From positions 124,001-188,000 of IMG/VR virus record IMGVR_UViG_3300042289_000986: a DNA stretch of 64,000 nt. One strand, written 5' to 3'. The first letter of the stretch is position 1; every line of letters starts with the position of its first letter. The translations under genes were made by a program, and so were the position numbers. Below are positions 1-64,000 of this stretch, one piece after another. Below the pieces are notes generated by a model. The model ran no database searches. It was not told the origin of the DNA and saw nothing but the letters and a program-made list of their open reading frames with translations.

Positions 1-1
1 A

Positions 2-553
2 GGTTATGGAACAGAATCTAGACCAGGCGCAACAATTACCGAAGCTGAAGCATCCAGAGCATTGATTGCAGATTTAAGTAAAAGAGCTATTGTGGTAAAT
101 AATGCATTAAATAATCGAGGAATTACGCTAACACAAAGTCAAAAAGAAGCGTTGATATCTTATACATTTAATAGAGGACCTCGCGGACTTAATGAACTTT
201 TAAATAAATCTGGTAAAACTTGGGATTCTATAGGACCAAACATGTTAAAATATTGGGGAAAAAATCCAGATGCTCAAGCAGGATTAGTTAATCGTCGCCA
301 AAAAGAACTAGCACATGCCAATAATGATGGTTCTGGTGGTGGTGCTGTAGAAGGAGACGGTTCAAATGTTTTTAGAACTACAAATGCTGGACAAAATGCA
401 TATGCCTCAATCAACAGTCCAAGAGCAGGAGGACCGATGGGCTTTTATTCTACACCCGCAGTTGGAGCAAAAGTTTGGGTATTTTTTGAAGCAGAAAATC
501 CACAAAGACCTGTATTTTTTGCAAATGCTTACGAACCTTCAAATATAATCTAA
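2..553 (+). CDS. 5'-truncated baseplate spike/hub protein: GH24-like lysozyme domain followed by the C-terminal half of a gp5/VgrG OB-fold
   Basis: Frame 2 is open from the window edge (GYGTESRPGATITEAEA...). ALISYTFNRG and GLVNRRQKE match phage lysozyme motifs. FYSTPAVGAKVWVFFEAENPQRPVFF matches the gp5/gpV OB-fold motif. Confidence 0.75.
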   Translation, partial: GYGTESRPGATITEAEASRALIADLSKRAIVVNNALNNRGITLTQSQKEALISYTFNRGPRGLNELLNKSGKTWDSIGPNMLKYWGKNPDAQAGLVNRRQKELAHANNDGSGGGAVEGDGSNVFRTTNAGQNAYASINSPRAGGPMGFYSTPAVGAKVWVFFEAENPQRPVFFANAYEPSNII

Positions 554-576
554 ACTTGTATATTTGAATGCTTTAA

Positions 577-582
577 TAAATA
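577..582 (+). promoter_or_regulatory. T4-like late promoter core TAAATA
   Basis: aaTAAATA lies 6 nt before the ATG at 589; the same motif recurs before many structural genes. Confidence 0.6.
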
Positions 583-588
583 TTAATA

Positions 589-2697
589 ATGGCTACTTTC
601 TCTTATAGTCCTACAAAATTAAACGAAAACGAATCCAAACAATATAGTGTAATTGGTGGTGAGGCAGGTTCTATTTCTATGGGACAACATGTGGTAAAAG
701 ATCCTTATGGTTCTTTTATTTCGGAAGATAGATCTCATATGATTTTATCCGATAAATTTGGTAGCTTAATACAATTTATTGGAGGAAAAGTAGTATTTAA
801 AACTGCATCCGATTTGTGCATGTTTACAAATCAAAACATGTTTATGTCGGTTACAGGTGATGTTCAATCGAGTATTGGTGGTAGTAAACATGATTTTGTT
901 GAGGGTGATGTTACTGCACAGGCAGGTAATGACAAACAAAGAGCCGCTGCTGAAAAACTTCAAGGATTAACAAGTCAAATAGATAAAGAAAAATTAGATA
1001 CTATTAAATCTACCGAAGGACAAGAAATGGATTGTCCAGTTTGTTCTCAAAAACATTTGTCAGAAAGAGGTTCTGCTTTAGTTGGAAAAATTTTTAAAAC
1101 GTTAAGAAGATTTTTACCAAACATGGCATATCCTTTAGATATTGTTCAAAAGATTATAAATTTTTTGGTAGTTCCTTTTTTAAATGCATCAACTACAAAT
1201 TTATCATTAACTGGAGGAAAAGGCTGTGGTAGTCCTGGCTGTAAAAATGGAAGAATAAAATCGCCAGCAACTGCTGTTCAAGAAGGAAACAGTAAAGCAG
1301 CCGATGCATATGAATCTAGAAAACTTCAAATTGCAAGCGCACAAACAGAAATGGGAAAAGGTGGTGCAAAGGTTGTTAGAGAAGGGGGCGATGTAGTTTG
1401 GCAGGTTGGTTTAGCAAAAAATGATGCACCAACAGTAACGTACAAAGATCCGGTTCCTACGGCATTATATTTACAAAATTCAAAAATACCTGGTGAATTT
1501 TTTGCTCTTGGCGCAAAAGGAACAGCAAAACAAGCTATACATTCAGATCCTTTAATTAATCCAGGTAGCTTATTGCTTGATGTTGCTAATAAGTTTGAAG
1601 TTTCGGCAGGATCGCCAGGTGTAGATTTAAAAACTTCTGGTAAAGCAACTTTTTCTGGTGCAGTTACAAATATTGTTGCAAACCAAGGAGAATTAACTTT
1701 AACATCAGGTAATAAAACAACTTTAAAAGGAAAAAATGTTTTAATTGATGCTAGAGATAGATCTGGTGATAGTGGAGTTAAAATTGAATCTGATAATACT
1801 CTTGTTGCTGGAAAGTTAAGTGTAACTGGAGATCTTGCTTTAAAAGGATCTTTGATGATGGATGGGGGATTGTATGTTACACATTTAACATGCCCATCAG
1901 AAAGAATTCAAACATCTCCTAGTGGTGGAGCACATTATGTTCATTCAAATGCAACGTGGAATGATTTTGCTCCAACAAAAGCAAGTGCTTTGGATATATT
2001 TGATAAAGTTTTTAAAAAAGCTACCCGTGATGTTTATAATGTTTTAACTGCAAATATTTTAAGTTTTGCCGAAATTCAAACTTTAGTAGAAGAAACATAT
2101 TCTACTATTATGATGAAAATTCCTTTGGATAATTTTGGTTTACCAACTGGTATTGGTATTAGTGGTTGGTATCCTACTGGAATGAAACCGTTGATGGTTA
2201 TTGTTCCAGGTGTTATGCCTGGTCCTGGTGCTGCTCTTGGTTTTGTTATTCCTGGCCAAGTAACCCCTGTATTCAATTTTACACATAATCATAACAGTCC
2301 AGGACAAAATCACTCACACGACACGACTGTACCAGCTTTTAATGGCTATACGGGTGCAGCAGCAGCAAGAGCAGCCAGACCAGATCCTACACACGTACCA
2401 ACACCTGCACCTGCTAGAGGTATGGGCGAGTCACCTGGACATAAAACAATGGGTGATATTTCTTCTTGTGGTGGAGGTGGTGGAGCGTTTGTAGGAAGTG
2501 GTGGGGGTGGTACTGCTTCTCCTAGTAGAGTTGATACGTCCCTTGGTAGAAGAAATCAGAAATATAACATCAATACAAACGATGCCTTTAACAATCAAAA
2601 TTATGTGGATATAACACCACAAACTGGAAACTACTCATTTAACCCAGACGGTAGTTTAAATCCACCACCAGACTTTAACGGACTAGGAAATTGTTAA
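589..2697 (+). CDS. Central spike (gp5-C/gpV-like beta-helix) with Zn-ribbon insertion and His-x-His tip motifs
   Basis: VTGDVQSSIGGSKHDFVEGDV and VAGKLSVTGDLALKGSLMMDGGLYV beta-helix repeats; CPVC...CGSPGC; THNHN and HSHD near the C-terminus; follows the OB-fold gene. Confidence 0.65.
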   Translation: MATFSYSPTKLNENESKQYSVIGGEAGSISMGQHVVKDPYGSFISEDRSHMILSDKFGSLIQFIGGKVVFKTASDLCMFTNQNMFMSVTGDVQSSIGGSKHDFVEGDVTAQAGNDKQRAAAEKLQGLTSQIDKEKLDTIKSTEGQEMDCPVCSQKHLSERGSALVGKIFKTLRRFLPNMAYPLDIVQKIINFLVVPFLNASTTNLSLTGGKGCGSPGCKNGRIKSPATAVQEGNSKAADAYESRKLQIASAQTEMGKGGAKVVREGGDVVWQVGLAKNDAPTVTYKDPVPTALYLQNSKIPGEFFALGAKGTAKQAIHSDPLINPGSLLLDVANKFEVSAGSPGVDLKTSGKATFSGAVTNIVANQGELTLTSGNKTTLKGKNVLIDARDRSGDSGVKIESDNTLVAGKLSVTGDLALKGSLMMDGGLYVTHLTCPSERIQTSPSGGAHYVHSNATWNDFAPTKASALDIFDKVFKKATRDVYNVLTANILSFAEIQTLVEETYSTIMMKIPLDNFGLPTGIGISGWYPTGMKPLMVIVPGVMPGPGAALGFVIPGQVTPVFNFTHNHNSPGQNHSHDTTVPAFNGYTGAAAARAARPDPTHVPTPAPARGMGESPGHKTMGDISSCGGGGGAFVGSGGGGTASPSRVDTSLGRRNQKYNINTNDAFNNQNYVDITPQTGNYSFNPDGSLNPPPDFNGLGNC

Positions 2698-3755
2698 CTA
2701 ACTTTAATACTCGAAACTGGAGCAGCATTTGATGTACTAATTTGTGTTCTGGCTTGTTGAAGAAACATATTAGTCATCGCACCAATCACCGATTGATTGT
2801 TTGCGTTATTTGGATTTAGAAGTGTATTATATGATAGTGCTGCATCTCTGGGATCTATTTGTAGATTGCTAATAATATAATTGTAATGATCTCTTTGTGA
2901 TTTTTCTGTGGTCATTATTTTTTTATAATCAAAAGTTTGTTCAGCAAACCCTTTCATAATTCCGATATTACCAAATGGCATATCATTATATACATCAATA
3001 TTTTTTATATTTAAATTTTTTGCTACTTTCATCATAACATCATCATAATATTTTAAATATATTCTTTGTGTTGATACGTTTGATGCATTTTTAAAATCTA
3101 ATACAACAAAATAATTTTTTGTCATTTGATAGAATGATAAACTTGCTTTCCATTGTGGGTTTGAAAGAAACCATTTACTAATAAAGGATGTAAAATCCGT
3201 AGCGTGTTTTTCTTTTTCTGTTTGTACAAAAGTAGATACAAATTCTTTGACATCTTCTGGTGTAAATCTTTTTAAAAGTTCATCTACGTTCCATGCGCTA
3301 GGGGGAACTGTTAAGGCCCCAAATTTGTACTCTTTTATTCCTGATAAATCTATTGATATCTCAACGTTTTGTGTGGTTCCCTTTCTTACTGGCATACCTT
3401 CTGAATCACAAACGACATTATTGATTACTTGGACGCCGCCAGCTTGAAGTACTTCAGTTTGAGTAATAACTCTTGGAAGAAAATAAAGCCATGTTGCAGA
3501 CAATGTTAATCCTAAAGACACTCTAGGATCACCAACCTCTAATAATCCAGTAAAACTTGTGAATGGGGTTAAATCGAATTCTGGTGGTTCTACAACCACT
3601 GGATCGACAGTCTCGTCATTTGCAACTTTTAAAATATCACAAAGAAATGGGAGGATGTTATAATTTGGGTTTAAAAAATTGGCAGAACCCGTTGGGAAAT
3701 TTGAAGGATTCCACAACGGACTTTTACACAAAATATCTTTATCTACTTCAAGCAT
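2694..3755 (-). CDS. Hypothetical protein
   Basis: 353-aa ORF, tightly packed at the end of the minus-strand block; no family recognised. Confidence 0.8.
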   Translation of the reverse strand: MLEVDKDILCKSPLWNPSNFPTGSANFLNPNYNILPFLCDILKVANDETVDPVVVEPPEFDLTPFTSFTGLLEVGDPRVSLGLTLSATWLYFLPRVITQTEVLQAGGVQVINNVVCDSEGMPVRKGTTQNVEISIDLSGIKEYKFGALTVPPSAWNVDELLKRFTPEDVKEFVSTFVQTEKEKHATDFTSFISKWFLSNPQWKASLSFYQMTKNYFVVLDFKNASNVSTQRIYLKYYDDVMMKVAKNLNIKNIDVYNDMPFGNIGIMKGFAEQTFDYKKIMTTEKSQRDHYNYIISNLQIDPRDAALSYNTLLNPNNANNQSVIGAMTNMFLQQARTQISTSNAAPVSSIKVS

Positions 3756-3757
3756 AA

Positions 3758-4150
3758 TTAATCATCAAGAAAATTTTCTTGTTGTTGTTTAATAAAAACT
3801 ATTTTTAAAAATTCCATAATGGCATCTCTATCTCTTGCCTTATTAAAACTTTGTAAAATAACTCTTTCTCCTTCTAAATTATATCCAAACAAAAGAAAAG
3901 AATCTAAATATTCTGTAACAATAGATTTCAATAAAGACAAATCTCGCATTGCAATTTGTTGAGATTGTTTATTTTCTTTTAACCACTTATCTAAACTTTT
4001 TTGTAGTTCTAAATTATTGATTGCATCAAAAACTTTTTTTTGTAATTCATCGTTTTGTTTTTGAGTCATTTTTTTTTCTATTATATTTTCAAAAGAAGAA
4101 AGCGAAGGACTATTTGTATTTTGTAAATTTTTCTTCTTGGAGTACGCCAT
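3758..4150 (-). CDS. Hypothetical protein
   Basis: 130-aa ORF in operon. Confidence 0.75.
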   Translation of the reverse strand: MAYSKKKNLQNTNSPSLSSFENIIEKKMTQKQNDELQKKVFDAINNLELQKSLDKWLKENKQSQQIAMRDLSLLKSIVTEYLDSFLLFGYNLEGERVILQSFNKARDRDAIMEFLKIVFIKQQQENFLDD

Positions 4151-4154
4151 ATTA

Positions 4155-4475
4155 TTACTTATTATACGTATTTGATTTATTATTGATGCTAAATTTTACT
4201 AGATATTCAATAACTGTTTCGATTGAACTGGTTTTAAGTTTAAAATTTTCAGGTATAAATTGTCCCCCATCATGGATTTCAAAATATTCTTCACCAAAGT
4301 AGTTGTGATTATTAAAACACGTTATAAACACCGAAGAAACTTTAGGGTCTACTACTACAGTCCAAGATCGGGCATCTGAATTGGAATAGTCTGTATACAG
4401 TTTATCTGTTACATACCCGCTGTCACGCAATCTTTTAATGAAATAACTAACTGTTGTGATTTTGTTTCTAGACAT
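4155..4475 (-). CDS. Hypothetical protein
   Basis: 106-aa ORF in operon. Confidence 0.75.
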   Translation of the reverse strand: MSRNKITTVSYFIKRLRDSGYVTDKLYTDYSNSDARSWTVVVDPKVSSVFITCFNNHNYFGEEYFEIHDGGQFIPENFKLKTSSIETVIEYLVKFSINNKSNTYNK

Positions 4476-4499
4476 ATATTATAATTTATTTTCAAACAG

Positions 4500-5258
4500 T
4501 TATTTAACAAGGGCAGAAATTATATATTTTAATTCTGTATTTTGTTCGTCTTTAATTTGAAATATAAAGACTTTGTATTCGTTATTTATTTTTACTGTGA
4601 TGTTATTTTTAAATGTTGCTAAACTTTTAAAAATTTCAATTTTTATTGAAAGAGGATTTGATATAGAATCGCCATCAAATTGATTCGAAACTAGCATTGA
4701 AACGTTATCAATATTTTGTAGGGTTTTATCATCAATCTCAGCATACACCTGATCTTCTTTAGTATAAAAATATATCTTATTAACTTCATTTACGAAAGAA
4801 TAAGCTGACATAATTTGTCTAACCTTTTGCGCCGAAATTTCAAAAATTGTGTTAAACTTTAATTTAGCAATTGTTTCAATATTAATTGTCGATTCTTTAA
4901 TAATGTTGTCATCAACTAAATGATATTTAAAATGTGTATTTTCTTTCGTGACTTCGTTTGAAGACTTACAAGTTAAGTGATTGTTTTTGTGTATAAGTTC
5001 AAAACTACCGCCTTCTCCTAAACACTCTAAACCTGTTAAAAACTTTTTGATGTTTATCAAATTTAACTTCAAGTCTTGAATTTCTATAGGCAATTTTGTT
5101 TTTGCGTATAGAATAACGCTGTTATCTATAGAAGAACAAACAGTATAAATGCTGTCTTTATTAGTTTTTAAAACACAGCTTTCAGTTAACCTATTAACTG
5201 GGAATAAAATTTTTTCTAAAGCTGATTTTGGAATTGGAATATGTCTTTCATTACTCAT
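4500..5258 (-). CDS. 45: Sliding clamp, gp45-like
   Basis: ~250 aa; alternating helix/strand pattern of a PCNA/gp45 fold (LNLINIKKFL...FKYHLVDDNII); replication context; start moved to the ATG at 5258. Confidence 0.6.
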   Translation of the reverse strand: MSNERHIPIPKSALEKILFPVNRLTESCVLKTNKDSIYTVCSSIDNSVILYAKTKLPIEIQDLKLNLINIKKFLTGLECLGEGGSFELIHKNNHLTCKSSNEVTKENTHFKYHLVDDNIIKESTINIETIAKLKFNTIFEISAQKVRQIMSAYSFVNEVNKIYFYTKEDQVYAEIDDKTLQNIDNVSMLVSNQFDGDSISNPLSIKIEIFKSLATFKNNITVKINNEYKVFIFQIKDEQNTELKYIISALVK

Positions 5259-5715
5259 TTTTATACTTTTCTTCAAGTAATTTTAGCATATTCTCTAATG
5301 TTTTGCTAATACTTTTTAAATGCTTTTCAATATTTTTATCGAAATTTACTACTGATTTATTATCAGTAGTTTCTTTAATTATATTAGCTTCTAGCTTTAC
5401 TGGTTGTGGTGGTTGTGGTATTTGTTGTGGTTGTGGGACGTTTGGTAATATTTGTGGCATTACCTGTGGTGCATCTGGAACCATTCTCCTAATAACATCC
5501 TCTGATGGTGGAGCAGCAAAACCAGAAGGAACTTGTGAGAATTTATTTTGAGTTCGAAAATTTGGGTCTTGAACTGAATTTATAAACTCTTGGATGTTAA
5601 TTTTATTAGCTGGTAGTGAACTTCGCTCAATGGTTAGCTGATCAACCTTTTTAAGTTGAGAGCTAACCATTGCTGCGAGTTTAGCAGCTTCTAAAGCTTC
5701 TAATCTTGGATCCAT
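5251..5715 (-). CDS. Hypothetical protein with Pro/Gln-rich linker
   Basis: 154-aa ORF between gp32 and the clamp. Confidence 0.75.
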   Translation of the reverse strand: MDPRLEALEAAKLAAMVSSQLKKVDQLTIERSSLPANKINIQEFINSVQDPNFRTQNKFSQVPSGFAAPPSEDVIRRMVPDAPQVMPQILPNVPQPQQIPQPPQPVKLEANIIKETTDNKSVVNFDKNIEKHLKSISKTLENMLKLLEEKYKNE

Positions 5716-5716
5716 T

Positions 5717-6562
5717 TTACAGGTCTTTTAAGATCTCTTGCATTTTTCTATCTTGTTCAGATAGCTCGTCTTCCGAATTAACTGTTTCGGTAATTTCTGG
5801 TTCAACTACATCAACTTTGAAATCATCTTCATGATGTTCTGTTTTTTGAACTTCTTCTTTACCGAGAAAGTGGAAATCCAAAATTTCCTTGATCTCATCA
5901 TAGTTTTTTCTTTGGAAGATTGTATCCAAGCTTTTAATTGAAGAGTATACCTCATCGCTATTTTCAAGACCCTCAATTTGTGAAGGTGACACAAATTTAG
6001 AGCTTGTGTAATTTGGATAACCAGCAGCATTCTTTTCTACTTTAATTCTAAGATTGCATCCTTTTTCGGACAAATCAAAAATTCTAAAACCAAATTCTGA
6101 TGCATCATCTCCATCAATAGCAGATTGAATTACTTTCTGTAATTGTGCTCCTGCATTGAGGATTTTAACTTGTCCTTCGTTTGAAGGATTCGATGGATCA
6201 CTGATTACATATACATTATAAAGCCACTTTTCTGCTTTTTTCAATGGTTTAACTTGGTCGATAAACGTTTGATTTTTGGTAGCCCACATTTTTGCACGAT
6301 ATTCATCGATTGGACACTTTTCTCCATAAGTGTTTGGGCAAAGAACTGAAACTTTTTTACCAGTTTGAATGCTATCAAAAATGTGTTGATAATAATGGAA
6401 TCTGGTCTTTTTACCATCTTCCAAATTAGGAAGAAGACGAACCAAATATGTCTTATCTGGTTCAAATTTCATGAAATCTTTGAAACCTGAATCAGTATTG
6501 GTTTTTGTGGTAAGTGCTTCCTTGAGGGAATCGAATAGGCTTTCGTTGTATTTGTTATTCAT
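5717..6562 (-). CDS. 32: Single-stranded DNA-binding protein, gp32-like
   Basis: YLVRLLP, CPNTYGEKCPIDE, NVYVISDPSNPSNEGQVKI, FDLSEKGCNLRIK, YPNYTSSKF; acidic C-terminal tail. Confidence 0.92.
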   Translation of the reverse strand: MNNKYNESLFDSLKEALTTKTNTDSGFKDFMKFEPDKTYLVRLLPNLEDGKKTRFHYYQHIFDSIQTGKKVSVLCPNTYGEKCPIDEYRAKMWATKNQTFIDQVKPLKKAEKWLYNVYVISDPSNPSNEGQVKILNAGAQLQKVIQSAIDGDDASEFGFRIFDLSEKGCNLRIKVEKNAAGYPNYTSSKFVSPSQIEGLENSDEVYSSIKSLDTIFQRKNYDEIKEILDFHFLGKEEVQKTEHHEDDFKVDVVEPEITETVNSEDELSEQDRKMQEILKDL

Positions 6563-6576
6563 AATTTATATCTTTT

Positions 6577-6604
6577 ATCTTAGCATGTTTTATTTAAGTG
6601 TCAA
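6577..6604 (-). promoter_or_regulatory. Sigma70-type promoter for gp32
   Basis: TTGACA-16 nt-TAAGAT, with TG extension. Confidence 0.55.
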
Positions 6605-7240
6605 ACTATTTTTGACAAAATTTTTGACTTTAGCGGTTGCTGTTTTTGTTAATTGTTGTGTTTTAGGGGATTGTTGATATCTTGTTTTAAAAGCTACCAA
6701 ATTTTCGTAAAGATTATTGGCAAAAAGATATATTTCATCTTTTGGAATTTTATCTAAAACTCTAATAAAGTCTCCAAGCTCCATAAGGCTATAAGGATTG
6801 ATTCGATGTTCTCTATAGTGATTCAACCAAGAATACATGTAGCCAGTTTTATGATAGATATAATCTTCAATAAAAATTTTATGTTCTAAACAAAACATTC
6901 CAACAAACCTTAAACTGTTTTTTATTTCATCTAATTGTTTTTCAGGATCTCTGTCTTCTTTTTGTTTTTGAAAAAGCGCATAGGTTTTTAAAGCACTTCT
7001 TGTTGTAAAATAATTTAAAGTGGGATATTTTTCATTGGGATGAAGTTCATTGAATGCCAAAAAATAATCATTCCAATTAATATGATTGTATCTTTTTAAG
7101 AAAGTTTCAATTTTATGAAGAAACGCAACCGTATTGGGATCAATGTCAGAAAAATTTTTTCTTAATTGATAAGGTTGTCCCTTTCTTAAGTGTTTGATAT
7201 AAAAATTGTAAATTTGTTTTTGTGAATCGTTAAGAGTCAT
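6590..7240 (-). CDS. 59: Helicase loader, gp59-like
   Basis: 216 aa (T4 gp59 is 217 aa); immediately upstream of gp32 as in T4; HRINPYSLMELGDFIRVLD resembles T4 NIISFETFILLDSFLNIID. Confidence 0.55.
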   Translation of the reverse strand: MTLNDSQKQIYNFYIKHLRKGQPYQLRKNFSDIDPNTVAFLHKIETFLKRYNHINWNDYFLAFNELHPNEKYPTLNYFTTRSALKTYALFQKQKEDRDPEKQLDEIKNSLRFVGMFCLEHKIFIEDYIYHKTGYMYSWLNHYREHRINPYSLMELGDFIRVLDKIPKDEIYLFANNLYENLVAFKTRYQQSPKTQQLTKTATAKVKNFVKNSLTLK

Positions 7241-7533
7241 CTTTTTTTATTAAATTTTGACCTAAACATTTTTTTATAAACGTTTGGTGTTGAACTTAAA
7301 TAGGTTCTAATAATTGATTGGAGGTTTGATTCTCCCAATAAAGCAAAATAAATTTTTTGCGTTTTTTTATCATCTACCAAAAATTTTAAAAAATTTAAAT
7401 AATTCATTTTTTTGTTTTTACAAATACAAACAAATGCTCCGAATTTCATTGTAATTTGTTCAAATTCTTCGACATCTAAAGCATTGGATGGGTTTGATAC
7501 TTCTTCTAGTTGTTGTGTTGATGTTATAATCAT
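7237..7533 (-). CDS. Hypothetical protein (occupies the position of T4 gp33)
   Basis: 98-aa ORF directly upstream of the gp59-like gene; no sequence similarity recognised. Confidence 0.65.
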   Translation of the reverse strand: MIITSTQQLEEVSNPSNALDVEEFEQITMKFGAFVCICKNKKMNYLNFLKFLVDDKKTQKIYFALLGESNLQSIIRTYLSSTPNVYKKMFRSKFNKKR

Positions 7534-8417
7534 AGCGGATTTAATTTTTTTGTCAACTCCATAAATAATGGAGTAATTTTGCCACCTGCGGATAATGTTG
7601 TTCCGTTACCATCGCAATATTTTTGTGCAAATTTTAAAAGATTGATCATTTCTTTTTGTTTTGGTTGACGAATACTAACATTTTCTGTTTGGGTATTAAT
7701 ATAAAATAATAATTCAGGTTTGTGTTTTTTGATTAAACTATCAACAACGATACTGTTGAATTTATTTGTCATAGCTGCTAACACCTTTTTAGGTTGTCCT
7801 TCTATCAAAATTTGACCAGCATAACATTTTGTCTCTGATAATTTTTTTTCAGCTTCTTTTTTAACACTTTGAATTAATTCTTTTTGAGAATCTGTAAATG
7901 GTTTAAATCCGTTTTTGTACGTATTAATAAACCTTGAGAAATCATTTTTAAATTGAGTCCAAAAAATAATATTTAAATCATAAGATTCGCTAAAATTAAA
8001 ATTACCAGATTCGTAATCATTAGCCAAAAGTATTAATTTTTTTTGATCATTGCTCAATTCTACATTTTTTTGAAAGAGTTTTCTAATAAACATAGAACCA
8101 GAATCATAATCTGAATAAACAATTTTTGATTTTTTAAATTGATCTACGTATTTTTTTGAATCAACGTGGTGGTCTATAATAACAACATTTTCTTGATCCA
8201 TGTTGGGAATAAAATCTTCCCTTAAATATAAATTTAATAAAATTGTTTTTGGTGGATTGATAGTTTTATTGATAAAATCTTTAACTGGGTTTATATCTAA
8301 ATTAGATATTTCTTGATATGTGATTGTATCGTTAGGATGCGACCATAAAAAGGTTAATAAACTAATTGCGCCATCGAGGTCTTTATGAGTAAAGACTTGA
8401 TACACTTTGTTTTGCAT
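7530..8417 (-). CDS. DHH-family phosphoesterase-like protein
   Basis: FTHKDLDG (motif I), IIDHH (motif III), DHHA1-like C-terminus (VSIR...SAGG). Confidence 0.85.
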   Translation of the reverse strand: MQNKVYQVFTHKDLDGAISLLTFLWSHPNDTITYQEISNLDINPVKDFINKTINPPKTILLNLYLREDFIPNMDQENVVIIDHHVDSKKYVDQFKKSKIVYSDYDSGSMFIRKLFQKNVELSNDQKKLILLANDYESGNFNFSESYDLNIIFWTQFKNDFSRFINTYKNGFKPFTDSQKELIQSVKKEAEKKLSETKCYAGQILIEGQPKKVLAAMTNKFNSIVVDSLIKKHKPELLFYINTQTENVSIRQPKQKEMINLLKFAQKYCDGNGTTLSAGGKITPLFMELTKKLNPL

Positions 8418-8439
8418 AAGGATATTTATGCACTATTGA

Positions 8440-9849
8440 TTATTTTTCATCATTTTCACTTAAATTTTCTACAAAATTTAGAGTGTCAACAATATTAGAA
8501 TTTAAACTAGCCTCAATATCATCGGTAAGTTTTGGCATTTTTCCTTTTACAGAATATTCTTCGGAAAACTCTTTTGGTTCTTTCAATGAAAGAGTTGGAT
8601 AATCAATTTCTAAATGAGTATAAACTTGGCGTGGACCAAATCTATTTTTTTCAACTCCCATATGTATGATACCCAAGTCAGAATCTCCTTCTTCCGTCCA
8701 AATGGAGATTTGAGCGTCCACGGTGTGAGAAAGACCCATAGACTCGCTTGTTTTGTCTAATTCTGGTTTGGGTGTAGAAACTGCCGCTCTATTTGCTTGT
8801 GTGGCAGAAATAACAGGACACTCAAAATCATAAGATAATGCACGTATACCCTCTGTTACTTGTTTAATTCCTTCATATGAGCTTAAATTGTTAATTGCTG
8901 GTGCTACAAGGTTAATATAGTCAATGATGATAACATCTGGTTTGATGTTATTTTTAACTAGTTTGTTTATGTATGCTTTTAAATTTAAAACTGTAACTGA
9001 TTTGGGTGGAAATTCTTTAATGATTAATTTTGAATTTTTATTCTTAACTTTATATTCATGTAAAAAGTTTCTTAATGGACTAATTTGTAATTTTAAATCA
9101 TCACAAGGAATTTTTGAAAGTTGAGCGGAAATTCTTTTTGCATAAACTTGTTCTGGCATTTCTAAAGAAATTAAGACAACTGTCTTGTCTTGATTTAAAA
9201 TATTAGTTGCAATGTTTCCAAGAAATATAGATTTTCCGACATTAGTAATTCCATAGAACACATACAAAGATCTACCTTCTGCCATAAAACCGCCACCCAA
9301 ATGACTATCAAGCCATTTCCAACCTGTAGATAGTGTTTTAAAAACTTTTTGAAGATCTTCGCAATGCGAGTCAATTTTTTCCAAATAATCAAATCCAATA
9401 TCATCCATTAATGATATACCACATGCTGATTCAAACTTTTTTAAAATTTTACTACTGTCAATTTCTCCAGATTGAACATCAAGGTGTGTCTCAACAACCG
9501 TATTCAACACGGCCTTTTCTTTTAAAAACTTTTCAGTATTTTTAATTAAAACATTTTTATTGTAGTTCTTATCAATAGAATTAAACGAAAGAACCAACTC
9601 TTTTAAAGCATCTTTTTGTTCTTGGGTAACTAGATGAGCTTTTAGTTCTGTGATATTTGGAACAGTTTTATGTTCTAGATAAAACTCTTTCAAAACAGAA
9701 AAAACGGTTTTGATATTTTTATCTTTAAAAAAAGATACTTCAGAATGTTCTAAAACAGTTTCTAGAAAATTTTGATCTAAAATAGCATTGTAGATAAAAA
9801 TCTTTTCAAACTGATCATGATCAAGAACCAAGCCTTTATTCACCATCAT
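8440..9849 (-). CDS. 41: Replicative DNA helicase, gp41/DnaB-like
   Basis: GITNVGKS Walker A, ISLEM, IIIDY, SATQANR, KNRFG. Confidence 0.95.
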   Translation of the reverse strand: MMVNKGLVLDHDQFEKIFIYNAILDQNFLETVLEHSEVSFFKDKNIKTVFSVLKEFYLEHKTVPNITELKAHLVTQEQKDALKELVLSFNSIDKNYNKNVLIKNTEKFLKEKAVLNTVVETHLDVQSGEIDSSKILKKFESACGISLMDDIGFDYLEKIDSHCEDLQKVFKTLSTGWKWLDSHLGGGFMAEGRSLYVFYGITNVGKSIFLGNIATNILNQDKTVVLISLEMPEQVYAKRISAQLSKIPCDDLKLQISPLRNFLHEYKVKNKNSKLIIKEFPPKSVTVLNLKAYINKLVKNNIKPDVIIIDYINLVAPAINNLSSYEGIKQVTEGIRALSYDFECPVISATQANRAAVSTPKPELDKTSESMGLSHTVDAQISIWTEEGDSDLGIIHMGVEKNRFGPRQVYTHLEIDYPTLSLKEPKEFSEEYSVKGKMPKLTDDIEASLNSNIVDTLNFVENLSENDEK

Positions 9850-9852
9850 AAA

Positions 9853-9880
9853 ATTATAATGCTTTTTAGATAAAAAGCAA
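9853..9880 (-). promoter_or_regulatory. Sigma70-type promoter for the helicase, overlapped by an inverted repeat
   Basis: TTGCTT-16-TATAAT; TGCTTTTTA-GA-TAAAAAGCA at 9860-9879. Confidence 0.55.
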
Positions 9881-9886
9881 TATTAA

Positions 9887-10984
9887 TCAGCTTTCTTTAT
9901 TAAATTTTAGTTCGGTTTTAAGCTTTTCTTCTAGTTTTGGTAGAATTTTTGCCCAAACTTCATCATTATCTTTCCAATCTTTATAAAATCCTAAAATATC
10001 ATCACCTAAAACATGTCGGTGTCCTTGTTTAGTTAGGATTCCATAACCCTCTGCCATTTCCAATAGTCCAGAATATTTGGATATACCAGATTTGAAATTC
10101 AAATACATTTCACATTCTAAAAATGGAGGAACGAATCTATTTTTAGTAGTCAGTGCCCTCATTGTTAAACCATTAATATCTTTAGAAAGCGGAGTTGTAT
10201 CGTCTGTTGCATTTTTGTTATCAGATCTACTAACTCTTTCTTGTTTTGTTGCCATTTGAACTAAAACCGAAGACATGTATAACGGTCCTGATCCTCCCGA
10301 TTGACTTTTTACCAAAGTTGGATACAGAGCACCAGGATTATCATACGTGTGATTTGTAAAAACGATTGGCGTATTTGCCTTTGCAGCAGCATGTGTAATT
10401 GCTCTGAGCATACTTTTTAAAGAAACGGCTCTTGCTCCCATGTCTGCTGAATCTTTTCCATCTTCAATAACTTTAGCTTCTCTTGTAGAAATTAAATTAC
10501 CTAAAGAATCGATTGCGATGATTACTTTTCCTTGAAGTCCTTTTTCGACGACAGTTTTTAAAAATTTTACCATTTGATTTCTGCAATCTTCGATAATTTC
10601 GATTGGACAATGTTTAATTTTAGATGAATCGCATCCCAAATTTTCGGCTGTATCTTTATCTAGAGCATTTTCAGTATCAAAATAAACAACGTGCATACCC
10701 TTTTTTTGGGCATTTGCCATTATTTTGTTGACCATTAATGTTTTACCACATGCTTGTGGTCCTGCAAATCCCGTTATTCTACCAACAGGAATTCCGCCGT
10801 ATAAAGATCCAGATATAATGGCATTAAGTGCCATACAACCAGTATCAATCCAATCGGTTACTGTTGATAGACTGTTTTCGTCTAAAAAAGCAGCATCTGG
10901 ATTTAATTCATCCAATATTTTGAATGCATCATTAATATCTGCTGAACCAAAATCAGCTTCGTTTTCAACTTTTCTTTTAGGCAT
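9887..10984 (-). CDS. uvsX: RecA-like recombinase UvsX
   Basis: IDTGCMALN, GPQACGKT, YFDTE, IDSLGNL, ADMGARA, FTNHTY. Confidence 0.95.
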   Translation of the reverse strand: MPKRKVENEADFGSADINDAFKILDELNPDAAFLDENSLSTVTDWIDTGCMALNAIISGSLYGGIPVGRITGFAGPQACGKTLMVNKIMANAQKKGMHVVYFDTENALDKDTAENLGCDSSKIKHCPIEIIEDCRNQMVKFLKTVVEKGLQGKVIIAIDSLGNLISTREAKVIEDGKDSADMGARAVSLKSMLRAITHAAAKANTPIVFTNHTYDNPGALYPTLVKSQSGGSGPLYMSSVLVQMATKQERVSRSDNKNATDDTTPLSKDINGLTMRALTTKNRFVPPFLECEMYLNFKSGISKYSGLLEMAEGYGILTKQGHRHVLGDDILGFYKDWKDNDEVWAKILPKLEEKLKTELKFNKES

Positions 10985-10986
10985 AA

Positions 10987-11385
10987 TTATTCGTCAAAAA
11001 GGTTCACTACGCTATGAGGTTGTGCTGGTGCTGCTTGTTGTGGGGCAGCTTGAGCTTGTGGCGTAACAAACTGATTTTGTTTGTTAAACATTTGACTGTA
11101 TTGTGCTTGTAGTCTGAAATCGATTGCGTCAATGTCGTTAGACGTAATAACGCTATTTTTATAGAAGAACGTAACATCTCCCGTTTTATCGGCAAGAAAT
11201 TCTCTAAAAAAGATTGGCAATAATTGAATTGACATTTTTCCACCACCTGCGTCTACAACATGTAAGATTACTGGATTTGTAATCGCTGTAATATCACTGG
11301 TACTTTTTTCTTTGTTGTGTTGTCCTAACACAGTTCTTCCGAGAGTATCTAAAATAATTGTCAATTGGTTGTTTTCGTTATTCAT
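10987..11385 (-). CDS. Hypothetical protein
   Basis: ATG at 11385 behind a TTGATT-16-TATATT promoter; beta-rich N-terminal domain, Gln/Ala/Pro tail. Confidence 0.7.
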   Translation of the reverse strand: MNNENNQLTIILDTLGRTVLGQHNKEKSTSDITAITNPVILHVVDAGGGKMSIQLLPIFFREFLADKTGDVTFFYKNSVITSNDIDAIDFRLQAQYSQMFNKQNQFVTPQAQAAPQQAAPAQPHSVVNLFDE

Positions 11386-11392
11386 ATATAAT

Positions 11393-11420
11393 AATATAGC
11401 ATTGTTTGAAAAATAATCAA
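11393..11420 (-). promoter_or_regulatory. Sigma70-type promoter
   Basis: TTGATT-16-TATATT, 7 nt before the ATG. Confidence 0.5.
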
Positions 11421-11426
11421 GTATTT

Positions 11427-12071
11427 TTACCAATTTAAAGCATCAGAAACATTTGGAAATTTTGATTTAAAAATGTTTTTTATTTCTAATGCGATTTCAC
11501 GATGTTCTTTTTGTGTGTCTTGCGTAGCTCTTAAATCAATATAATGAATCCAAGATCTAATAGAACCCGACATATATAATGTGGTTTTTGTGTTAAGTGG
11601 TAATACCATTCTGGCACATTCTTTAGCTATTCCTCTATTAATAAGTTTGTTATACAAACTTAAACTTTGGTGCTGTATCGAATCAATTTCTTCTGACAGA
11701 TCTATATATTCTGAAATATCAACAGGTTCGTCTCCAACTTGGCGATTTGTTTTTCCTTGTTTTCTTAATTCGAAATGTTCTAAATCAGTTGCTGTGGAAT
11801 AACGTTGACTAAATTCTTGAAAAGAAAAACTACGATGTCTCAAAATTTGAGCAGCAATCGCTCTCGTTGTTTGAATTTCTATTGTAGCATGAACCATTTC
11901 AAATGGACTCCAATGTTTATGTTTAATCAGATAATTCAAAAGTTTTGGTGCGCTTTCCATGTTTAATTGGTTAGATGGGTTGCTTACTCTAGCACAATAT
12001 GTGATTAATTCTTCGGGGTTACTAATTCCAGTAATTAATGGATTTGTTATAGCTATTAGTTTTGTATTCAT
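11427..12071 (-). CDS. thyX: FAD-dependent thymidylate synthase
   Basis: ARVSNP, HWSPFE, RHRSFSFQEFSQRY signature, ARMVLP. Confidence 0.97.
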   Translation of the reverse strand: MNTKLIAITNPLITGISNPEELITYCARVSNPSNQLNMESAPKLLNYLIKHKHWSPFEMVHATIEIQTTRAIAAQILRHRSFSFQEFSQRYSTATDLEHFELRKQGKTNRQVGDEPVDISEYIDLSEEIDSIQHQSLSLYNKLINRGIAKECARMVLPLNTKTTLYMSGSIRSWIHYIDLRATQDTQKEHREIALEIKNIFKSKFPNVSDALNW

Positions 12072-14653
12072 ATATTTGATTTAGAAAGTAGTTCAATCAA
12101 GTCTGTTGCTTCTTCACAACCTACTGCTGGAGTAGGCCATCCGATTACTTGAAAAATTCTTGAAATTATTGGTGTAACATTTTTTTCAAACATAAGTTTG
12201 TAGTCTGGTTTAACGTATTGTATCAATTCTTTTGGATAAGAACTAAGAAAACCCATTGTTTCATATCCAAATTTATTTTTAGAACAGTAAAAAGTTTTAA
12301 TTTTTGCTCCACTGTTAATTGGTGGATATTTTTTGTTTAAATCTAGTTTTATCAAAGCATCATTAAAGTTAATTGAGCTTTTAACGTGGTTGGGTGTACC
12401 TTTACCAAAATTTCCATCTTTATCAGCCATGTCAGCATATTTGCTATAATTGTTTACTTTTTTTCTTAAAGCAATTTCCTCAACAGACATTTTACAAAAT
12501 CTTTCAAATCCTTTTTGAAAAAGACTAGTTGCAGTTTTTCTCTCCTTGGACATAATCGCAGTTTCAATTACCTCTTTAATTAAGTCTTTCACTTCTTTAG
12601 AATGCATAGCCTTTGCTACTTCCATTCCTTTATATTCAAATTCATTTGTTTTAACACCTTCTTTATCTAGAATATGTAAAATATAATATTTTTTCTTTTG
12701 AAGGAGAGCAACATCACAGATTTTTTCTCTTTTGAAAAAGTATCGGGGATCGTTTGAATTTAACTCTTTATTAGCCCACAAATTAATCTCATCATTTAAA
12801 TAGCTACCAATATTTTCAATTTCTTTTTTTGCTTCTTCTGTTATCTGATTTTTTTCATTAACCAATTTTATGTTTTTAAAATCAAAATACTTTTTAAAAC
12901 AAAAATAAACACTATCTGTATCTGAGTACACGCAAATTTCTTCTTTTTTGCAATCGAATCCTTGTGATAAAATATAATTGTGGACTATTGTTGCTCCCAT
13001 TTTGGCAACAGCTTGTCCAGTTAAGGTGATGCTTTTTGCGTGATCGATATCAAACAATGGTGAATATTCTTGAGAAAAAATACCATAAATAGAATTCAAA
13101 AATGTTTTGTACACATTAGAAAGAGTATCATTATCATTGATAGATTCTTCTAATTTTTTAATTTCTTTTTCATCTTTAGTCTTTCGAATTAATTTTTTGG
13201 CTTCTAACATTTTATTTTTAGCTGATACTCTTTCATTATAAAGTCGATCAATTAGATTTGGTATAATTCCTTTAAACTTTTGAGTATATAAAATATTAGC
13301 TTTAGTAATAGAAAGTTTTTCCTCTTTTATCAAAGTTTTAAATTTTTCATGGCTGAGTTTTACAACTTTATTGTTTGTCAAACGTATTTCAATTTCTTTT
13401 TCACCCAATTCTAAAATTTTTCCAATTTTAGTTTCAGGTGAAATATTTAAAGTTATGATGGTATTTGGATAAAGACTATTAGCATCATATGTTATCAAAT
13501 CTTCATAAAGACCAGGAATAGGTTCATAAACATAACCACCCGCAAAATTCTTTTTTTCGTTTTTAGTATTAAAAGTTGGTATGATTAAATTTTGCTTTAA
13601 TGCTTGATAAGCAACAGCACCAGTAATCATAGAAACCTTGCCCATAGATTTCTCTAAAGGGATAAATCCTCTATATGATAGATTTCGAACAAGCTTTAAA
13701 TATTTTAACTTTTTTTCAAGATTAATTAAAAGACGAACGTCTTGGATGTTATATTCAACAAACTTATACCAATCCGTATCAGCCAGTGTTGATAACGATG
13801 TTGTTTCGATAGCAATTTTAGACTCGTTCAATTCATACTCTGCTATATAATTTAAAGACATTGATTCTCTTTTTCCGCCACAAAGAGTCTCATAAAGCTC
13901 CATATAATCCAAAATGCTTATACCGTATATACTCCATCTGTTGATTGCTCTACCTAGCTTGTTCACTGCTACATTCTCTCTATAGTAGATATGATTAACT
14001 GGAGATAAATTTTTGTTATAATCGTCTTCGAATAAATTACTAAGACGATTCATGATATAGGGAATGTCGTAACCATGAACATTCCAACCTGTAACAAGGT
14101 CTGGTGGATCGCTTTTCCAAAATTTTACAAAAGATTTAAGCAAATCTTTCTCGTTCCTACATTTGATGTATACTATTGATTCATCTTGTGTATAAAAATC
14201 CTTTGTACCCCATGTATAATATTTTTCGCTTAAAGAATCATATATTGTTATAAGGTTTACTGGGTCTGTTGCCGATTCTGGTGTAGCAAAATGGTCTGTC
14301 GCATAGGTTTCAATATCCAAATAAAAAATTTTGAGTGGGTTTTGTCCAAAATTTGAATCATCAATTTTGTCTTTAAAATATTCTAATAAAAACTGTTGTT
14401 CGACATTAAGATTATAAAACAATCGATTAATGGGTGTATCTTTAACAAATCTATTTCTATCAAATTGTGTTTTAAAAGATTTTTTCTTTAAAGGCGTATT
14501 AAAAATTGACGTTGCATCATTGCCTTTTTCAGATTCAAGATACAAAAAAGGCTCAAATGGGATAATTCTTTCTGTTCTTTCTCCAACATCATCCCAAGTC
14601 CAAAGATGGACATTTGATGTTTTAATATCATAATAGATATTTCTATAACCCAT
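12068..14653 (-). CDS. 43: Family B DNA polymerase, gp43-like
   Basis: ExoI DIET, GWNVHGYD, YNIQD; polymerase motifs YDANSLYP, KTFLNSIYG, YSDTDS, KKKYY. Confidence 0.97.
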   Translation of the reverse strand: MGYRNIYYDIKTSNVHLWTWDDVGERTERIIPFEPFLYLESEKGNDATSIFNTPLKKKSFKTQFDRNRFVKDTPINRLFYNLNVEQQFLLEYFKDKIDDSNFGQNPLKIFYLDIETYATDHFATPESATDPVNLITIYDSLSEKYYTWGTKDFYTQDESIVYIKCRNEKDLLKSFVKFWKSDPPDLVTGWNVHGYDIPYIMNRLSNLFEDDYNKNLSPVNHIYYRENVAVNKLGRAINRWSIYGISILDYMELYETLCGGKRESMSLNYIAEYELNESKIAIETTSLSTLADTDWYKFVEYNIQDVRLLINLEKKLKYLKLVRNLSYRGFIPLEKSMGKVSMITGAVAYQALKQNLIIPTFNTKNEKKNFAGGYVYEPIPGLYEDLITYDANSLYPNTIITLNISPETKIGKILELGEKEIEIRLTNNKVVKLSHEKFKTLIKEEKLSITKANILYTQKFKGIIPNLIDRLYNERVSAKNKMLEAKKLIRKTKDEKEIKKLEESINDNDTLSNVYKTFLNSIYGIFSQEYSPLFDIDHAKSITLTGQAVAKMGATIVHNYILSQGFDCKKEEICVYSDTDSVYFCFKKYFDFKNIKLVNEKNQITEEAKKEIENIGSYLNDEINLWANKELNSNDPRYFFKREKICDVALLQKKKYYILHILDKEGVKTNEFEYKGMEVAKAMHSKEVKDLIKEVIETAIMSKERKTATSLFQKGFERFCKMSVEEIALRKKVNNYSKYADMADKDGNFGKGTPNHVKSSINFNDALIKLDLNKKYPPINSGAKIKTFYCSKNKFGYETMGFLSSYPKELIQYVKPDYKLMFEKNVTPIISRIFQVIGWPTPAVGCEEATDLIELLSKSNI

Positions 14654-14659
14654 TTAGAA

Positions 14660-14688
14660 ATATTACACTATTTTAAGAAATAAATCAA
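14660..14688 (-). promoter_or_regulatory. Sigma70-type promoter for the DNA polymerase
   Basis: TTGATT-17-TAATAT, 6 nt before the ATG. Confidence 0.6.
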
Positions 14689-16001
14689 GGAGTGTCTTGA
14701 TCTGGATTGTTTTTAATTAAATTTGGTGCCATCGCTTTTCTAGCAGCAGACCCCCAATCTGTAGTATACAATGCCTCATATTCACCGATATGATCTTCTA
14801 GCCAAAGATTTTCGGTAAATTTTCTAGCATTGTCAGATGCTCTCATGTAACGGTCAAAGTCGGATGTGATATGTTCTAATTGATCAATTAAATCACTACC
14901 AGAATCAAATTTATAATCTGCTTCTTCGTATGTACACATGTCTTGGTATGCACCAGGAAGACCTATGCCACCCGCTTCTACCATTTTGATGTTACTCTTT
15001 GATTTATTAAATGTATTGTTTTGTAAAGAGGCAAACGCAACGTTACATTTTGTATCTGACAATCCTTTAGGATAATCTGGTAATGGGGACCAATCAATAT
15101 ATTCCATTTCACCATTATCAATATATGGTTTAAGAACTAGTGGATAGCAGCCTTTCCATACAAATTTAAATTTTTTACGAGCTTTAATGATAGCATCAGT
15201 TACGTGTTTGAAGTCATCGTTAAGACCAGTTCTATTCAAAACGTCGATGTGCGTCCCAGAACCAGAATACAAAATTCTCGGTCTTTTTTTGTTTTTTTCA
15301 AAAAGTTTAATAATACGTTCTCTATCATAAAATCTATCAAGCCAGAATTTTGGAGGATAGTTTGGTATGACTGTGATTTTTTTATTACCAGTTTTTTCTT
15401 GGTAATATTCTTTCATGAATTTGCATGTGACTGTCATTTCGTCACACATGTTAATGATTTCCAAAATACTATCTATAATTTCTTGTTGGACGAATGCGTC
15501 TTTGCAACGATTGTAATCTGGAATATCGTCTTTGAAGACGATATCATCGACTTCATACAGTAATTTAAATCCCATTTGAGGACTTGCTTTTTTAAGTTCT
15601 GCAATGAATTGCTTTTGAATTGGGGTAGCTTGTCTTTGCATTCTAATAGCTTTTAATCCTTGGTAAAATCTCAAATCTAATACCATTGCTGTTAAGCCAC
15701 TTATGCACATTTTTTGATAGCCATTTAAAACAAATTCTGGCCAAATCATTCTCCAGAAACCGCAACCACCATAATCAGCATAATAGTTTAATGCTCTAGG
15801 AAGCTTTGTTTCTGGCATTTCTACTGGTGGAGGTTGTGGAACGTGTACGGCATTGAACGCAACGTGGCTATATTCTGGTGCTCCAATTGGTAATCCTTTC
15901 GGAGGGTTGGGAATACCCGTTTTCATCGGGCGATATTCAAAAACCAAATTATTTCCAGTATAACTAGGTTGTGGGCTTTGTTCTTTTAATTTTAATGCCA
16001 T
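14685..16001 (-). CDS. GT-B fold glycosyltransferase
   Basis: GGCGFWRM, YEVDDIVF, VIPN, YSGSGTH, FNKSKSNIKMVEAG. Confidence 0.8.
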   Translation of the reverse strand: MALKLKEQSPQPSYTGNNLVFEYRPMKTGIPNPPKGLPIGAPEYSHVAFNAVHVPQPPPVEMPETKLPRALNYYADYGGCGFWRMIWPEFVLNGYQKMCISGLTAMVLDLRFYQGLKAIRMQRQATPIQKQFIAELKKASPQMGFKLLYEVDDIVFKDDIPDYNRCKDAFVQQEIIDSILEIINMCDEMTVTCKFMKEYYQEKTGNKKITVIPNYPPKFWLDRFYDRERIIKLFEKNKKRPRILYSGSGTHIDVLNRTGLNDDFKHVTDAIIKARKKFKFVWKGCYPLVLKPYIDNGEMEYIDWSPLPDYPKGLSDTKCNVAFASLQNNTFNKSKSNIKMVEAGGIGLPGAYQDMCTYEEADYKFDSGSDLIDQLEHITSDFDRYMRASDNARKFTENLWLEDHIGEYEALYTTDWGSAARKAMAPNLIKNNPDQDTP

Positions 16002-16030
16002 AATAAAACTTAACTATAAATGTTTAGAAT

Positions 16031-17827
16031 TCAACTTAATAAACTTGTGACTCCTTTGCTTTTTTCTAAAAGCAAAACATTATCAACGTTTACCTTTGTG
16101 TGATTTTTATGAGATATAATATAAACTGATTCTTCGTATTTCTCAACTTTATTTTTTAATATCTCGATGATTTTTTCAATCCCATTATCATCAATAGCTG
16201 AATCAAACAGTTCATCATAAAAATTTAATGAAAAACTTGTTCCAGTGTGAAGTCGCAAAATATCTTGGAACATAAAAAGAATTGCAATATCAATTCTTTT
16301 ACGTTCTCCACCACTAAAATTAAAGTAAGAGCATTCTTTTCCTTTATCGTTAAAAATTGTTTCTTCAAACAGTTCATCAAATTCACATTTGCATGGTGCT
16401 TGTAGTTTTTTTAAATAAAAATTTAAACGCTGATTAAAAACATCTATTAATTTTTTGACAATATATGTTTTAATTCCTTCTTCTGATACAATATATTTTG
16501 CGGTATTTAAAACTTTTAATTTATTTTTAATGTTTTCCAACTCACTTTGCGTGTTATCAATATCTTTTTTACATTTTTTAATGTCAGAATCAAAATTTGA
16601 TTTTTCTATTTCAATTTTATTGATATCTTTTTTATAATCAGTGTTTTGTTTTTTAAGAGTTTGAATATTTTGTTCTTTTAAACGTAAAGATGTTATTTCT
16701 TCATTTGTCTTTTTTTGTTTATTTTGAATTTTTTTAATTCCATCTTCAATTTCTTTGAGTTTTTCTTGTAAAGATTCTATTTGATTGTTTAATTCTTGAA
16801 GATCTTTTTGTAAATTTTTAATTTCAATTTCTATTGTTTTAACACTTTGTTGGATGTGGTTAATATCTTCTTTACAGTATTCTCTATTGCATGTCGGGCA
16901 AATATTTCCTTTACTAAGAATTTTTTGTTTTTCTTTGTTTTTTTGATCAATTGATGATTCTATTTTTATTTTTTCTTTTGTTTTATTTGAAATATCAGTG
17001 TGTTGTGTTTTATAAAACTTTTCTAAAAATTTAAGTTTTTCGTTTAATTCAGCAATTTCATTTTTTAAATTATTTCCAGATTTGGTAGTTTCATTTTCAA
17101 GTTTATTTATTTGTTTTTGATTGATTTCTATTTTTTGTTGAAGTTCTTTAATTTTATTTTTTTTATTGCTTTCATCATTATTTTTTAATTTTTCAAGCAT
17201 TTCTAAATTTTTTTGATGATTTATAAAATTATTACTCAAAAGATCATTTTGTTTTTTGCATTCATTAAAATCTGATCTAGTTTTAAGGAGCATTTCTCCA
17301 AAAACGTTTAGTTGCAAAATGCCTTCTATGAATTTTCTTTTATCGACTTTTTTTTGAGCCATAAAAGGCAGTGTATTATTTGAGGACATAATAACTGCAT
17401 TGTTAAAAACTTCTTCGTTTGCTCCTATTAGATTTTTTATATATTCATCACTTTTGGGTAAAGTTGATGGTGTTTCATCTTTACCATCAGATATAATAGT
17501 TATTTTACTGGGATTTAAAACTCTGTTAATTTCGTAACTTTTTTTATTTTTTTCTGTATGAATATCAAACTTAATAACCACATTACATTCTTTATTATTT
17601 TGATTGTGTTGTATTTTTTCTTTTTTCAGATCTCTAAGAGTGTTCCCAAACAAACACCAGTATAATGCATCTGCTATTGTGCTTTTTCCTATTCCATTTT
17701 TCCCGCCAATGTCTTTGTTTTCTCCAGTTATTAAATTAATTCCTTTTTGAAACTTTATTTCTAATGGTTTATCACCAATAGATAAAAAATTTTGAATTTT
17801 TATAGAATTAAAAATTACTTTTTTCAT
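16031..17827 (-). CDS. 46: Recombination nuclease ATPase subunit, gp46/SbcC/Rad50-like
   Basis: NFLSIG, NGIGKST, CPTC zinc hook, FSGGE, YDELFD, IISH. Confidence 0.95.
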   Translation of the reverse strand: MKKVIFNSIKIQNFLSIGDKPLEIKFQKGINLITGENKDIGGKNGIGKSTIADALYWCLFGNTLRDLKKEKIQHNQNNKECNVVIKFDIHTEKNKKSYEINRVLNPSKITIISDGKDETPSTLPKSDEYIKNLIGANEEVFNNAVIMSSNNTLPFMAQKKVDKRKFIEGILQLNVFGEMLLKTRSDFNECKKQNDLLSNNFINHQKNLEMLEKLKNNDESNKKNKIKELQQKIEINQKQINKLENETTKSGNNLKNEIAELNEKLKFLEKFYKTQHTDISNKTKEKIKIESSIDQKNKEKQKILSKGNICPTCNREYCKEDINHIQQSVKTIEIEIKNLQKDLQELNNQIESLQEKLKEIEDGIKKIQNKQKKTNEEITSLRLKEQNIQTLKKQNTDYKKDINKIEIEKSNFDSDIKKCKKDIDNTQSELENIKNKLKVLNTAKYIVSEEGIKTYIVKKLIDVFNQRLNFYLKKLQAPCKCEFDELFEETIFNDKGKECSYFNFSGGERKRIDIAILFMFQDILRLHTGTSFSLNFYDELFDSAIDDNGIEKIIEILKNKVEKYEESVYIISHKNHTKVNVDNVLLLEKSKGVTSLLS

Positions 17828-17838
17828 TAAACTTTCTT

Positions 17839-17867
17839 ATAATACCAGATTTATAAGAAAAAATCAA
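17839..17867 (-). promoter_or_regulatory. Sigma70-type promoter for gp46, overlapped by a 10-bp inverted repeat
   Basis: TTGATT-17-TATTAT; TTTCTTATAA(17833-42)/TTATAAGAAA(17851-60). Confidence 0.55.
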
Positions 17868-17869
17868 TT

Positions 17870-18589
17870 TTAAAAAAACTTAAAGTTTGTATAAAAATTT
17901 GAATCATATAAGTAATGATTACGATCCTCGTCATCTGGAAGCTCGATAACTCTTGGTATGTTCAAAGATGTTGCCCAAGCTGAAGGGCCTGTTAAATTTC
18001 CAACATAACACTTACAACTGTTTAATTTTAAAAAAAATTCATAAAGAGACTCAACTTTTTTCATTGGTAAAAGATCTTTATATGCAAATTTTTCATATTG
18101 TTCCGAATCAAAACAAATAAAAATGCAATTTTTATGCTTTTCTATTATTTGTTTATAAATTTCGTCTTTTTGTGGATGTGCTTTTCTTATAGATCTATTG
18201 ATCAAAACTGTATCTTTCAAAGAATCGTCTTTTTCTGAAATTTTAATCCACGAATAATTTTTTGGTGTTGTTTCTTCATCAAAAAAAGTTTTAAAATATA
18301 AATCAATCCAAGATGTTTTATATAAAAGTGGTGAATTTCTAAAATTTATTAAATTGATATCAATTTTTTGGTTATTATATATTTGTAAAGAGTTAAACCA
18401 TTCTTGTTTTTTTAAAATTGGAATTAAATCTTTAACAGTAACATCTAGGGATTTTTCAAAAGTATCTCCATTATTCGAAATAAATAAGTCGGCTTTGCTG
18501 TTTGTTTTTTCCCAAACATATTTGCAAACACAAAGACCGTGGATAAAATCTCCCAACTTTCCACCGCCCAAATAACTTTTATTTTCCAT
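17870..18589 (-). CDS. GT9/heptosyltransferase-like glycosyltransferase
   Basis: N-terminal GKLGDFI; C-terminal YVGNLTGPSAWATSLNIP. Confidence 0.6.
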   Translation of the reverse strand: MENKSYLGGGKLGDFIHGLCVCKYVWEKTNSKADLFISNNGDTFEKSLDVTVKDLIPILKKQEWFNSLQIYNNQKIDINLINFRNSPLLYKTSWIDLYFKTFFDEETTPKNYSWIKISEKDDSLKDTVLINRSIRKAHPQKDEIYKQIIEKHKNCIFICFDSEQYEKFAYKDLLPMKKVESLYEFFLKLNSCKCYVGNLTGPSAWATSLNIPRVIELPDDEDRNHYLYDSNFYTNFKFF

Positions 18590-18830
18590 ACATTTTGGTT
18601 GATCCTTGTTTATAGAGTTTCTGAAGTTTTCCGCTTCCCACTATTTCATTTATTTTTTCGTCAATTTCTTGGATAAGATCTGTACGATAAGAATTAGCTA
18701 CGTTTGTGACTCTTGTTGCATCAGCAATTTGTTTGTCCGATGCATTTTTGTCACGTTTAATGTCTTCAGCCATCCATATTCTAATGTTTGTAATTGTTAG
18801 TTTATCAATAAGATTTCCGATTGTTTCCAT
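18579..18830 (-). CDS. DUF4254-like small helical protein
   Basis: ETIGNLIDKLTITNIRIW...N..RTDLIQEID. Confidence 0.65.
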   Translation of the reverse strand: METIGNLIDKLTITNIRIWMAEDIKRDKNASDKQIADATRVTNVANSYRTDLIQEIDEKINEIVGSGKLQKLYKQGSTKMYGK

Positions 18831-18831
18831 T

Positions 18832-19764
18832 TTATATAATCCTTTCTATCATATTTTTATAATCTGAGGTCATTCTTTCTGGACTCCATTCATTATAAAG
18901 CATTTTTACCTTTTCGCAATTATTTAAAAAAGGTTTTAAGCTATTACACTGTTCATAATAGCCCAAATGATCGTGTAAATGTCTATACATGTGCGTTGAA
19001 TTGACAGCTAGAGCTTTTTGGGAGCTAATCGCAAGATCTGCACTACCTCCAACTCCAACATATATATCAGGAGCATTATAAAAATAAACATTTAAATCAT
19101 TTTTTGATAAAAACCCAATAACATCTAATTCTGTTTCAAAATAATGATTTGTAATATTCAATTTTACATTATTTTTTGTAATTTTATTTTTCCAAGACTC
19201 AAAAATTAAAGTCTCATCTTTCCCCCCAAAAGTGGCTTTTGTTAAGTTCATGTTAATATTAACTTCATCAAATTCGTGGTGGACAATATCAATAATAACG
19301 TCAAACATTTTCCAAGGAGAGACGCTAAATCCGTGTGATCCTATATTCAAAACATTATCAATTTTGCTATTTTTATTTTCGTATCTTCTAATTGGTCGAA
19401 TGGTTGTATATTTTTTTGAACTGACAATTGGATTTGTGTCATCGTGTATGATCCAAGCATCAAAGGTATCATTGTAAAAATCTATATCAGAAGGCTTTAA
19501 AGGATCGTGTATAATTCCTATATGTTTAATTTTTCCAAATTTTGATAAAATTTCTCTATTAATGTAGGGCAATGTTGAACAATAGTAATTGTATAAAATT
19601 ACGTCAGGTTTATTTTGTTCTATAAATTGAAAATATTCTTCTTTTGAAGAAGATTCTACATATGTTATATCTAATATATTTTTATCTAAAAGTTCAAAGA
19701 TTCTTTTTCCTATTTCATATACACCACATTGCGATTTTTGGTGATTAATAAATAAAATTTTCAT
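18832..19764 (-). CDS. GT-B fold glycosyltransferase-like protein
   Basis: MKILFIN...CGVYE, IIHD, IGSHGF, NDLNVYFY, SADLAIS; start at 19764. Confidence 0.65.
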   Translation of the reverse strand: MKILFINHQKSQCGVYEIGKRIFELLDKNILDITYVESSSKEEYFQFIEQNKPDVILYNYYCSTLPYINREILSKFGKIKHIGIIHDPLKPSDIDFYNDTFDAWIIHDDTNPIVSSKKYTTIRPIRRYENKNSKIDNVLNIGSHGFSVSPWKMFDVIIDIVHHEFDEVNINMNLTKATFGGKDETLIFESWKNKITKNNVKLNITNHYFETELDVIGFLSKNDLNVYFYNAPDIYVGVGGSADLAISSQKALAVNSTHMYRHLHDHLGYYEQCNSLKPFLNNCEKVKMLYNEWSPERMTSDYKNMIERII

Positions 19765-19765
19765 G

Positions 19766-20401
19766 TTAGTTTTTAACAAAAAAATCATTAACAAATGATC
19801 TCTGCTCTTTTTTCCAACCTAAACCATTTAAATATGTTTCAACTTCTGGTGTATTATAGTTATTTTCTATTATCAACAATTTTATATTATAAGAATTAAC
19901 ATCAAAAGATTTTAAAACATCTAATTCATTACCTTCTGTATCTATAGATATAAAATCTATTTCATTATGATCAAAATGATTTTGAATACACCAATCTAAT
20001 CTTCTTGTTTGGATTTTTATGGTTTTTCTTTCTATATTTGAAAAATGTTTTTGTATATCATTAACCAAAACATCATCTACTTGTAAACCGCTCATAGCAG
20101 AATGTGGTTGATCTACATCTTTAATTGTAAAAAGCTCAAAATCTACTTCATCTTTATTTTCAGAAGAAATGGCAAAGTTTAAACAATTTTTTCTATTATT
20201 TTTGAGTTTATTAAAAGTTTCTAAAACAGGTTCAATACAAAGACAATCCCAACCATTTTTTTCAAAATGGTATGTGTTCGAATAATAAACACCGTCAGTA
20301 GCTCCTACTTCAATACATTTTCCATTTTGTTTGTCTGGAAAATATTGTCTTATAATTTGATCTACTTTTGGATCGAATTGACCATAAAACTCATTAATCA
20401 T
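19766..20401 (-). CDS. FkbM-family SAM methyltransferase
   Basis: IEVGATDG...SNT, CIEP, FISIDTEGNELDVL. Confidence 0.9.
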   Translation of the reverse strand: MINEFYGQFDPKVDQIIRQYFPDKQNGKCIEVGATDGVYYSNTYHFEKNGWDCLCIEPVLETFNKLKNNRKNCLNFAISSENKDEVDFELFTIKDVDQPHSAMSGLQVDDVLVNDIQKHFSNIERKTIKIQTRRLDWCIQNHFDHNEIDFISIDTEGNELDVLKSFDVNSYNIKLLIIENNYNTPEVETYLNGLGWKKEQRSFVNDFFVKN

Positions 20402-21630
20402 TTTGAAATAATTTCAAATTTAGGACACGGAACAATGAATTTACCGCCATTTGACAAGTAATCGTCTTCTCTTTTAACGAACTCGTTAATAAAATGCCAA
20501 GGAAGCACTAACATGTAGTCTGGTTTCATTGCTCGGACTCTTTCTTCTGAGTAAATTGGGATATTTGTTCCAATTGTTTTTAAACCATATTTGTATGGGC
20601 TTCTTTCTGCGATGGCATCAATATAAGAATGATCTAAACCAAAATACTGTAAGAGAGTATTCCCTTTAGTTGATGCACCATAACCACAGATGACCTTTCC
20701 TTTGGCTTTTTCATTTTTAATGAAATCGACAGTTTCTTTTTTTAACCTTTCTGTTTGCTCAAAAAAGTTTAACCATATTTCTTTCTCATCTAATTTAAGA
20801 GTTTTCTCCCAAGACAGTAATGATTCTACTCTTACATTACAAACGTCTCTATATGGGGCCGTTGCGAACGAATGGTTGTCTGAAATTTTCTTTTTAATGT
20901 AAAGTCTAAAGCTTCCACCATTCACATCATTTAACTGACAATCAACTACCTTTAAGTTTGCTTCAGCTAAAACCTTTGTCATGGAGCTTAAAGCCCAATA
21001 ATAAACGTGTTCATGACAAATGTTATCAAATGCCATTTGTTTAATCATTAGTGGCGTATAGCTCATTTGAACAACAAACAAGCCATCGTCATCCAATACT
21101 TCATAAATGTCTTTTAAAAAGTCTACAGGCTCATCTAAATCATAAAACATGGCAATGCATGTAATAACTTTTGCTTTAACATCACGAAAACGAGATTTTT
21201 GATAGTTTTTCAATGTGAAAAAGTCTTGGATGATTTCATCGGCAAATTTTGATGACTCTTTTTTGAATGAATCATCCGCAGGATCAATCCCCAACTTTTT
21301 GATTTCTGTTGGAACATATGATAATAGAGTTCCATCGTTACATGCTATATCTAACCAAAGATCATCTTTTTCTAATTTTTGCAAGCTGCAAATGTTTTCA
21401 ACGATCCCCTTTAATTCGTTTTTCATGGTGGTGTTAATGCCACTGCGATACCAGTATTTTCCATACATTGTTTCGGTTGGAGTAATTTCTTTTAATCTTG
21501 CTGCTCCGTATCTTTCATCAATGACCAACGATAAATCGTGTTTACCCGCTCTTGCATCTGATTCTTGATCAATAAAATCTGAAACATATAATTCACCTAG
21601 ACTAAAAAGTTCTGTGTTGTATTTTTTCAT
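20398..21630 (-). CDS. NDP-sugar C-methyltransferase
   Basis: YWYRSG, LDIACNDGTLL, FDNICHEH, GGSFRLY, GYGASTKGNTLL, VLPWHF. Confidence 0.88.
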   Translation of the reverse strand: MKKYNTELFSLGELYVSDFIDQESDARAGKHDLSLVIDERYGAARLKEITPTETMYGKYWYRSGINTTMKNELKGIVENICSLQKLEKDDLWLDIACNDGTLLSYVPTEIKKLGIDPADDSFKKESSKFADEIIQDFFTLKNYQKSRFRDVKAKVITCIAMFYDLDEPVDFLKDIYEVLDDDGLFVVQMSYTPLMIKQMAFDNICHEHVYYWALSSMTKVLAEANLKVVDCQLNDVNGGSFRLYIKKKISDNHSFATAPYRDVCNVRVESLLSWEKTLKLDEKEIWLNFFEQTERLKKETVDFIKNEKAKGKVICGYGASTKGNTLLQYFGLDHSYIDAIAERSPYKYGLKTIGTNIPIYSEERVRAMKPDYMLVLPWHFINEFVKREDDYLSNGGKFIVPCPKFEIISK

Positions 21631-21635
21631 AAGGT

Positions 21636-22601
21636 TTATTTATTATATACTATTTTTAAGTCATTATCAACCATTTTCATAACCATTTCATTAAAACTTG
21701 TTTTTGGTTTCCAATTTAAAACATTTTGAGCTTTTGTTGAATTTCCTATTAAAACATCAACTTCCGCTGGTCTATAAAAATCTTTGTTAATTTTGATATA
21801 TTTTTCCCAATCTTTAATTCCTACATAATTAAAAGAAACATTTAAAAGATCTTTTATTGAGTGTAAAAGCCCAGTGGATATAACATAATCATCTGGTGTG
21901 TGGTGCTGTAACATAAGCCAAAAAGCCTCAACAAAATCAACAGCATATCCCCAATCTCTTTTTGATTCTATATTTCCAAGAGAAATATGATCTGTTAATC
22001 CTAATTTTATCTTGGCAACTCCTTGAGTTATTTTTCTAGAAACAAAAACTGGTTTTCTTCTTTCGCTTTCGTGATTAAACAAAATGCCATTACAAATAAA
22101 CATGTTATAGTTTTCTCTATAGTTTTTACACAACCAGTAACCATAAAGCTTAGAGCAGCCATATTGGGTTTTTGGACAAAATGGAGTATTTTCATTCGCT
22201 GGATTTTCAGTTATTCGTCCAAAAATTTCTGAAGATGCTGGTTGGAAAAATTTAATTTTTTTATTAAAAGTTTTAATTGATTCTAACCATCTTAATGTTC
22301 CTAAACCTGTTACGTTTGCATTGGATTCGGTATTTTTCCAGCAATCTTCCAAAAATGAATTACCTGCTAAGTTATAAATTTCATCAGGATTAGATTCTTC
22401 TAAACATTTTAAGATTGAAGATTGATCTGCTAAATCACCCTTAAGAAAAGTTATTTTATTTTTTAAATGGGTTGTATTTTCGTTTATGTTCTGATCTGGT
22501 TTTTGGATGCCGTAGATATGATATCCTCGATCAAGAAGAAAATCTGCTAGATGGCTACCATCCATTCCGTTGATACCTGCTATTAAAACTTTTTTAGACA
22601 T
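21636..22601 (-). CDS. gmd: GDP-mannose 4,6-dehydratase
   Basis: GINGMDGSHLA, YNLAG, SSEIFG, YGCSK, GILFNHES, RDWGYA, YRPAEV. Confidence 0.92.
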   Translation of the reverse strand: MSKKVLIAGINGMDGSHLADFLLDRGYHIYGIQKPDQNINENTTHLKNKITFLKGDLADQSSILKCLEESNPDEIYNLAGNSFLEDCWKNTESNANVTGLGTLRWLESIKTFNKKIKFFQPASSEIFGRITENPANENTPFCPKTQYGCSKLYGYWLCKNYRENYNMFICNGILFNHESERRKPVFVSRKITQGVAKIKLGLTDHISLGNIESKRDWGYAVDFVEAFWLMLQHHTPDDYVISTGLLHSIKDLLNVSFNYVGIKDWEKYIKINKDFYRPAEVDVLIGNSTKAQNVLNWKPKTSFNEMVMKMVDNDLKIVYNK

Positions 22602-23295
22602 AATCAGTTTCGTTTATTAATTTTTCATATTCTGTAAAATATGGAAAATATTTTGTTGAACCGTGAAAGCCAAAACTATTACCCAATATTGATTTTTCGT
22701 TAATATAGCTTTCTAATGAAAATTGTTGAGCAATTTGAACTGGTGCATATTTTATCCCTGCTTGTTTTAAATCTTTCCTGTGTAAAACCGATATTATTAC
22801 ATCTTCTTCTAATTCTGGATTTTTGTAATCTATTTTTGATGTTTCAATTAAAAGTTTTTTACTTCTTAAAGAAAAACCACCATTTCCAACAATATTTTTT
22901 ACATCACCTTGCATATTTGTTTTTTGCAAAACGTCTTTAGTTAAATGTTCGCCCCAAGGAGCACCAATATAATCATAATTGTAAAAAAAATCTGTCCACA
23001 GGTAAGGATTAACGACAAACCCATCAGGCTGAACAAACAAACAATACTCACTATCAATATATTTGTACATTTCTTTGATACAAAAAATATTATAATCCTT
23101 TAAACTGGCTAATCCATCAATTTTAATAACTTCAATATCAGAATATGATAAATTTTTATTAGTAATGATAATTTTTTGGTAAAAATTAATTTTTTCAGAA
23201 CTTATTTTAATAGCCTTTGCGCTATTTTCAGGATCTCTACCGTTTATTGAGACGATAGTTACTTTATTCAAATTTAGTTTTAAATTATCTTCCAT
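22594..23295 (-). CDS. DUF5672-type putative glycosyltransferase
   Basis: QPDGFV, YDYIGAPW, VGNGGFSLRSKKL, EDV, FGFHG. Confidence 0.8.
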   Translation of the reverse strand: MEDNLKLNLNKVTIVSINGRDPENSAKAIKISSEKINFYQKIIITNKNLSYSDIEVIKIDGLASLKDYNIFCIKEMYKYIDSEYCLFVQPDGFVVNPYLWTDFFYNYDYIGAPWGEHLTKDVLQKTNMQGDVKNIVGNGGFSLRSKKLLIETSKIDYKNPELEEDVIISVLHRKDLKQAGIKYAPVQIAQQFSLESYINEKSILGNSFGFHGSTKYFPYFTEYEKLINETDYV

Positions 23296-23981
23296 GTATT
23301 TTTAAGAATTGGGGTTGTAAGAGGACCAGTTCTCTTAAAGAAAATTTTTTTATTTTTCAAATTTGTTTGTTCGATTAAATTAGCAAAACAACTGTCGTAC
23401 ATAGCTAAAACTTTAGCATTTTCAAGAACATACATCCAATCAAAAACCGATTTAGAAAAAGGTTTTATCTCTATTAGTTGATAATCTTTTGGATATTCAA
23501 TTTGGTGTGGACATACACCATCAGAAACTTCTAATTGAACTACGCAATAATTGGGATTTTGTACTAATTGATTATATAAAGCAATTTCTCTTTCTTTTAT
23601 TCTATTAAATTTTAAATTCCATTTTTCTTCAAATGGAACTCTAGCAAGTTTATATCGAAATTCATCAAATGATAAACTATTTTGAGAAACAAACTGATGT
23701 GTATTTTTTCGGTGCCAAGTACCTGGTGATGTAAAAGATAAATCTAGCATAACACAACCTTTTTCAATAAAAATTTTTTCACTATCTTCTATGGGATTTA
23801 AATTTTGTGTATTAAGAGGATAGAATGATACATAATCAATATTGTCTTTAAAGTTATCAATTAAAAAATCATAAACTGGCCAATGAATATCATAACCTTG
23901 GTCGTGATAATATTTGGCAATAGGTAAACATATTATAATATCTCCTATTCTACCTGGTAATAAAATTCCTAACTTTTTCAT
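23280..23981 (-). CDS. GT9-like glycosyltransferase
   Basis: PGRIGDIIICLP; DSCFANL. Confidence 0.6.
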   Translation of the reverse strand: MKKLGILLPGRIGDIIICLPIAKYYHDQGYDIHWPVYDFLIDNFKDNIDYVSFYPLNTQNLNPIEDSEKIFIEKGCVMLDLSFTSPGTWHRKNTHQFVSQNSLSFDEFRYKLARVPFEEKWNLKFNRIKEREIALYNQLVQNPNYCVVQLEVSDGVCPHQIEYPKDYQLIEIKPFSKSVFDWMYVLENAKVLAMYDSCFANLIEQTNLKNKKIFFKRTGPLTTPILKNTWKII

Positions 23982-24748
23982 AGTTTTAAATATTTTTCTT
24001 CAAGTTCTTTTTCGTTTTCTAATGGAATTAAAAATTGCCCATAAGGTTCTCTTTTGATTAAATTTTCAAAAATAAACTGTTTCCATTTAATTGATAATGG
24101 ATTTTTTTCCCATAGCTTACTATTATACACTGCTTCTGGACTTGTTTCACTCCATTTTATATCATGTTTTTCATGAGCAGCATAAAATTCTTTATTTAAT
24201 ATAATACATTTACTAAGGTTATACATTTTTAATGTAAATGCCACATCCCAAAGATGTTCTGCATAAATATATTTTTCAAAATGAATATTGTTAGAATTCC
24301 ACCAATCTTTTTTGATTGCCCAAACATCAAAACCAGCTATTTCAATTCGATATGGTACAATATTTTCAAGTGATTGAATTGGGTGTGTGTCATGACGAGA
24401 CACACAATAAGTTTCATATTCTCCTGCTAAAACTAAATTTAAAAATTTTGGAGATAATAAAATATCACTATTTAAAAAAATAAAATAATCACAATTTTGT
24501 TTTGATAAAATATCAAAAAACTCTTTAGCTATTGGTTTTTGTGAATTAGAGTTATGAATAACATCTTTGGCCTTTTCATTTAACAAAGGTAAAGGAATAA
24601 ATGCCTCGTCCAAATTTTTTTCATTAGGATAGAATATATTGTATAGTTTAACATTAGAATATTTTAAAGAAATTTTTTTTAAAACTTCTATACATTTTTG
24701 TTGTCTTGGACAAGTTCCAAAAATATTAATTCCTATCGCTATATTCAT
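23978..24748 (-). CDS. GT-A-like putative glycosyltransferase
   Basis: FIFLNSDI, AGFDVW, HLWD, HEKH. Confidence 0.55.
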   Translation of the reverse strand: MNIAIGINIFGTCPRQQKCIEVLKKISLKYSNVKLYNIFYPNEKNLDEAFIPLPLLNEKAKDVIHNSNSQKPIAKEFFDILSKQNCDYFIFLNSDILLSPKFLNLVLAGEYETYCVSRHDTHPIQSLENIVPYRIEIAGFDVWAIKKDWWNSNNIHFEKYIYAEHLWDVAFTLKMYNLSKCIILNKEFYAAHEKHDIKWSETSPEAVYNSKLWEKNPLSIKWKQFIFENLIKREPYGQFLIPLENEKELEEKYLKL

Positions 24749-25532
24749 TTTTGATTGATTTTAAAAAATTAACTACATCTTCTTGGGTACTGTCTGGTAT
24801 TTCATTAACCATAATACCATGTTTGTTTATAAAAAGCTGCCACTGTTCTCTAATTCTTTCTTCTCTAGAACCGTCTGGTCTTTCGGATTGTAAACGACTT
24901 TTGGCGTTTTGGTTGTTTTCTATTAAATCATCTGAGTTTTTAAGATCAGGAAACCACCAAAAAGGAGGACAGTATTTTGTTTTTGACTCTCGGTAAGCCA
25001 TATCAATATCAAAGGGATCACGAAATTGGGTATCATATACGCCAACTTCGTCAAAACACGATGAATTGTGATAAGTGAATTCATTGCACATGTTTTTATA
25101 AAAAGATATCCCAACATTTTCACTATAGTTAACTGTAAGTCTTGGGGTCCTATTATTTGGACTTCCAGAATCCCATGACATGCTGACAAATGAAAAGTAA
25201 TTTATGCCTGATGTTTTAGACGCTTCGATATATTTTTCAAATATATGTTCATTTTTAATGATCATATCATCTTCTATTAAGAAAATATGCTTGCAGTTTC
25301 TATTTTTTAGAAAATTGATACAATCATTTCTACAAAAAGCTGGATAATAATTTTTGTGGTGTTGTATCCAGTTTGTATCATATAAAGATTCATTATATCG
25401 TTCTCCTCCGTTTACTGTTACCAGTTCGTCTATTTTATTTTTAGGAAGCGAGTTATATAAATCTTTAAAATAAGATTCAGAATTGTACGTAACGATACCT
25501 ACACCTATTTTTTCTATTGGTTGTTTTTCCAT
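24726..25532 (-). CDS. GT2-family glycosyltransferase
   Basis: IGVGIVTYN, HIFLIEDDM, VGVYD. Confidence 0.85.
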   Translation of the reverse strand: MEKQPIEKIGVGIVTYNSESYFKDLYNSLPKNKIDELVTVNGGERYNESLYDTNWIQHHKNYYPAFCRNDCINFLKNRNCKHIFLIEDDMIIKNEHIFEKYIEASKTSGINYFSFVSMSWDSGSPNNRTPRLTVNYSENVGISFYKNMCNEFTYHNSSCFDEVGVYDTQFRDPFDIDMAYRESKTKYCPPFWWFPDLKNSDDLIENNQNAKSRLQSERPDGSREERIREQWQLFINKHGIMVNEIPDSTQEDVVNFLKSIKNEYSDRN

Positions 25533-26314
25533 ATAACTTTTAAGTTATCTAAACATTGTTTTTCTGAAAAATTTTTTTCAACAGGACCATAACCTTGAAC
25601 TACACTAAACCCGTTTTTAGAAATGAAATAATCTAAAGCTTTAATAAAAGTTTGTTGAAAGTCATTTTCGTTTCTTATTTTACTTTGTTGGTGATCTGGA
25701 ACTATATCTTTTAAATAGTCGTTAGAATTTTCAATATCAGCAAACCACCTAAACGGTGGGTGATATTTTTTTTGAATTATTTGATATGTGTGATCTACGT
25801 GCTCAAGAGCATTATAAAAATTTTCATCCATTAATCCAATTTTTTTAAGTACATCTATATGATAATAGCTAAATGCTCCTAGTAAATTTGGATATAAATT
25901 TATTTTTGTGTTGTCTGGATAATTGACGGTTTTTCTAATTATTGGTGCGTTATTATAACCCAAGTTATGGTTACCATGAAGTCCATAATTAAAGTGCTTA
26001 ATACCTGTTGATTTCGATGCTTCGATATATTTTTCTAAAATTTCTTTATTTATAATTTCAATATCATCCTCCATTAAAAAAATATGATCACATTTTTGAT
26101 CAATTAAATATTCTAAAGCAATATTTTTTGCTTTAGCTACTCCTGATTTAGGAATGTTTGTATTTTTTTTATTTAGAGTAGAATTAACCTTATTTTCACC
26201 ATCATCTACTATAATTTTAATGCACTCTAAATCTAAAATAGAACTTTCAGATTTTTTGAAAAAATCTGGGCGGTCACAGGTTATTAAACCGATTCCAATT
26301 TTTTCATTGTTCAT
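25514..26314 (-). CDS. GT2-family glycosyltransferase
   Basis: IGIGLITCDR, GVAKAKN, HIFLMEDDI, IGLMDENF, EHVD. Confidence 0.88.
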   Translation of the reverse strand: MNNEKIGIGLITCDRPDFFKKSESSILDLECIKIIVDDGENKVNSTLNKKNTNIPKSGVAKAKNIALEYLIDQKCDHIFLMEDDIEIINKEILEKYIEASKSTGIKHFNYGLHGNHNLGYNNAPIIRKTVNYPDNTKINLYPNLLGAFSYYHIDVLKKIGLMDENFYNALEHVDHTYQIIQKKYHPPFRWFADIENSNDYLKDIVPDHQQSKIRNENDFQQTFIKALDYFISKNGFSVVQGYGPVEKNFSEKQCLDNLKVIWKNNQ

Positions 26315-27068
26315 TTTTACTATAATTTTTTTGAATTTCTTCTAAAGATTTTAACAATTCTTCTCTGGGAACTGGTGCAGGTTCATTTTGTAAAGGTATA
26401 TATTGATATTTGAACATGAAATAAGCATAAGACATGTGGACACTTTGATCAGCATTTAACATATCTTTGTAGTTTATTTTTTGGATTGTGCTACTTGATG
26501 AGTCTATATCTTTTTCAATAATAGGATGATAGTTATTTGGCGGATAAACTTTCTTTTCGCGCATTCTTAAAATATAATCAACAACATCTAAATCTTTGGT
26601 ATTAAAAAATCTTTCATCAAAATAGCCAACGTTAGAAACTATACCATTAAACAAATATATAAAATCGGCATTTAGTTTATTTGATATTGATAAACTTTCA
26701 TTTTTTTCTTCATCATCAATAGTTACAATGCTTTCAGACGGTCCCATCATAGCCCATGTTCCGAAAATTGAAGCTTTTTTAATTATGTTTTCAAAAACGT
26801 TTTCGTTTTTTATAATTTGATTTGAATTAATTAAGAAAAAATGTTTTAATCCTGCTATTCTAAATTGTGAAATGAGCCAATTACGTAAAGACGCAAACGG
26901 AACGCCATTTCCGTAAACTCTATAATTTTCTACGCTTTCAGGTATGTTATTTTTTGTATCAGAAACCACGAAGACTTTTAAATCTTTGGGAATGCTGTTA
27001 TAACAATTGTTTAAATCCTCTTGCGTATAAACGTCTAATATTCCTATTCCTATTTCTTCTTTATTCAT
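26304..27068 (-). CDS. Degenerate GT2-like protein (lacks DxD/EDD)
   Basis: IGIGI, LRN and VGYFDERF as in its two neighbours, but HFFLINSNQ in place of HIFLxEDD. Confidence 0.65.
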   Translation of the reverse strand: MNKEEIGIGILDVYTQEDLNNCYNSIPKDLKVFVVSDTKNNIPESVENYRVYGNGVPFASLRNWLISQFRIAGLKHFFLINSNQIIKNENVFENIIKKASIFGTWAMMGPSESIVTIDDEEKNESLSISNKLNADFIYLFNGIVSNVGYFDERFFNTKDLDVVDYILRMREKKVYPPNNYHPIIEKDIDSSSSTIQKINYKDMLNADQSVHMSYAYFMFKYQYIPLQNEPAPVPREELLKSLEEIQKNYSKNEQ

Positions 27069-28114
27069 ACTAATGAATTATACATTTCTTTTAAATATTC
27101 TACAACTTCTTTTTTATGATCAATATCTAAAGTATTGATATATTCTTCAATATCTTTTAATAAATCACCACTATTAAAGTTTTCTTCGTTTGAAATTTTT
27201 TGAATATCTTCTTCATTTTCAATATATTCTAAACGATATACTAAGGGATTCATGTTGTTAATTTTTGTGTTTAATCCCAATATAATATCATGTTCTATTT
27301 TTAGATCGACAACCAATGCCACAATATTATTGTGTATAATTTTTTTAAGTTCTTCAACTTCATATTCATCATTAATTAGTTTTTTAGCCGATATTTTATA
27401 ATGTTTTGGTGATAATGTGTTTTCAATAAAAGAAAAAGAATGTTTTTCTAAATCAAATATATAAATTCCTTTATCTTCTGCAACGGCTCCAAAATTTTGT
27501 TGATATGGACTTCCTAAATAAACTATATCACCTTCTTTATAGGTTCTGTGATCTCTTTTATGAAAATGTCCCGAAACAATCAAATTAGCTTTATTAAAAA
27601 GATTAGAGTAAGACAGTCCGTGATCACATTGTTTATAGTTATTCATATAAAATGAAACTATTTCAAAGTGACCAAAGATGATATCAACTTTTTCTAATTT
27701 TTCAATATCATATCCCCAAGGAACAAATGTTATTTTTTTATTAAAATCAGTTTCTAAAATTAATGGAGTTTTATCAACAATTTTTATATTTTTCCAACCA
27801 TCAAAAATAGATATTGAATTTATATTACTATCGTTTTTTAAAAAACTATCATGGTTTCCGGTGGAAATAATAATATTAAAATCTTTAAAATAATCAAAAA
27901 ATTGTTTTGCAATAGATAAAGTCTCTACTGATATTTCATTTCTATTGTGAAATATATCACCAGGTATAAAAATATCATCAATTCCTTCTTCTAAGAATTT
28001 TTGAGATGCCCATTTTGCAAAATTTAAACTAACCTCATGCCACATTTCGCTGTCTTGGCCTAAACCGAGATGAATATCTGAAAAACTTCCTATTTTTTTG
28101 TTTTTTAGTTTCAT
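27065..28114 (-). CDS. 47: Recombination nuclease subunit, gp47/SbcD/Mre11-like
   Basis: SDIHLG, GDIFH, GNHD, FGHFE, SGHFH, YLGSPYQ. Confidence 0.95.
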   Translation of the reverse strand: MKLKNKKIGSFSDIHLGLGQDSEMWHEVSLNFAKWASQKFLEEGIDDIFIPGDIFHNRNEISVETLSIAKQFFDYFKDFNIIISTGNHDSFLKNDSNINSISIFDGWKNIKIVDKTPLILETDFNKKITFVPWGYDIEKLEKVDIIFGHFEIVSFYMNNYKQCDHGLSYSNLFNKANLIVSGHFHKRDHRTYKEGDIVYLGSPYQQNFGAVAEDKGIYIFDLEKHSFSFIENTLSPKHYKISAKKLINDEYEVEELKKIIHNNIVALVVDLKIEHDIILGLNTKINNMNPLVYRLEYIENEEDIQKISNEENFNSGDLLKDIEEYINTLDIDHKKEVVEYLKEMYNSLV

Positions 28115-28848
28115 TCTAACAATCTATCTCTTTCTTTCATGATTCGAATATTATTATTTTTAAGCAAATTACTATATCCTTCTGACATGGACATTAATTC
28201 TCTGCGATATTTTTCATGAGTTTCATGTATATGTTTTTCTTTTTTAATTCTATTTCGAAAAGCATTAAAAGCAATTCTTGTAAAATATGAAAACGGATTG
28301 GTTCCCTTTTCTCTATTATATTTTTTAGATATTAAGGCTTTCATCATACGAATAATACCATCTCCAACCATTTCTTCTCTATAACTGTAATTAATAAAAT
28401 TGGGAGCATAGCTTAATTTGTTTGAAATCTTACTAACCATTTCTGCTAAATCATTAGTCATTATACCAGATTCGTAAAATTTTACAATTTCTTCATCAAA
28501 CTTTTTAGGTTCAACGTAAAAAACTTTTTTATCCGGTTTTTTTTTGTTTTTTATTTTTTCAATTACTGGTTCTTCTTCAACCTCTTCCGCTTCTTCAACT
28601 TCTTCATCCTCTTCTTTTTCGTGGTCGCTTACAGAGTCAAACATAGAGGATGCATAACTAATATTTTCATCTAGATCTTCTTCTAAAGAAGAATCTTCGT
28701 TTTCATCAATAAAATCATCGTAATCAATAATTTTTTTCTTTCTTTTTTTAAAGAAAGAAGGTTTTGGTTTAATAACTTCAACTTTTTTATCTTTTTTTAA
28801 TTTAGTTGTCTTGTTATCTTTTTTTAATTTAGATTGTTTTTTCTTCAT
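28111..28848 (-). CDS. 55: Late-transcription sigma factor, gp55-like, with charged N-terminal extension
   Basis: LSYAPNFINYSYREEMVGDG, NPFSYFTRIAFNAFRNRIKKEK. Confidence 0.9.
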   Translation of the reverse strand: MKKKQSKLKKDNKTTKLKKDKKVEVIKPKPSFFKKRKKKIIDYDDFIDENEDSSLEEDLDENISYASSMFDSVSDHEKEEDEEVEEAEEVEEEPVIEKIKNKKKPDKKVFYVEPKKFDEEIVKFYESGIMTNDLAEMVSKISNKLSYAPNFINYSYREEMVGDGIIRMMKALISKKYNREKGTNPFSYFTRIAFNAFRNRIKKEKHIHETHEKYRRELMSMSEGYSNLLKNNNIRIMKERDRLLE

Positions 28849-30250
28849 AGTTGTATTTTTCTGTATTATAGAGTTTTATGCGTTCGCTTAAATGTATTTG
28901 TCCATATTTCGTGTTATCTGCTATATCAAAAATAGTAGCCATTGTTTTTGTTGGGTGTAAACGCAATGCTCTACCTATTGATTGCATAATTTTAATTTTT
29001 GCTTTTCCAGCAGATGCAAAAATAATGTTATGTAAATTTGGAATATTGATTCCCGTACTAAAAATTTTTGAAACAGCGACTACTATTACATTGTTTTTTT
29101 TATTCATTAAATTTCTTACATTTTCTCTTTCTTCGATGTCGGTCGATCCTTGAATAAAATATATTGGTCTATTTTTCTCACAAATTTCTTTTAATTTTGA
29201 TTCCAAATTAAGCCCATGATCAATTCTATCCACCATTATAATAGTATTGTTTGGTAGTCTATCGGCTAGTTTGGCAATAACTTCGTTTCTTCTTTCATTG
29301 TGCATTAAATATTCAATTTCTTGATTGTATGCTTCGGTTGGACGCTCTGTATTTACTTTAAACTTAGGAATATTACAATGTCGAATGTTTAAAATTACAA
29401 TTTTAAAGTTTGAAACGTATTCTTGGTTTTTTAAATCTAATGTTTTTTCCTCGTAAACAACTGGACCAAGTTTTCCAAAAATATTCCATTGATCAATGTT
29501 TGATGGTGGTAATGTTCCAGTAAAACCAAATTTAAAATCTGTATTAATTAAATTAAAAATTTTATTTATTTCGTTTCCTTTTCTTAATCCGTGCGTTTCG
29601 TCCATTAATAATAGCTCGATGCTATCTAAAATTGATAGATCTGTCTTATTGCTTAATAGAATTTGTGTACCTGCAACTATAATTTCCGCACTTATATCTA
29701 ATTGGTTACTTCCTGACCACTTTGTAACATTTTTTAAACCATAAGATATGAAATCCGAAGCCGTTTGTTCAACTAGTTGGATAGATGGTACAATTACTAG
29801 TGTTAATGCTTTATCATTTTCGATGTTTTTGCGAAAACTTTTTATAAGTCCTGCCATAATAAGAGTTTTTCCACCCGCAGTTGGAATAGAAATCACACCC
29901 TTTCCTTTTTTTAAAGCATTAACAATTGATTTTTTTTGATAGTCTCTGTACGAAATTGATAATGTTTCTATAGTAGGATTTTTAAAACCATTATTATTTT
30001 TTTTATAAAGAGATTCTTCAATATTATATTGAATTTGATTAGATTCTAAATATGCACATATATGATCCAATAGTCCTAATTCAAATTTACCTGATGGTGT
30101 AATGGCATGTAAACGATTTGGTATAAATTTTTTATTACTTCTATAAGCAGGATTTAAAATAGAAAAATACTCCCTCATTAAACTAAGGGTTAATACATCC
30201 GTATTAATTTGGACTTGCTTATTATTTTTTATAAGTGATAAATTGACCAT
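28829..30250 (-). CDS. uvsW: UvsW helicase
   Basis: RDYQ, PTAGGKT, DETH, GFTGT, FSTGINIPNL, QSIGRALR. Confidence 0.95.
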   Translation of the reverse strand: MVNLSLIKNNKQVQINTDVLTLSLMREYFSILNPAYRSNKKFIPNRLHAITPSGKFELGLLDHICAYLESNQIQYNIEESLYKKNNNGFKNPTIETLSISYRDYQKKSIVNALKKGKGVISIPTAGGKTLIMAGLIKSFRKNIENDKALTLVIVPSIQLVEQTASDFISYGLKNVTKWSGSNQLDISAEIIVAGTQILLSNKTDLSILDSIELLLMDETHGLRKGNEINKIFNLINTDFKFGFTGTLPPSNIDQWNIFGKLGPVVYEEKTLDLKNQEYVSNFKIVILNIRHCNIPKFKVNTERPTEAYNQEIEYLMHNERRNEVIAKLADRLPNNTIIMVDRIDHGLNLESKLKEICEKNRPIYFIQGSTDIEERENVRNLMNKKNNVIVVAVSKIFSTGINIPNLHNIIFASAGKAKIKIMQSIGRALRLHPTKTMATIFDIADNTKYGQIHLSERIKLYNTEKYNYEEKTI

Positions 30251-30648
30251 TATGTTGTTTCCATTACCATTATTTTAGTTGCATTTCCTAAATCAAATGT
30301 TATCGAACTCATAATTTTTTCTACTTTTTCCAAGTATTCAACTATGAGTTTTAATTCTTCTATATCTTCATCAATTTTTCTAATTGGTTCTGATGATTCT
30401 ACTTTTAAATTTAAAGATGCTTTTGGAATTCCACTTGGTATTCCGTTTTTTTCTAAACTTTTTAAAACTTGCTCTTTTAAATCTTTTCTTTTACTTTCTA
30501 AATGATTTTTTTGTCTTTTATGATCAATAAGTCTAGACACCCATTTATGTTTTAAAGCGGGTAGCATAAGTTGCTTTTCTAAAATATTAATTTGATCGAA
30601 TTTAGTATCTTCAGCAATTTCTTCTTTGTATTTGTTGAATATATCCAT
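30250..30648 (-). CDS. uvsY: Recombination mediator UvsY
   Basis: ~132 aa, helical; LPALKHKW, IVEYLEKV...FDLGNA; adjacent to uvsW. Confidence 0.7.
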   Translation of the reverse strand: MDIFNKYKEEIAEDTKFDQINILEKQLMLPALKHKWVSRLIDHKRQKNHLESKRKDLKEQVLKSLEKNGIPSGIPKASLNLKVESSEPIRKIDEDIEELKLIVEYLEKVEKIMSSITFDLGNATKIMVMETT

Positions 30649-30674
30649 AAATATAGATACTACGATTATACACA

Positions 30675-30932
30675 ATGTTTAACAAATTTCAACAATTAGT
30701 TAGTGGATTATTAAAAGAAATGAATGTTTCTGGTGCTGGTGGATCTTTTGGAGCACCTGAAGCTGGATTTGAAATTAGTAATCCAACGTCTTTAAATCCA
30801 GACAAAGGTTATACCGATAATATCAAAGCAGCCATGTCTACTGCTCAACCAAATAAAAAATCAAAAAAGAAAAAACAACCTAAAGGTGTTTTATATACAA
30901 CAAGAAGAACTCTTAATAAAAAAGATTTATAA
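30675..30932 (+). CDS. Small late protein, possible internal head protein
   Basis: TAAATA at 30648-53; N-terminal KFQQLVSGLLKE; basic C-terminus. Confidence 0.6.
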   Translation: MFNKFQQLVSGLLKEMNVSGAGGSFGAPEAGFEISNPTSLNPDKGYTDNIKAAMSTAQPNKKSKKKKQPKGVLYTTRRTLNKKDL

Positions 30933-31372
30933 TGAATTTAGGTCATTGGGTTTTAAATGAAAACGTGGTCGTAGATGAAGAAACTTTTGGTTTTATATAC
31001 GAAATAACAAACTTGATTACCAATAAAAAATATATTGGTAAAAAACAATGTTTTTCTAGAATTAAAAGAAAACCCTTAAAAGGTAAAAAAAGAAACAGAA
31101 TATCTCAAACCGAGTCTGATTGGAAAAATTATACAAGTTCATCCAAAGATTTGAATGAAGACATTCAAAAATACGGAAAAGAAAACTTTGAATTTAAAAT
31201 TTTAAAAACTTGCAACTCAAAGTGGGCTTTAGCGTATTTTGAAATTAAAGAACAAATTGAAAAAAATGTTCTTTTGCGTGACGATTATTATAATGGAATT
31301 ATAAATGTAAGAATTGGAACACCACCAAAAGAAGAATTGAATAAAAACAATCAAAATGGGGTAATTATTTAA
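30932..31372 (+). CDS. GIY-YIG endonuclease
   Basis: GFIYEITN...KYIGKK, DWKNYTSSS, FEFKIL, YYNGII. Confidence 0.88.
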   Translation: MNLGHWVLNENVVVDEETFGFIYEITNLITNKKYIGKKQCFSRIKRKPLKGKKRNRISQTESDWKNYTSSSKDLNEDIQKYGKENFEFKILKTCNSKWALAYFEIKEQIEKNVLLRDDYYNGIINVRIGTPPKEELNKNNQNGVII

Positions 31373-31375
31373 GTT

Positions 31376-31915
31376 ATGGGCCACTGTATTTATTGTAATT
31401 CGACTACGTATGGACGCCCATGTCTTTTTTCACCATCTAATACCCATGTTCATTTCGATGATCCTAACAAATGCATCTATTGTGGATCAAAAAGTATAGG
31501 GAGCGGTTGTATCTATAATCCTCATGGCAAAATACATGTTAGAGGTCCTGAATTTTTAACTAACTCAAAAGATTATAGTAAAAAATCAGTAATTTTAAAA
31601 TATCTTTTTGAAAACGTTAATGATTTTGGTAATCAACATTATACATCACCGTTAAACAGGTTTTATAAAAGACTTTGCCATATTATTGCAACAGCAAGTC
31701 AACCATTGTTAGAGGCTTTAAGTATTCAAATACGTCCTTCCTATACAGCATTAGACAAACAACAAACATTAAGAGTAAATGAAATTAAAAATAGGTTAAA
31801 GGAACAGTATGGTGAAATTTACGAAACGATTAAATATGCAAACTTGTCACTTCCACAGGAAATAGTGGAAGAAATCATTATAGATGTTATAATGGCCGAC
31901 AGTGAAAAGAAATAA
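31376..31915 (+). CDS. Tandem Cys3His zinc-finger protein
   Basis: CIYCNSTTYGRPCLFSPSNTHVH and CIYCGSKSIGSGCIYNPHGKIHV. Confidence 0.7.
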   Translation: MGHCIYCNSTTYGRPCLFSPSNTHVHFDDPNKCIYCGSKSIGSGCIYNPHGKIHVRGPEFLTNSKDYSKKSVILKYLFENVNDFGNQHYTSPLNRFYKRLCHIIATASQPLLEALSIQIRPSYTALDKQQTLRVNEIKNRLKEQYGEIYETIKYANLSLPQEIVEEIIIDVIMADSEKK

Positions 31916-32396
31916 AAAACAATATTTGGTATATTATCTTAAAGATAATATTTTAATATTGGATGTTTTTGAATATTTGGAAAGTCTAGCTTCAGATATT
32001 GTTGATTATTTGTTTGAGTGGCATTTAGTAAAAGAAAATAAAGTAAAATTTCAAAAAAAGTTAGTCTTTTCTTTTTTAAATCAGAAAATAGAAGATGATA
32101 TTTTGGTTTTTCAAAAAATAGCCAAAGATATTGATTGTTCTCTCTTATGTTTTTATAAACTTAATAACACATGTAAACAGTGGGAACTTTTTTATGAAAA
32201 TCCAAATAAAGTTATAAGTGTTTGTAAATCAATGCTTAAAAATAAACTTCCTAATTTTTTTGAAAATAAAAATGAAGATGTTCGTTTATTTGAAAACATA
32301 AAAGGAACATTTAAAACTGTTCCGTGTTTAATTCCAACAGGAGAAGATGAATATTTTTTACAAAATTTTTTAAAAAAATTAAAAAGAGTATCTTGA
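31902..32396 (+). CDS. Hypothetical protein
   Basis: 164-aa ORF overlapping the upstream gene. Confidence 0.7.
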   Translation: MKRNKKQYLVYYLKDNILILDVFEYLESLASDIVDYLFEWHLVKENKVKFQKKLVFSFLNQKIEDDILVFQKIAKDIDCSLLCFYKLNNTCKQWELFYENPNKVISVCKSMLKNKLPNFFENKNEDVRLFENIKGTFKTVPCLIPTGEDEYFLQNFLKKLKRVS

Positions 32397-32421
32397 CAAA
32401 AGATATCCAAGTGGATAAAAT
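32393..32421 (+). promoter_or_regulatory. Near-consensus sigma70 promoter
   Basis: TTGACA-17-TAAAAT. Confidence 0.6.
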
Positions 32422-32535
32422 AGAATGTCGTCTTTAAGTTTTCTTCTTTATTTAAAATATAATAAAGTAAAAGGTATTTAATTTATATTTAAAATTATTC
32501 ATAGGTTTTTTAAAAACATGTGTAAATATTAATAT

Positions 32536-32820
32536 ATGAATTATTTTTTAGCATTGGTTTGTGTGGCTTTTTTGTCTGGATGTGTGTGTTTAAACCCTGA
32601 ACACAAGAAATTAGCACCACCTATAGCAAACACAAACAGAGTAATTGACTCGTTAGAACAAACAAAAGATGAGTTAACTAAAGCTGGTGATGCTAATACT
32701 ATAGTTGGAACAAAGGTAGAAAGAGCTTTAACGTTAGCAGAACGCTTAGAGGTTATTCTTAAACAGATTGAAGAAGAAAAACAAACATCAGAATCAAAAG
32801 AAGTTAAAAAACCTAATTAA
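32536..32820 (+). CDS. Lipoprotein, possible outer-membrane spanin
   Basis: Signal peptide with lipobox FLSG-C; coiled coil; first gene of the lysis cluster; TAAATA at 32523-28. Confidence 0.6.
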   Translation: MNYFLALVCVAFLSGCVCLNPEHKKLAPPIANTNRVIDSLEQTKDELTKAGDANTIVGTKVERALTLAERLEVILKQIEEEKQTSESKEVKKPN

Positions 32821-32822
32821 TT

Positions 32823-33347
32823 ATGAAAAAAATATTACCCCTATTAATCTTAATAGTTTTATCTAGTTCTAGCTTTGGACAGTTTTGGAAACCAAAAGCT
32901 AAAGCCACTCCAACACCTGCAAAACCACCTGTTACTGTTGTAGAAAAATCAAAAAATCCAATACAAGAAGCAAAAGCACTTGTTAAAGAATTGCAAAACG
33001 AGTTAACTGTAGCAAAAACAGAAAATACAAAGTTAAAAAATAACCTCAACCAAGCGAATGAAAACGTTAAAAAAGGTTTTTTAGAAATTACAAAATTAAA
33101 TGAAGAAATTAATGCATTAAAAGAATGGGGAGTTATTCAACAAGCAGAGGCTCAAAAATTTATGGAGAAATATAATAGTGCTGTTAAGCGTTATCATAGA
33201 TTAAAGATCATTGCAGCAATTATTGCCGCTGCTGGTGGGGTTTTGCTTGGACTACAGTTTATGAATCTTGCACCACCTCCTTATAATTTAGGAATTCCTG
33301 TTGGTGGTGCAGCTTTATTTGCATTTTTAGTTTGGATATTTTTATAA
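32823..33347 (+). CDS. Membrane-anchored coiled-coil protein, possible spanin partner
   Basis: N-terminal signal, long coiled coil, two C-terminal hydrophobic helices. Confidence 0.55.
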   Translation: MKKILPLLILIVLSSSSFGQFWKPKAKATPTPAKPPVTVVEKSKNPIQEAKALVKELQNELTVAKTENTKLKNNLNQANENVKKGFLEITKLNEEINALKEWGVIQQAEAQKFMEKYNSAVKRYHRLKIIAAIIAAAGGVLLGLQFMNLAPPPYNLGIPVGGAALFAFLVWIFL

Positions 33348-33350
33348 ACT

Positions 33351-33827
33351 ATGTGGAACGCAGTCACCAATACCTTTAAAAATATATATGCTTTTTTAAA
33401 TACTGGTGTTGTGCCGCCAAATACTCCACTACCAGTTAGAGAAGAAATGAAGCGAATTAATCACTTTGCTTCTAGAAAGTTTTTTATTGTTTTTACTTCC
33501 TTTTTAGGTCTTTGTTTTTTTTATTTTGCAAGTGTTGGAATATTGTTTTTACTTCCACAAAATGGAACAGAATTGATAAGTGGTTATGTGACTATTTTTA
33601 CTAAAACAATCGAAGTTTTGGCCGTTATTATTGCAGCATATTTAGGTGTTCAAGCTGTTGTCGATTTAAAGTACAGTAGTTCTTCTAATGTTTCATCTGA
33701 AACAGTTAAAAGTATTGAAAAAATAGACGAAAAGGTTATCACAGAACAAACTATGAAATATGCCGAAATTTATAAAGATGATCCGTCATATGCTCCTATA
33801 GAATGGGCTTTAAGTTATGACAAATAA
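33351..33827 (+). CDS. Holin-like membrane protein
   Basis: SRKFF followed by two TM helices (...IIAAYLGVQAVVD); directly upstream of the endolysin. Confidence 0.6.
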   Translation: MWNAVTNTFKNIYAFLNTGVVPPNTPLPVREEMKRINHFASRKFFIVFTSFLGLCFFYFASVGILFLLPQNGTELISGYVTIFTKTIEVLAVIIAAYLGVQAVVDLKYSSSSNVSSETVKSIEKIDEKVITEQTMKYAEIYKDDPSYAPIEWALSYDK

Positions 33828-34524
33828 CATGAAAGTATTAGAAAGAGGGGATTTTGGCGAAGAAGTAAAACAATGGCAATTGTTTTTACAATCTGCTGGT
33901 TATAAGATCCCATACGTTGATGGTGCGTTTGGTCCTGAAACTGAAAGAGAAACATTAAAATTTCAAACCAAAAACGGTTTAAAGCCCGATGGTGTCGTTG
34001 GTCCTAAAACTTGGAAGTTCGTAACTACTGTCAGTAGTAATACACCACTTTCACAAAAATGGCCTAAACAAAACTATAATTCTATGGTAAATTTTTATGG
34101 ACCAGTTGGCGAAAACCAAACAAAATTGGATGTTCCATATAAATTAAAAATTGCTTGGGATAAAAACGTATCTTTGAGCAAGATTACATGTCATCAAAAG
34201 TGTGCTAAATCTTTATATACAATATTTGAAAAAACTTTGAGCACATATGGGCAAAAAGAAATTACTCGATTAAGATTAGACATCTTTGGTGGCTGTTTAA
34301 ATGTCAGAAAGATGCGTGGTGGTTCTGCATGGTCTATTCATTCTTGGGGTGCTGCTGTTGATTTAGATCCAGACAACAATCAGCTAAGATGGGGTAAAGA
34401 TAAAGCATCTTTTGGTAAAAAAGAATATGAAGATTTTTGGAAAATAGTTGAATCTGAAGGCTGGATCAGTTTGGGAAGAGCCAGAAACTACGATTGGATG
34501 CATTTTCAAGCAGCAACTCTATAA
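33817..34524 (+). CDS. Endolysin: peptidoglycan-binding domain + M15 peptidase
   Basis: LERGDFGEEVKQWQ, DGAFGPET, DGVVGPKTW; R..RGG..WSIHSWGAAVD, DWMHFQ. Confidence 0.92.
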   Translation: MTNNMKVLERGDFGEEVKQWQLFLQSAGYKIPYVDGAFGPETERETLKFQTKNGLKPDGVVGPKTWKFVTTVSSNTPLSQKWPKQNYNSMVNFYGPVGENQTKLDVPYKLKIAWDKNVSLSKITCHQKCAKSLYTIFEKTLSTYGQKEITRLRLDIFGGCLNVRKMRGGSAWSIHSWGAAVDLDPDNNQLRWGKDKASFGKKEYEDFWKIVESEGWISLGRARNYDWMHFQAATL

Positions 34525-34541
34525 TATTTTGATTATCAACA

Positions 34542-34584
34542 ACTTACAAAATTAACATTTATGTTTTTGTAAGTCTTTAATTTT
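34542..34584 (+). terminator. Possible intrinsic terminator after the endolysin
   Basis: ACTTACAAA...AACA-ttta-TGTT-TTTGTAAGT hairpin followed by ctttaatttt. Confidence 0.4.
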
Positions 34585-34601
34585 GAACAATTTATAAAAA
34601 A

Positions 34602-34844
34602 ATGGATTTATCAGACATATATTCTAAACAAGTTAAAAAAACATCTGTATCCATGTTACAAGTTGGTGGAAATTTTCCACAAATTGAAAAAGATCCAAAC
34701 ATCAGAAGATTAGAACAAGAAGTATATGCTAAAATGCGTAGCATAATGCCAAAAGAAGAACCACAACAAGCACCTAAAGACGAAGTTGTTGCACTATCAT
34801 TTCAAGACGCATTAAAAGAACTTGCTGAATTTCAAAAAAAATAG
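34602..34844 (+). CDS. Hypothetical protein
   Basis: 80-aa ORF. Confidence 0.65.
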   Translation: MDLSDIYSKQVKKTSVSMLQVGGNFPQIEKDPNIRRLEQEVYAKMRSIMPKEEPQQAPKDEVVALSFQDALKELAEFQKK

Positions 34845-34852
34845 TATAAATA
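34845..34852 (+). promoter_or_regulatory. T4-consensus late promoter TATAAATA
   Basis: Exact T4 late consensus, 5 nt before the ATG at 34858. Confidence 0.7.
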
Positions 34853-34857
34853 AACAT

Positions 34858-35229
34858 ATGAGTAAATTTTCCGAACTTTTTGAACAAATGTATCTTCCAT
34901 TACAAGGCTTAGTAAATGAACAAGAAGATATGGCAAACGAAATACCTGAAGCCCAACCAGAAGTCGGTGTAGATGCCGAAACAATGAGTGAACTTCCAAT
35001 TTTATCAAATGATGAAATAGCACAATTTATTGCAGGATTAAAACAATTTTATTCTCAAGAAAATCCAGCATTAACACAAGACCAAATTGATCAAATTAAA
35101 AATGTAAACCCAAGAGACTCTAGAGAAGATTCTGCTATCAAAGCATCGATTGATGTTTTAATGAAAATTTTTAATGTTGGTGGAGTACAAACATCTCCAT
35201 CAACTATTCCTGATTCAACGTTTGAATAA
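34858..35229 (+). CDS. Acidic late protein, possible internal head protein
   Basis: MSKFSELFEQMYLPLQGLVNE; late promoter. Confidence 0.65.
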   Translation: MSKFSELFEQMYLPLQGLVNEQEDMANEIPEAQPEVGVDAETMSELPILSNDEIAQFIAGLKQFYSQENPALTQDQIDQIKNVNPRDSREDSAIKASIDVLMKIFNVGGVQTSPSTIPDSTFE

Positions 35230-35233
35230 AAAT

Positions 35234-35261
35234 TTGATTTATTCTAATATACTAGTAATAT
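35234..35261 (+). promoter_or_regulatory. Sigma70-type promoter
   Basis: TTGATT-16-TAATAT, 7 nt before the ATG at 35269. Confidence 0.5.
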
Positions 35262-35268
35262 AGTATAC

Positions 35269-35562
35269 ATGAATAACGTAAGTTTTAATTTAAAGTCTTT
35301 AACCAAAGAAGAAGTATCAACAATTTTAGAATCTTTATTGTTCAGTTCTTCTGTTGATGTTTGTGCTAGTTGGTATAAAGAAGATTCTTTAAACATGTTT
35401 AATTTAGCAAAAAAAATTCGAAATATTTTTCCAGAAATTTTAATTGATAATGTTTATATTATCGAAGATAAACAAAACAATTTTGAACTTAATGATAAAC
35501 ATACGAAAAAAATTGTAGAATTTTTTCCTGAAATCAAAAAAGAAAAAATAGAAAATTTATGA
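35269..35562 (+). CDS. Hypothetical protein
   Basis: 97-aa ORF. Confidence 0.7.
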   Translation: MNNVSFNLKSLTKEEVSTILESLLFSSSVDVCASWYKEDSLNMFNLAKKIRNIFPEILIDNVYIIEDKQNNFELNDKHTKKIVEFFPEIKKEKIENL

Positions 35563-36203
35563 AAATTGCAGTAATTGGAACAGCTAACATAGGAAAGTCA
35601 ACTTATATAAAAGACTTTTTAAAAAAATGGCCAATGTATAAATTGGTCGATAGCGAATATCGAAAACTTTTAAAAGAAAAAAATCTTTCTCATAGCAAAG
35701 ATGGAAATGAAGAAAGTCAAAGAATCATTCTAAATTGTTTAGTTGATGAAGTAGTCAAGTATTCAAAAGATGAATTTGCTATTTTCGATAGATGTGTTGT
35801 TGATGTATTGGCATATTCAACTTGGTTGCATTTAAATGGGAAAATTTCTGAAAAGTTTTTAGATGAACAAAGAATTTTAATTCGAGAGACTTTAAAATTA
35901 TATGATGTTTTATTTTTTATACCTTTAACTAAAGTTGCTCCAGTAGAAATAGAAGATAATGGAATTAGAGAAACCGATCCAGTTTATCGTGAAGAAATAG
36001 ATACAATATTCAAAGCATTTCAAGAATCTTATCATCGTGGTGATGGTAGAGTTTTTCCAAAAGATGATTGTCCAGCAATCATTGAAATATTCGGAAATCC
36101 AGAACAAAGATTGAAAATGACAGAGCTTTATCTGACACAAGAAGGTAAATGCTATGGAGAAGAAGAAAGTTTAATCTCTGATATTATCCCTGCTAAATTT
36201 TAA
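35559..36203 (+). CDS. P-loop nucleotide kinase-like protein (AAA_28/dNMP kinase type)
   Basis: IAVIGTANIGKST, IFDRCVVDVLAYS, EDNGIRETD. Confidence 0.75.
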   Translation: MKIAVIGTANIGKSTYIKDFLKKWPMYKLVDSEYRKLLKEKNLSHSKDGNEESQRIILNCLVDEVVKYSKDEFAIFDRCVVDVLAYSTWLHLNGKISEKFLDEQRILIRETLKLYDVLFFIPLTKVAPVEIEDNGIRETDPVYREEIDTIFKAFQESYHRGDGRVFPKDDCPAIIEIFGNPEQRLKMTELYLTQEGKCYGEEESLISDIIPAKF

Positions 36204-36205
36204 TC

Positions 36206-36234
36206 TTGATATTTTTAAATTTATGGGTTAAGAT
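36206..36234 (+). promoter_or_regulatory. Sigma70-type promoter for the primase
   Basis: TTGATA-17-TAAGAT, 8 nt before the ATG at 36243. Confidence 0.55.
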
Positions 36235-36242
36235 TGGGAATA

Positions 36243-37205
36243 ATGACCATACCCCAAACTTACATTCTTAATAAACTTTATTCATATGCAATGGATCCAG
36301 TTTTTAGAAAACATGATGGAACTTACAATGCGGGTTGTCCTATTTGTCGAGAGGGTAAAAGTCTAGGAAAAAAGAAAAGACTTTTTTATTATCCAACATC
36401 AAACACATTTCATTGTTTTAATTGCTCAAAAACTTGGTCTGCTTATTCTTGGATTTTGAAAGTATCTGGTCTTTCAAAAGAAGAGATGCAGTATGAAATA
36501 AATAACAATACTTTTTCAACAGATGTTGGATCAAAGCCACTTTTTAATCCACAAAAAAGAAAAAAAGTTACAGATCTTCCATATGATTCAATAAACCTTT
36601 TTGATGAAACACAACAAAAGTATTATTTGGATAATCCGTATTTTAAAAAAGCTTTGACTTATATCAAAGAAAGAAAATTAGATCAAGCTATTAACAAATC
36701 TCCGAATCTTTTTATAAGTTTAACAGATTTTACACACAAAAATAGAATTTGTATACCTTTTTACGATAGAAATAAAAAAATTTGTTTTTATCAAACAAGG
36801 GCTATTGATAATACAGAACCTAGATATTTGGGCAAAGAGAATTCCGATAAAACAATATTTGGGATTGATAGAATTGATACATCTTTAAATTATATTTTTA
36901 TTTTCGAAGGACCGATTGATGCAATGTTTGTAAAAAATGCTATTAGTGCAGCAGGTTTAAGTTTGACACAAACACAAAAATCACAATTAAGTGAATTTCC
37001 ATTTTATGAAAAAATTTGGGTTTTAGATAATCCTAAATTTGATGAAACAGCTAAAGAAAAAACAAAAGAGCTTTTATTAAAGGGAGAAAAAGTTTTTAAA
37101 TGGCCATCTGGCATGTCCTATAAGGATTTCAATGCAATGGCTATGTTTGAAGATCTTAACGAAATTCCTTATCAAAGGATTATCGATAATGTTTTAAAGC
37201 TTTAG
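36243..37205 (+). CDS. 61: DNA primase, gp61-like
   Basis: CPIC...HCFNC zinc finger, RICIPF, YQTR, IFEGPIDAMF, LDN, KDFN (TOPRIM). Confidence 0.92.
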   Translation: MTIPQTYILNKLYSYAMDPVFRKHDGTYNAGCPICREGKSLGKKKRLFYYPTSNTFHCFNCSKTWSAYSWILKVSGLSKEEMQYEINNNTFSTDVGSKPLFNPQKRKKVTDLPYDSINLFDETQQKYYLDNPYFKKALTYIKERKLDQAINKSPNLFISLTDFTHKNRICIPFYDRNKKICFYQTRAIDNTEPRYLGKENSDKTIFGIDRIDTSLNYIFIFEGPIDAMFVKNAISAAGLSLTQTQKSQLSEFPFYEKIWVLDNPKFDETAKEKTKELLLKGEKVFKWPSGMSYKDFNAMAMFEDLNEIPYQRIIDNVLKL

Positions 37206-37801
37206 CTACCTGCTTTTAATTGTTCCGTATCACGAAGTTTTTTAGGAGCCGTAATGATATAGGTGTTAAGAATTTCTTTTAATTTTTCAACTTCACCAGC
37301 AATACGAGTAATACTATCCGAAGCTTTTCTTGTTACACCACGTAACAAACTACCTGCACGATCACCGTCTGCCAAAATTTTATGCAAAGATTCAGAAGAA
37401 GGATCATTTAAAAAACTTGCAAATTCATCTAATTTTGAAGACCAGCTTCTAATAGAATTAATAGTTTCTGATGTCATTTCTGCTGGATTACCCTCCACAT
37501 CAAATTGATCAGGAGCAGTTTCTGCTTCTAAAGAATTTTCAAAATCTTTTTTATTTGTTTCTGGTGTAAATTCTTCTGGTGACTTCATATCACCACTTGC
37601 TGGTTCTTCTGATGGTGTTATAGTGACTTCTTCTTGTTCTTTTAACAAAGCAGCCATGAATCTAGCTGAAAAAGCATCATACGAGGAAAGATCCAAAGAA
37701 ATTCTTTTAGTATTATCTTTTAAAATTCGATTTCTTTCTTTCTTTTGGCAGCAACAGTCTTTTTTCATAGTTGTTTTTGGGCTTTTTTTCTTGGATTTCA
37801 T
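37202..37801 (-). CDS. Hypothetical late protein (acidic, helical)
   Basis: 199 aa; TAAATA at 37821-16; FMAALLKE motif. Confidence 0.7.
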   Translation of the reverse strand: MKSKKKSPKTTMKKDCCCQKKERNRILKDNTKRISLDLSSYDAFSARFMAALLKEQEEVTITPSEEPASGDMKSPEEFTPETNKKDFENSLEAETAPDQFDVEGNPAEMTSETINSIRSWSSKLDEFASFLNDPSSESLHKILADGDRAGSLLRGVTRKASDSITRIAGEVEKLKEILNTYIITAPKKLRDTEQLKAGS

Positions 37802-37830
37802 GTGTATGTATGATATATTTACTCTTATCT

Positions 37831-38505
37831 ATGTCTGAAATTTTAAATAATTATCATTTTGTTGTTGCAACTCCACAAACTAAAAAAGATTTTCACAGTA
37901 AAAGTCAAATTGGTTTGTTTTTTGATAAAGCAAATATTGAAAATTACACTGTAGTTTATGAAAATAAAGAAGGTTTAGCTAAAATATATAATAAGTTTCT
38001 TACAGAAGATAATAGAAACAAAAAGATTGTTTTTGTGCATGATGACGTTCTTATTGAAGATTTGTTTTGGAAAGAAAAGTTGGATATTGCTTTTGAAAAA
38101 TATGATATTATCGGTTTAGCTGGTTCTAAAAAATGTAATTTGTCATCTGAGATTCCTGCATGGCATTTGATGTGCGAAAGAAATGATTTAGTTGGCGAAG
38201 TTTCGCACTCAAAAGACAAACAAAATTGGACTACCGTTTTTGGTCCATCAGATTCCAGAGCATTAATATTGGACGGTCTTTTTATTGCTGTTAAAGTTTC
38301 AAAACTTTTAGATACAAATACTAAATTTGATGAAGATTTTACTTTTCATCATTATGATATAACATTTTGTTTAAATGCAAATAAAAATAAATTGAAAATG
38401 GGTGTTTATCCAGTTAAAGTTACCCACTTTGGATTAGGAGATAGTATGAATTCCGATCAATGGCGTCAAAGCGCAATACATTTTAAACAAAAATATAAAA
38501 TATGA
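37831..38505 (+). CDS. GT2-like glycosyltransferase (Glyco_tranf_2_5 type)
   Basis: LAKIYN, FVHDDV, IIGLAG, LDGLFIAV, FDE.F.FHHYD. Confidence 0.85.
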   Translation: MSEILNNYHFVVATPQTKKDFHSKSQIGLFFDKANIENYTVVYENKEGLAKIYNKFLTEDNRNKKIVFVHDDVLIEDLFWKEKLDIAFEKYDIIGLAGSKKCNLSSEIPAWHLMCERNDLVGEVSHSKDKQNWTTVFGPSDSRALILDGLFIAVKVSKLLDTNTKFDEDFTFHHYDITFCLNANKNKLKMGVYPVKVTHFGLGDSMNSDQWRQSAIHFKQKYKI

Positions 38506-38879
38506 AAAATAGAGATACGAGATTTTTTGATTTTTTAAATTGGGTTTTTAAGAAAAGTAAAAATAAACCCGAAAACTATCAACCATCAATATTTTTATTG
38601 AATCGTTGGTTGTCTATGGCTGAATTTCACTTTGCTAAAATTGTAAATTTGACTACAAACAAATGGGCCAAGAATTTTTCTGAAATTAATTATGGAGATT
38701 TTTATTATACAATGTTTCCCAAATACGGAAAAAATATAAATTATATTAAAAAAACAAAAAACGAAAGAAGTAAGGATAACGAAGATTATAAAAACATAGC
38801 TAATTTACTGGAATGTTCTGTTAGAGAAGTGGAAATGTATAAAAATACACTTGAAGAACTGAGGATACAGTCTAATTAA
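38502..38879 (+). CDS. 62: Clamp-loader small subunit, gp62-like
   Basis: FFDFLN, FLLNRWLSM, YIKK, IANLLECSVREVEMY. Confidence 0.65.
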   Translation: MKNRDTRFFDFLNWVFKKSKNKPENYQPSIFLLNRWLSMAEFHFAKIVNLTTNKWAKNFSEINYGDFYYTMFPKYGKNINYIKKTKNERSKDNEDYKNIANLLECSVREVEMYKNTLEELRIQSN

Positions 38880-38885
38880 ACTTAT

Positions 38886-39266
38886 ATGATAGCAAGACCC
38901 AAGCAAGAAGACCGCATTGGCGGAAAAGTACAATTAGACAACTACATAGGACATGAAATGAACCTAGAAGGTTGGTCTTTAACAAAAGTTTTAGATGACA
39001 TTTTAATGTGTCAATATATCGATGTGAACGAAGATGGAACTGAAATAAAAAGAGGTTCTATTTGGGTTCCAATTAATACAGTTAATTTTACATGGCGTTT
39101 AGCAAAAGTATTGATCGCAGGACCTGATTGTAAAACTGTTAAAAAAGATGATGTTGTTATGTTTCCTAATGACAAAGGAATACAAGTAGCAAACATGAAT
39201 GGTTTAAAAAATGTAGTATTTTTAAACGAAAGTCGTATTTTTGGTGTTTGTGAACCAAAAGATTAA
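38886..39266 (+). CDS. groES: GroES-like co-chaperonin (gp31 analogue)
   Basis: LDDIL, GSIWVP, AKVLIAGPDCKTVKKDDVVMF, FLNESRIFGV. Confidence 0.82.
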   Translation: MIARPKQEDRIGGKVQLDNYIGHEMNLEGWSLTKVLDDILMCQYIDVNEDGTEIKRGSIWVPINTVNFTWRLAKVLIAGPDCKTVKKDDVVMFPNDKGIQVANMNGLKNVVFLNESRIFGVCEPKD

Positions 39267-39268
39267 TA

Positions 39269-39649
39269 ATGAAAGTTAGTTGGGGCGATTTAAGAAAACT
39301 TTGTTTAAAAAATGTTGTTGAATTAAAGTTTGTTCGTCGCAACAAATTAAGATATCCAGCAACTAGAAGAATGCTTTGCACTTTAGATACGGTTCTTTTA
39401 AATTCTGATTTTGGAAAAGAAACATTAAATTTTAAACCTCCTAGATATGCTCCACCATATGATGCAAAGTCAAAAAGTTTATTAACAGTTTGGGATATCA
39501 TCATGCAAGATTGGAGAAATGTTCCAGTTGATGCTTGTGAAATGGTAGTAGCAGTCCCTACATCACCACAAAATAAATTTTTAGAATTTTTCGATAAAAA
39601 AATAGGAAAAATGTCTGCCTTACAAAAGAAATCCTTTATGGACAAATAA
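39269..39649 (+). CDS. WYL_2/DUF2693-like SH3-barrel protein
   Basis: VVELKFVRR, RRMLCTL, VWDIIMQDWRNV. Confidence 0.7.
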   Translation: MKVSWGDLRKLCLKNVVELKFVRRNKLRYPATRRMLCTLDTVLLNSDFGKETLNFKPPRYAPPYDAKSKSLLTVWDIIMQDWRNVPVDACEMVVAVPTSPQNKFLEFFDKKIGKMSALQKKSFMDK

Positions 39650-39650
39650 T

Positions 39651-40007
39651 ATGACTATTCACGGTTCAAAACTTGAAACTGCTTGTAAATTTTTACTTCA
39701 AAAAGATTTAAATTTAGAATTTAAAAATAAAACTTATAAACAAGGAAAATTAATTTTATTTTATCAACGTAATTTTTACATTACTTTTGTAATGAATACT
39801 CTAAAAAAAGATAATGAAAAAATAGAAATACCAATTCCATACGAAATAGAGCTTTACGAAGAAGATAATTTGGTGTACTTTGATTATAGACTAAAAACGT
39901 TGGCAAAACATGCACCAGAAATTGAAACAAATATTATTCTTTACCCAAAAAAAGTTAAAAACAGTAAATTTTGGGATAGTATATTATTAATCAATACAAA
40001 TGAATAA
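39651..40007 (+). CDS. Hypothetical protein
   Basis: 118-aa ORF. Confidence 0.7.
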   Translation: MTIHGSKLETACKFLLQKDLNLEFKNKTYKQGKLILFYQRNFYITFVMNTLKKDNEKIEIPIPYEIELYEEDNLVYFDYRLKTLAKHAPEIETNIILYPKKVKNSKFWDSILLINTNE

Positions 40008-40254
40008 CAATAGACAAATATATAGTGTATTTTCTGGTACATTTTACGAAATTCCAGAAAAAGATATCAAATTAATTGATATTGGTCAATTACCATTGAT
40101 TAAAAAACCAAGTTCTAGCTGTAATAAATGCTATGGTAGAGGTCATTTAGGGCGCGATGCTAAAAATCTAACATATCAAATATGCAAATGTATTAGAAAA
40201 AACATCGATTTTGAAGTAATAGAGAACTTAAAGAAACAAAATATTCCTTTATAA
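40000..40254 (+). CDS. Small zinc-finger protein
   Basis: CNKCYGRG...CKC. Confidence 0.65.
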   Translation: MNNNRQIYSVFSGTFYEIPEKDIKLIDIGQLPLIKKPSSSCNKCYGRGHLGRDAKNLTYQICKCIRKNIDFEVIENLKKQNIPL

Positions 40255-40270
40255 TACTTGTAACCGCGCA

Positions 40271-40276
40271 TAAGTA
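40271..40276 (+). promoter_or_regulatory. Late promoter variant TAAGTA
   Basis: caTAAGTA, 6 nt before the gp15 ATG. Confidence 0.55.
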
Positions 40277-40282
40277 ATTTCA

Positions 40283-41161
40283 ATGAAAAATTACACCTTT
40301 GCGTGGGAAATTCAAACTTTATTAGAGCAGTTTGTTTCGGCTTTTAATGATGTAATCATTAAAAGATATGATAAAAACAAAAATGCTATCGCTCCAACGA
40401 GCGGTTTTAAAGTTAGATATATTTATGCACCAAAACAAAGGGTAATAAATAGTCTAACAACACCCGCACCGGGTGGAATTACTGCACCTGTCATTGCTGT
40501 TAATATAACAAGTATTTCAAGAGACAATAGTCGCGTGTTTAACAAACATGAAGGGTTTGATGTTGCTTATGTACCCAACGATGGAAGCGGAACATACGTA
40601 AAAAATATACACCAGCCAGTTCCAATTAATATTAGCGTCAATATGACAATATTGACAAAATATCAATCGGATATGGATCAAATTTTAACTAATTTTATTC
40701 CATATTGTGATCCTTATGTTATTATTTCTTGGAAATTACCAGCAGTATCTAAATCGTCTATTCCATATGAAATAAGATCAGAAATTTTATGGAGCGGAAA
40801 TGTTAATTTAAACTATCCAACTGATATATCTCCAACTCAAGCCTTTCGTCTAACAGCAGATACAAGTTTTACAATTAAAGGTTGGCTGTTTAAAAAGATG
40901 GATGAAACTATCAATAAAATTTACACAATACAATCTGATTATTACGATGGAAGGTTATTGGTACAAGATCCTGCAAAATCTCTCATACAAAGTTTTGAAG
41001 ATGTTTTCGGTCCTTGGGAAAATTACCCAGGTACAGAACTTCCACCAGAAGAAATATCTGAACTTCCTCCATTAATTGATGATAATATCTCAAATGCATT
41101 AATAGCATTCGACGGAGCAATATTAGTTGATATTGAAGGGAACATTTTGATAAATATATAA
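40283..41161 (+). CDS. 15: Tail sheath stabiliser/terminator, gp15-like, with C-terminal extension
   Basis: FVSAFNDVIIKR, YAPKQR, SRDNSR, PVPINI, DQILTNFIPY, FTIKGWLF. Confidence 0.85.
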   Translation: MKNYTFAWEIQTLLEQFVSAFNDVIIKRYDKNKNAIAPTSGFKVRYIYAPKQRVINSLTTPAPGGITAPVIAVNITSISRDNSRVFNKHEGFDVAYVPNDGSGTYVKNIHQPVPINISVNMTILTKYQSDMDQILTNFIPYCDPYVIISWKLPAVSKSSIPYEIRSEILWSGNVNLNYPTDISPTQAFRLTADTSFTIKGWLFKKMDETINKIYTIQSDYYDGRLLVQDPAKSLIQSFEDVFGPWENYPGTELPPEEISELPPLIDDNISNALIAFDGAILVDIEGNILINI

Positions 41162-41167
41162 TAATAT

Positions 41168-43057
41168 ATGGCACAAAGGAATTTTACACAATTTAGTCCA
41201 AGAACTTTTCCTTTAACTGGTGATTATGTCGTTGGTTATAAAAATGATGGTTCAGAAGAAATGCGAACAACCCTTCAGAACATTATTGATTTAGTTTATA
41301 ACTCAGAACCAAGAAACTCAAGTGGATTTAGTATTGTTAAAGCCAATTCTTCATTTTGGGCTTATAATGGAACAGATTTAAAACAACTTTCTGGTAATTG
41401 GCAAAGTACATTCAACACAGTATGCTCTTTATCTACTCTTTGGGATGCACAAGCAGAATTTATTGACTTAACTAATTTTGTAAGCTCTAATTCTGCTAAT
41501 TGGGAATATCAAGGAACAGATATTAAAGCCTTAACGGCAAATTGGCAATCAACTTATATCTCAGTTCAAAATAATGGAGGAACCACTTGGGCTTATAATG
41601 GAACAGATGTTAAACAATTAACAGGTAATTGGCAAACAACATATTCAATTGTTAGCAGTAATTCTGCTTTATGGAACTTGGGTGGTTTCGGTTCTGGAGC
41701 AACAGGCGCAACTGGCGCAACAGGTGTCGGAGTAACTGGTGCTACTGGAACACAGGGTCCAATTGGTTCTATCGGACCAACGGGCGCAGCAGGACCATCT
41801 ACTTCATATTATGAATTTAAAGCAGATGTTAATGCAACAAATACACCACCAAATGCTGGTACTATTAGATGGAATAATTTAACACAGTTAAGTGCAACAC
41901 AAATTCATACAAGTCATTTAACTGATACCTTTCTTGATGTTGATATATTTTTAGCCTTACTTAAAGAAAATGATACATTAATTATTCAAGATAGAAATAA
42001 TTCTGCAAATTATCAAAGATGGAGAGTTAATGCAGCACCAATTGTAGCTGATAATAGTTTTATTACATTTCCAGTTACTTTAATAAATTCAACAACAACA
42101 TTTACTAGTAATCAATCTTTAATTTTAGCAGTAGTATCAGCAGGTATAGCTGGACCTACTGGTCCAACTGGACCAACTGGAGCAGGACAAACTGGAGCCA
42201 CAGGACCAACAGGAGCTACTGGTTCAAATTTTAATTATACATCAATTACATTAAATAGAACACTTTCATCGAATGCTGGTTATATTTTTGATACAACAAG
42301 TAGTCCATTAACTGCAACATTACCTTTAAGTCCCGCAATTGGTGATTTTATTAATATAACAGCAACGATTCAACCAGGAAATCTATTAACTATCGATAGA
42401 AATGGTAGTAATATAAATTCTTCTGCTAGTGCTTTAGGTGTTGATATATCAAGTAATTTTTCTTTGGTTTACACAACATCATCTATTGGATGGAGGTTTA
42501 TTCCATATTCAGGATTAACAAACCCAACTATTAAAATTTATAAAGCTGTTTGGAATACTCTTCTTACAAATTTAACTGGTACTAGTAGAATACCATTTAC
42601 AACAACAGTTGTTAATACAGATCCAGAAATATTTGGTGGAATTACGAATCCTGGCATTTTAGGAGCACAATACATTACCATCAAAAAAACTGGTTATTAT
42701 ATGATTAATTCTAACCTTCACTTGTATGATTTACAAAACGGTTTGCAATTAATGGTTTCACTTTGGAAAAATGAACCTTCTACTGGATACGCAACACCAG
42801 TAAAAGTCCAATCAATCGTAGATTTTCAAAGTGGAACAGTTTCACAAGACCAAATTTTATTTGGTAATGCGTTGTTAAACGTAACTCAAGATGATACTAG
42901 AATTTGGTTACAAGTTGAACACAATGGAACAAGTTTAGTTCCACCGATACCTAATGGTGGACCATTCCCATCTCTTAGAGACGTTTTAGTTGATCCTGCT
43001 CCACCAAACCAAACAACTTCAACACCACCAGATATTATCATAACAAAATTAGCATAA
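41168..43057 (+). CDS. Modular fibre protein: Trp/Asn repeat stalk, short collagen segments, gp9/gp10-like domain, C1q/BclA-CTD-like head
   Basis: W.Y.GTD.K.L..NWQ repeats; GATGATG; DTTSSPLTATLP..P..GD...LTIDRNG; TIKKTGYYMI...IIITKLA. Confidence 0.75.
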   Translation: MAQRNFTQFSPRTFPLTGDYVVGYKNDGSEEMRTTLQNIIDLVYNSEPRNSSGFSIVKANSSFWAYNGTDLKQLSGNWQSTFNTVCSLSTLWDAQAEFIDLTNFVSSNSANWEYQGTDIKALTANWQSTYISVQNNGGTTWAYNGTDVKQLTGNWQTTYSIVSSNSALWNLGGFGSGATGATGATGVGVTGATGTQGPIGSIGPTGAAGPSTSYYEFKADVNATNTPPNAGTIRWNNLTQLSATQIHTSHLTDTFLDVDIFLALLKENDTLIIQDRNNSANYQRWRVNAAPIVADNSFITFPVTLINSTTTFTSNQSLILAVVSAGIAGPTGPTGPTGAGQTGATGPTGATGSNFNYTSITLNRTLSSNAGYIFDTTSSPLTATLPLSPAIGDFINITATIQPGNLLTIDRNGSNINSSASALGVDISSNFSLVYTTSSIGWRFIPYSGLTNPTIKIYKAVWNTLLTNLTGTSRIPFTTTVVNTDPEIFGGITNPGILGAQYITIKKTGYYMINSNLHLYDLQNGLQLMVSLWKNEPSTGYATPVKVQSIVDFQSGTVSQDQILFGNALLNVTQDDTRIWLQVEHNGTSLVPPIPNGGPFPSLRDVLVDPAPPNQTTSTPPDIIITKLA

Positions 43058-43066
43058 ATAAAAAAT

Positions 43067-44170
43067 ATGATTACACTTTCAAATTTATATCCAATACAAA
43101 ACATAGGTTTTACTGGACCTACTGGTGGAATCGGACCAACAGGTGCTCAAGGAAACACTGGTAACATTGGGCCAACTGGATCGCAAGGAAACACTGGTTT
43201 AATTGGTCCAACAGGTGCTCAAGGAAATACTGGTTTAATTGGTCCAACAGGTGCTCAAGGAAATACTGGTTTAATTGGACCAACAGGAACACAAGGAAAT
43301 ACTGGTATAGTAGGACCAACAGGAACACAAGGAAATACTGGCTTAACAGGACCAACTGGTGCAGGAAATACAGGATCAACAGGACCAACTGGTATTCAAG
43401 GAAACACAGGTGAAACTGGTCCAACGGGTGCTCAAGGAAATACTGGTCCAACTGGTATTCAAGGAAACACAGGTATAATGGGTCCAACTGGATCGCAAGG
43501 AAACACAGGAGCAACTGGAGCAGGAACAACAGGACCAACTGGTGCAACTGGCACAACATTTGATTATGTATCAATAGAAACAAATAATACGCTTTTAAGT
43601 TCTAACGAAGGTTTTATTTTTAATACATACACATCACCAATCACCGCAACACTTCCATTAAATCCATTAACTGGTGCATTTATTAATATTACATTTGAAA
43701 AATACAGTTCAAATAATTTAACAATTGAAAGAAATGGAAGTAATATCGATGGTGTTGCTGAAGATTTAATTTGTGATGTATCAGGAAACTTTTCTTTAAT
43801 TTATACAAATATTGTAGTTGGTTGGAAATTTATTCCATATTCAGGATTAACATTTGCACCAGCAACTCTAACATTAGATACAGTTACTACAAGTAGATCT
43901 TTTGAATTAACAGATAGTAGTGAATTTATCACTGCTAATTCTAATAATGCAATTACATTAACTATTCCAGATGATAATTCTGTTAATTTTACCAACGGAA
44001 CACAAATTAGTATACTTCGTTTAAATACAGGAACAGTTGCATTATCTGCTGCAAACGGAGTAACATTAAGAAGTGCAGAAAATAAACGCAGCATAAGAGC
44101 ACAAAATTCTGTTGCTACTGTTGTTAAATTATCTGCCAATGATTGGAGTCTTTTTGGAGATATATCATAA
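43067..44170 (+). CDS. Collagen-like fibre protein with gp9/gp10-like domain
   Basis: ~150 aa of G-X-Y (GPT/GNT/GAQ); [10 protein letters not shown]...LTIERNG; C-terminal TLTIP...F.NGTQI...[12 protein letters not shown] domain. Confidence 0.8.
43106..43560 (+). repeat. Collagen triplet repeat with 36-bp higher-order unit
   Basis: ggaaatactggtttaattggtccaacaggtgctcaa-like units ([12 protein letters not shown]). Confidence 0.85.
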
Positions 44171-44874
44171 TGAGAGTATTTTCGGGATCTTTAGCAGGAT
44201 CAAACTCTTTAATAGGTGAAGATCGCGCCATTAATTACGGAGGTTCTTTCGCTGGTGCATCTAATTTTGGCTATGGTTTTGATGCTTGGGATTTTACATC
44301 AACAGGTAATGCGGGTGCGTTTATTGGACCTTCGTTTGGTGGTTTAATAGATACAAACGGTTCTTCTTTTGGATTATATGGTAATGGAGCAGGAAGTAAT
44401 TTTATTGATGTAAGAAGAAACCTTCCTGCAAATTTATCGGTAGGATATGCATTATCCGCAGCAATATCTGTCAATTTTAGAAATGGAAATAAAGGATTTA
44501 GTGTTTACCATAATAACACTTGGGATCCCAACCAAGAAGTCTTTAACTTTAATGTAGGATCCAATGATTATATTATTAATGGAGTAGGAACTGGACAGGC
44601 ATATTCTTCAACAATGGTTGCAAAGATTGTTTTGAAAAAAACTAATTTAAATTCTTATAGTTATTCTGTTACATTGGGAACAACGACATATACTGCAAAT
44701 GATATAACACGTAACGGTTATAGTAATATTAGAGGTTTTAAATTTTATATTTCAAATACTGAAGGAGCACCAAATAACGATTTATATTTTAACAGTATAA
44801 AAGTTTATAAAATAGACGAACCTATCAGTACAATACCAACATCAACATTTACAACTTTTGTGTCTTATGAATAA
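44170..44874 (+). CDS. Beta-rich putative adhesin/lectin-like protein
   Basis: TAATG coupling to the upstream gene; Gly/Asn/aromatic-rich, beta-sandwich-like sequence. Confidence 0.6.
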   Translation: MRVFSGSLAGSNSLIGEDRAINYGGSFAGASNFGYGFDAWDFTSTGNAGAFIGPSFGGLIDTNGSSFGLYGNGAGSNFIDVRRNLPANLSVGYALSAAISVNFRNGNKGFSVYHNNTWDPNQEVFNFNVGSNDYIINGVGTGQAYSSTMVAKIVLKKTNLNSYSYSVTLGTTTYTANDITRNGYSNIRGFKFYISNTEGAPNNDLYFNSIKVYKIDEPISTIPTSTFTTFVSYE

Positions 44875-46090
44875 CATTAAAGATATAGAAAAATTAACAC
44901 AAAAGCTTTTAGCAGAAACTCCAGAATATGTTCATTCGGTTGGTTATGGTTTTAAAGAAGTTGATGGAAAATTAACAGACGAATTTTCTATAGTTTTTGG
45001 TGTTACAGAAAAAAAACCATTATCATCTATTCCACAAAATGAAATTTTACCATCAACAATAACAACAGAAGATGGTAGTATTTTTACTACTGATGTTATT
45101 CAAATACCACAAGCTGTTGCATACCCATCTTGCTATGAAATTAGTAATTCAGTTGAACCCGTTTCATTACATAGATCATCTCGAACAACATATATCGGTG
45201 GAACAAGAATATCAATAGATAATCCATTAAATTTAGGAAACAGTGCATTTACAGGAACTATGGGACTTATCTGTAAAGATCTCACCGACAATACTCTTGT
45301 TGCATTAACAAATGCACACGTTGCTGCTTATACAGAAAGAGACGCATCTTTATTGTCTTCAAGTTTTAGCAATAGACAAACAACAGTATACCAAGCTTTC
45401 CCTTGGTCAAATCAATCTACAATGAAATTAAAAAGGTATGTTCCGCTTTTAGCAAGTGGAAACACAATTGATGCAGCAGTTGTAGCCATAACAAATTCAA
45501 GTAGAGTAAACACACTTACATCTTTTAAACAATTAAATTTAAATTATGGAAATCTTGAATTTGCCACTACCTCTGAAATTGATAATTTGGTCATAAATAA
45601 AAATCCAATTTTTAAATCAGGTGCAACAACTGGTCCTGTTGGATGGCCAGGTTCTATACCTTGGGGTTCTGAATCGTGTTCTCTTACTGCTACCCAAGTC
45701 GGAGTTTCTGTAGGTGTTAATTTTAGTGGAAATATTTTAAATTTTACATCATGTTTAACTTATAGAGGAACATTTACTGTTGCTAGTAGTGGTGGAGATT
45801 CGGGTAGTGCTGTTTGTGCATTAATAAACCCCGAAAGTCAATCTTTAAGCGCATGGAAAGTGGTTGGTTTAACTTTTGCTGGTTCAGATTTAGGAGATAA
45901 TAGTCCATCGTATGCATGTCGCATCGATAATATTTGTTCTACTTTACAATTAACAGCATGGGATGGTCAAACCACCGCTTTAACAAATTTGGGAAATGAA
46001 AGAGTTAAATATGTAGAAGGAAAATCATCAGAACCGTTTGTTATAGAAAATGGAAAAAGATATTGGCAGACAGGATTAACCGTTATTTAA
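44867..46090 (+). CDS. Trypsin-like (S1, Nal1-type) serine protease
   Basis: GTMG, LTNAHV (His), IDAAVV (Asp), GGDSGSAV (Ser), VVGLTFAG; N-terminal pro-like domain. Confidence 0.88.
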   Translation: MNNIKDIEKLTQKLLAETPEYVHSVGYGFKEVDGKLTDEFSIVFGVTEKKPLSSIPQNEILPSTITTEDGSIFTTDVIQIPQAVAYPSCYEISNSVEPVSLHRSSRTTYIGGTRISIDNPLNLGNSAFTGTMGLICKDLTDNTLVALTNAHVAAYTERDASLLSSSFSNRQTTVYQAFPWSNQSTMKLKRYVPLLASGNTIDAAVVAITNSSRVNTLTSFKQLNLNYGNLEFATTSEIDNLVINKNPIFKSGATTGPVGWPGSIPWGSESCSLTATQVGVSVGVNFSGNILNFTSCLTYRGTFTVASSGGDSGSAVCALINPESQSLSAWKVVGLTFAGSDLGDNSPSYACRIDNICSTLQLTAWDGQTTALTNLGNERVKYVEGKSSEPFVIENGKRYWQTGLTVI

Positions 46091-46092
46091 TT

Positions 46093-46431
46093 ATGAAAAA
46101 CGTAGAAATATATGATCAATATGCAAATGTTTATTTGAATAATCAAACTAATGAATTAGTTGTATTAAATTTAAATTATAATGAAGAATTAGATACAAGT
46201 TTATATACTTTGGTTCATTCTAGTTCTGGTTTTGTTATATCAAAAGGTGAAAATTTAAACACGGAAAGTGCATTAAGTTTAGTCGAAGAACTTTATGTAG
46301 AATCCCAAAATTTAGGAGAAAATTATCAAGAAAAAAATATAAATTTAGAAAATGGCTACGTGGAAATGATTATATCTTTCAATGACGGTAAAAAACTTAA
46401 TAGAGTTATCTATATTAAGGATAATTTATAA
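46093..46431 (+). CDS. Hypothetical protein
   Basis: 112-aa acidic ORF, ATG at 46093. Confidence 0.65.
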   Translation: MKNVEIYDQYANVYLNNQTNELVVLNLNYNEELDTSLYTLVHSSSGFVISKGENLNTESALSLVEELYVESQNLGENYQEKNINLENGYVEMIISFNDGKKLNRVIYIKDNL

Positions 46432-46455
46432 TGTAAAGTGATAAATATTTAGAAT

Positions 46456-47907
46456 ATGGCTTTATTATCTGAAAAATATCCAATTACTCAGTCTACAGGA
46501 CCAACAGGTTCAACAGGAGCAACTGGTGCTGGCCAAACTGGTGCTACTGGAAACACTGGTATAGTAGGACCAACTGGAGCACAAGGAAATACTGGTGATA
46601 TTGGACCAACAGGCTCTCAAGGAAACACAGGTATAGTAGGCCCAACTGGAGCACAAGGAAATACTGGTGATATTGGACCAACAGGCTCTCAAGGAAACAC
46701 AGGTATAGTAGGCCCAACTGGAGCACAAGGAAATACTGGCCAAACAGGTTCGCAAGGAAACACTGGCGCAACTGGTAATGATGGATCAACTGGTCCTACA
46801 GGTTCAGGAAACACAGGAGCAACAGGTCAAACTGGAGCACAAGGAAATACAGGTGATATCGGTCCAACTGGAGCACAAGGAAATACAGGCCAAACTGGTG
46901 CTCAAGGAAATACAGGCATAGTGGGTCCAACTGGAACACAAGGAAATACAGGTGCAACAGGATCCACTGGTTTAGCAGGAGACAAATATACTACAACATC
47001 AACTACTAATACAAACATAGCCACAGGGTCAAAAACATTCACTGTTGATAGTGGTCTTGCTTATAGTATAGGACAATCTGTAATAGTTTCTTTTGATTCT
47101 TCTAATAAAATGGAAGGATCTGTTACAAGTTATTCTGGTACAACATTGATTGTAGATGTAACAACAATTACAGGTTCTGGAACATATAATAGTTGGAGCG
47201 TAAGCTTGTCTGGAGCACCTGGACCCGCTGGTTTAACAGGCGCAACGGGAGCCACTGGTACTAATGGTACGAATGGAACAACTGGAGCAACAGGTGCTAC
47301 TGGTACGGATGGAACAACAGGCGCAACGGGAGCCACTGGTACTAATGGTACGAATGGAACAACTGGAGCAACAGGTGCTACTGGTACGGATGGAACAACA
47401 GGCGCAACAGGTGCTACTGGTACGAATGGAACAAACGGATCAACTGGATCAACTGGAACAACAGGAACTACTGGTGATTCCGCTTGGAAAATATTTGATA
47501 TGAGTTTTGATTACGGTGAATATGATGTAAATAACGTTGTTACAAATGCAATTATTAGCAATGCTATAGTCACAATTCCATCTTGTGTCTTAATGGATAA
47601 TACCAGCAATACTCATGCAAGCGCAAACGTAAACATAAGACTTGTAATCTTACAAGAGTATGGAGGAATTACAAACATGACATATGATATACTTGCATAT
47701 TCTGGAGGAAGTCCAACTGTTTATACTCCAACACTAACACAATTTACAACAAATGGACCCAATAATGCTGCTACAGAGCATGTTATTGGTAACTGGTTTA
47801 CCCATAACATATCTGCACAAGGTACAACATTTCAACTAAGAGCATCTCGAAACGCTAATGGTTTTACAAGAATTAAAAAAGTTTATTTACAAGTTAGGAA
47901 AAACTGA
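46456..47907 (+). CDS. Collagen-like fibre protein with two collagen stretches
   Basis: Long G-X-T repeats; internal TTSTT...[15 protein letters not shown]...[12 protein letters not shown] domain; TAAATA at 46442-47. Confidence 0.85.
46549..46739 (+). repeat. 72-bp tandem repeat, ~2.6 copies
   Basis: Units start at 46549, 46621 and 46693; near-identical. Confidence 0.9.
47235..47408 (+). repeat. 81-bp tandem repeat, ~2.1 copies
   Basis: Units start at 47235 and 47316; identical by eye. Confidence 0.9.
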
Positions 47908-47919
47908 TAAATTAATAAT

Positions 47920-48135
47920 ATGGCATATTTTGATACAGAATTAAATGAAGCATGGGCATGGTTTGCGGTAAACTGGGAATTGTGGATAAATTTAAATACA
48001 TCACTAACTGATGGTTTAAAATTTGTGTTTGATAATACTGGTGGACCATCTGGACCGCATAAAGAAACACATTGGCAGTGGGTTAGAAATAATAGAGAAG
48101 AATTATTAAATTTATACAATTCTTTAAAGAACTAA
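47920..48135 (+). CDS. Small Trp-rich protein
   Basis: 71 aa, 6 Trp; follows the collagen gene. Confidence 0.65.
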   Translation: MAYFDTELNEAWAWFAVNWELWINLNTSLTDGLKFVFDNTGGPSGPHKETHWQWVRNNREELLNLYNSLKN

Positions 48136-49233
48136 TTTTTCTTTAAAAAAATTTATATTTTGTTGAATTCTTGGTTTTTGGTCTTCAGGTATTTTGTGAA
48201 TTAATTCTTCACAGATCCTTAAACCTTCTTCATAATGTCCTGTCCAATAACAAGAGACAGAAAATTCATCATCTAAACCATAATCCCATATCCAACTTTC
48301 AACAAACAAACCTGTTTTATCAATCTTTAATGTTTTAGCATATCTACCAAGAATATAAGCTTGATGATCTCTTTGATGCATTCTACAAAAACGAATAGCA
48401 CCATGCAATGCTTCAATTCTTGATGTGCATTTTTCATATGCTCGAAGATAACTTTGTACAATATCATCTTCAGGATATCCCATGATTTCTTTTAATCGAG
48501 CTATTTGATATAAAGACCAATAAACTTCTTGATCCCAACCTCCCAACTCTGCTCTTTTATTGTACCAATATATTGCCTTTCCTTTTTGTTCACAATCTTT
48601 GTATGATTGAGCAAGATAAAAAGTATATCTTGGAATTAAATGCGGGTCTTTTTCTGTTTTTAATGCATCTTCTAAGACTTTAGCATCTTTTTGATACTTT
48701 TCATTATCACTATTTCTCGCAGAATCTTGTATAGGTACATTATATATTCCTTTTGCAGTATCCCTGCTTAAAATTGGCTCTGCACACTCAAGATATTCGT
48801 GTAAAATGCTTTTATAAAAATATTTTTTAGAATTTTTAAATAAATTTGTTCTTGCATATTCAATATTTGCATATTTGCATGTTATATAATATAAATCTGC
48901 TGTTAAATTGTTTTTAAAATCGTTTACATTAAAGTTTTCATCAAATTTTAATATTTCATCAGCATCAATTGTTAAAACATAATCAATATCAGCATGTTTT
49001 CGAAGGTTTTCTAATGACTTAGTTCTGTTAAATGAAAAGTTTTCCCATTTTTCTTCATTTACTTCTCCATCAACGTTGTTATTTTTTAACCAATCTTTAA
49101 TAATTTGAATTGTATTGTCTGTTGAACCAGTATCCGATATACAAACATAATCGATTAGTGGTTTTACACTATCTAAACATCGCTGAATCACTTTAGATTC
49201 ATTTTTAACTATCATACACAAACCTATCTTCAT
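48124..49233 (-). CDS. GT2 glycosyltransferase with TPR-like C-terminus (protein-glycosyltransferase type)
   Basis: LCMIVKNE, DTGSTDNT, FSFNR, IDADE, LHEY, RYTFYLAQSY.D, helical repeats. Confidence 0.9.
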   Translation of the reverse strand: MKIGLCMIVKNESKVIQRCLDSVKPLIDYVCISDTGSTDNTIQIIKDWLKNNNVDGEVNEEKWENFSFNRTKSLENLRKHADIDYVLTIDADEILKFDENFNVNDFKNNLTADLYYITCKYANIEYARTNLFKNSKKYFYKSILHEYLECAEPILSRDTAKGIYNVPIQDSARNSDNEKYQKDAKVLEDALKTEKDPHLIPRYTFYLAQSYKDCEQKGKAIYWYNKRAELGGWDQEVYWSLYQIARLKEIMGYPEDDIVQSYLRAYEKCTSRIEALHGAIRFCRMHQRDHQAYILGRYAKTLKIDKTGLFVESWIWDYGLDDEFSVSCYWTGHYEEGLRICEELIHKIPEDQKPRIQQNINFFKEKLVL

Positions 49234-50126
49234 GTTTTAATTAACTTTAATACATTTAAATATACCATTTCTACACTAATTCCAGCCATACAAGCATGTT
49301 TTGGATCTTCATAAGTTTGATCTGGTGGATTTTGACATGGACCCATCGACATTGTACTGATTTTAGGATCTTCTTTAAAGCATGGTTGACAAGGCAAATT
49401 TAATGATATGTTAATATTAAAAGGATAACCTGTTCCGTTATATTGAGTTGAACCAAAAAGTATTATTGCTTTAGTTCTTCCCTTATTTCTCCATTGAATG
49501 TTTGATGTAACCTGAAAAACAGAATCCAATCCAATGTGACCTAGTGCCCATGCTTGGGCCGCAACTTTTTCTTCAAAAGAATCACTACAAAATGAACCAT
49601 CTATGTTATTCATGATGATATCATGAGGTCCTCCTATTTGGTATATTTCAATTTCAGGATGATTTTGTTTTATTAAATCAATTAATTTTTGCCAACCCCA
49701 CCATTCTTTATATGCAGACCACCCAGTTTTGTTTTGAAATGTAATATATCTTGGAGTATTTCGATTCTTAATTTTTTTAGGTAATGGTGGAAGATCAAGT
49801 TCAAAGTCATCAAATGTAAAATTTACACCCAATTCATTTGCAAAATAATAGAGTATATGATTTTGCATTTTTTTATGAGGATATCCTTCGTGCAATGGAT
49901 ACCCAACAAGATTTACAGTTTTTGAGAAATTATTTGAATCATATTTTTCTAACGGATAAAAATGTTCTAACAAATTATTATTTTTTACAAAATTATTTAA
50001 AATTGAATGAATAGATTCATGACAAAAATAATGCACTTCGTATTTTTCTTTTAACTGTTTTACAAAATTAAAATTTAATAAAACATCGCCAATTGCACCT
50101 GGTCGATATAAGGCTACTTTTTGCAT
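49230..50126 (-). CDS. GT9-like glycosyltransferase
   Basis: RPGAIGDVL, YKEW..W..L, QIGG, IGLDS, ILFGST, LPCQPC...C..CM.GI. Confidence 0.82.
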   Translation of the reverse strand: MQKVALYRPGAIGDVLLNFNFVKQLKEKYEVHYFCHESIHSILNNFVKNNNLLEHFYPLEKYDSNNFSKTVNLVGYPLHEGYPHKKMQNHILYYFANELGVNFTFDDFELDLPPLPKKIKNRNTPRYITFQNKTGWSAYKEWWGWQKLIDLIKQNHPEIEIYQIGGPHDIIMNNIDGSFCSDSFEEKVAAQAWALGHIGLDSVFQVTSNIQWRNKGRTKAIILFGSTQYNGTGYPFNINISLNLPCQPCFKEDPKISTMSMGPCQNPPDQTYEDPKHACMAGISVEMVYLNVLKLIKT

Positions 50127-50132
50127 TTATAT

Positions 50133-50160
50133 AGTATATTTTAATATAAATAAAAATCAA
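50133..50160 (-). promoter_or_regulatory. Sigma70-type promoter for the GT9/TPR-GT2 pair
   Basis: TTGATT-16-TATACT, 6 nt before the ATG. Confidence 0.5.
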
Positions 50161-51059
50161 TAAGGACTATTGGATACTCTTGTAATAAGCATATATGGTT
50201 GAGTACCAAAATTATTATTAAATACTGGATACCCTTGATTACCGTTTCCGCCGTTTGCACCGCCATGTAAAACTGTTACCGCATAAAAAGTTTGTGGTGA
50301 TAAAAGTACACTAATAGAACCTCTTTGAGAAGATTCTCCATTTCCTGTTGTATCCGTAAATCCTTGCGCTATATTTCCAATTAAAGTTGCAAGATTTACG
50401 TTTGATGTATTAATAAATTGATTGTTTTGATATAAACGAAGTCTCATAAAATCTGTTGGATCTGTCATATCATACGAAGCATATCTTATTTCAATATTAT
50501 ATAAACCACCTTCAGTAACAGTAAAATTTGTATGTGTTCCAGTGTTGTTTCCAGTTTCTAAAACAGGAGATATATAAAACGTCAGAGGAGTATTAAAAGA
50601 AATTACATTTTCTAAATTATACAACCATCGATTCCATCGAATAACGTTTTCAATTCCATTTGTTGTGTTTGATAATCCATTATTTAAATTTATATCAAAT
50701 CTTAAATAACAAGGATTAACTGAACCAGAAGGACCAGTTGGTCCAGTTGGTCCTATTGGCCCTCCTGATGGACCAGTTGGTCCAGTTGGTCCTATTGGCC
50801 CTCCTGATGGACCAGTTGGACCTGTAACCCCTGTTGGTCCTGTGTTTCCAAAACCTGTAGCTCCAGTTGGTCCCGTTGGTCCAGTTACTCCTGTATTTCC
50901 AGAACCCGTAGCTCCAGTTGGACCAGTTGATCCTGTGTTTCCTGTAGCACCAATTGCACCCAAATTTGGGATATCAGAAGTTTCTATTACATTAATAGAA
51001 CGAACCGTAGCATCTTTGGGTTCTATATGCTTTCCATAAATGTTAAATTCCAATGCCAT
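50157..51059 (-). CDS. BclA-like protein: collagen segment + C1q/TNF-like head
   Basis: GPT/GAT repeats, then [19 protein letters not shown]...PYMLITRV. Confidence 0.78.
50731..50819 (-). repeat. 39-bp tandem repeat, ~2.3 copies
   Basis: ggaccagttggtccagttggtcctattggccctcctgat x2 on the + strand. Confidence 0.88.
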
Positions 51060-51060
51060 T

Positions 51061-51270
51061 TTAATTAAATGTACCAGTTATAGGATCGTATGTTTTATCT
51101 AAAAGACTTATATCGTAATCACTTTCTATGCATAATGCGTTTTGAGTATTTGCGCTTCTATTATTATTTTCATCAATAGAAATATTAGTAACTTCAAAAT
51201 TTTCATCTTTAAAAGATGAAAATTGAATTGGTTTATTTGTAAATGGATTTATTAGAATATAGTAGTTCAT
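51061..51270 (-). CDS. Small protein, possible fibre adaptor or chaperone
   Basis: 69 aa, ends [12 protein letters not shown]; sits between two fibre genes. Confidence 0.55.
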
Positions 51271-51272
51271 AA

Positions 51273-51968
51273 TTAAGATATTTTTATTACATGAAAATAA
51301 GGTCTGGTTCCATATGAATTTTCAAAAACAGGAAAACCACCAGTTCCAGGAGTAGGTGTAGTAATAACTGCTGTTCCTCCAGTATGGAAAAATGTTGCAA
51401 CTATATAATAAGGAACTGCATTAACATCCAATATAAATGTACCTCTTCTTTGGGCAGCAGCGTTATTAGATGTTCCGACAATGCCATCACCGATTGTATC
51501 AATTAAAGTTCCGCCGACTGTTGTAGTTATTGGCGTTGATTGTTGTCCTCTTAATCTTAATCTTAGTGTTGCTCCAGTTGGATTATTTAAATCATAAGAA
51601 GCATATCTAATATCTATTAAATATCTTCCAGTTTGTTTTAAAATCATGTTATTTAAAGTAGCATCTGCTTCAATGATATTCGTATTTGTTTGAAGTGTTA
51701 CTGCATTCCAATCAACAATATATTCAACACTATTATATGTATTTACTAATCCAGCATTTGATGTTATTTCCATTTCGGCGGCTGGAAATGATACAGCACC
51801 ACTAGACCAACTAGCAGAATTTTGTCTTACGAAAGTTGTTACAGGTAAACCATTAGAAAAATTTATATAATTAATTTTTTTAGTTGTGCCATTATTTACA
51901 ATAGGCAAAACATCAGTATTCGCGGGTTGACTTATTTCTAATAATTGAGATATTTTTTTATCAGCCAT
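51273..51968 (-). CDS. Short fibre protein with C1q/TNF-like head
   Basis: N-terminal MADKKISQL...DVLPIVNNGTTKKI; head (TGRYLIDIRYASYD...PYFHVIKI) is paralogous to 50157..51059. Confidence 0.75.
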   Translation of the reverse strand: MADKKISQLLEISQPANTDVLPIVNNGTTKKINYINFSNGLPVTTFVRQNSASWSSGAVSFPAAEMEITSNAGLVNTYNSVEYIVDWNAVTLQTNTNIIEADATLNNMILKQTGRYLIDIRYASYDLNNPTGATLRLRLRGQQSTPITTTVGGTLIDTIGDGIVGTSNNAAAQRRGTFILDVNAVPYYIVATFFHTGGTAVITTPTPGTGGFPVFENSYGTRPYFHVIKIS

Positions 51969-52007
51969 AATATTATTTATTCGTTTTTTTCATTTTTAAA
52001 GAACAAA

Positions 52008-52838
52008 TCAAGGAGGGGGTAATACAGGTGTATCATCTTGCATAAGTCTGTCATTATCTTCAGTTAATATATATCCAAACATATTATCTAATAACAAACC
52101 AAACAATGTAGTTGATACATATTGTTGTGGTTGATTTAAATCAAACAACTCAGTAGAACCAAAAAATGTATTATTAACATTAGTCAGTGTAATTTTTGTT
52201 ATTTTTCCAGTAATTGTTAAAACGTAATTTGATTCTCCAATATTATTAAAATATGTATTTGTTGGAAATTGATGTAAAATATCATCATTTGAACCCCATA
52301 TATTTTCACCACCACTTAAATAAAAAATAATTGTTTTTCCAGTTGTAAAATTAACATAAGAATATACTTCTCCTTGAACGACACTCCGAAAAAACACATT
52401 TCCTTTGGAAGCATCAATAATATATGATCCTCCTGAAGATAAGGAAAAAGAAGTAACTACATTAGAATAAGTCCAAAAAGATGAATTAGTGTTTACTAAA
52501 GAATAAACACTGTTCCAATTAGAACTTAATGCACAAACAGTACTTGTCGAAGATGTCCATTGTGAACTTAAATTCCCAACTAAAGTTAAATCAGCACTAT
52601 TACCACCAGTACCCGTTGATTTTAAAATTAAATCGGTGTTTTGTATACCATTTTTATACCAATATTCAGTTACACCAACACCAACAGCAGAAACACCTAC
52701 CGTTAAACCAATTCTTCTGACATTTGGGTTAATATTATCATTGGCATCATTAATAGAAGACCAAGGACCGTAACGCGAATCTACGTTCGCATATGGATCA
52801 ACTAAATAAATTGGTGCTGATAAGTTAAAAGTACTCAT
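52008..52838 (-). CDS. Fibre segment protein
   Basis: N-terminal D.RYGPW...R.IGLTV...EYW.KNGI...DLI.K domain; short NWNSVYS stalk; C-terminal GYILTEDNDRLM. Confidence 0.75.
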   Translation of the reverse strand: MSTFNLSAPIYLVDPYANVDSRYGPWSSINDANDNINPNVRRIGLTVGVSAVGVGVTEYWYKNGIQNTDLILKSTGTGGNSADLTLVGNLSSQWTSSTSTVCALSSNWNSVYSLVNTNSSFWTYSNVVTSFSLSSGGSYIIDASKGNVFFRSVVQGEVYSYVNFTTGKTIIFYLSGGENIWGSNDDILHQFPTNTYFNNIGESNYVLTITGKITKITLTNVNNTFFGSTELFDLNQPQQYVSTTLFGLLLDNMFGYILTEDNDRLMQDDTPVLPPP

Positions 52839-52839
52839 T

Positions 52840-54735
52840 TTATGCTAAAGTAAAATCAATTCTAAGATTAAATGGAACTGATGTGGTTTGTACATATCTT
52901 TTATATGGCCTATCGACGCCACTTGCATCTTTCACGCTAGTTGCACTTAAAGTAAATGCGCTCGTAACGTTTTGGAAATTTTCTGTTCTTGCTAATATTA
53001 AAGATTTATTATCTGGAATAGTTAAAACCGTATTATTTTCTGTCACTTGTATTGAAAAACTATTTACGTTATCAAAACTACTCAAAGGTAAAGTTCTTAA
53101 ATTAATTGGTATTATAGCAACAGATCCATAAAATTGAATATATCTTCCCGTGTAAGATCGACTTGTTTCTACCGAATCTGCTAAAATTCTACCTCTACTA
53201 TCAGGATTTCCCAAAATATTATTTAATATCGGTCCATTATTATAAGACACAACATTTTTAAACGTTGTTGTTCCTAGTTCTACAACCTCGTTTAGAGGAT
53301 AAACAAAAGAAGCTGGTAATTGTGCTTGTAAAATGTTATTTCTATATAAAGTAAAACTTATTGCCGAACCTGCTAGGTTTTGATTCCAATTTAAATTTAA
53401 ATTTTGTACAATAACCTGTCCAACTTCATAATTTGTTGTGTTAAAATTTGTTAAACTTGCTGTTGGTGGCAAATAACCAGTCGGAGCAGGTACTAACAAG
53501 TTTAAATTGTTTTCAATATTTTGAATTTTGAATGCTATAGCACTATTTTGAACCGCATTAGTTGAACTTAAATTTAAAGCACTATCATAAATAGAAATTG
53601 TACTCCAACTTGATGATAAAGCACACACACTACTATAAACGGAGTTCCAATTTAATCCGTTAATATTAATTAAATTTCTTGCACTTAATTCAAAACCACT
53701 TGTACTTTGCCAAGTAGAATAAACAGAATTCCAATTAGAAGATAAAGAACAAGTTGTATTAAATGTACTCTCCCATTTTCCACTTAAACTGTTTAATTGA
53801 AAATTAGCATTTCCAGAATTATTGTTAACCCAAGTGTTTACTTGATTTATATTTGCACTATTATTGTTTACAAATGTTCTTGCAGATATATCGAATGCAC
53901 TATTGTTATTCCAGCTACTGTAAACACTGTTCCAATTTCCACTATTTGCATTAACATTAGTTAATACGTTTTGTATGTTAGCACTATTTGAATTTACATT
54001 ACTGAAAACACTTTCATATTTTCCACTATTGGTATTGTATATCGTATATACACTTTGATTATTACTACTATTTGTGTTTACATTACTGAAAACACTATTC
54101 CAATTACTACTATTTGAATTTACATTACTGAAAACACTTTCATACTTTCCACTGTTTGTGTTAAAAATAGTATAGTTGCTTTCATATTTTGCACTGTTTG
54201 AATTTACATTACTGAAAACACTTTCATACTTTCCACTATTGGTATTAAAAGTAGTATAATTGTTTTGATTATTAGCACTATTTGCATTTACATTACTGAA
54301 AACACTTTCGTATCTTCCGCTATTTGTGTTAAAAATGTTATATACCGAATTTAAATTTGAAGACAAAGAACAAACTGTAAAAAAATTAGAATTCCATTGA
54401 TCAGAATTTCCAGTTTTTGCATAAATTATGTTATTGGTGCTAAAGGAACTAGTGGTAGTCAAATTACCTGTTAACGCTCCACCACTCAAAGGAAGATATC
54501 CACTTAAATCAACGCTTTTTATAATTAAGTCGGTGTCAGTTATTCCATTTTTAAAATGATATTCAACAGCACCCGTTGATATTGATGATATAGCAACGGT
54601 TAAGCCTAATTGTCTCAAACCAGCCGTAACTTCTAATGCACGTTGAATGGTTGGCCAAGGACCATAGCGATAATCTAAGTTAGCCGCTGGCTGAACTATT
54701 CCTATTTTTTTGGCTAATGGAAATGTATCACTCAT
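52840..54735 (-). CDS. Long fibre protein with 14-aa Asn/Ser repeats
   Basis: Same N-terminal domain as 52008; YLPLSGG; NSGKYESVFSNVNS repeats; shared C-terminal domain. Confidence 0.8.
   Translation of the reverse strand: MSDTFPLAKKIGIVQPAANLDYRYGPWPTIQRALEVTAGLRQLGLTVAISSISTGAVEYHFKNGITDTDLIIKSVDLSGYLPLSGGALTGNLTTTSSFSTNNIIYAKTGNSDQWNSNFFTVCSLSSNLNSVYNIFNTNSGRYESVFSNVNANSANNQNNYTTFNTNSGKYESVFSNVNSNSAKYESNYTIFNTNSGKYESVFSNVNSNSSNWNSVFSNVNTNSSNNQSVYTIYNTNSGKYESVFSNVNSNSANIQNVLTNVNANSGNWNSVYSSWNNNSAFDISARTFVNNNSANINQVNTWVNNNSGNANFQLNSLSGKWESTFNTTCSLSSNWNSVYSTWQSTSGFELSARNLININGLNWNSVYSSVCALSSSWSTISIYDSALNLSSTNAVQNSAIAFKIQNIENNLNLLVPAPTGYLPPTASLTNFNTTNYEVGQVIVQNLNLNWNQNLAGSAISFTLYRNNILQAQLPASFVYPLNEVVELGTTTFKNVVSYNNGPILNNILGNPDSRGRILADSVETSRSYTGRYIQFYGSVAIIPINLRTLPLSSFDNVNSFSIQVTENNTVLTIPDNKSLILARTENFQNVTSAFTLSATSVKDASGVDRPYKRYVQTTSVPFNLRIDFTLA
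53600..54400 (-). repeat. 42-bp (14-aa) tandem repeat array
   Basis: Recurrent tttacattactgaaaacactttc; boundaries approximate. Confidence 0.85.
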
Positions 54736-57470
54736 GATAAGGTTATAGTAAAGTTGCTGTTATATGGATTAACAGTTGTATATGTATACAACTTATAATC
54801 TCTTGGTGTTCCACCAGCATCTGGAACTTGGATTGAAGATAAACTAAATTCAGTTGTAAGAGTTTCAAAACTTCCTGTGATAATACTTACGAGTTGTTTT
54901 GAAGATGGTATAGCTATAGCAATATTTCTAGTGTAAACATAAAATGTAAAACTATTAGTGGTTGTGTAGTTCGATCCTGTTAAATTTCTAATTAAAGATG
55001 GTGTAGCAGGAATAGAATTAACCGATCCAAAAAATTGTCGATAATATGCATTATAATCACGATTGATGCTCTTTGTTCCAGCAGGAATTACATCTCTTGC
55101 ATCTGGTAAACCAAGCGCATTTTGTTTTACTGCGCCCGATAAGTGAGTTACAATACAAGTATATCTAGTCAATCCTAAATCTGCTGGTTCACTTACATTA
55201 CGAGTAAATGGAGTAGATTGCTCTTGAACTAATGTAGAATTTTTTTCTAATCTATAATTTGTAGCAGCACCACCATCGTTTTGCGTATAACCTAAAACCA
55301 AACTTCTTGTTACAGTTTGTCCAACTTCAAATTCTGTTGGACTAAATGTGGTAAGAGTGGCGGCTGGTGCTGTATATGTTGGCGCAGGAACTAATACGTT
55401 TAGACTATTTTCAATTTGTAAAATTCTATTTGTTACGGCACTGTTTGTTACTGTATTTGTAGATGTAGCATTTAATTGTTGATCAACACTGCTTAAAGGA
55501 ATGAATTTACTGTTACTAAACAATATAGTTGCATACGTAGAACTATTCGAACATACACTACTATAAAGACTGTTAAAGTTGGAAGAATTTTGATTTACAA
55601 AAGTTCTAGCATTTAAATCCAATGAACTATTTGCATTTGAATTTGTATAAACACTCTCCCATCTTCCAGAAAGTGCTTTTAAATCAGTTCCTTGATAATT
55701 CCAAACTGTCCCTGAATTATTTTGTACTGTAATATAAGTTTCTTGCCAATTACTTGAATTTGAATTTACATTACTAAAAACGCTATTAAAGTTATCTGAT
55801 AAAGAACAAACAGTTGAAAAATTACTAACCCAAAATGAAGAATTGTTTAATGTGTTTGTATAGTTACTATTCCAATTAGCACTATTTGAATTTACATTAC
55901 TGAAAACATTTTCATACTTGGAAGAGTTTGAATTTACATTACTGAAAACACTTTCATACTTTCCACTGTTTGTATTGTATATCGTATATACACTTTGATT
56001 GTTAGCACTATTTGAATTTACATTACTAAAAACACTTTCATATTTTCCACTATTTGAATTAAACGTAGTATAGTTGCTTTCATATTTCCCACTATTGGCA
56101 TTAAATCTACTAAAAACACTTTCATACTTGGAAGAGTTAGAGTTTACATTACTGAAAACACTTTGATTGTTAGCACTATTTGAATTTACATTACTGAAAA
56201 CACTTTCATATTTTCCACTATTTGTGTTAAATGTAGTGTAATTGCTACCATACTGTGCGCTATTTGAATTAAACGTAGTATAGTTGCTTTCATATTTCCC
56301 ACTATTGGCATTAAATCTACTAAAAACACTTTCATATTTTGCAGAATTTGAATTGTTAGTCGAATAAACACTATCCCAATTTTGAATATTTAAATTATTT
56401 CCTAAAACTTTTCCTGATGCACTTAAATCACCAAATATTAAAGTATTACCGACCAAATTACCTTCAATATTAGCTTTTAATGTATCAATTTTTAAAGTAG
56501 AATCATTAATATCAACATTTTGACCAGAAATTGAACTTAAGTTTGAAAACAAAAACCATTTTTTTGTAAAAGCATCTCTAACTAATCCTGAATACCTTTG
56601 ACCTAAGTCAATTGCTGATGTATAACCAACAAAACCAATATCAACAATATCCGCAGGATTTCCAGAAGCCAAATAAATTAAAGAATTGCTTAATACTAAA
56701 TCTTCAGTTGTAATTTGGGTCGAAGATCCTAAAAGGAATAAATTTCCACCAATACTAACATCACCTAAAACATAACCACCACTTAATGCTAAAAAATTAT
56801 TAGCAGTATATTGTTTTGTGGCAAAACTACTACTGTTTGAATTGTAGTTTGAATAAACACTGTCCCAATTTGCGCTTGTAGTGTTTACTTTAGAGTTAAC
56901 ATTATTGAGATTGGCACTATTATTGTTTACAAAAGTTCGAACATCAACAAAACTAGAACTATTATTGTTAAAAGAACTATAAACACTATTCCAAATTGCA
57001 GAATTAGAATTTACATTACTAAAAACGCTTTCATATTTTGCAGAATTTAAATTATTAGTCGAATAAACACTATTCCAATTATTAGAATATAAATTGACAA
57101 TAGATTCAGTGTTTTCCCAGCCTGAAGAATTATTAAGCGTGATTGTATAAACACTATCCCAATTTGCAGAGTTTGAATTTACAAAATTATAATTTGAAAT
57201 CCAATTAGCAGAATTTGTATTAACTGTATTAAAAGTATTTTCCCAATTAGCGGATAATGTTCCTGTTTGTAACGGAAGAACAGACTTATCTCCTCTTATT
57301 ATATAAGCAGCATTTAAAGCTGTAACAGAAACAATCTGTCCAACATATGCCGTTGGATTTGTCGCTGCATATGCTGTTAACTGCTGATATGTAGCAACAA
57401 CAAGAGTATCATCAATTGGAAAATTTCCCAATCTTAAAAAATTTGTTGGTAATGATACAGGATCTGCCAT
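54732..57470 (-). CDS. Long fibre protein with 14-aa Asn/Ser repeats
   Basis: N-terminal F.R.GNFPID...TAYVGQIVSV; repeats; central DIGF.G...YSGLVRDA domain; shared C-terminal domain. Confidence 0.8.
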   Translation of the reverse strand: MADPVSLPTNFLRLGNFPIDDTLVVATYQQLTAYAATNPTAYVGQIVSVTALNAAYIIRGDKSVLPLQTGTLSANWENTFNTVNTNSANWISNYNFVNSNSANWDSVYTITLNNSSGWENTESIVNLYSNNWNSVYSTNNLNSAKYESVFSNVNSNSAIWNSVYSSFNNNSSSFVDVRTFVNNNSANLNNVNSKVNTTSANWDSVYSNYNSNSSSFATKQYTANNFLALSGGYVLGDVSIGGNLFLLGSSTQITTEDLVLSNSLIYLASGNPADIVDIGFVGYTSAIDLGQRYSGLVRDAFTKKWFLFSNLSSISGQNVDINDSTLKIDTLKANIEGNLVGNTLIFGDLSASGKVLGNNLNIQNWDSVYSTNNSNSAKYESVFSRFNANSGKYESNYTTFNSNSAQYGSNYTTFNTNSGKYESVFSNVNSNSANNQSVFSNVNSNSSKYESVFSRFNANSGKYESNYTTFNSNSGKYESVFSNVNSNSANNQSVYTIYNTNSGKYESVFSNVNSNSSKYENVFSNVNSNSANWNSNYTNTLNNSSFWVSNFSTVCSLSDNFNSVFSNVNSNSSNWQETYITVQNNSGTVWNYQGTDLKALSGRWESVYTNSNANSSLDLNARTFVNQNSSNFNSLYSSVCSNSSTYATILFSNSKFIPLSSVDQQLNATSTNTVTNSAVTNRILQIENSLNVLVPAPTYTAPAATLTTFSPTEFEVGQTVTRSLVLGYTQNDGGAATNYRLEKNSTLVQEQSTPFTRNVSEPADLGLTRYTCIVTHLSGAVKQNALGLPDARDVIPAGTKSINRDYNAYYRQFFGSVNSIPATPSLIRNLTGSNYTTTNSFTFYVYTRNIAIAIPSSKQLVSIITGSFETLTTEFSLSSIQVPDAGGTPRDYKLYTYTTVNPYNSNFTITLS
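55740..56385 (-). repeat. 42-bp (14-aa) tandem repeat array
   Basis: Includes a ~77-bp duplicate at ~56050 and ~56260 (210 bp = 5 units apart). Confidence 0.85.
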
Positions 57471-57471
57471 A

Positions 57472-60456
57472 TTAGATAGTTATAATATAAGAAGTTGCCG
57501 ATCCAAACGGAATTAAAGGTGTGAAATAATACACTCTATAATTAGTTGGAAAAAGATTGTTTGCAGCAGATACGCTGACTGTTGTTTGTGTAAATGTAGT
57601 TTTTACATCGCTTTGAAGCGGTGGATAGAAAATTGTAGTTACTGCTTGAAGAGATGCAGGATATGCAAGTATGACTCTGTTTGCTCCTGCTGGAACATTT
57701 ATAGTGAATTGACTTCCATTTTGAGGGTTTAAAAGATTTTGAGTTAAAGCTCTTACTTGTGGTGAAGTTGTTGGTACAAAATTTTGAACATCGGCCCCAA
57801 AAAATGCTCTTCTTCTACCGTTTAAAGTCATGGATGTCGATACACTATTTTCTGGATCTGGAGTTAGATATATATTATTTCTACTATCGTATGGCTGATC
57901 ACCTTGTCCATAATTACAGGTAACATTATAAACGTTTGATCCATCTAAAATAATTGCTTGAGCAGATGTAGTTGTAAATGTAGAATTTGTTGTATTTGTT
58001 GCGGAGCTAAAAGCAACATAACTCGTTGCTGGACCCGTTCTAAAATTCTGAAACGTATTTGGTTCCCATATACTATTAACAGTTTTACCAACAATTTGTC
58101 CGCGAGTATAATTTAATGTTAATTGAACTGATGTTGTTCCTATTTCTACGTTTGTTCCATTACCACCATGATTACTTGTAACTGTTAACGTTCTGTTTGT
58201 AAAAGTTGGATAATAAATTTTTGTTAAAAGTGCTTGAACAAATTGTTGAAAAGTTGTTCCTGCATTAAAAACCTGTGCAGCAGTTATTGCACCCACAGAC
58301 AAATCACTTGTTACGGTAGATGTTAATTTTCCTAAATTTGACCAATCCGAACTTAATCCAGTAGCCAATGAATATATTGAACTCCAACTGGCACTGTTTG
58401 TATTAACTGTTGTATTTAAGCTAATAATATTAGAACTATTATTGTTTACAAAAGTCCTTGCTGCTAAATCCAAACCACTATTTTGATTCAAAGTCGTATA
58501 AGAACTATTCCAATTTGCAGATAAACTAAAAACAGTATTATAAACACTATTATCGGCACTAGTAGTTTGTACAAAATTTTGAACTTCTAATAAGTTTCCA
58601 CTATTTTGATTCCACGTAGTATAAGCACTATCCCAGTTCGCACTAGTATTATTAGTGACAGAATTTACGGCTAAAATATTTGAACTATTACTGTTTACAA
58701 AAGTCCTTGCTGCTAAATCCAAACTACTATTTTGATTCCAAGTAGTATAAACACTGTTCCAATTTGTTGATAATGAACAAACAGTATTATAAACACTATT
58801 GTTAGCACTTGTAGTTTGTACAAAATTTTCAACTGCTTTTAAATTTGAACTAAGATTATTCCAGCTACTATAAACACTATCCCAATTTCCACTTGTGGTG
58901 TTAACTTTAGTGTTAACATTAATAATATTTGAACTGTTTGTGTTTACAAAAGTCCTTGCTGCTAAATCTAAACCACTATTTTGATTCCAAGTAGTAAAAG
59001 AACTATTCCAGTTAGCACTAGTGTTGTTAGTGACAGAATTTACTTGTAATATATTTGAACTGTTTGTGTTTACAAAAGTCCTTGCTGCTAAATCTAAACC
59101 ACTATTTTGATTCCACGTAGTATAAGCACTATCCCAGTTCGCACTTGTTGAGTTTACTTTAGTGTTAACATTAATAATATTTGAACTATTACTGTTTACA
59201 AAACTTCTTGCGGCTAAATCAAATGCACTGTTAGAATTCCAGCTACTATAAACACTATCCCAATTTCCACTCGTTTGAATGACTTTACTATTAACTTGTA
59301 AAGAATTTGAACTATTATTGTTTACAAAACTTCTTGCGGCTAAATTCAAACCACTATTTTGATTCCAAGTAGTATAAACACTGTCCCAGTTCGCACTCGT
59401 TTGATTGACTTTACTATTAACTTGTAAAGAATTTGCGCTGTTATTATTAACAAAAGTTCTTGCGGCTAAATCAAATGCACTATTAGAATTCCAGCTACTA
59501 TAAACACTATTCCAGTTGGCACTAGTATTGTTAGTAAGTGAATTTACTTGTAATATGTTTGAACTATTTGATAAAACAAAACTTACGATTTCATTTTGAT
59601 CTTCTTCGTTTGCACTAGTTTGATTAATATATGAATAAACACTATTCCATAAATTGGAATTTCCACCTAAAGCATAGATGACATTTGTTGAGCTTAAAAT
59701 TGCACTAGTAGAAAGATTACCAATTAAATAACCCCCACTTAGTGGCAAATATCCAGTAACAATATTGACTAAATTACCACCTGCTGCATAAGATGCTGAA
59801 TTTGCTAAAAGATTTGTATAAGCTTGTTGCCAAAACGATGAGTTACTACGAGTTGTACTATAAACAGAATTCCAAATAGCAGCACTGACTGTTGAAAGAT
59901 TAACATAAAATGAAGAACTTTTGGAAATGTTTGTAAATGATTGATTCCAATTTTCATAATTTGAAAGAACTTGTTGTGAAGTAAAAATCCAGTTTGCGGA
60001 GTTGGTTATTACTAAATTTCCAACAGGTCCAAATTTTAAAATTTTATTTGCAGTGTCAACATAAAATGCATCCTGTGCAGCACTAACTAAAGATAAATCA
60101 CTTTGGTTGGCTTTTAATGCCAAAGCTGTAATTTGTGCTAAAGAAAGAGGCTTATTTAAATCACTGGTATTATCAACTTGATCTAAACCAATTTCATCTT
60201 TAGTTATGATTACATGACCAATTTTTCCATTAACACTAAAAACAAAACCACCTTGATTTATGTTTATTGTTTCGTTTATATTTAAATCCGTTGGATTAAT
60301 TGAAACGTTTGGTGAAGAAATAGAACTAACGTTTATTATAGATGTATCAATACCATCATTTACATTTACAGATTGATTGGTTGTATTTGGGTTTGCATTT
60401 ATTACAACCAAATCTGTAGATGATGGATTAACATTTACTATAATTGAATCACTCAT
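57472..60456 (-). CDS. Very long fibre protein with NW(N/D)SVY repeats
   Basis: SVNGKIG.V...IGLDQVDNTSDLNKP fibre motif; YLPLSGG; repeats; shared C-terminal domain. Confidence 0.8.
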   Translation of the reverse strand: MSDSIIVNVNPSSTDLVVINANPNTTNQSVNVNDGIDTSIINVSSISSPNVSINPTDLNINETININQGGFVFSVNGKIGHVIITKDEIGLDQVDNTSDLNKPLSLAQITALALKANQSDLSLVSAAQDAFYVDTANKILKFGPVGNLVITNSANWIFTSQQVLSNYENWNQSFTNISKSSSFYVNLSTVSAAIWNSVYSTTRSNSSFWQQAYTNLLANSASYAAGGNLVNIVTGYLPLSGGYLIGNLSTSAILSSTNVIYALGGNSNLWNSVYSYINQTSANEEDQNEIVSFVLSNSSNILQVNSLTNNTSANWNSVYSSWNSNSAFDLAARTFVNNNSANSLQVNSKVNQTSANWDSVYTTWNQNSGLNLAARSFVNNNSSNSLQVNSKVIQTSGNWDSVYSSWNSNSAFDLAARSFVNSNSSNIINVNTKVNSTSANWDSAYTTWNQNSGLDLAARTFVNTNSSNILQVNSVTNNTSANWNSSFTTWNQNSGLDLAARTFVNTNSSNIINVNTKVNTTSGNWDSVYSSWNNLSSNLKAVENFVQTTSANNSVYNTVCSLSTNWNSVYTTWNQNSSLDLAARTFVNSNSSNILAVNSVTNNTSANWDSAYTTWNQNSGNLLEVQNFVQTTSADNSVYNTVFSLSANWNSSYTTLNQNSGLDLAARTFVNNNSSNIISLNTTVNTNSASWSSIYSLATGLSSDWSNLGKLTSTVTSDLSVGAITAAQVFNAGTTFQQFVQALLTKIYYPTFTNRTLTVTSNHGGNGTNVEIGTTSVQLTLNYTRGQIVGKTVNSIWEPNTFQNFRTGPATSYVAFSSATNTTNSTFTTTSAQAIILDGSNVYNVTCNYGQGDQPYDSRNNIYLTPDPENSVSTSMTLNGRRRAFFGADVQNFVPTTSPQVRALTQNLLNPQNGSQFTINVPAGANRVILAYPASLQAVTTIFYPPLQSDVKTTFTQTTVSVSAANNLFPTNYRVYYFTPLIPFGSATSYIITI
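58380..59660 (-). repeat. Higher-order repeat of three 14-aa subunits (126 bp)
   Basis: SANWDSVYTTWNQNSGLDLAARTFVNTNSSNILQVNSVTNNT-like units; boundaries approximate. Confidence 0.85.
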
Positions 60457-60842
60457 TGTGGAATAGGCGAATGTTCAGGTATTTGTGTCATTACCTCCCA
60501 ATAATTTTGAGGAAGATTTGAAACAATTGGCCAATGACCCATGAGATATGTTTTTACTTCATTGTTTTGTAATTTTAATCGAATACGCCATTTATACAAA
60601 TCAACAGGAATGTTTACCGTGGTGGCTGGAACTGATATTGTTCCATTTAATGGGTTTGTTATTAAAACACCGCTATTTGAAGAATTTAATGAAAAAACAA
60701 CAGGACTGTCAATTGATCTTAAAACTTCCATTTCAACAAATGCATTTGTAAGATTTAATGCAGAGTTGTTTCTTTGAAAAGTTATACTGTTAATACCTTC
60801 CCAAGTATCACCAGTTATGTGTGGCGGAATATCATAAGTCAT
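60453..60842 (-). CDS. BppU-N-like Ig-fold adaptor protein
   Basis: GDTW...ALNLTNA.V.M.V...NGTI.V...YKW.I.L......KTYL.G; TAAGTA at 60854-49. Confidence 0.6.
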   Translation of the reverse strand: MTYDIPPHITGDTWEGINSITFQRNNSALNLTNAFVEMEVLRSIDSPVVFSLNSSNSGVLITNPLNGTISVPATTVNIPVDLYKWRIRLKLQNNEVKTYLMGHWPIVSNLPQNYWEVMTQIPEHSPIPQ

Positions 60843-60876
60843 ATTCTATACTTATGATTTTAAACTGTATATTTGA

Positions 60877-62745
60877 TTAGCTTGCTGTAGGAATTGTAGG
60901 AGTTTCTGATGCTGCCGTTTCTGGTGCTGCTGTTTCTCCTCCACCTTCCGTTCCAGCTTCTGCTTCAGGGGTTTCTGCTGCTTCTCCACCGCCAGTTTCA
61001 CCAAATTCTGGTATTTCGGATGCACTTGTTCCACCACCACCAGAATCAAGTCCACCGCCTTCTGTAGATGCATCTTCTGCTGCTTGAATGTGTTCTCTCC
61101 AATTTGGACCTGTTGTTGCAATTTGTTCCAATTCCCATTTCAATGCTGCATCCTTTCTTAACCATTCCATATTTTCACTTATACGAGAATCATTATATTC
61201 CAGATAATGTCTTTGAGCAAAAGTTTTTGATATAGATTCGTTTTGACACATATCATTGAAAATTTTGAATTTTAATTCAAATTCTTGATTTTTGCGAATA
61301 GCAAAGAAGTTTGATGGTGGATTAAATTCTAAATTAAAGTAAGATTCGTGAAGTTTGTAATCTTTCCACCAGTTTCTTATTTTTAAATGTGTAATAAATG
61401 CGTTTTTAATTCCTTCTGCAAATTGACTTTGTAAACGGACAATAAATTTTGCAAAACGGAGTTCCTCTCTTAAAATTTCTGCACCATCTTTGTAACCTTC
61501 TTCAGGATTTAATCTGGTTAAAGGAACTTTTAAACTTTTATAAAGTTTATTGACAAAATACATCAAGTCTTTAAGCTCTCCAAGGTTTTGTCCACCTTGC
61601 ATTAACTCTACGTCTGATCCTTGTTCTCCAGAACGCTTGGCAAACCAATATGAGTCTAACATTGATTGTGGATCATATATATTTGCTGCTCCCGATTGTC
61701 CCTTATTACTATCGTAAGATTTTTTATTCCAATAAGATTGCATTAACTGGCGCAAATATGCTTCTGCTTTTGCTGGTGGCATATTTCCGACATCAATTTT
61801 GAATTTTAATCTTTCAGGGGCACGAACCATTCTATAAATAACAATAGAGTCTTCAATCAAAGAAAGTTGTTTATATGCTCTTCTTGCGTTTTCAATAAAA
61901 GGAACTCGCATCGTCATATCCTCATTCCATAAACCAGAATTTACATATGTTACTTGGTTTCCTTGAAACGTCACAATTTGTTGTTGTAAAGCATTTGCTG
62001 GAGTTGGTGGTTGGAAGTTGGATTGGCTTAATTGGGCCGCTGGATTTTGTTGTAAACTAATTGGTTTTTGAAAAACAAAATTTTGTACAACGTTGTTTTG
62101 AACATTATCATATACCGGATTTATTAATTCAGAAGGAACACTCAAAACACCAATAATACCAAGTTCTTTTTTTGCTTCATGGATAATATTTTCAAAAAAT
62201 ACTTCTCCTTCTACTAATAATTGACGACAATATCCCCAACCTTTATTTTCAAAATCAAAAACATTTACGAACTTGTAAAATTCTTTTTCGAGTTCGCTTC
62301 TTTCTTTATTTTCTAATTTAGAAAAACTAGAAAATTGAATTTTTATAACTTTTCCATTTTCATCTTTATTGACAAATTCATCACAAATTTCATCTAAACA
62401 ATCGCCAACTTCAGCATAAGCTGCCATTCTTCTATATTCAGCCAATCTTCTTGTCTTATCAGTATCTACTTGGGCATAAATGTATTTGTGATAAGCTTGA
62501 TCTGAAACAAAACTATTTGGACTATATGAGTCACCAACATCCTTCATATAAGGACCTGTGATGACAGATTGTTGCATCAACCTTAGTTCTTTTCTTTTAG
62601 AAAGACGGTCAAATAATTCATATCTTGGATTATTAACGTCAGCTTCTATTGTTTGTTGAACATAAGGAAGTTTTGATAAAATTGAAGAAACAAAACTTCT
62701 ACCAGTATCTGGTTGACGGTTACTTGTTTGGAAAAAATCTGCCAT
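60877..62745 (-). CDS. 20: Portal protein, gp20-like
   Basis: EYRRMA, QLSLIEDSIVIYRMVRAPER, IDVGNMP..KAEAYL, SMLDSYWF, GGQNLGE, LYKSLKVP..RL, REELRFAKF. Confidence 0.97.
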   Translation of the reverse strand: MADFFQTSNRQPDTGRSFVSSILSKLPYVQQTIEADVNNPRYELFDRLSKRKELRLMQQSVITGPYMKDVGDSYSPNSFVSDQAYHKYIYAQVDTDKTRRLAEYRRMAAYAEVGDCLDEICDEFVNKDENGKVIKIQFSSFSKLENKERSELEKEFYKFVNVFDFENKGWGYCRQLLVEGEVFFENIIHEAKKELGIIGVLSVPSELINPVYDNVQNNVVQNFVFQKPISLQQNPAAQLSQSNFQPPTPANALQQQIVTFQGNQVTYVNSGLWNEDMTMRVPFIENARRAYKQLSLIEDSIVIYRMVRAPERLKFKIDVGNMPPAKAEAYLRQLMQSYWNKKSYDSNKGQSGAANIYDPQSMLDSYWFAKRSGEQGSDVELMQGGQNLGELKDLMYFVNKLYKSLKVPLTRLNPEEGYKDGAEILREELRFAKFIVRLQSQFAEGIKNAFITHLKIRNWWKDYKLHESYFNLEFNPPSNFFAIRKNQEFELKFKIFNDMCQNESISKTFAQRHYLEYNDSRISENMEWLRKDAALKWELEQIATTGPNWREHIQAAEDASTEGGGLDSGGGGTSASEIPEFGETGGGEAAETPEAEAGTEGGGETAAPETAASETPTIPTAS

Positions 62746-62821
62746 GATTATATTATATTTAGTCTGACTTATAAGTAATCAATGTTTTTTGTTTATTAAA
62801 GAATAAGTATTCAAAATTAGC

Positions 62822-63367
62822 ATGGCAAACACTTATATTCACACATTACCAGATGTTTTAGCAACTGATCCTAATGCATATACTATTTTAGATTATGAAA
62901 ATCAATTTGAAGAATATGTAACAGCAAAAGTTACTCTTGCATCTTTAGCTAATTTTACAAACAATACATTTTTAAATAGTACACCATATTTAAATAGTCT
63001 TTCTGCTACAACATACGTAGAAAACAATAGCGCAAACATTCAAGGAATTTCAAATGTCGTAAATTCGTTTAGTTCAAACAGTATTAATGTTAATACTTTT
63101 GTTAATAGTAATAGTTCAAATATACAATCTGTTTATACTCATTATAATTCACAAAGTGCTAATTTTGCGACTAGAAACTATGTCAATGGCGGGTTTTTAC
63201 CGCTGTCTGGTGGAGATGTTATTGGTGAATTGTTTGCTACACAATATGGAGTAGGAAACACAGTAATTGTCGATGGAACGTTGGGTACGGTTGTTAGAAA
63301 AATGCAAATATTTGATATAAATGGCGCTTCTATAGGATTTATCCCAATTTATAATTCTATAACTTAA
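62822..63367 (+). CDS. Short fibre-like protein
   Basis: NSANIQ/NSSNIQSVY repeats, FLPLSGG; TAAGTA at 62804-09. Confidence 0.7.
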   Translation: MANTYIHTLPDVLATDPNAYTILDYENQFEEYVTAKVTLASLANFTNNTFLNSTPYLNSLSATTYVENNSANIQGISNVVNSFSSNSINVNTFVNSNSSNIQSVYTHYNSQSANFATRNYVNGGFLPLSGGDVIGELFATQYGVGNTVIVDGTLGTVVRKMQIFDINGASIGFIPIYNSIT

Positions 63368-63921
63368 ACCAAATAAGAAATTGTTATTTGTTGGTTTGTA
63401 TCTGAAGTTAAAATAAATTTATTATCAGAAGCAACTAAAACAAATTCAACCATAAAATCCAACGGATCAATAACTTGGACACCGGAAACACATGGAAGCT
63501 GTATATCTACTGCTCCAACAAATGAACTAACAAACGGGACACGACTATCTCTACTAAGTTTACCATATCCTGCTTCGTTTTCTATAATAATATCAAAAAA
63601 ACCATCTCTCTTTGGGGTTTGCGGTATTGTAAATGCTAGATATTTTTCTTTATAAATATAAAAAGGAACTTTAATTCCTTCAAACGGTAAATTTGATGCA
63701 GATAAGTTTTTAACAGCAGAAAAAGGATTCCAAATAGTTGTTCCTTCAAACATAACTTCATTATCAGGAACTAAATACACTGCTCTTATATCAAAAAAAT
63801 TATTACCTTTAACTAAAATGTTAAAATTTTGAACAGATGTCAAAAGCGGGTTAGTAACTACAAATTTATAAGGCTTAACATCGGTAATTTTTGGTTTTCC
63901 GTGAATAAAAAAGCGATCCAT
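63364..63921 (-). CDS. IPT/TIG-like Ig-domain structural protein
   Basis: PKITDVKP, ILVKGNNF, FTIP, DIIIENEAGY; TAAGTA at 63936-31. Confidence 0.6.
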   Translation of the reverse strand: MDRFFIHGKPKITDVKPYKFVVTNPLLTSVQNFNILVKGNNFFDIRAVYLVPDNEVMFEGTTIWNPFSAVKNLSASNLPFEGIKVPFYIYKEKYLAFTIPQTPKRDGFFDIIIENEAGYGKLSRDSRVPFVSSFVGAVDIQLPCVSGVQVIDPLDFMVEFVLVASDNKFILTSDTNQQITISYLV

Positions 63922-64000
63922 TGTTAATATTACTTATTAAAGATCTATTTGTTTTTATTTAAAGAAATAAATAAGTATAGTCTAAGTATATTTGAATGAG

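Follow-up and report, generated by a model that had tools for sequence, protein, structure and literature searches.

A domain pair spanning gene boundaries that very probably joins phage fibre proteins end to end

Are the large fibre-like proteins encoded in succession downstream of a phage portal gene independent appendages, or are they segments of one fibre joined by matching terminal domains? We addressed this question for an uncultured T4-like phage, using a 64,000-nucleotide stretch of IMG/VR record IMGVR_UViG_3300042289_000986 (positions 124,001 to 188,000; hereafter the window, in whose coordinates all positions are given). The initial annotation of this sequence had noted that three consecutive proteins share a C-terminal domain and that each following protein begins with a shared N-terminal domain, and had inferred connectors that join five trimeric segments of about 3000 aa in total. 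Our analysis confirms that this arrangement of domains is real. The inference of serial connectors is partly supported, as the genomic evidence for a joint is strong, whereas physical contact, trimeric linear geometry and the fifth segment do not follow from it.

All genes concerned are located on the minus strand and are named here by protein length. The operon starts with a T4 gp20-type portal gene (60877-62745; Pfam Portal_T4, E 4e-100; PHROG 213; about 30% identity to cyanophage portals) and continues into the fibre genes. It is followed by g129 (60453-60842), a small conserved protein directly ahead of the first chain gene and a candidate adaptor or anchor. The initial annotation called g129 BppU-like, but we found no Pfam, NCBIfam or PDB sequence match, and its family, PHROG 1084, is of unknown function. 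In contigs and loci retrieved for comparison (L numbers; a name such as L002_758 denotes a protein encoded there), g129 is 91% identical to its counterpart in L002 and 38% identical to the 110-aa protein ahead of the first chain gene in L005. The chain itself consists of g994 (57472-60456), g912 (54732-57470), g631 (52840-54735) and g276 (52008-52838). Genes g129 and g994 overlap by 4 nt, g994 and g912 are separated by 1 nt, g912 and g631 overlap by 4 nt, and g631 and g276 are separated by 1 nt, i.e., spacing within the chain is -4 to +1 nt.

The proteins g994, g912 and g631 each end in a homologous domain of about 230 aa (C-dom), and g912, g631 and g276 each begin with a homologous domain of about 75 aa (N-dom). 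The C-doms of g631 and g912 share 39% identity over 251 aa (E 5e-54), while g994 is only weakly similar by BLAST (E 0.003). However, a profile of g994-type C-doms aligned to a profile of g631-type C-doms with an hhalign probability of 96.9% (E 1.3e-10 over 194 columns). Likewise, the N-doms of g631 and g276 are 47% identical (E 9e-24), and that of g912, which has no BLAST similarity to either, was recovered by comparison of its subtype profile with the g631/g276 subtype profile (probability 94.5%, E 8e-8 over 70 columns). Three junction subtypes, A, B and C, were distinguished, and these profile comparisons set subtype B against subtype A for the C-dom and against subtypes A/C for the N-dom. 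The first chain protein, g994, has its own N-terminus (MSDSIIVNVNP...), a widespread tail-fibre motif at aa ~65-148, an Asn/Ser-rich shaft with 14/42-aa periodicity, and a subtype-B C-dom (aa ~737-994, 57475-58248; HMM match aa 737-993), the proposed socket of junction 1. This C-dom is of the same subtype as those of L007_366p and of SSIP-1 ORF56. The proposed plug of junction 1 is the subtype-B N-dom of g912 (aa 1-75, 57246-57470; ...FPIDDT...NPTAYVGQ...). The same N-dom subtype follows subtype-B C-doms in L007 and SSIP-1 and is also found downstream in FP_Brigit, where no subtype was assigned to the C-dom. In g912, which is 96% identical to L010_912, a 14-aa-repeat shaft leads to a subtype-A C-dom (aa 679-912, 54735-55436), the proposed socket of junction 2. 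Its proposed plug is the subtype-A N-dom of g631 (aa 1-80, 54496-54735; D.RYGPW...GLTV...EY.FKNG..D.DLI.K). After a shaft, g631 ends in a further subtype-A C-dom (aa 400-631, 52843-53538), the proposed socket of junction 3, whose proposed plug is the subtype-A N-dom of g276 (aa 1-80, 52599-52838). The terminal protein g276 lacks a C-dom and has a variable distal part ending in G[YF][IL]L.ED...L (...GYILTEDNDRLMQDDTPVLPPP), and its orthologues of 300, 342, 360 and 477 aa have differing C-terminal parts.

The proposed fifth segment, g231 (51273-51968), is a short fibre-like protein with a KISQL-type N-terminus (MADKKISQL). It is syntenic with the chain, as orthologues of 217-225 aa follow the terminal protein in L002, L003, L007 and two further contigs, but it has no C-dom/N-dom junction to it. 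Protein g276 lacks the C-dom, g231 has a different N-terminus, and a 39-nt gap separates the two genes. A C1q-like head, as proposed in the initial annotation, was also not supported, because g231 had no Pfam or PDB sequence match. Instead, its C-terminal ~175 aa are paralogous (30% identity, E 6e-17) to the C-terminus of g300 (50157-51059), a collagen-like fibre protein assigned to PHROG tail-fibre families with a weak Pfam Collagen hit. Between these two genes lies g69 (51061-51270), a small conserved ORF without assigned function, with orthologues of 69-75 aa in the same position.

If the two domains form a joint, a gene ending in a C-dom should be followed by a gene starting with an N-dom also in other genomes, a test that had been proposed beforehand and that came out strongly positive. 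In five related contigs plus the window, every gene ending in a C-dom is followed by a gene starting with an N-dom, the first gene has a different N-terminus, and the last gene lacks the C-dom. The same order was found in a prophage in bacterial assembly GCA_003633615.1 (L012), in a baseplate-J-type phage (L013) and in L014. In IMG/VR loci seeded with the C-dom and scanned with HMMs built beforehand, 53 of 58 genes directly downstream of a C-dom gene start with an N-dom, the misses look N-dom-like by eye, and only 1 of 54 N-dom ORFs lies elsewhere. The non-redundant count was 40/42 against 1/283 (Fisher p ~1e-47). In loci seeded with the N-dom, 50 of 51 non-redundant N-dom genes follow a C-dom gene. 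One N-dom gene (L052/L135) follows a protein with no detectable C-dom. Both broad locus samples were seeded with subtype-C patterns, and the exclusivity is thus best established for that subtype. Across more than 100 unrelated loci, adjacency is near-obligate in both directions. The C-dom always lies at the extreme C-terminus and was never the last fibre element, as every C-dom gene with sequence downstream has such a partner (the misses above judged by eye only). The pairing also holds in cultured phages. In the tailless membrane phage SSIP-1, ORF56 (C-dom B) is followed by gp57, annotated as structural protein, which has an N-dom B, and in Faecalibacterium phage FP_Brigit a 529-aa protein is followed by a 104-aa protein that is little more than an N-dom. 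In crAss002, gp18 is a match to the C-dom model at fold level only (BFVD E 2e-6, TM 0.33) and lies directly upstream of gp19, which carries an N-dom. Tenacibaculum phage PTm5 is a further cultured carrier.

The subtypes match across the gene boundary in all 13 junctions (Mantel r = 0.93, p<=1e-4; within subtype A alone, r = 0.83, p = 5e-5). L007_452 and L005_574 share their C-dom and the downstream N-dom, but their own N-doms are of subtype B and C, respectively, each matching its own upstream gene. Covariation between the two domains was analyzed in 87 non-redundant pairs, in which the top MI-APC was 0.252 as compared to 0.143 +/- 0.005 for shuffled pairings. This value still exceeded most within-clade shuffles (4, 1 and 0 of 200 reach it), and several top pairs link the N-terminal arm to the second sandwich of the predicted structures described below. 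However, co-inheritance of two tightly linked domains can by itself produce subtype matching, mirror-tree correlation and most of the MI signal, and the intergenic target for recombination is only a few nucleotides. An alternative hypothesis is that each protein is anchored separately on the virion through its N-terminus, that the C-dom is a distal receptor- or glycan-binding Ig-like head, and that both domains stay adjacent only as co-inherited neighbours with recombination confined to the shafts. We consider this unlikely, because near-obligate adjacency is maintained across unrelated virus types while both flanks are freely replaced. Among 35 non-redundant full-length pairs (595 comparisons), C-doms are similar in 515 and N-doms in 480, but the rest of the upstream protein in 185 and the rest of the downstream protein in only 23. 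The C-dom is thus about as conserved as the N-dom, whereas hypervariability, the behaviour expected of the true receptor-binding end, is found in the distal part of the downstream protein. Whole-gene replacement of the downstream fibre by one without an N-dom was never seen, and downstream proteins of 104-170 aa are little more than an N-dom and have nothing else to anchor with.

Comparison of relatives further shows that whole junction units are gained or lost, giving 3, 4 or at least 4 linked proteins. Protein g631 is a mosaic relative to L010, combining the N-part of L010_678 with the C-part of L010_1284, so that one junction is missing. Similarly, L002_758 combines the N-part of g994 (78% identity over the N-terminal 339 aa) with a subtype-A C-dom, so that the B junction and the g912 segment are missing. 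The unit that is added or dropped is a junction cassette, with recombination inside the shafts, rather than a whole gene as initially proposed. For independently anchored fibres, a chain length that varies from 3 to at least 4 genes between close relatives would require matching changes in virion docking sites.

Neither domain has a Pfam, NCBIfam or PDB counterpart. AlphaFold2 models of single chains predict the C-dom (aa 392-631 of g631, pLDDT 95.9) as a helix followed by two Ig/FN3-like beta-sandwich domains, for which PDB fold hits were only generic Ig/FN3/CARDB, with none at E<=1e-3. The N-dom (aa 1-85 of g276, pLDDT 84.9) is predicted as an extended N-terminal arm of ~20 aa followed by a small alpha/beta domain, without a PDB fold or sequence match. 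While tandem Ig/FN3-like folds are also typical of carbohydrate-binding or decorative domains, which is in accordance with the hypothesis of independent fibres, two sandwiches per chain after a helical neck could also splay as a tripod. The joint could then be real but branched, with each of the three Ig-like arms of a C-dom trimer binding its own N-dom trimer, or with lateral attachment of the N-dom protein, resulting in a tree-like appendage (1 to 3 to 9 ...). Branched receptor-binding complexes are present in phiKp24 (PMC9700779). They also occur in CBA120 and G7C. We regard branching as improbable, as gene spacing of -8 to +15 nt fits translational coupling and suggests roughly equimolar synthesis, and no similarity to the T4 gp10-type branching domains used in known branched systems was found. 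Some chain members have collagen (Gly-X-Y) shafts between the N-dom and C-dom, which provides a trimeric context. Very small downstream proteins (104-170 aa) would also be compatible with the downstream N-dom protein being a chaperone or assembly factor for the upstream C-dom protein, by analogy with tail-fibre assembly proteins, and not a serial structural segment. Fibre chaperone genes usually follow their client gene. A Pam3 example has been described (PMC9608196). Yet this reading is very unlikely, as most downstream proteins are long fibre proteins of up to 1398 aa, with collagen or repeat shafts, a K1-lyase_C domain or their own C-dom, and SSIP-1 gp57 is annotated as a structural protein.

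The principle of several fibre proteins encoded by consecutive genes and joined end to end, with the proximal protein first and the receptor-binding protein last, is known from the long tail fibre (gp34-gp35-gp36-gp37) of phage T4 (PMC5537660, PMC3004832), with which the phage studied here shares a T4-type portal. However, we found no Pfam or PHROG hit indicating similarity to gp34-37 and no evident monomeric hinge protein like gp35, and the genes sit directly downstream of the portal gene. T4 joints are each different, whereas here one homologous domain pair is reused three times in the window and recurs in more than 100 unrelated loci. A second comparison is with the T2/T6-type gp37-gp38 adhesin (PMC3157838) and with tail-fibre plus downstream tip or chaperone gene pairs. 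There, the product of the downstream gene attaches to the C-terminal end of the upstream fibre protein and supplies the variable distal function. The domains are unrelated to those described here, and here the downstream partner is usually itself a long fibre and can carry a further socket. In the branched complexes built on T4 gp10-like/XD domains, conserved N-terminal anchor domains let exchangeable receptor-binding proteins dock on another fibre protein, but docking is lateral and onto N-terminal branching domains, whereas here the proposed socket is at the extreme C-terminus, the pair spans a gene boundary, and fold and sequence searches gave no similarity to gp10-type domains. In crassvirus PhicrAss001, gp22 binds additional tail-fibre proteins (PMC10172136), but these and the fibre-fibre joints are unresolved in the cryo-EM maps, so that no structural counterpart of the cassette exists yet.

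Based on combined interpretation of these findings, we propose, with a probability of roughly 0.7, that the C-dom is a docking platform at the distal end of one fibre protein, with a short helical neck and two Ig/FN3-like sandwiches, and that the N-dom, with its conserved arm, is the matching plug on the protein encoded by the next gene. Our analysis demonstrates homology of the domains, near-obligate adjacency in both directions, subtype matching across the gene boundary, a conserved cassette with exchanged flanks, cassette gain and loss between relatives, and confident monomer folds. In contrast, physical contact, trimer-on-trimer linear geometry, orthogonality of the paralogous joints, and the site on the virion (baseplate or neck) where g994 is located, perhaps via g129, are inferred, and no baseplate genes lie in the window. 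Orthogonality of the paralogous joints, which share 39-47% identity, is in particular an assumption. Both g631 and L005_734 carry an N-dom and a C-dom of the same subtype, so that a promiscuous joint would allow self-polymerisation or skipping of segments. In this view, one such joint in most phages links a virion-proximal fibre protein to an exchangeable distal module, which can be a long fibre, a collagen fibre, a depolymerase-type protein or a tiny cap. In the T4-like lineage studied here the joint would be iterated, with g994 (own anchor, C-dom B) joining g912 (N-dom B, C-dom A), which joins g631 (N-dom A, C-dom A), which joins g276 (N-dom A, variable tip). The product would be one segmented fibre whose order follows gene order, and whose segment number would change by recombination inside the repetitive shafts, which adds or removes a whole cassette of C-dom and following N-dom and leaves every remaining joint matched.

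The phage, represented in the window by part of the 211.6-kb IMG/VR contig IMGVR_UViG_3300042289_000986, has a low GC content (~30%) and encodes a T4 gp20-type portal (Pfam, E 4e-100) that is only ~30% identical to cyanophage portals, together with T4-like replication genes and a gp15-like tail sheath stabiliser. On the minus strand the portal gene is followed by g129, the fibre genes g994, g912, g631 and g276, then g231, g69, the collagen-like g300 and two glycosyltransferase-like genes (genes named by protein length). Spacing from g129 to g276 is -4 to +1 nt, whereas 39 nt separate g276 from g231. The ~230-aa C-terminal domain (C-dom) lies at the extreme C-terminus of g994 (aa 737-993), g912 (aa 679-912) and g631 (aa 400-631), and at gaps of +1, -4 and +1 nt, respectively, the next gene on the same strand starts with the ~75-aa N-terminal domain (N-dom), within the spacing of about -8 to +30 nt by which we define the junction cassette. 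The C-doms of g631 and g912 (39% identity, E 5e-54) and the N-doms of g631 and g276 (47% identity, E 9e-24) are clearly homologous by BLAST. BLAST alone did not connect the g994 C-terminus or the g912 N-terminus to the others, but profile-profile comparison confirmed both (probability 96.9%, E 1.3e-10, and probability 94.5%, E 8e-8, respectively). g276 has the N-dom but no C-dom. The domain arrangement described in the initial annotation is thus confirmed. The shafts are Asn/Ser-rich with a 14-aa period and its multiples 28 and 42. Given the adjacent glycosyltransferase-like genes (window 48124-50126, minus strand), whose position directly downstream of the fibre module is conserved in relatives (L002 15598-17600; L003 10479-13709, with an added methyltransferase), we tested whether the shafts are enriched in N-x-S/T sequons, which they are not.

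Two labels of the initial annotation could not be confirmed. A BppU-like adaptor was claimed for g129, but this protein had no Pfam hit at E<=0.01, no PDB or NCBIfam match, and was assigned only to PHROG 1084 of unknown function. A C1q-like head was claimed for g231, which had no Pfam hit and no PDB sequence hit, although a remote structural resemblance is not excluded by these sequence searches. g231 (51273-51968) and g300 (50157-51059) share a paralogous C-terminal head of ~175 aa (30% identity, E 6e-17), and the first 33 aa of g300 are 61% identical to the start of L003_737. A second cluster of fibre-like genes with collagen repeats (629, 367 and 483 aa) follows the gp15-like tail sheath stabiliser gene (PHROG 227) at 40283-47907 on the plus strand, but none of these genes carries the C-dom or the N-dom. 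Further away, at 21636-27068 on the minus strand, a nucleotide-sugar epimerase (PHROG 540) is followed by a run of six ORFs of 233-268 aa with overlapping ends, which together with a glycosyltransferase at 14685-16001 may be a sugar-modification cluster.

A homologue search with the g631 C-dom, complemented by inspection of the respective contigs and one metagenome locus, yielded related freshwater contigs that share the same gene order. A small g129-like protein precedes a first protein with its own N-terminus and a C-dom, followed by zero to several middle proteins with both domains, a last protein with an N-dom and no C-dom, and finally a 217-231-aa and a 69-75-aa protein. While the chain in the window comprises proteins of 994, 912, 631 and 276 aa, in this order, those in the related loci comprise 912, 678, 1284 and 342 aa in L010, where the start of the chain is cut, 758, 1206 and 360 aa in L002, 384 (partial), 1265, 481 and 300 aa in L003, 2123, 734, 574 and 280 (partial) aa in L005, and 366 (partial), 452 and 477 aa in L007. 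A related phage contig of sample 3300059473 carrying the same fibre module also encodes a ferredoxin-dependent bilin reductase, ribosomal protein S21, a PQ-loop protein and an Hc1-like protein.

Three junction subtypes (A, B and C) were distinguished, and the subtype of each C-dom equals that of the next N-dom in 13 of 13 junctions, which are B-B, A-A and A-A in the window. The similarity matrices of C-doms and N-doms are strongly correlated (Mantel r = 0.93, p<=1e-4), also within subtype A alone (r = 0.83, p = 5e-5). The proteins themselves are mosaics, as g912 and L007_452 combine an N-dom B with a C-dom A, and L005_574 combines an N-dom C, collagen and a C-dom A. The conserved unit is therefore the junction and not the gene. 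Junction units are also gained and lost. g912 is 96% identical to L010_912, but g631 matches L010_678 at its N-terminal end and the end of L010_1284 over its last 326 aa (75% identity), and the window therefore lacks the junction between the 678-aa and 1284-aa proteins. Likewise, aa 1-339 of g994 are 78% identical to L002_758, which ends in a subtype-A C-dom, and L002 therefore lacks the B junction and the g912 segment. In every case the remaining joints stay matched.

The domain pair is not restricted to this lineage. A profile of 13 C-doms retrieved 2586 representative clusters at 50% identity (E<=1e-3) among 1.84 billion proteins, with many different N-termini, and in the best 150 of these clusters the match ends at the protein's end in almost all. 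In three distant contexts, i.e., a prophage in bacterial assembly GCA_003633615.1, a phage with a baseplate-J-type tail and a marine contig, the next gene starts with an N-dom. A scan of IMG/VR with subtype-C C-doms gave 51 loci, which were analyzed with HMMs built before these loci were seen. Of 60 C-dom ORFs, 58 had a downstream ORF and 53 of those started with an N-dom, while the five misses have N-dom-like N-termini by eye, and only 1 of 54 N-dom ORFs was not downstream of a C-dom. The non-redundant count, for which the HMM was partly re-trained, was 40/42 against 1/283 other ORFs (Fisher p ~1e-47). The reverse, N-dom-seeded scan gave 79 loci with 51 non-redundant N-dom genes, of which 50 follow a C-dom gene. 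Most loci have one junction and only 9 of 123 have two or three within +/-5 kb, which places the three junctions of the window at the upper end. Pattern scans with alignments A1 and A6 returned only the window's own contig or two loci, the broad alignment A5 was too diverse for such scans, and a scan of genome contigs gave one Mucilaginibacter prophage.

The only N-dom gene without a detectable upstream C-dom (locus L052 9077-10324 / L135 8737-10251) is preceded by a gene for a 1215-aa protein that ends ...YWVVTYKVYPSNK..., which resembles the terminal motif of the C-dom and may be a fourth, divergent socket type. At L065/L066 (4326-7617), both the C-dom protein and the downstream N-dom-like protein begin with signal-peptide-like hydrophobic N-termini and the genes are 118 nt apart, which could represent a cellular or secreted derivative of the pair. 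We also searched for a fusion of C-dom and N-dom in one chain, but the only protein with an internal C-dom (P0081, 937 aa, from the cluster search) has two tandem C-doms at aa 488-716 and 818-936. A search in other loci for a second joint type, between g276-like C-termini and KISQL/ISELP-type N-termini, yielded too few cases to be informative.

While tblastn searches of cultured phages with g912 (50,697 phage records), g129 and the g631 C-dom found nothing, the pair is present in several cultured phages. [quoted passage not shown] Presence of the same junction as in tailed phages implies exchange of fibre modules across virus realms. Faecalibacterium phage FP_Brigit encodes a 529-aa C-dom protein (of no assigned subtype) followed by a 104-aa protein with a subtype-B N-dom. 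In crAss002, gp19 has an N-dom, whereas the upstream gp18 is not detected by sequence. However, the 322-aa crAss002 protein A0A7S5UMU2, taken to be gp18 from its length, is a fold match to the C-dom model in BFVD (E 2e-6). For PhicrAss001, gp22 is reported to bind further fibre proteins that are unresolved (PMC10172136).

Among 35 non-redundant full-length pairs (595 comparisons), similarity was detectable in 515 comparisons for the C-dom and 480 for the N-dom, but in only 185 for the rest of the upstream protein and 23 for the rest of the downstream protein. This is the pattern of a conserved anchor and its docking site with an exchangeable, fast-evolving distal module, and it argues against the alternative that the C-dom is the receptor-binding end. 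The C-dom (g631 aa 392-631) is predicted to fold as a helix followed by two beta-sandwich domains (AlphaFold2, pLDDT 95.9). PDB fold matches were generic Ig/FN3/CARDB-like with none at E<=1e-3, and BFVD matches were uncharacterised or 'tail fibre' proteins of uncultured, crAss-like and Tenacibaculum phages. The N-dom (g276 aa 1-85) is predicted to consist of an extended arm of ~20 residues and a small alpha/beta domain (pLDDT 84.9) and has no PDB match. PDB sequence searches gave nothing significant for either domain, and neither has a Pfam or NCBIfam family. A self-cleaving C-terminal intramolecular chaperone domain of the Peptidase_S74 type is rejected, as no Pfam hit was obtained for 60 C-doms and the predicted fold is a tandem beta-sandwich. 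Similarity of the socket domain to T4 gp10-like branching or XD domains was likewise not found, either by Pfam or as a significant PDB fold match at E<=1e-3.

In 87 non-redundant pairs the mirror-tree r is 0.75, and the mean of the top 30 inter-domain MI-APC values is 0.252, against 0.143 +/- 0.005 for shuffled pairings. Within-clade shuffles reached the observed value in 4, 1 and 0 of 200 trials at three clustering depths. Several top pairs link N-dom columns 4-13 to C-dom columns 158-202, which is suggestive of, and compatible with, contact between the N-terminal arm and the second sandwich but cannot be separated from co-inheritance.

The most economical reading is that C-dom and N-dom are cognate docking modules and that g994, g912, g631 and g276 form one segmented fibre in gene order. 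The interpretation of the initial annotation, a daisy-chained fibre joined by plug and socket connectors, is therefore partly supported, its core strongly so by comparative genomics. Homology of the domains, their adjacency, the matching of subtypes and the gain and loss of junction units are results of our sequence comparisons, whereas physical binding of the two domains, serial end-to-end and linear rather than branched assembly, membership of g231 and attachment to the baseplate or the neck could at most be inferred. The genes lie next to portal and neck genes, i.e., gp13 in L002 and L007 and the gp15-like gene in the window. Collagen shafts in some chain members imply trimers, and self-compatible proteins such as g631 would have to avoid polymerising. 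The proposed assembly is analogous in principle to that of the T4 long tail fibre proteins gp34-gp37 (PMC5537660) but uses an unrelated and reusable domain pair that has itself not been described. No Pfam, PHROG or NCBIfam match linked g994, g912, g631 or g276 to gp34, gp35, gp36 or gp37.

It is tempting to propose, although we consider this slightly less likely than not, that the pair is a previously unrecognised, virosphere-wide coupling system for fibres, used by T4-like myoviruses, crAss-like phages, Bacteroidota prophages, a Faecalibacterium phage and even a tailless membrane-containing phage. In this view, subtypes and paralogues would be mutually orthogonal, so that gene order dictates assembly order, and fibre length and distal specificity would evolve by inserting, deleting or swapping whole cassettes. 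Fibre-to-fibre joints are the least resolved part of phage adsorption machines; they are flexible and hence missing from cryo-EM maps such as that of PhicrAss001 (PMC10172136). A conserved and recognisable domain pair that marks where one fibre protein docks on the next would allow thousands of 'hypothetical' fibre genes to be linked into complexes during annotation, considering the number of clusters found for the C-dom alone. It would also explain how distal receptor-binding modules are exchanged without disturbing the virion, and would give a simple genetic mechanism, cassette gain and loss within repetitive shafts, for changing fibre length.
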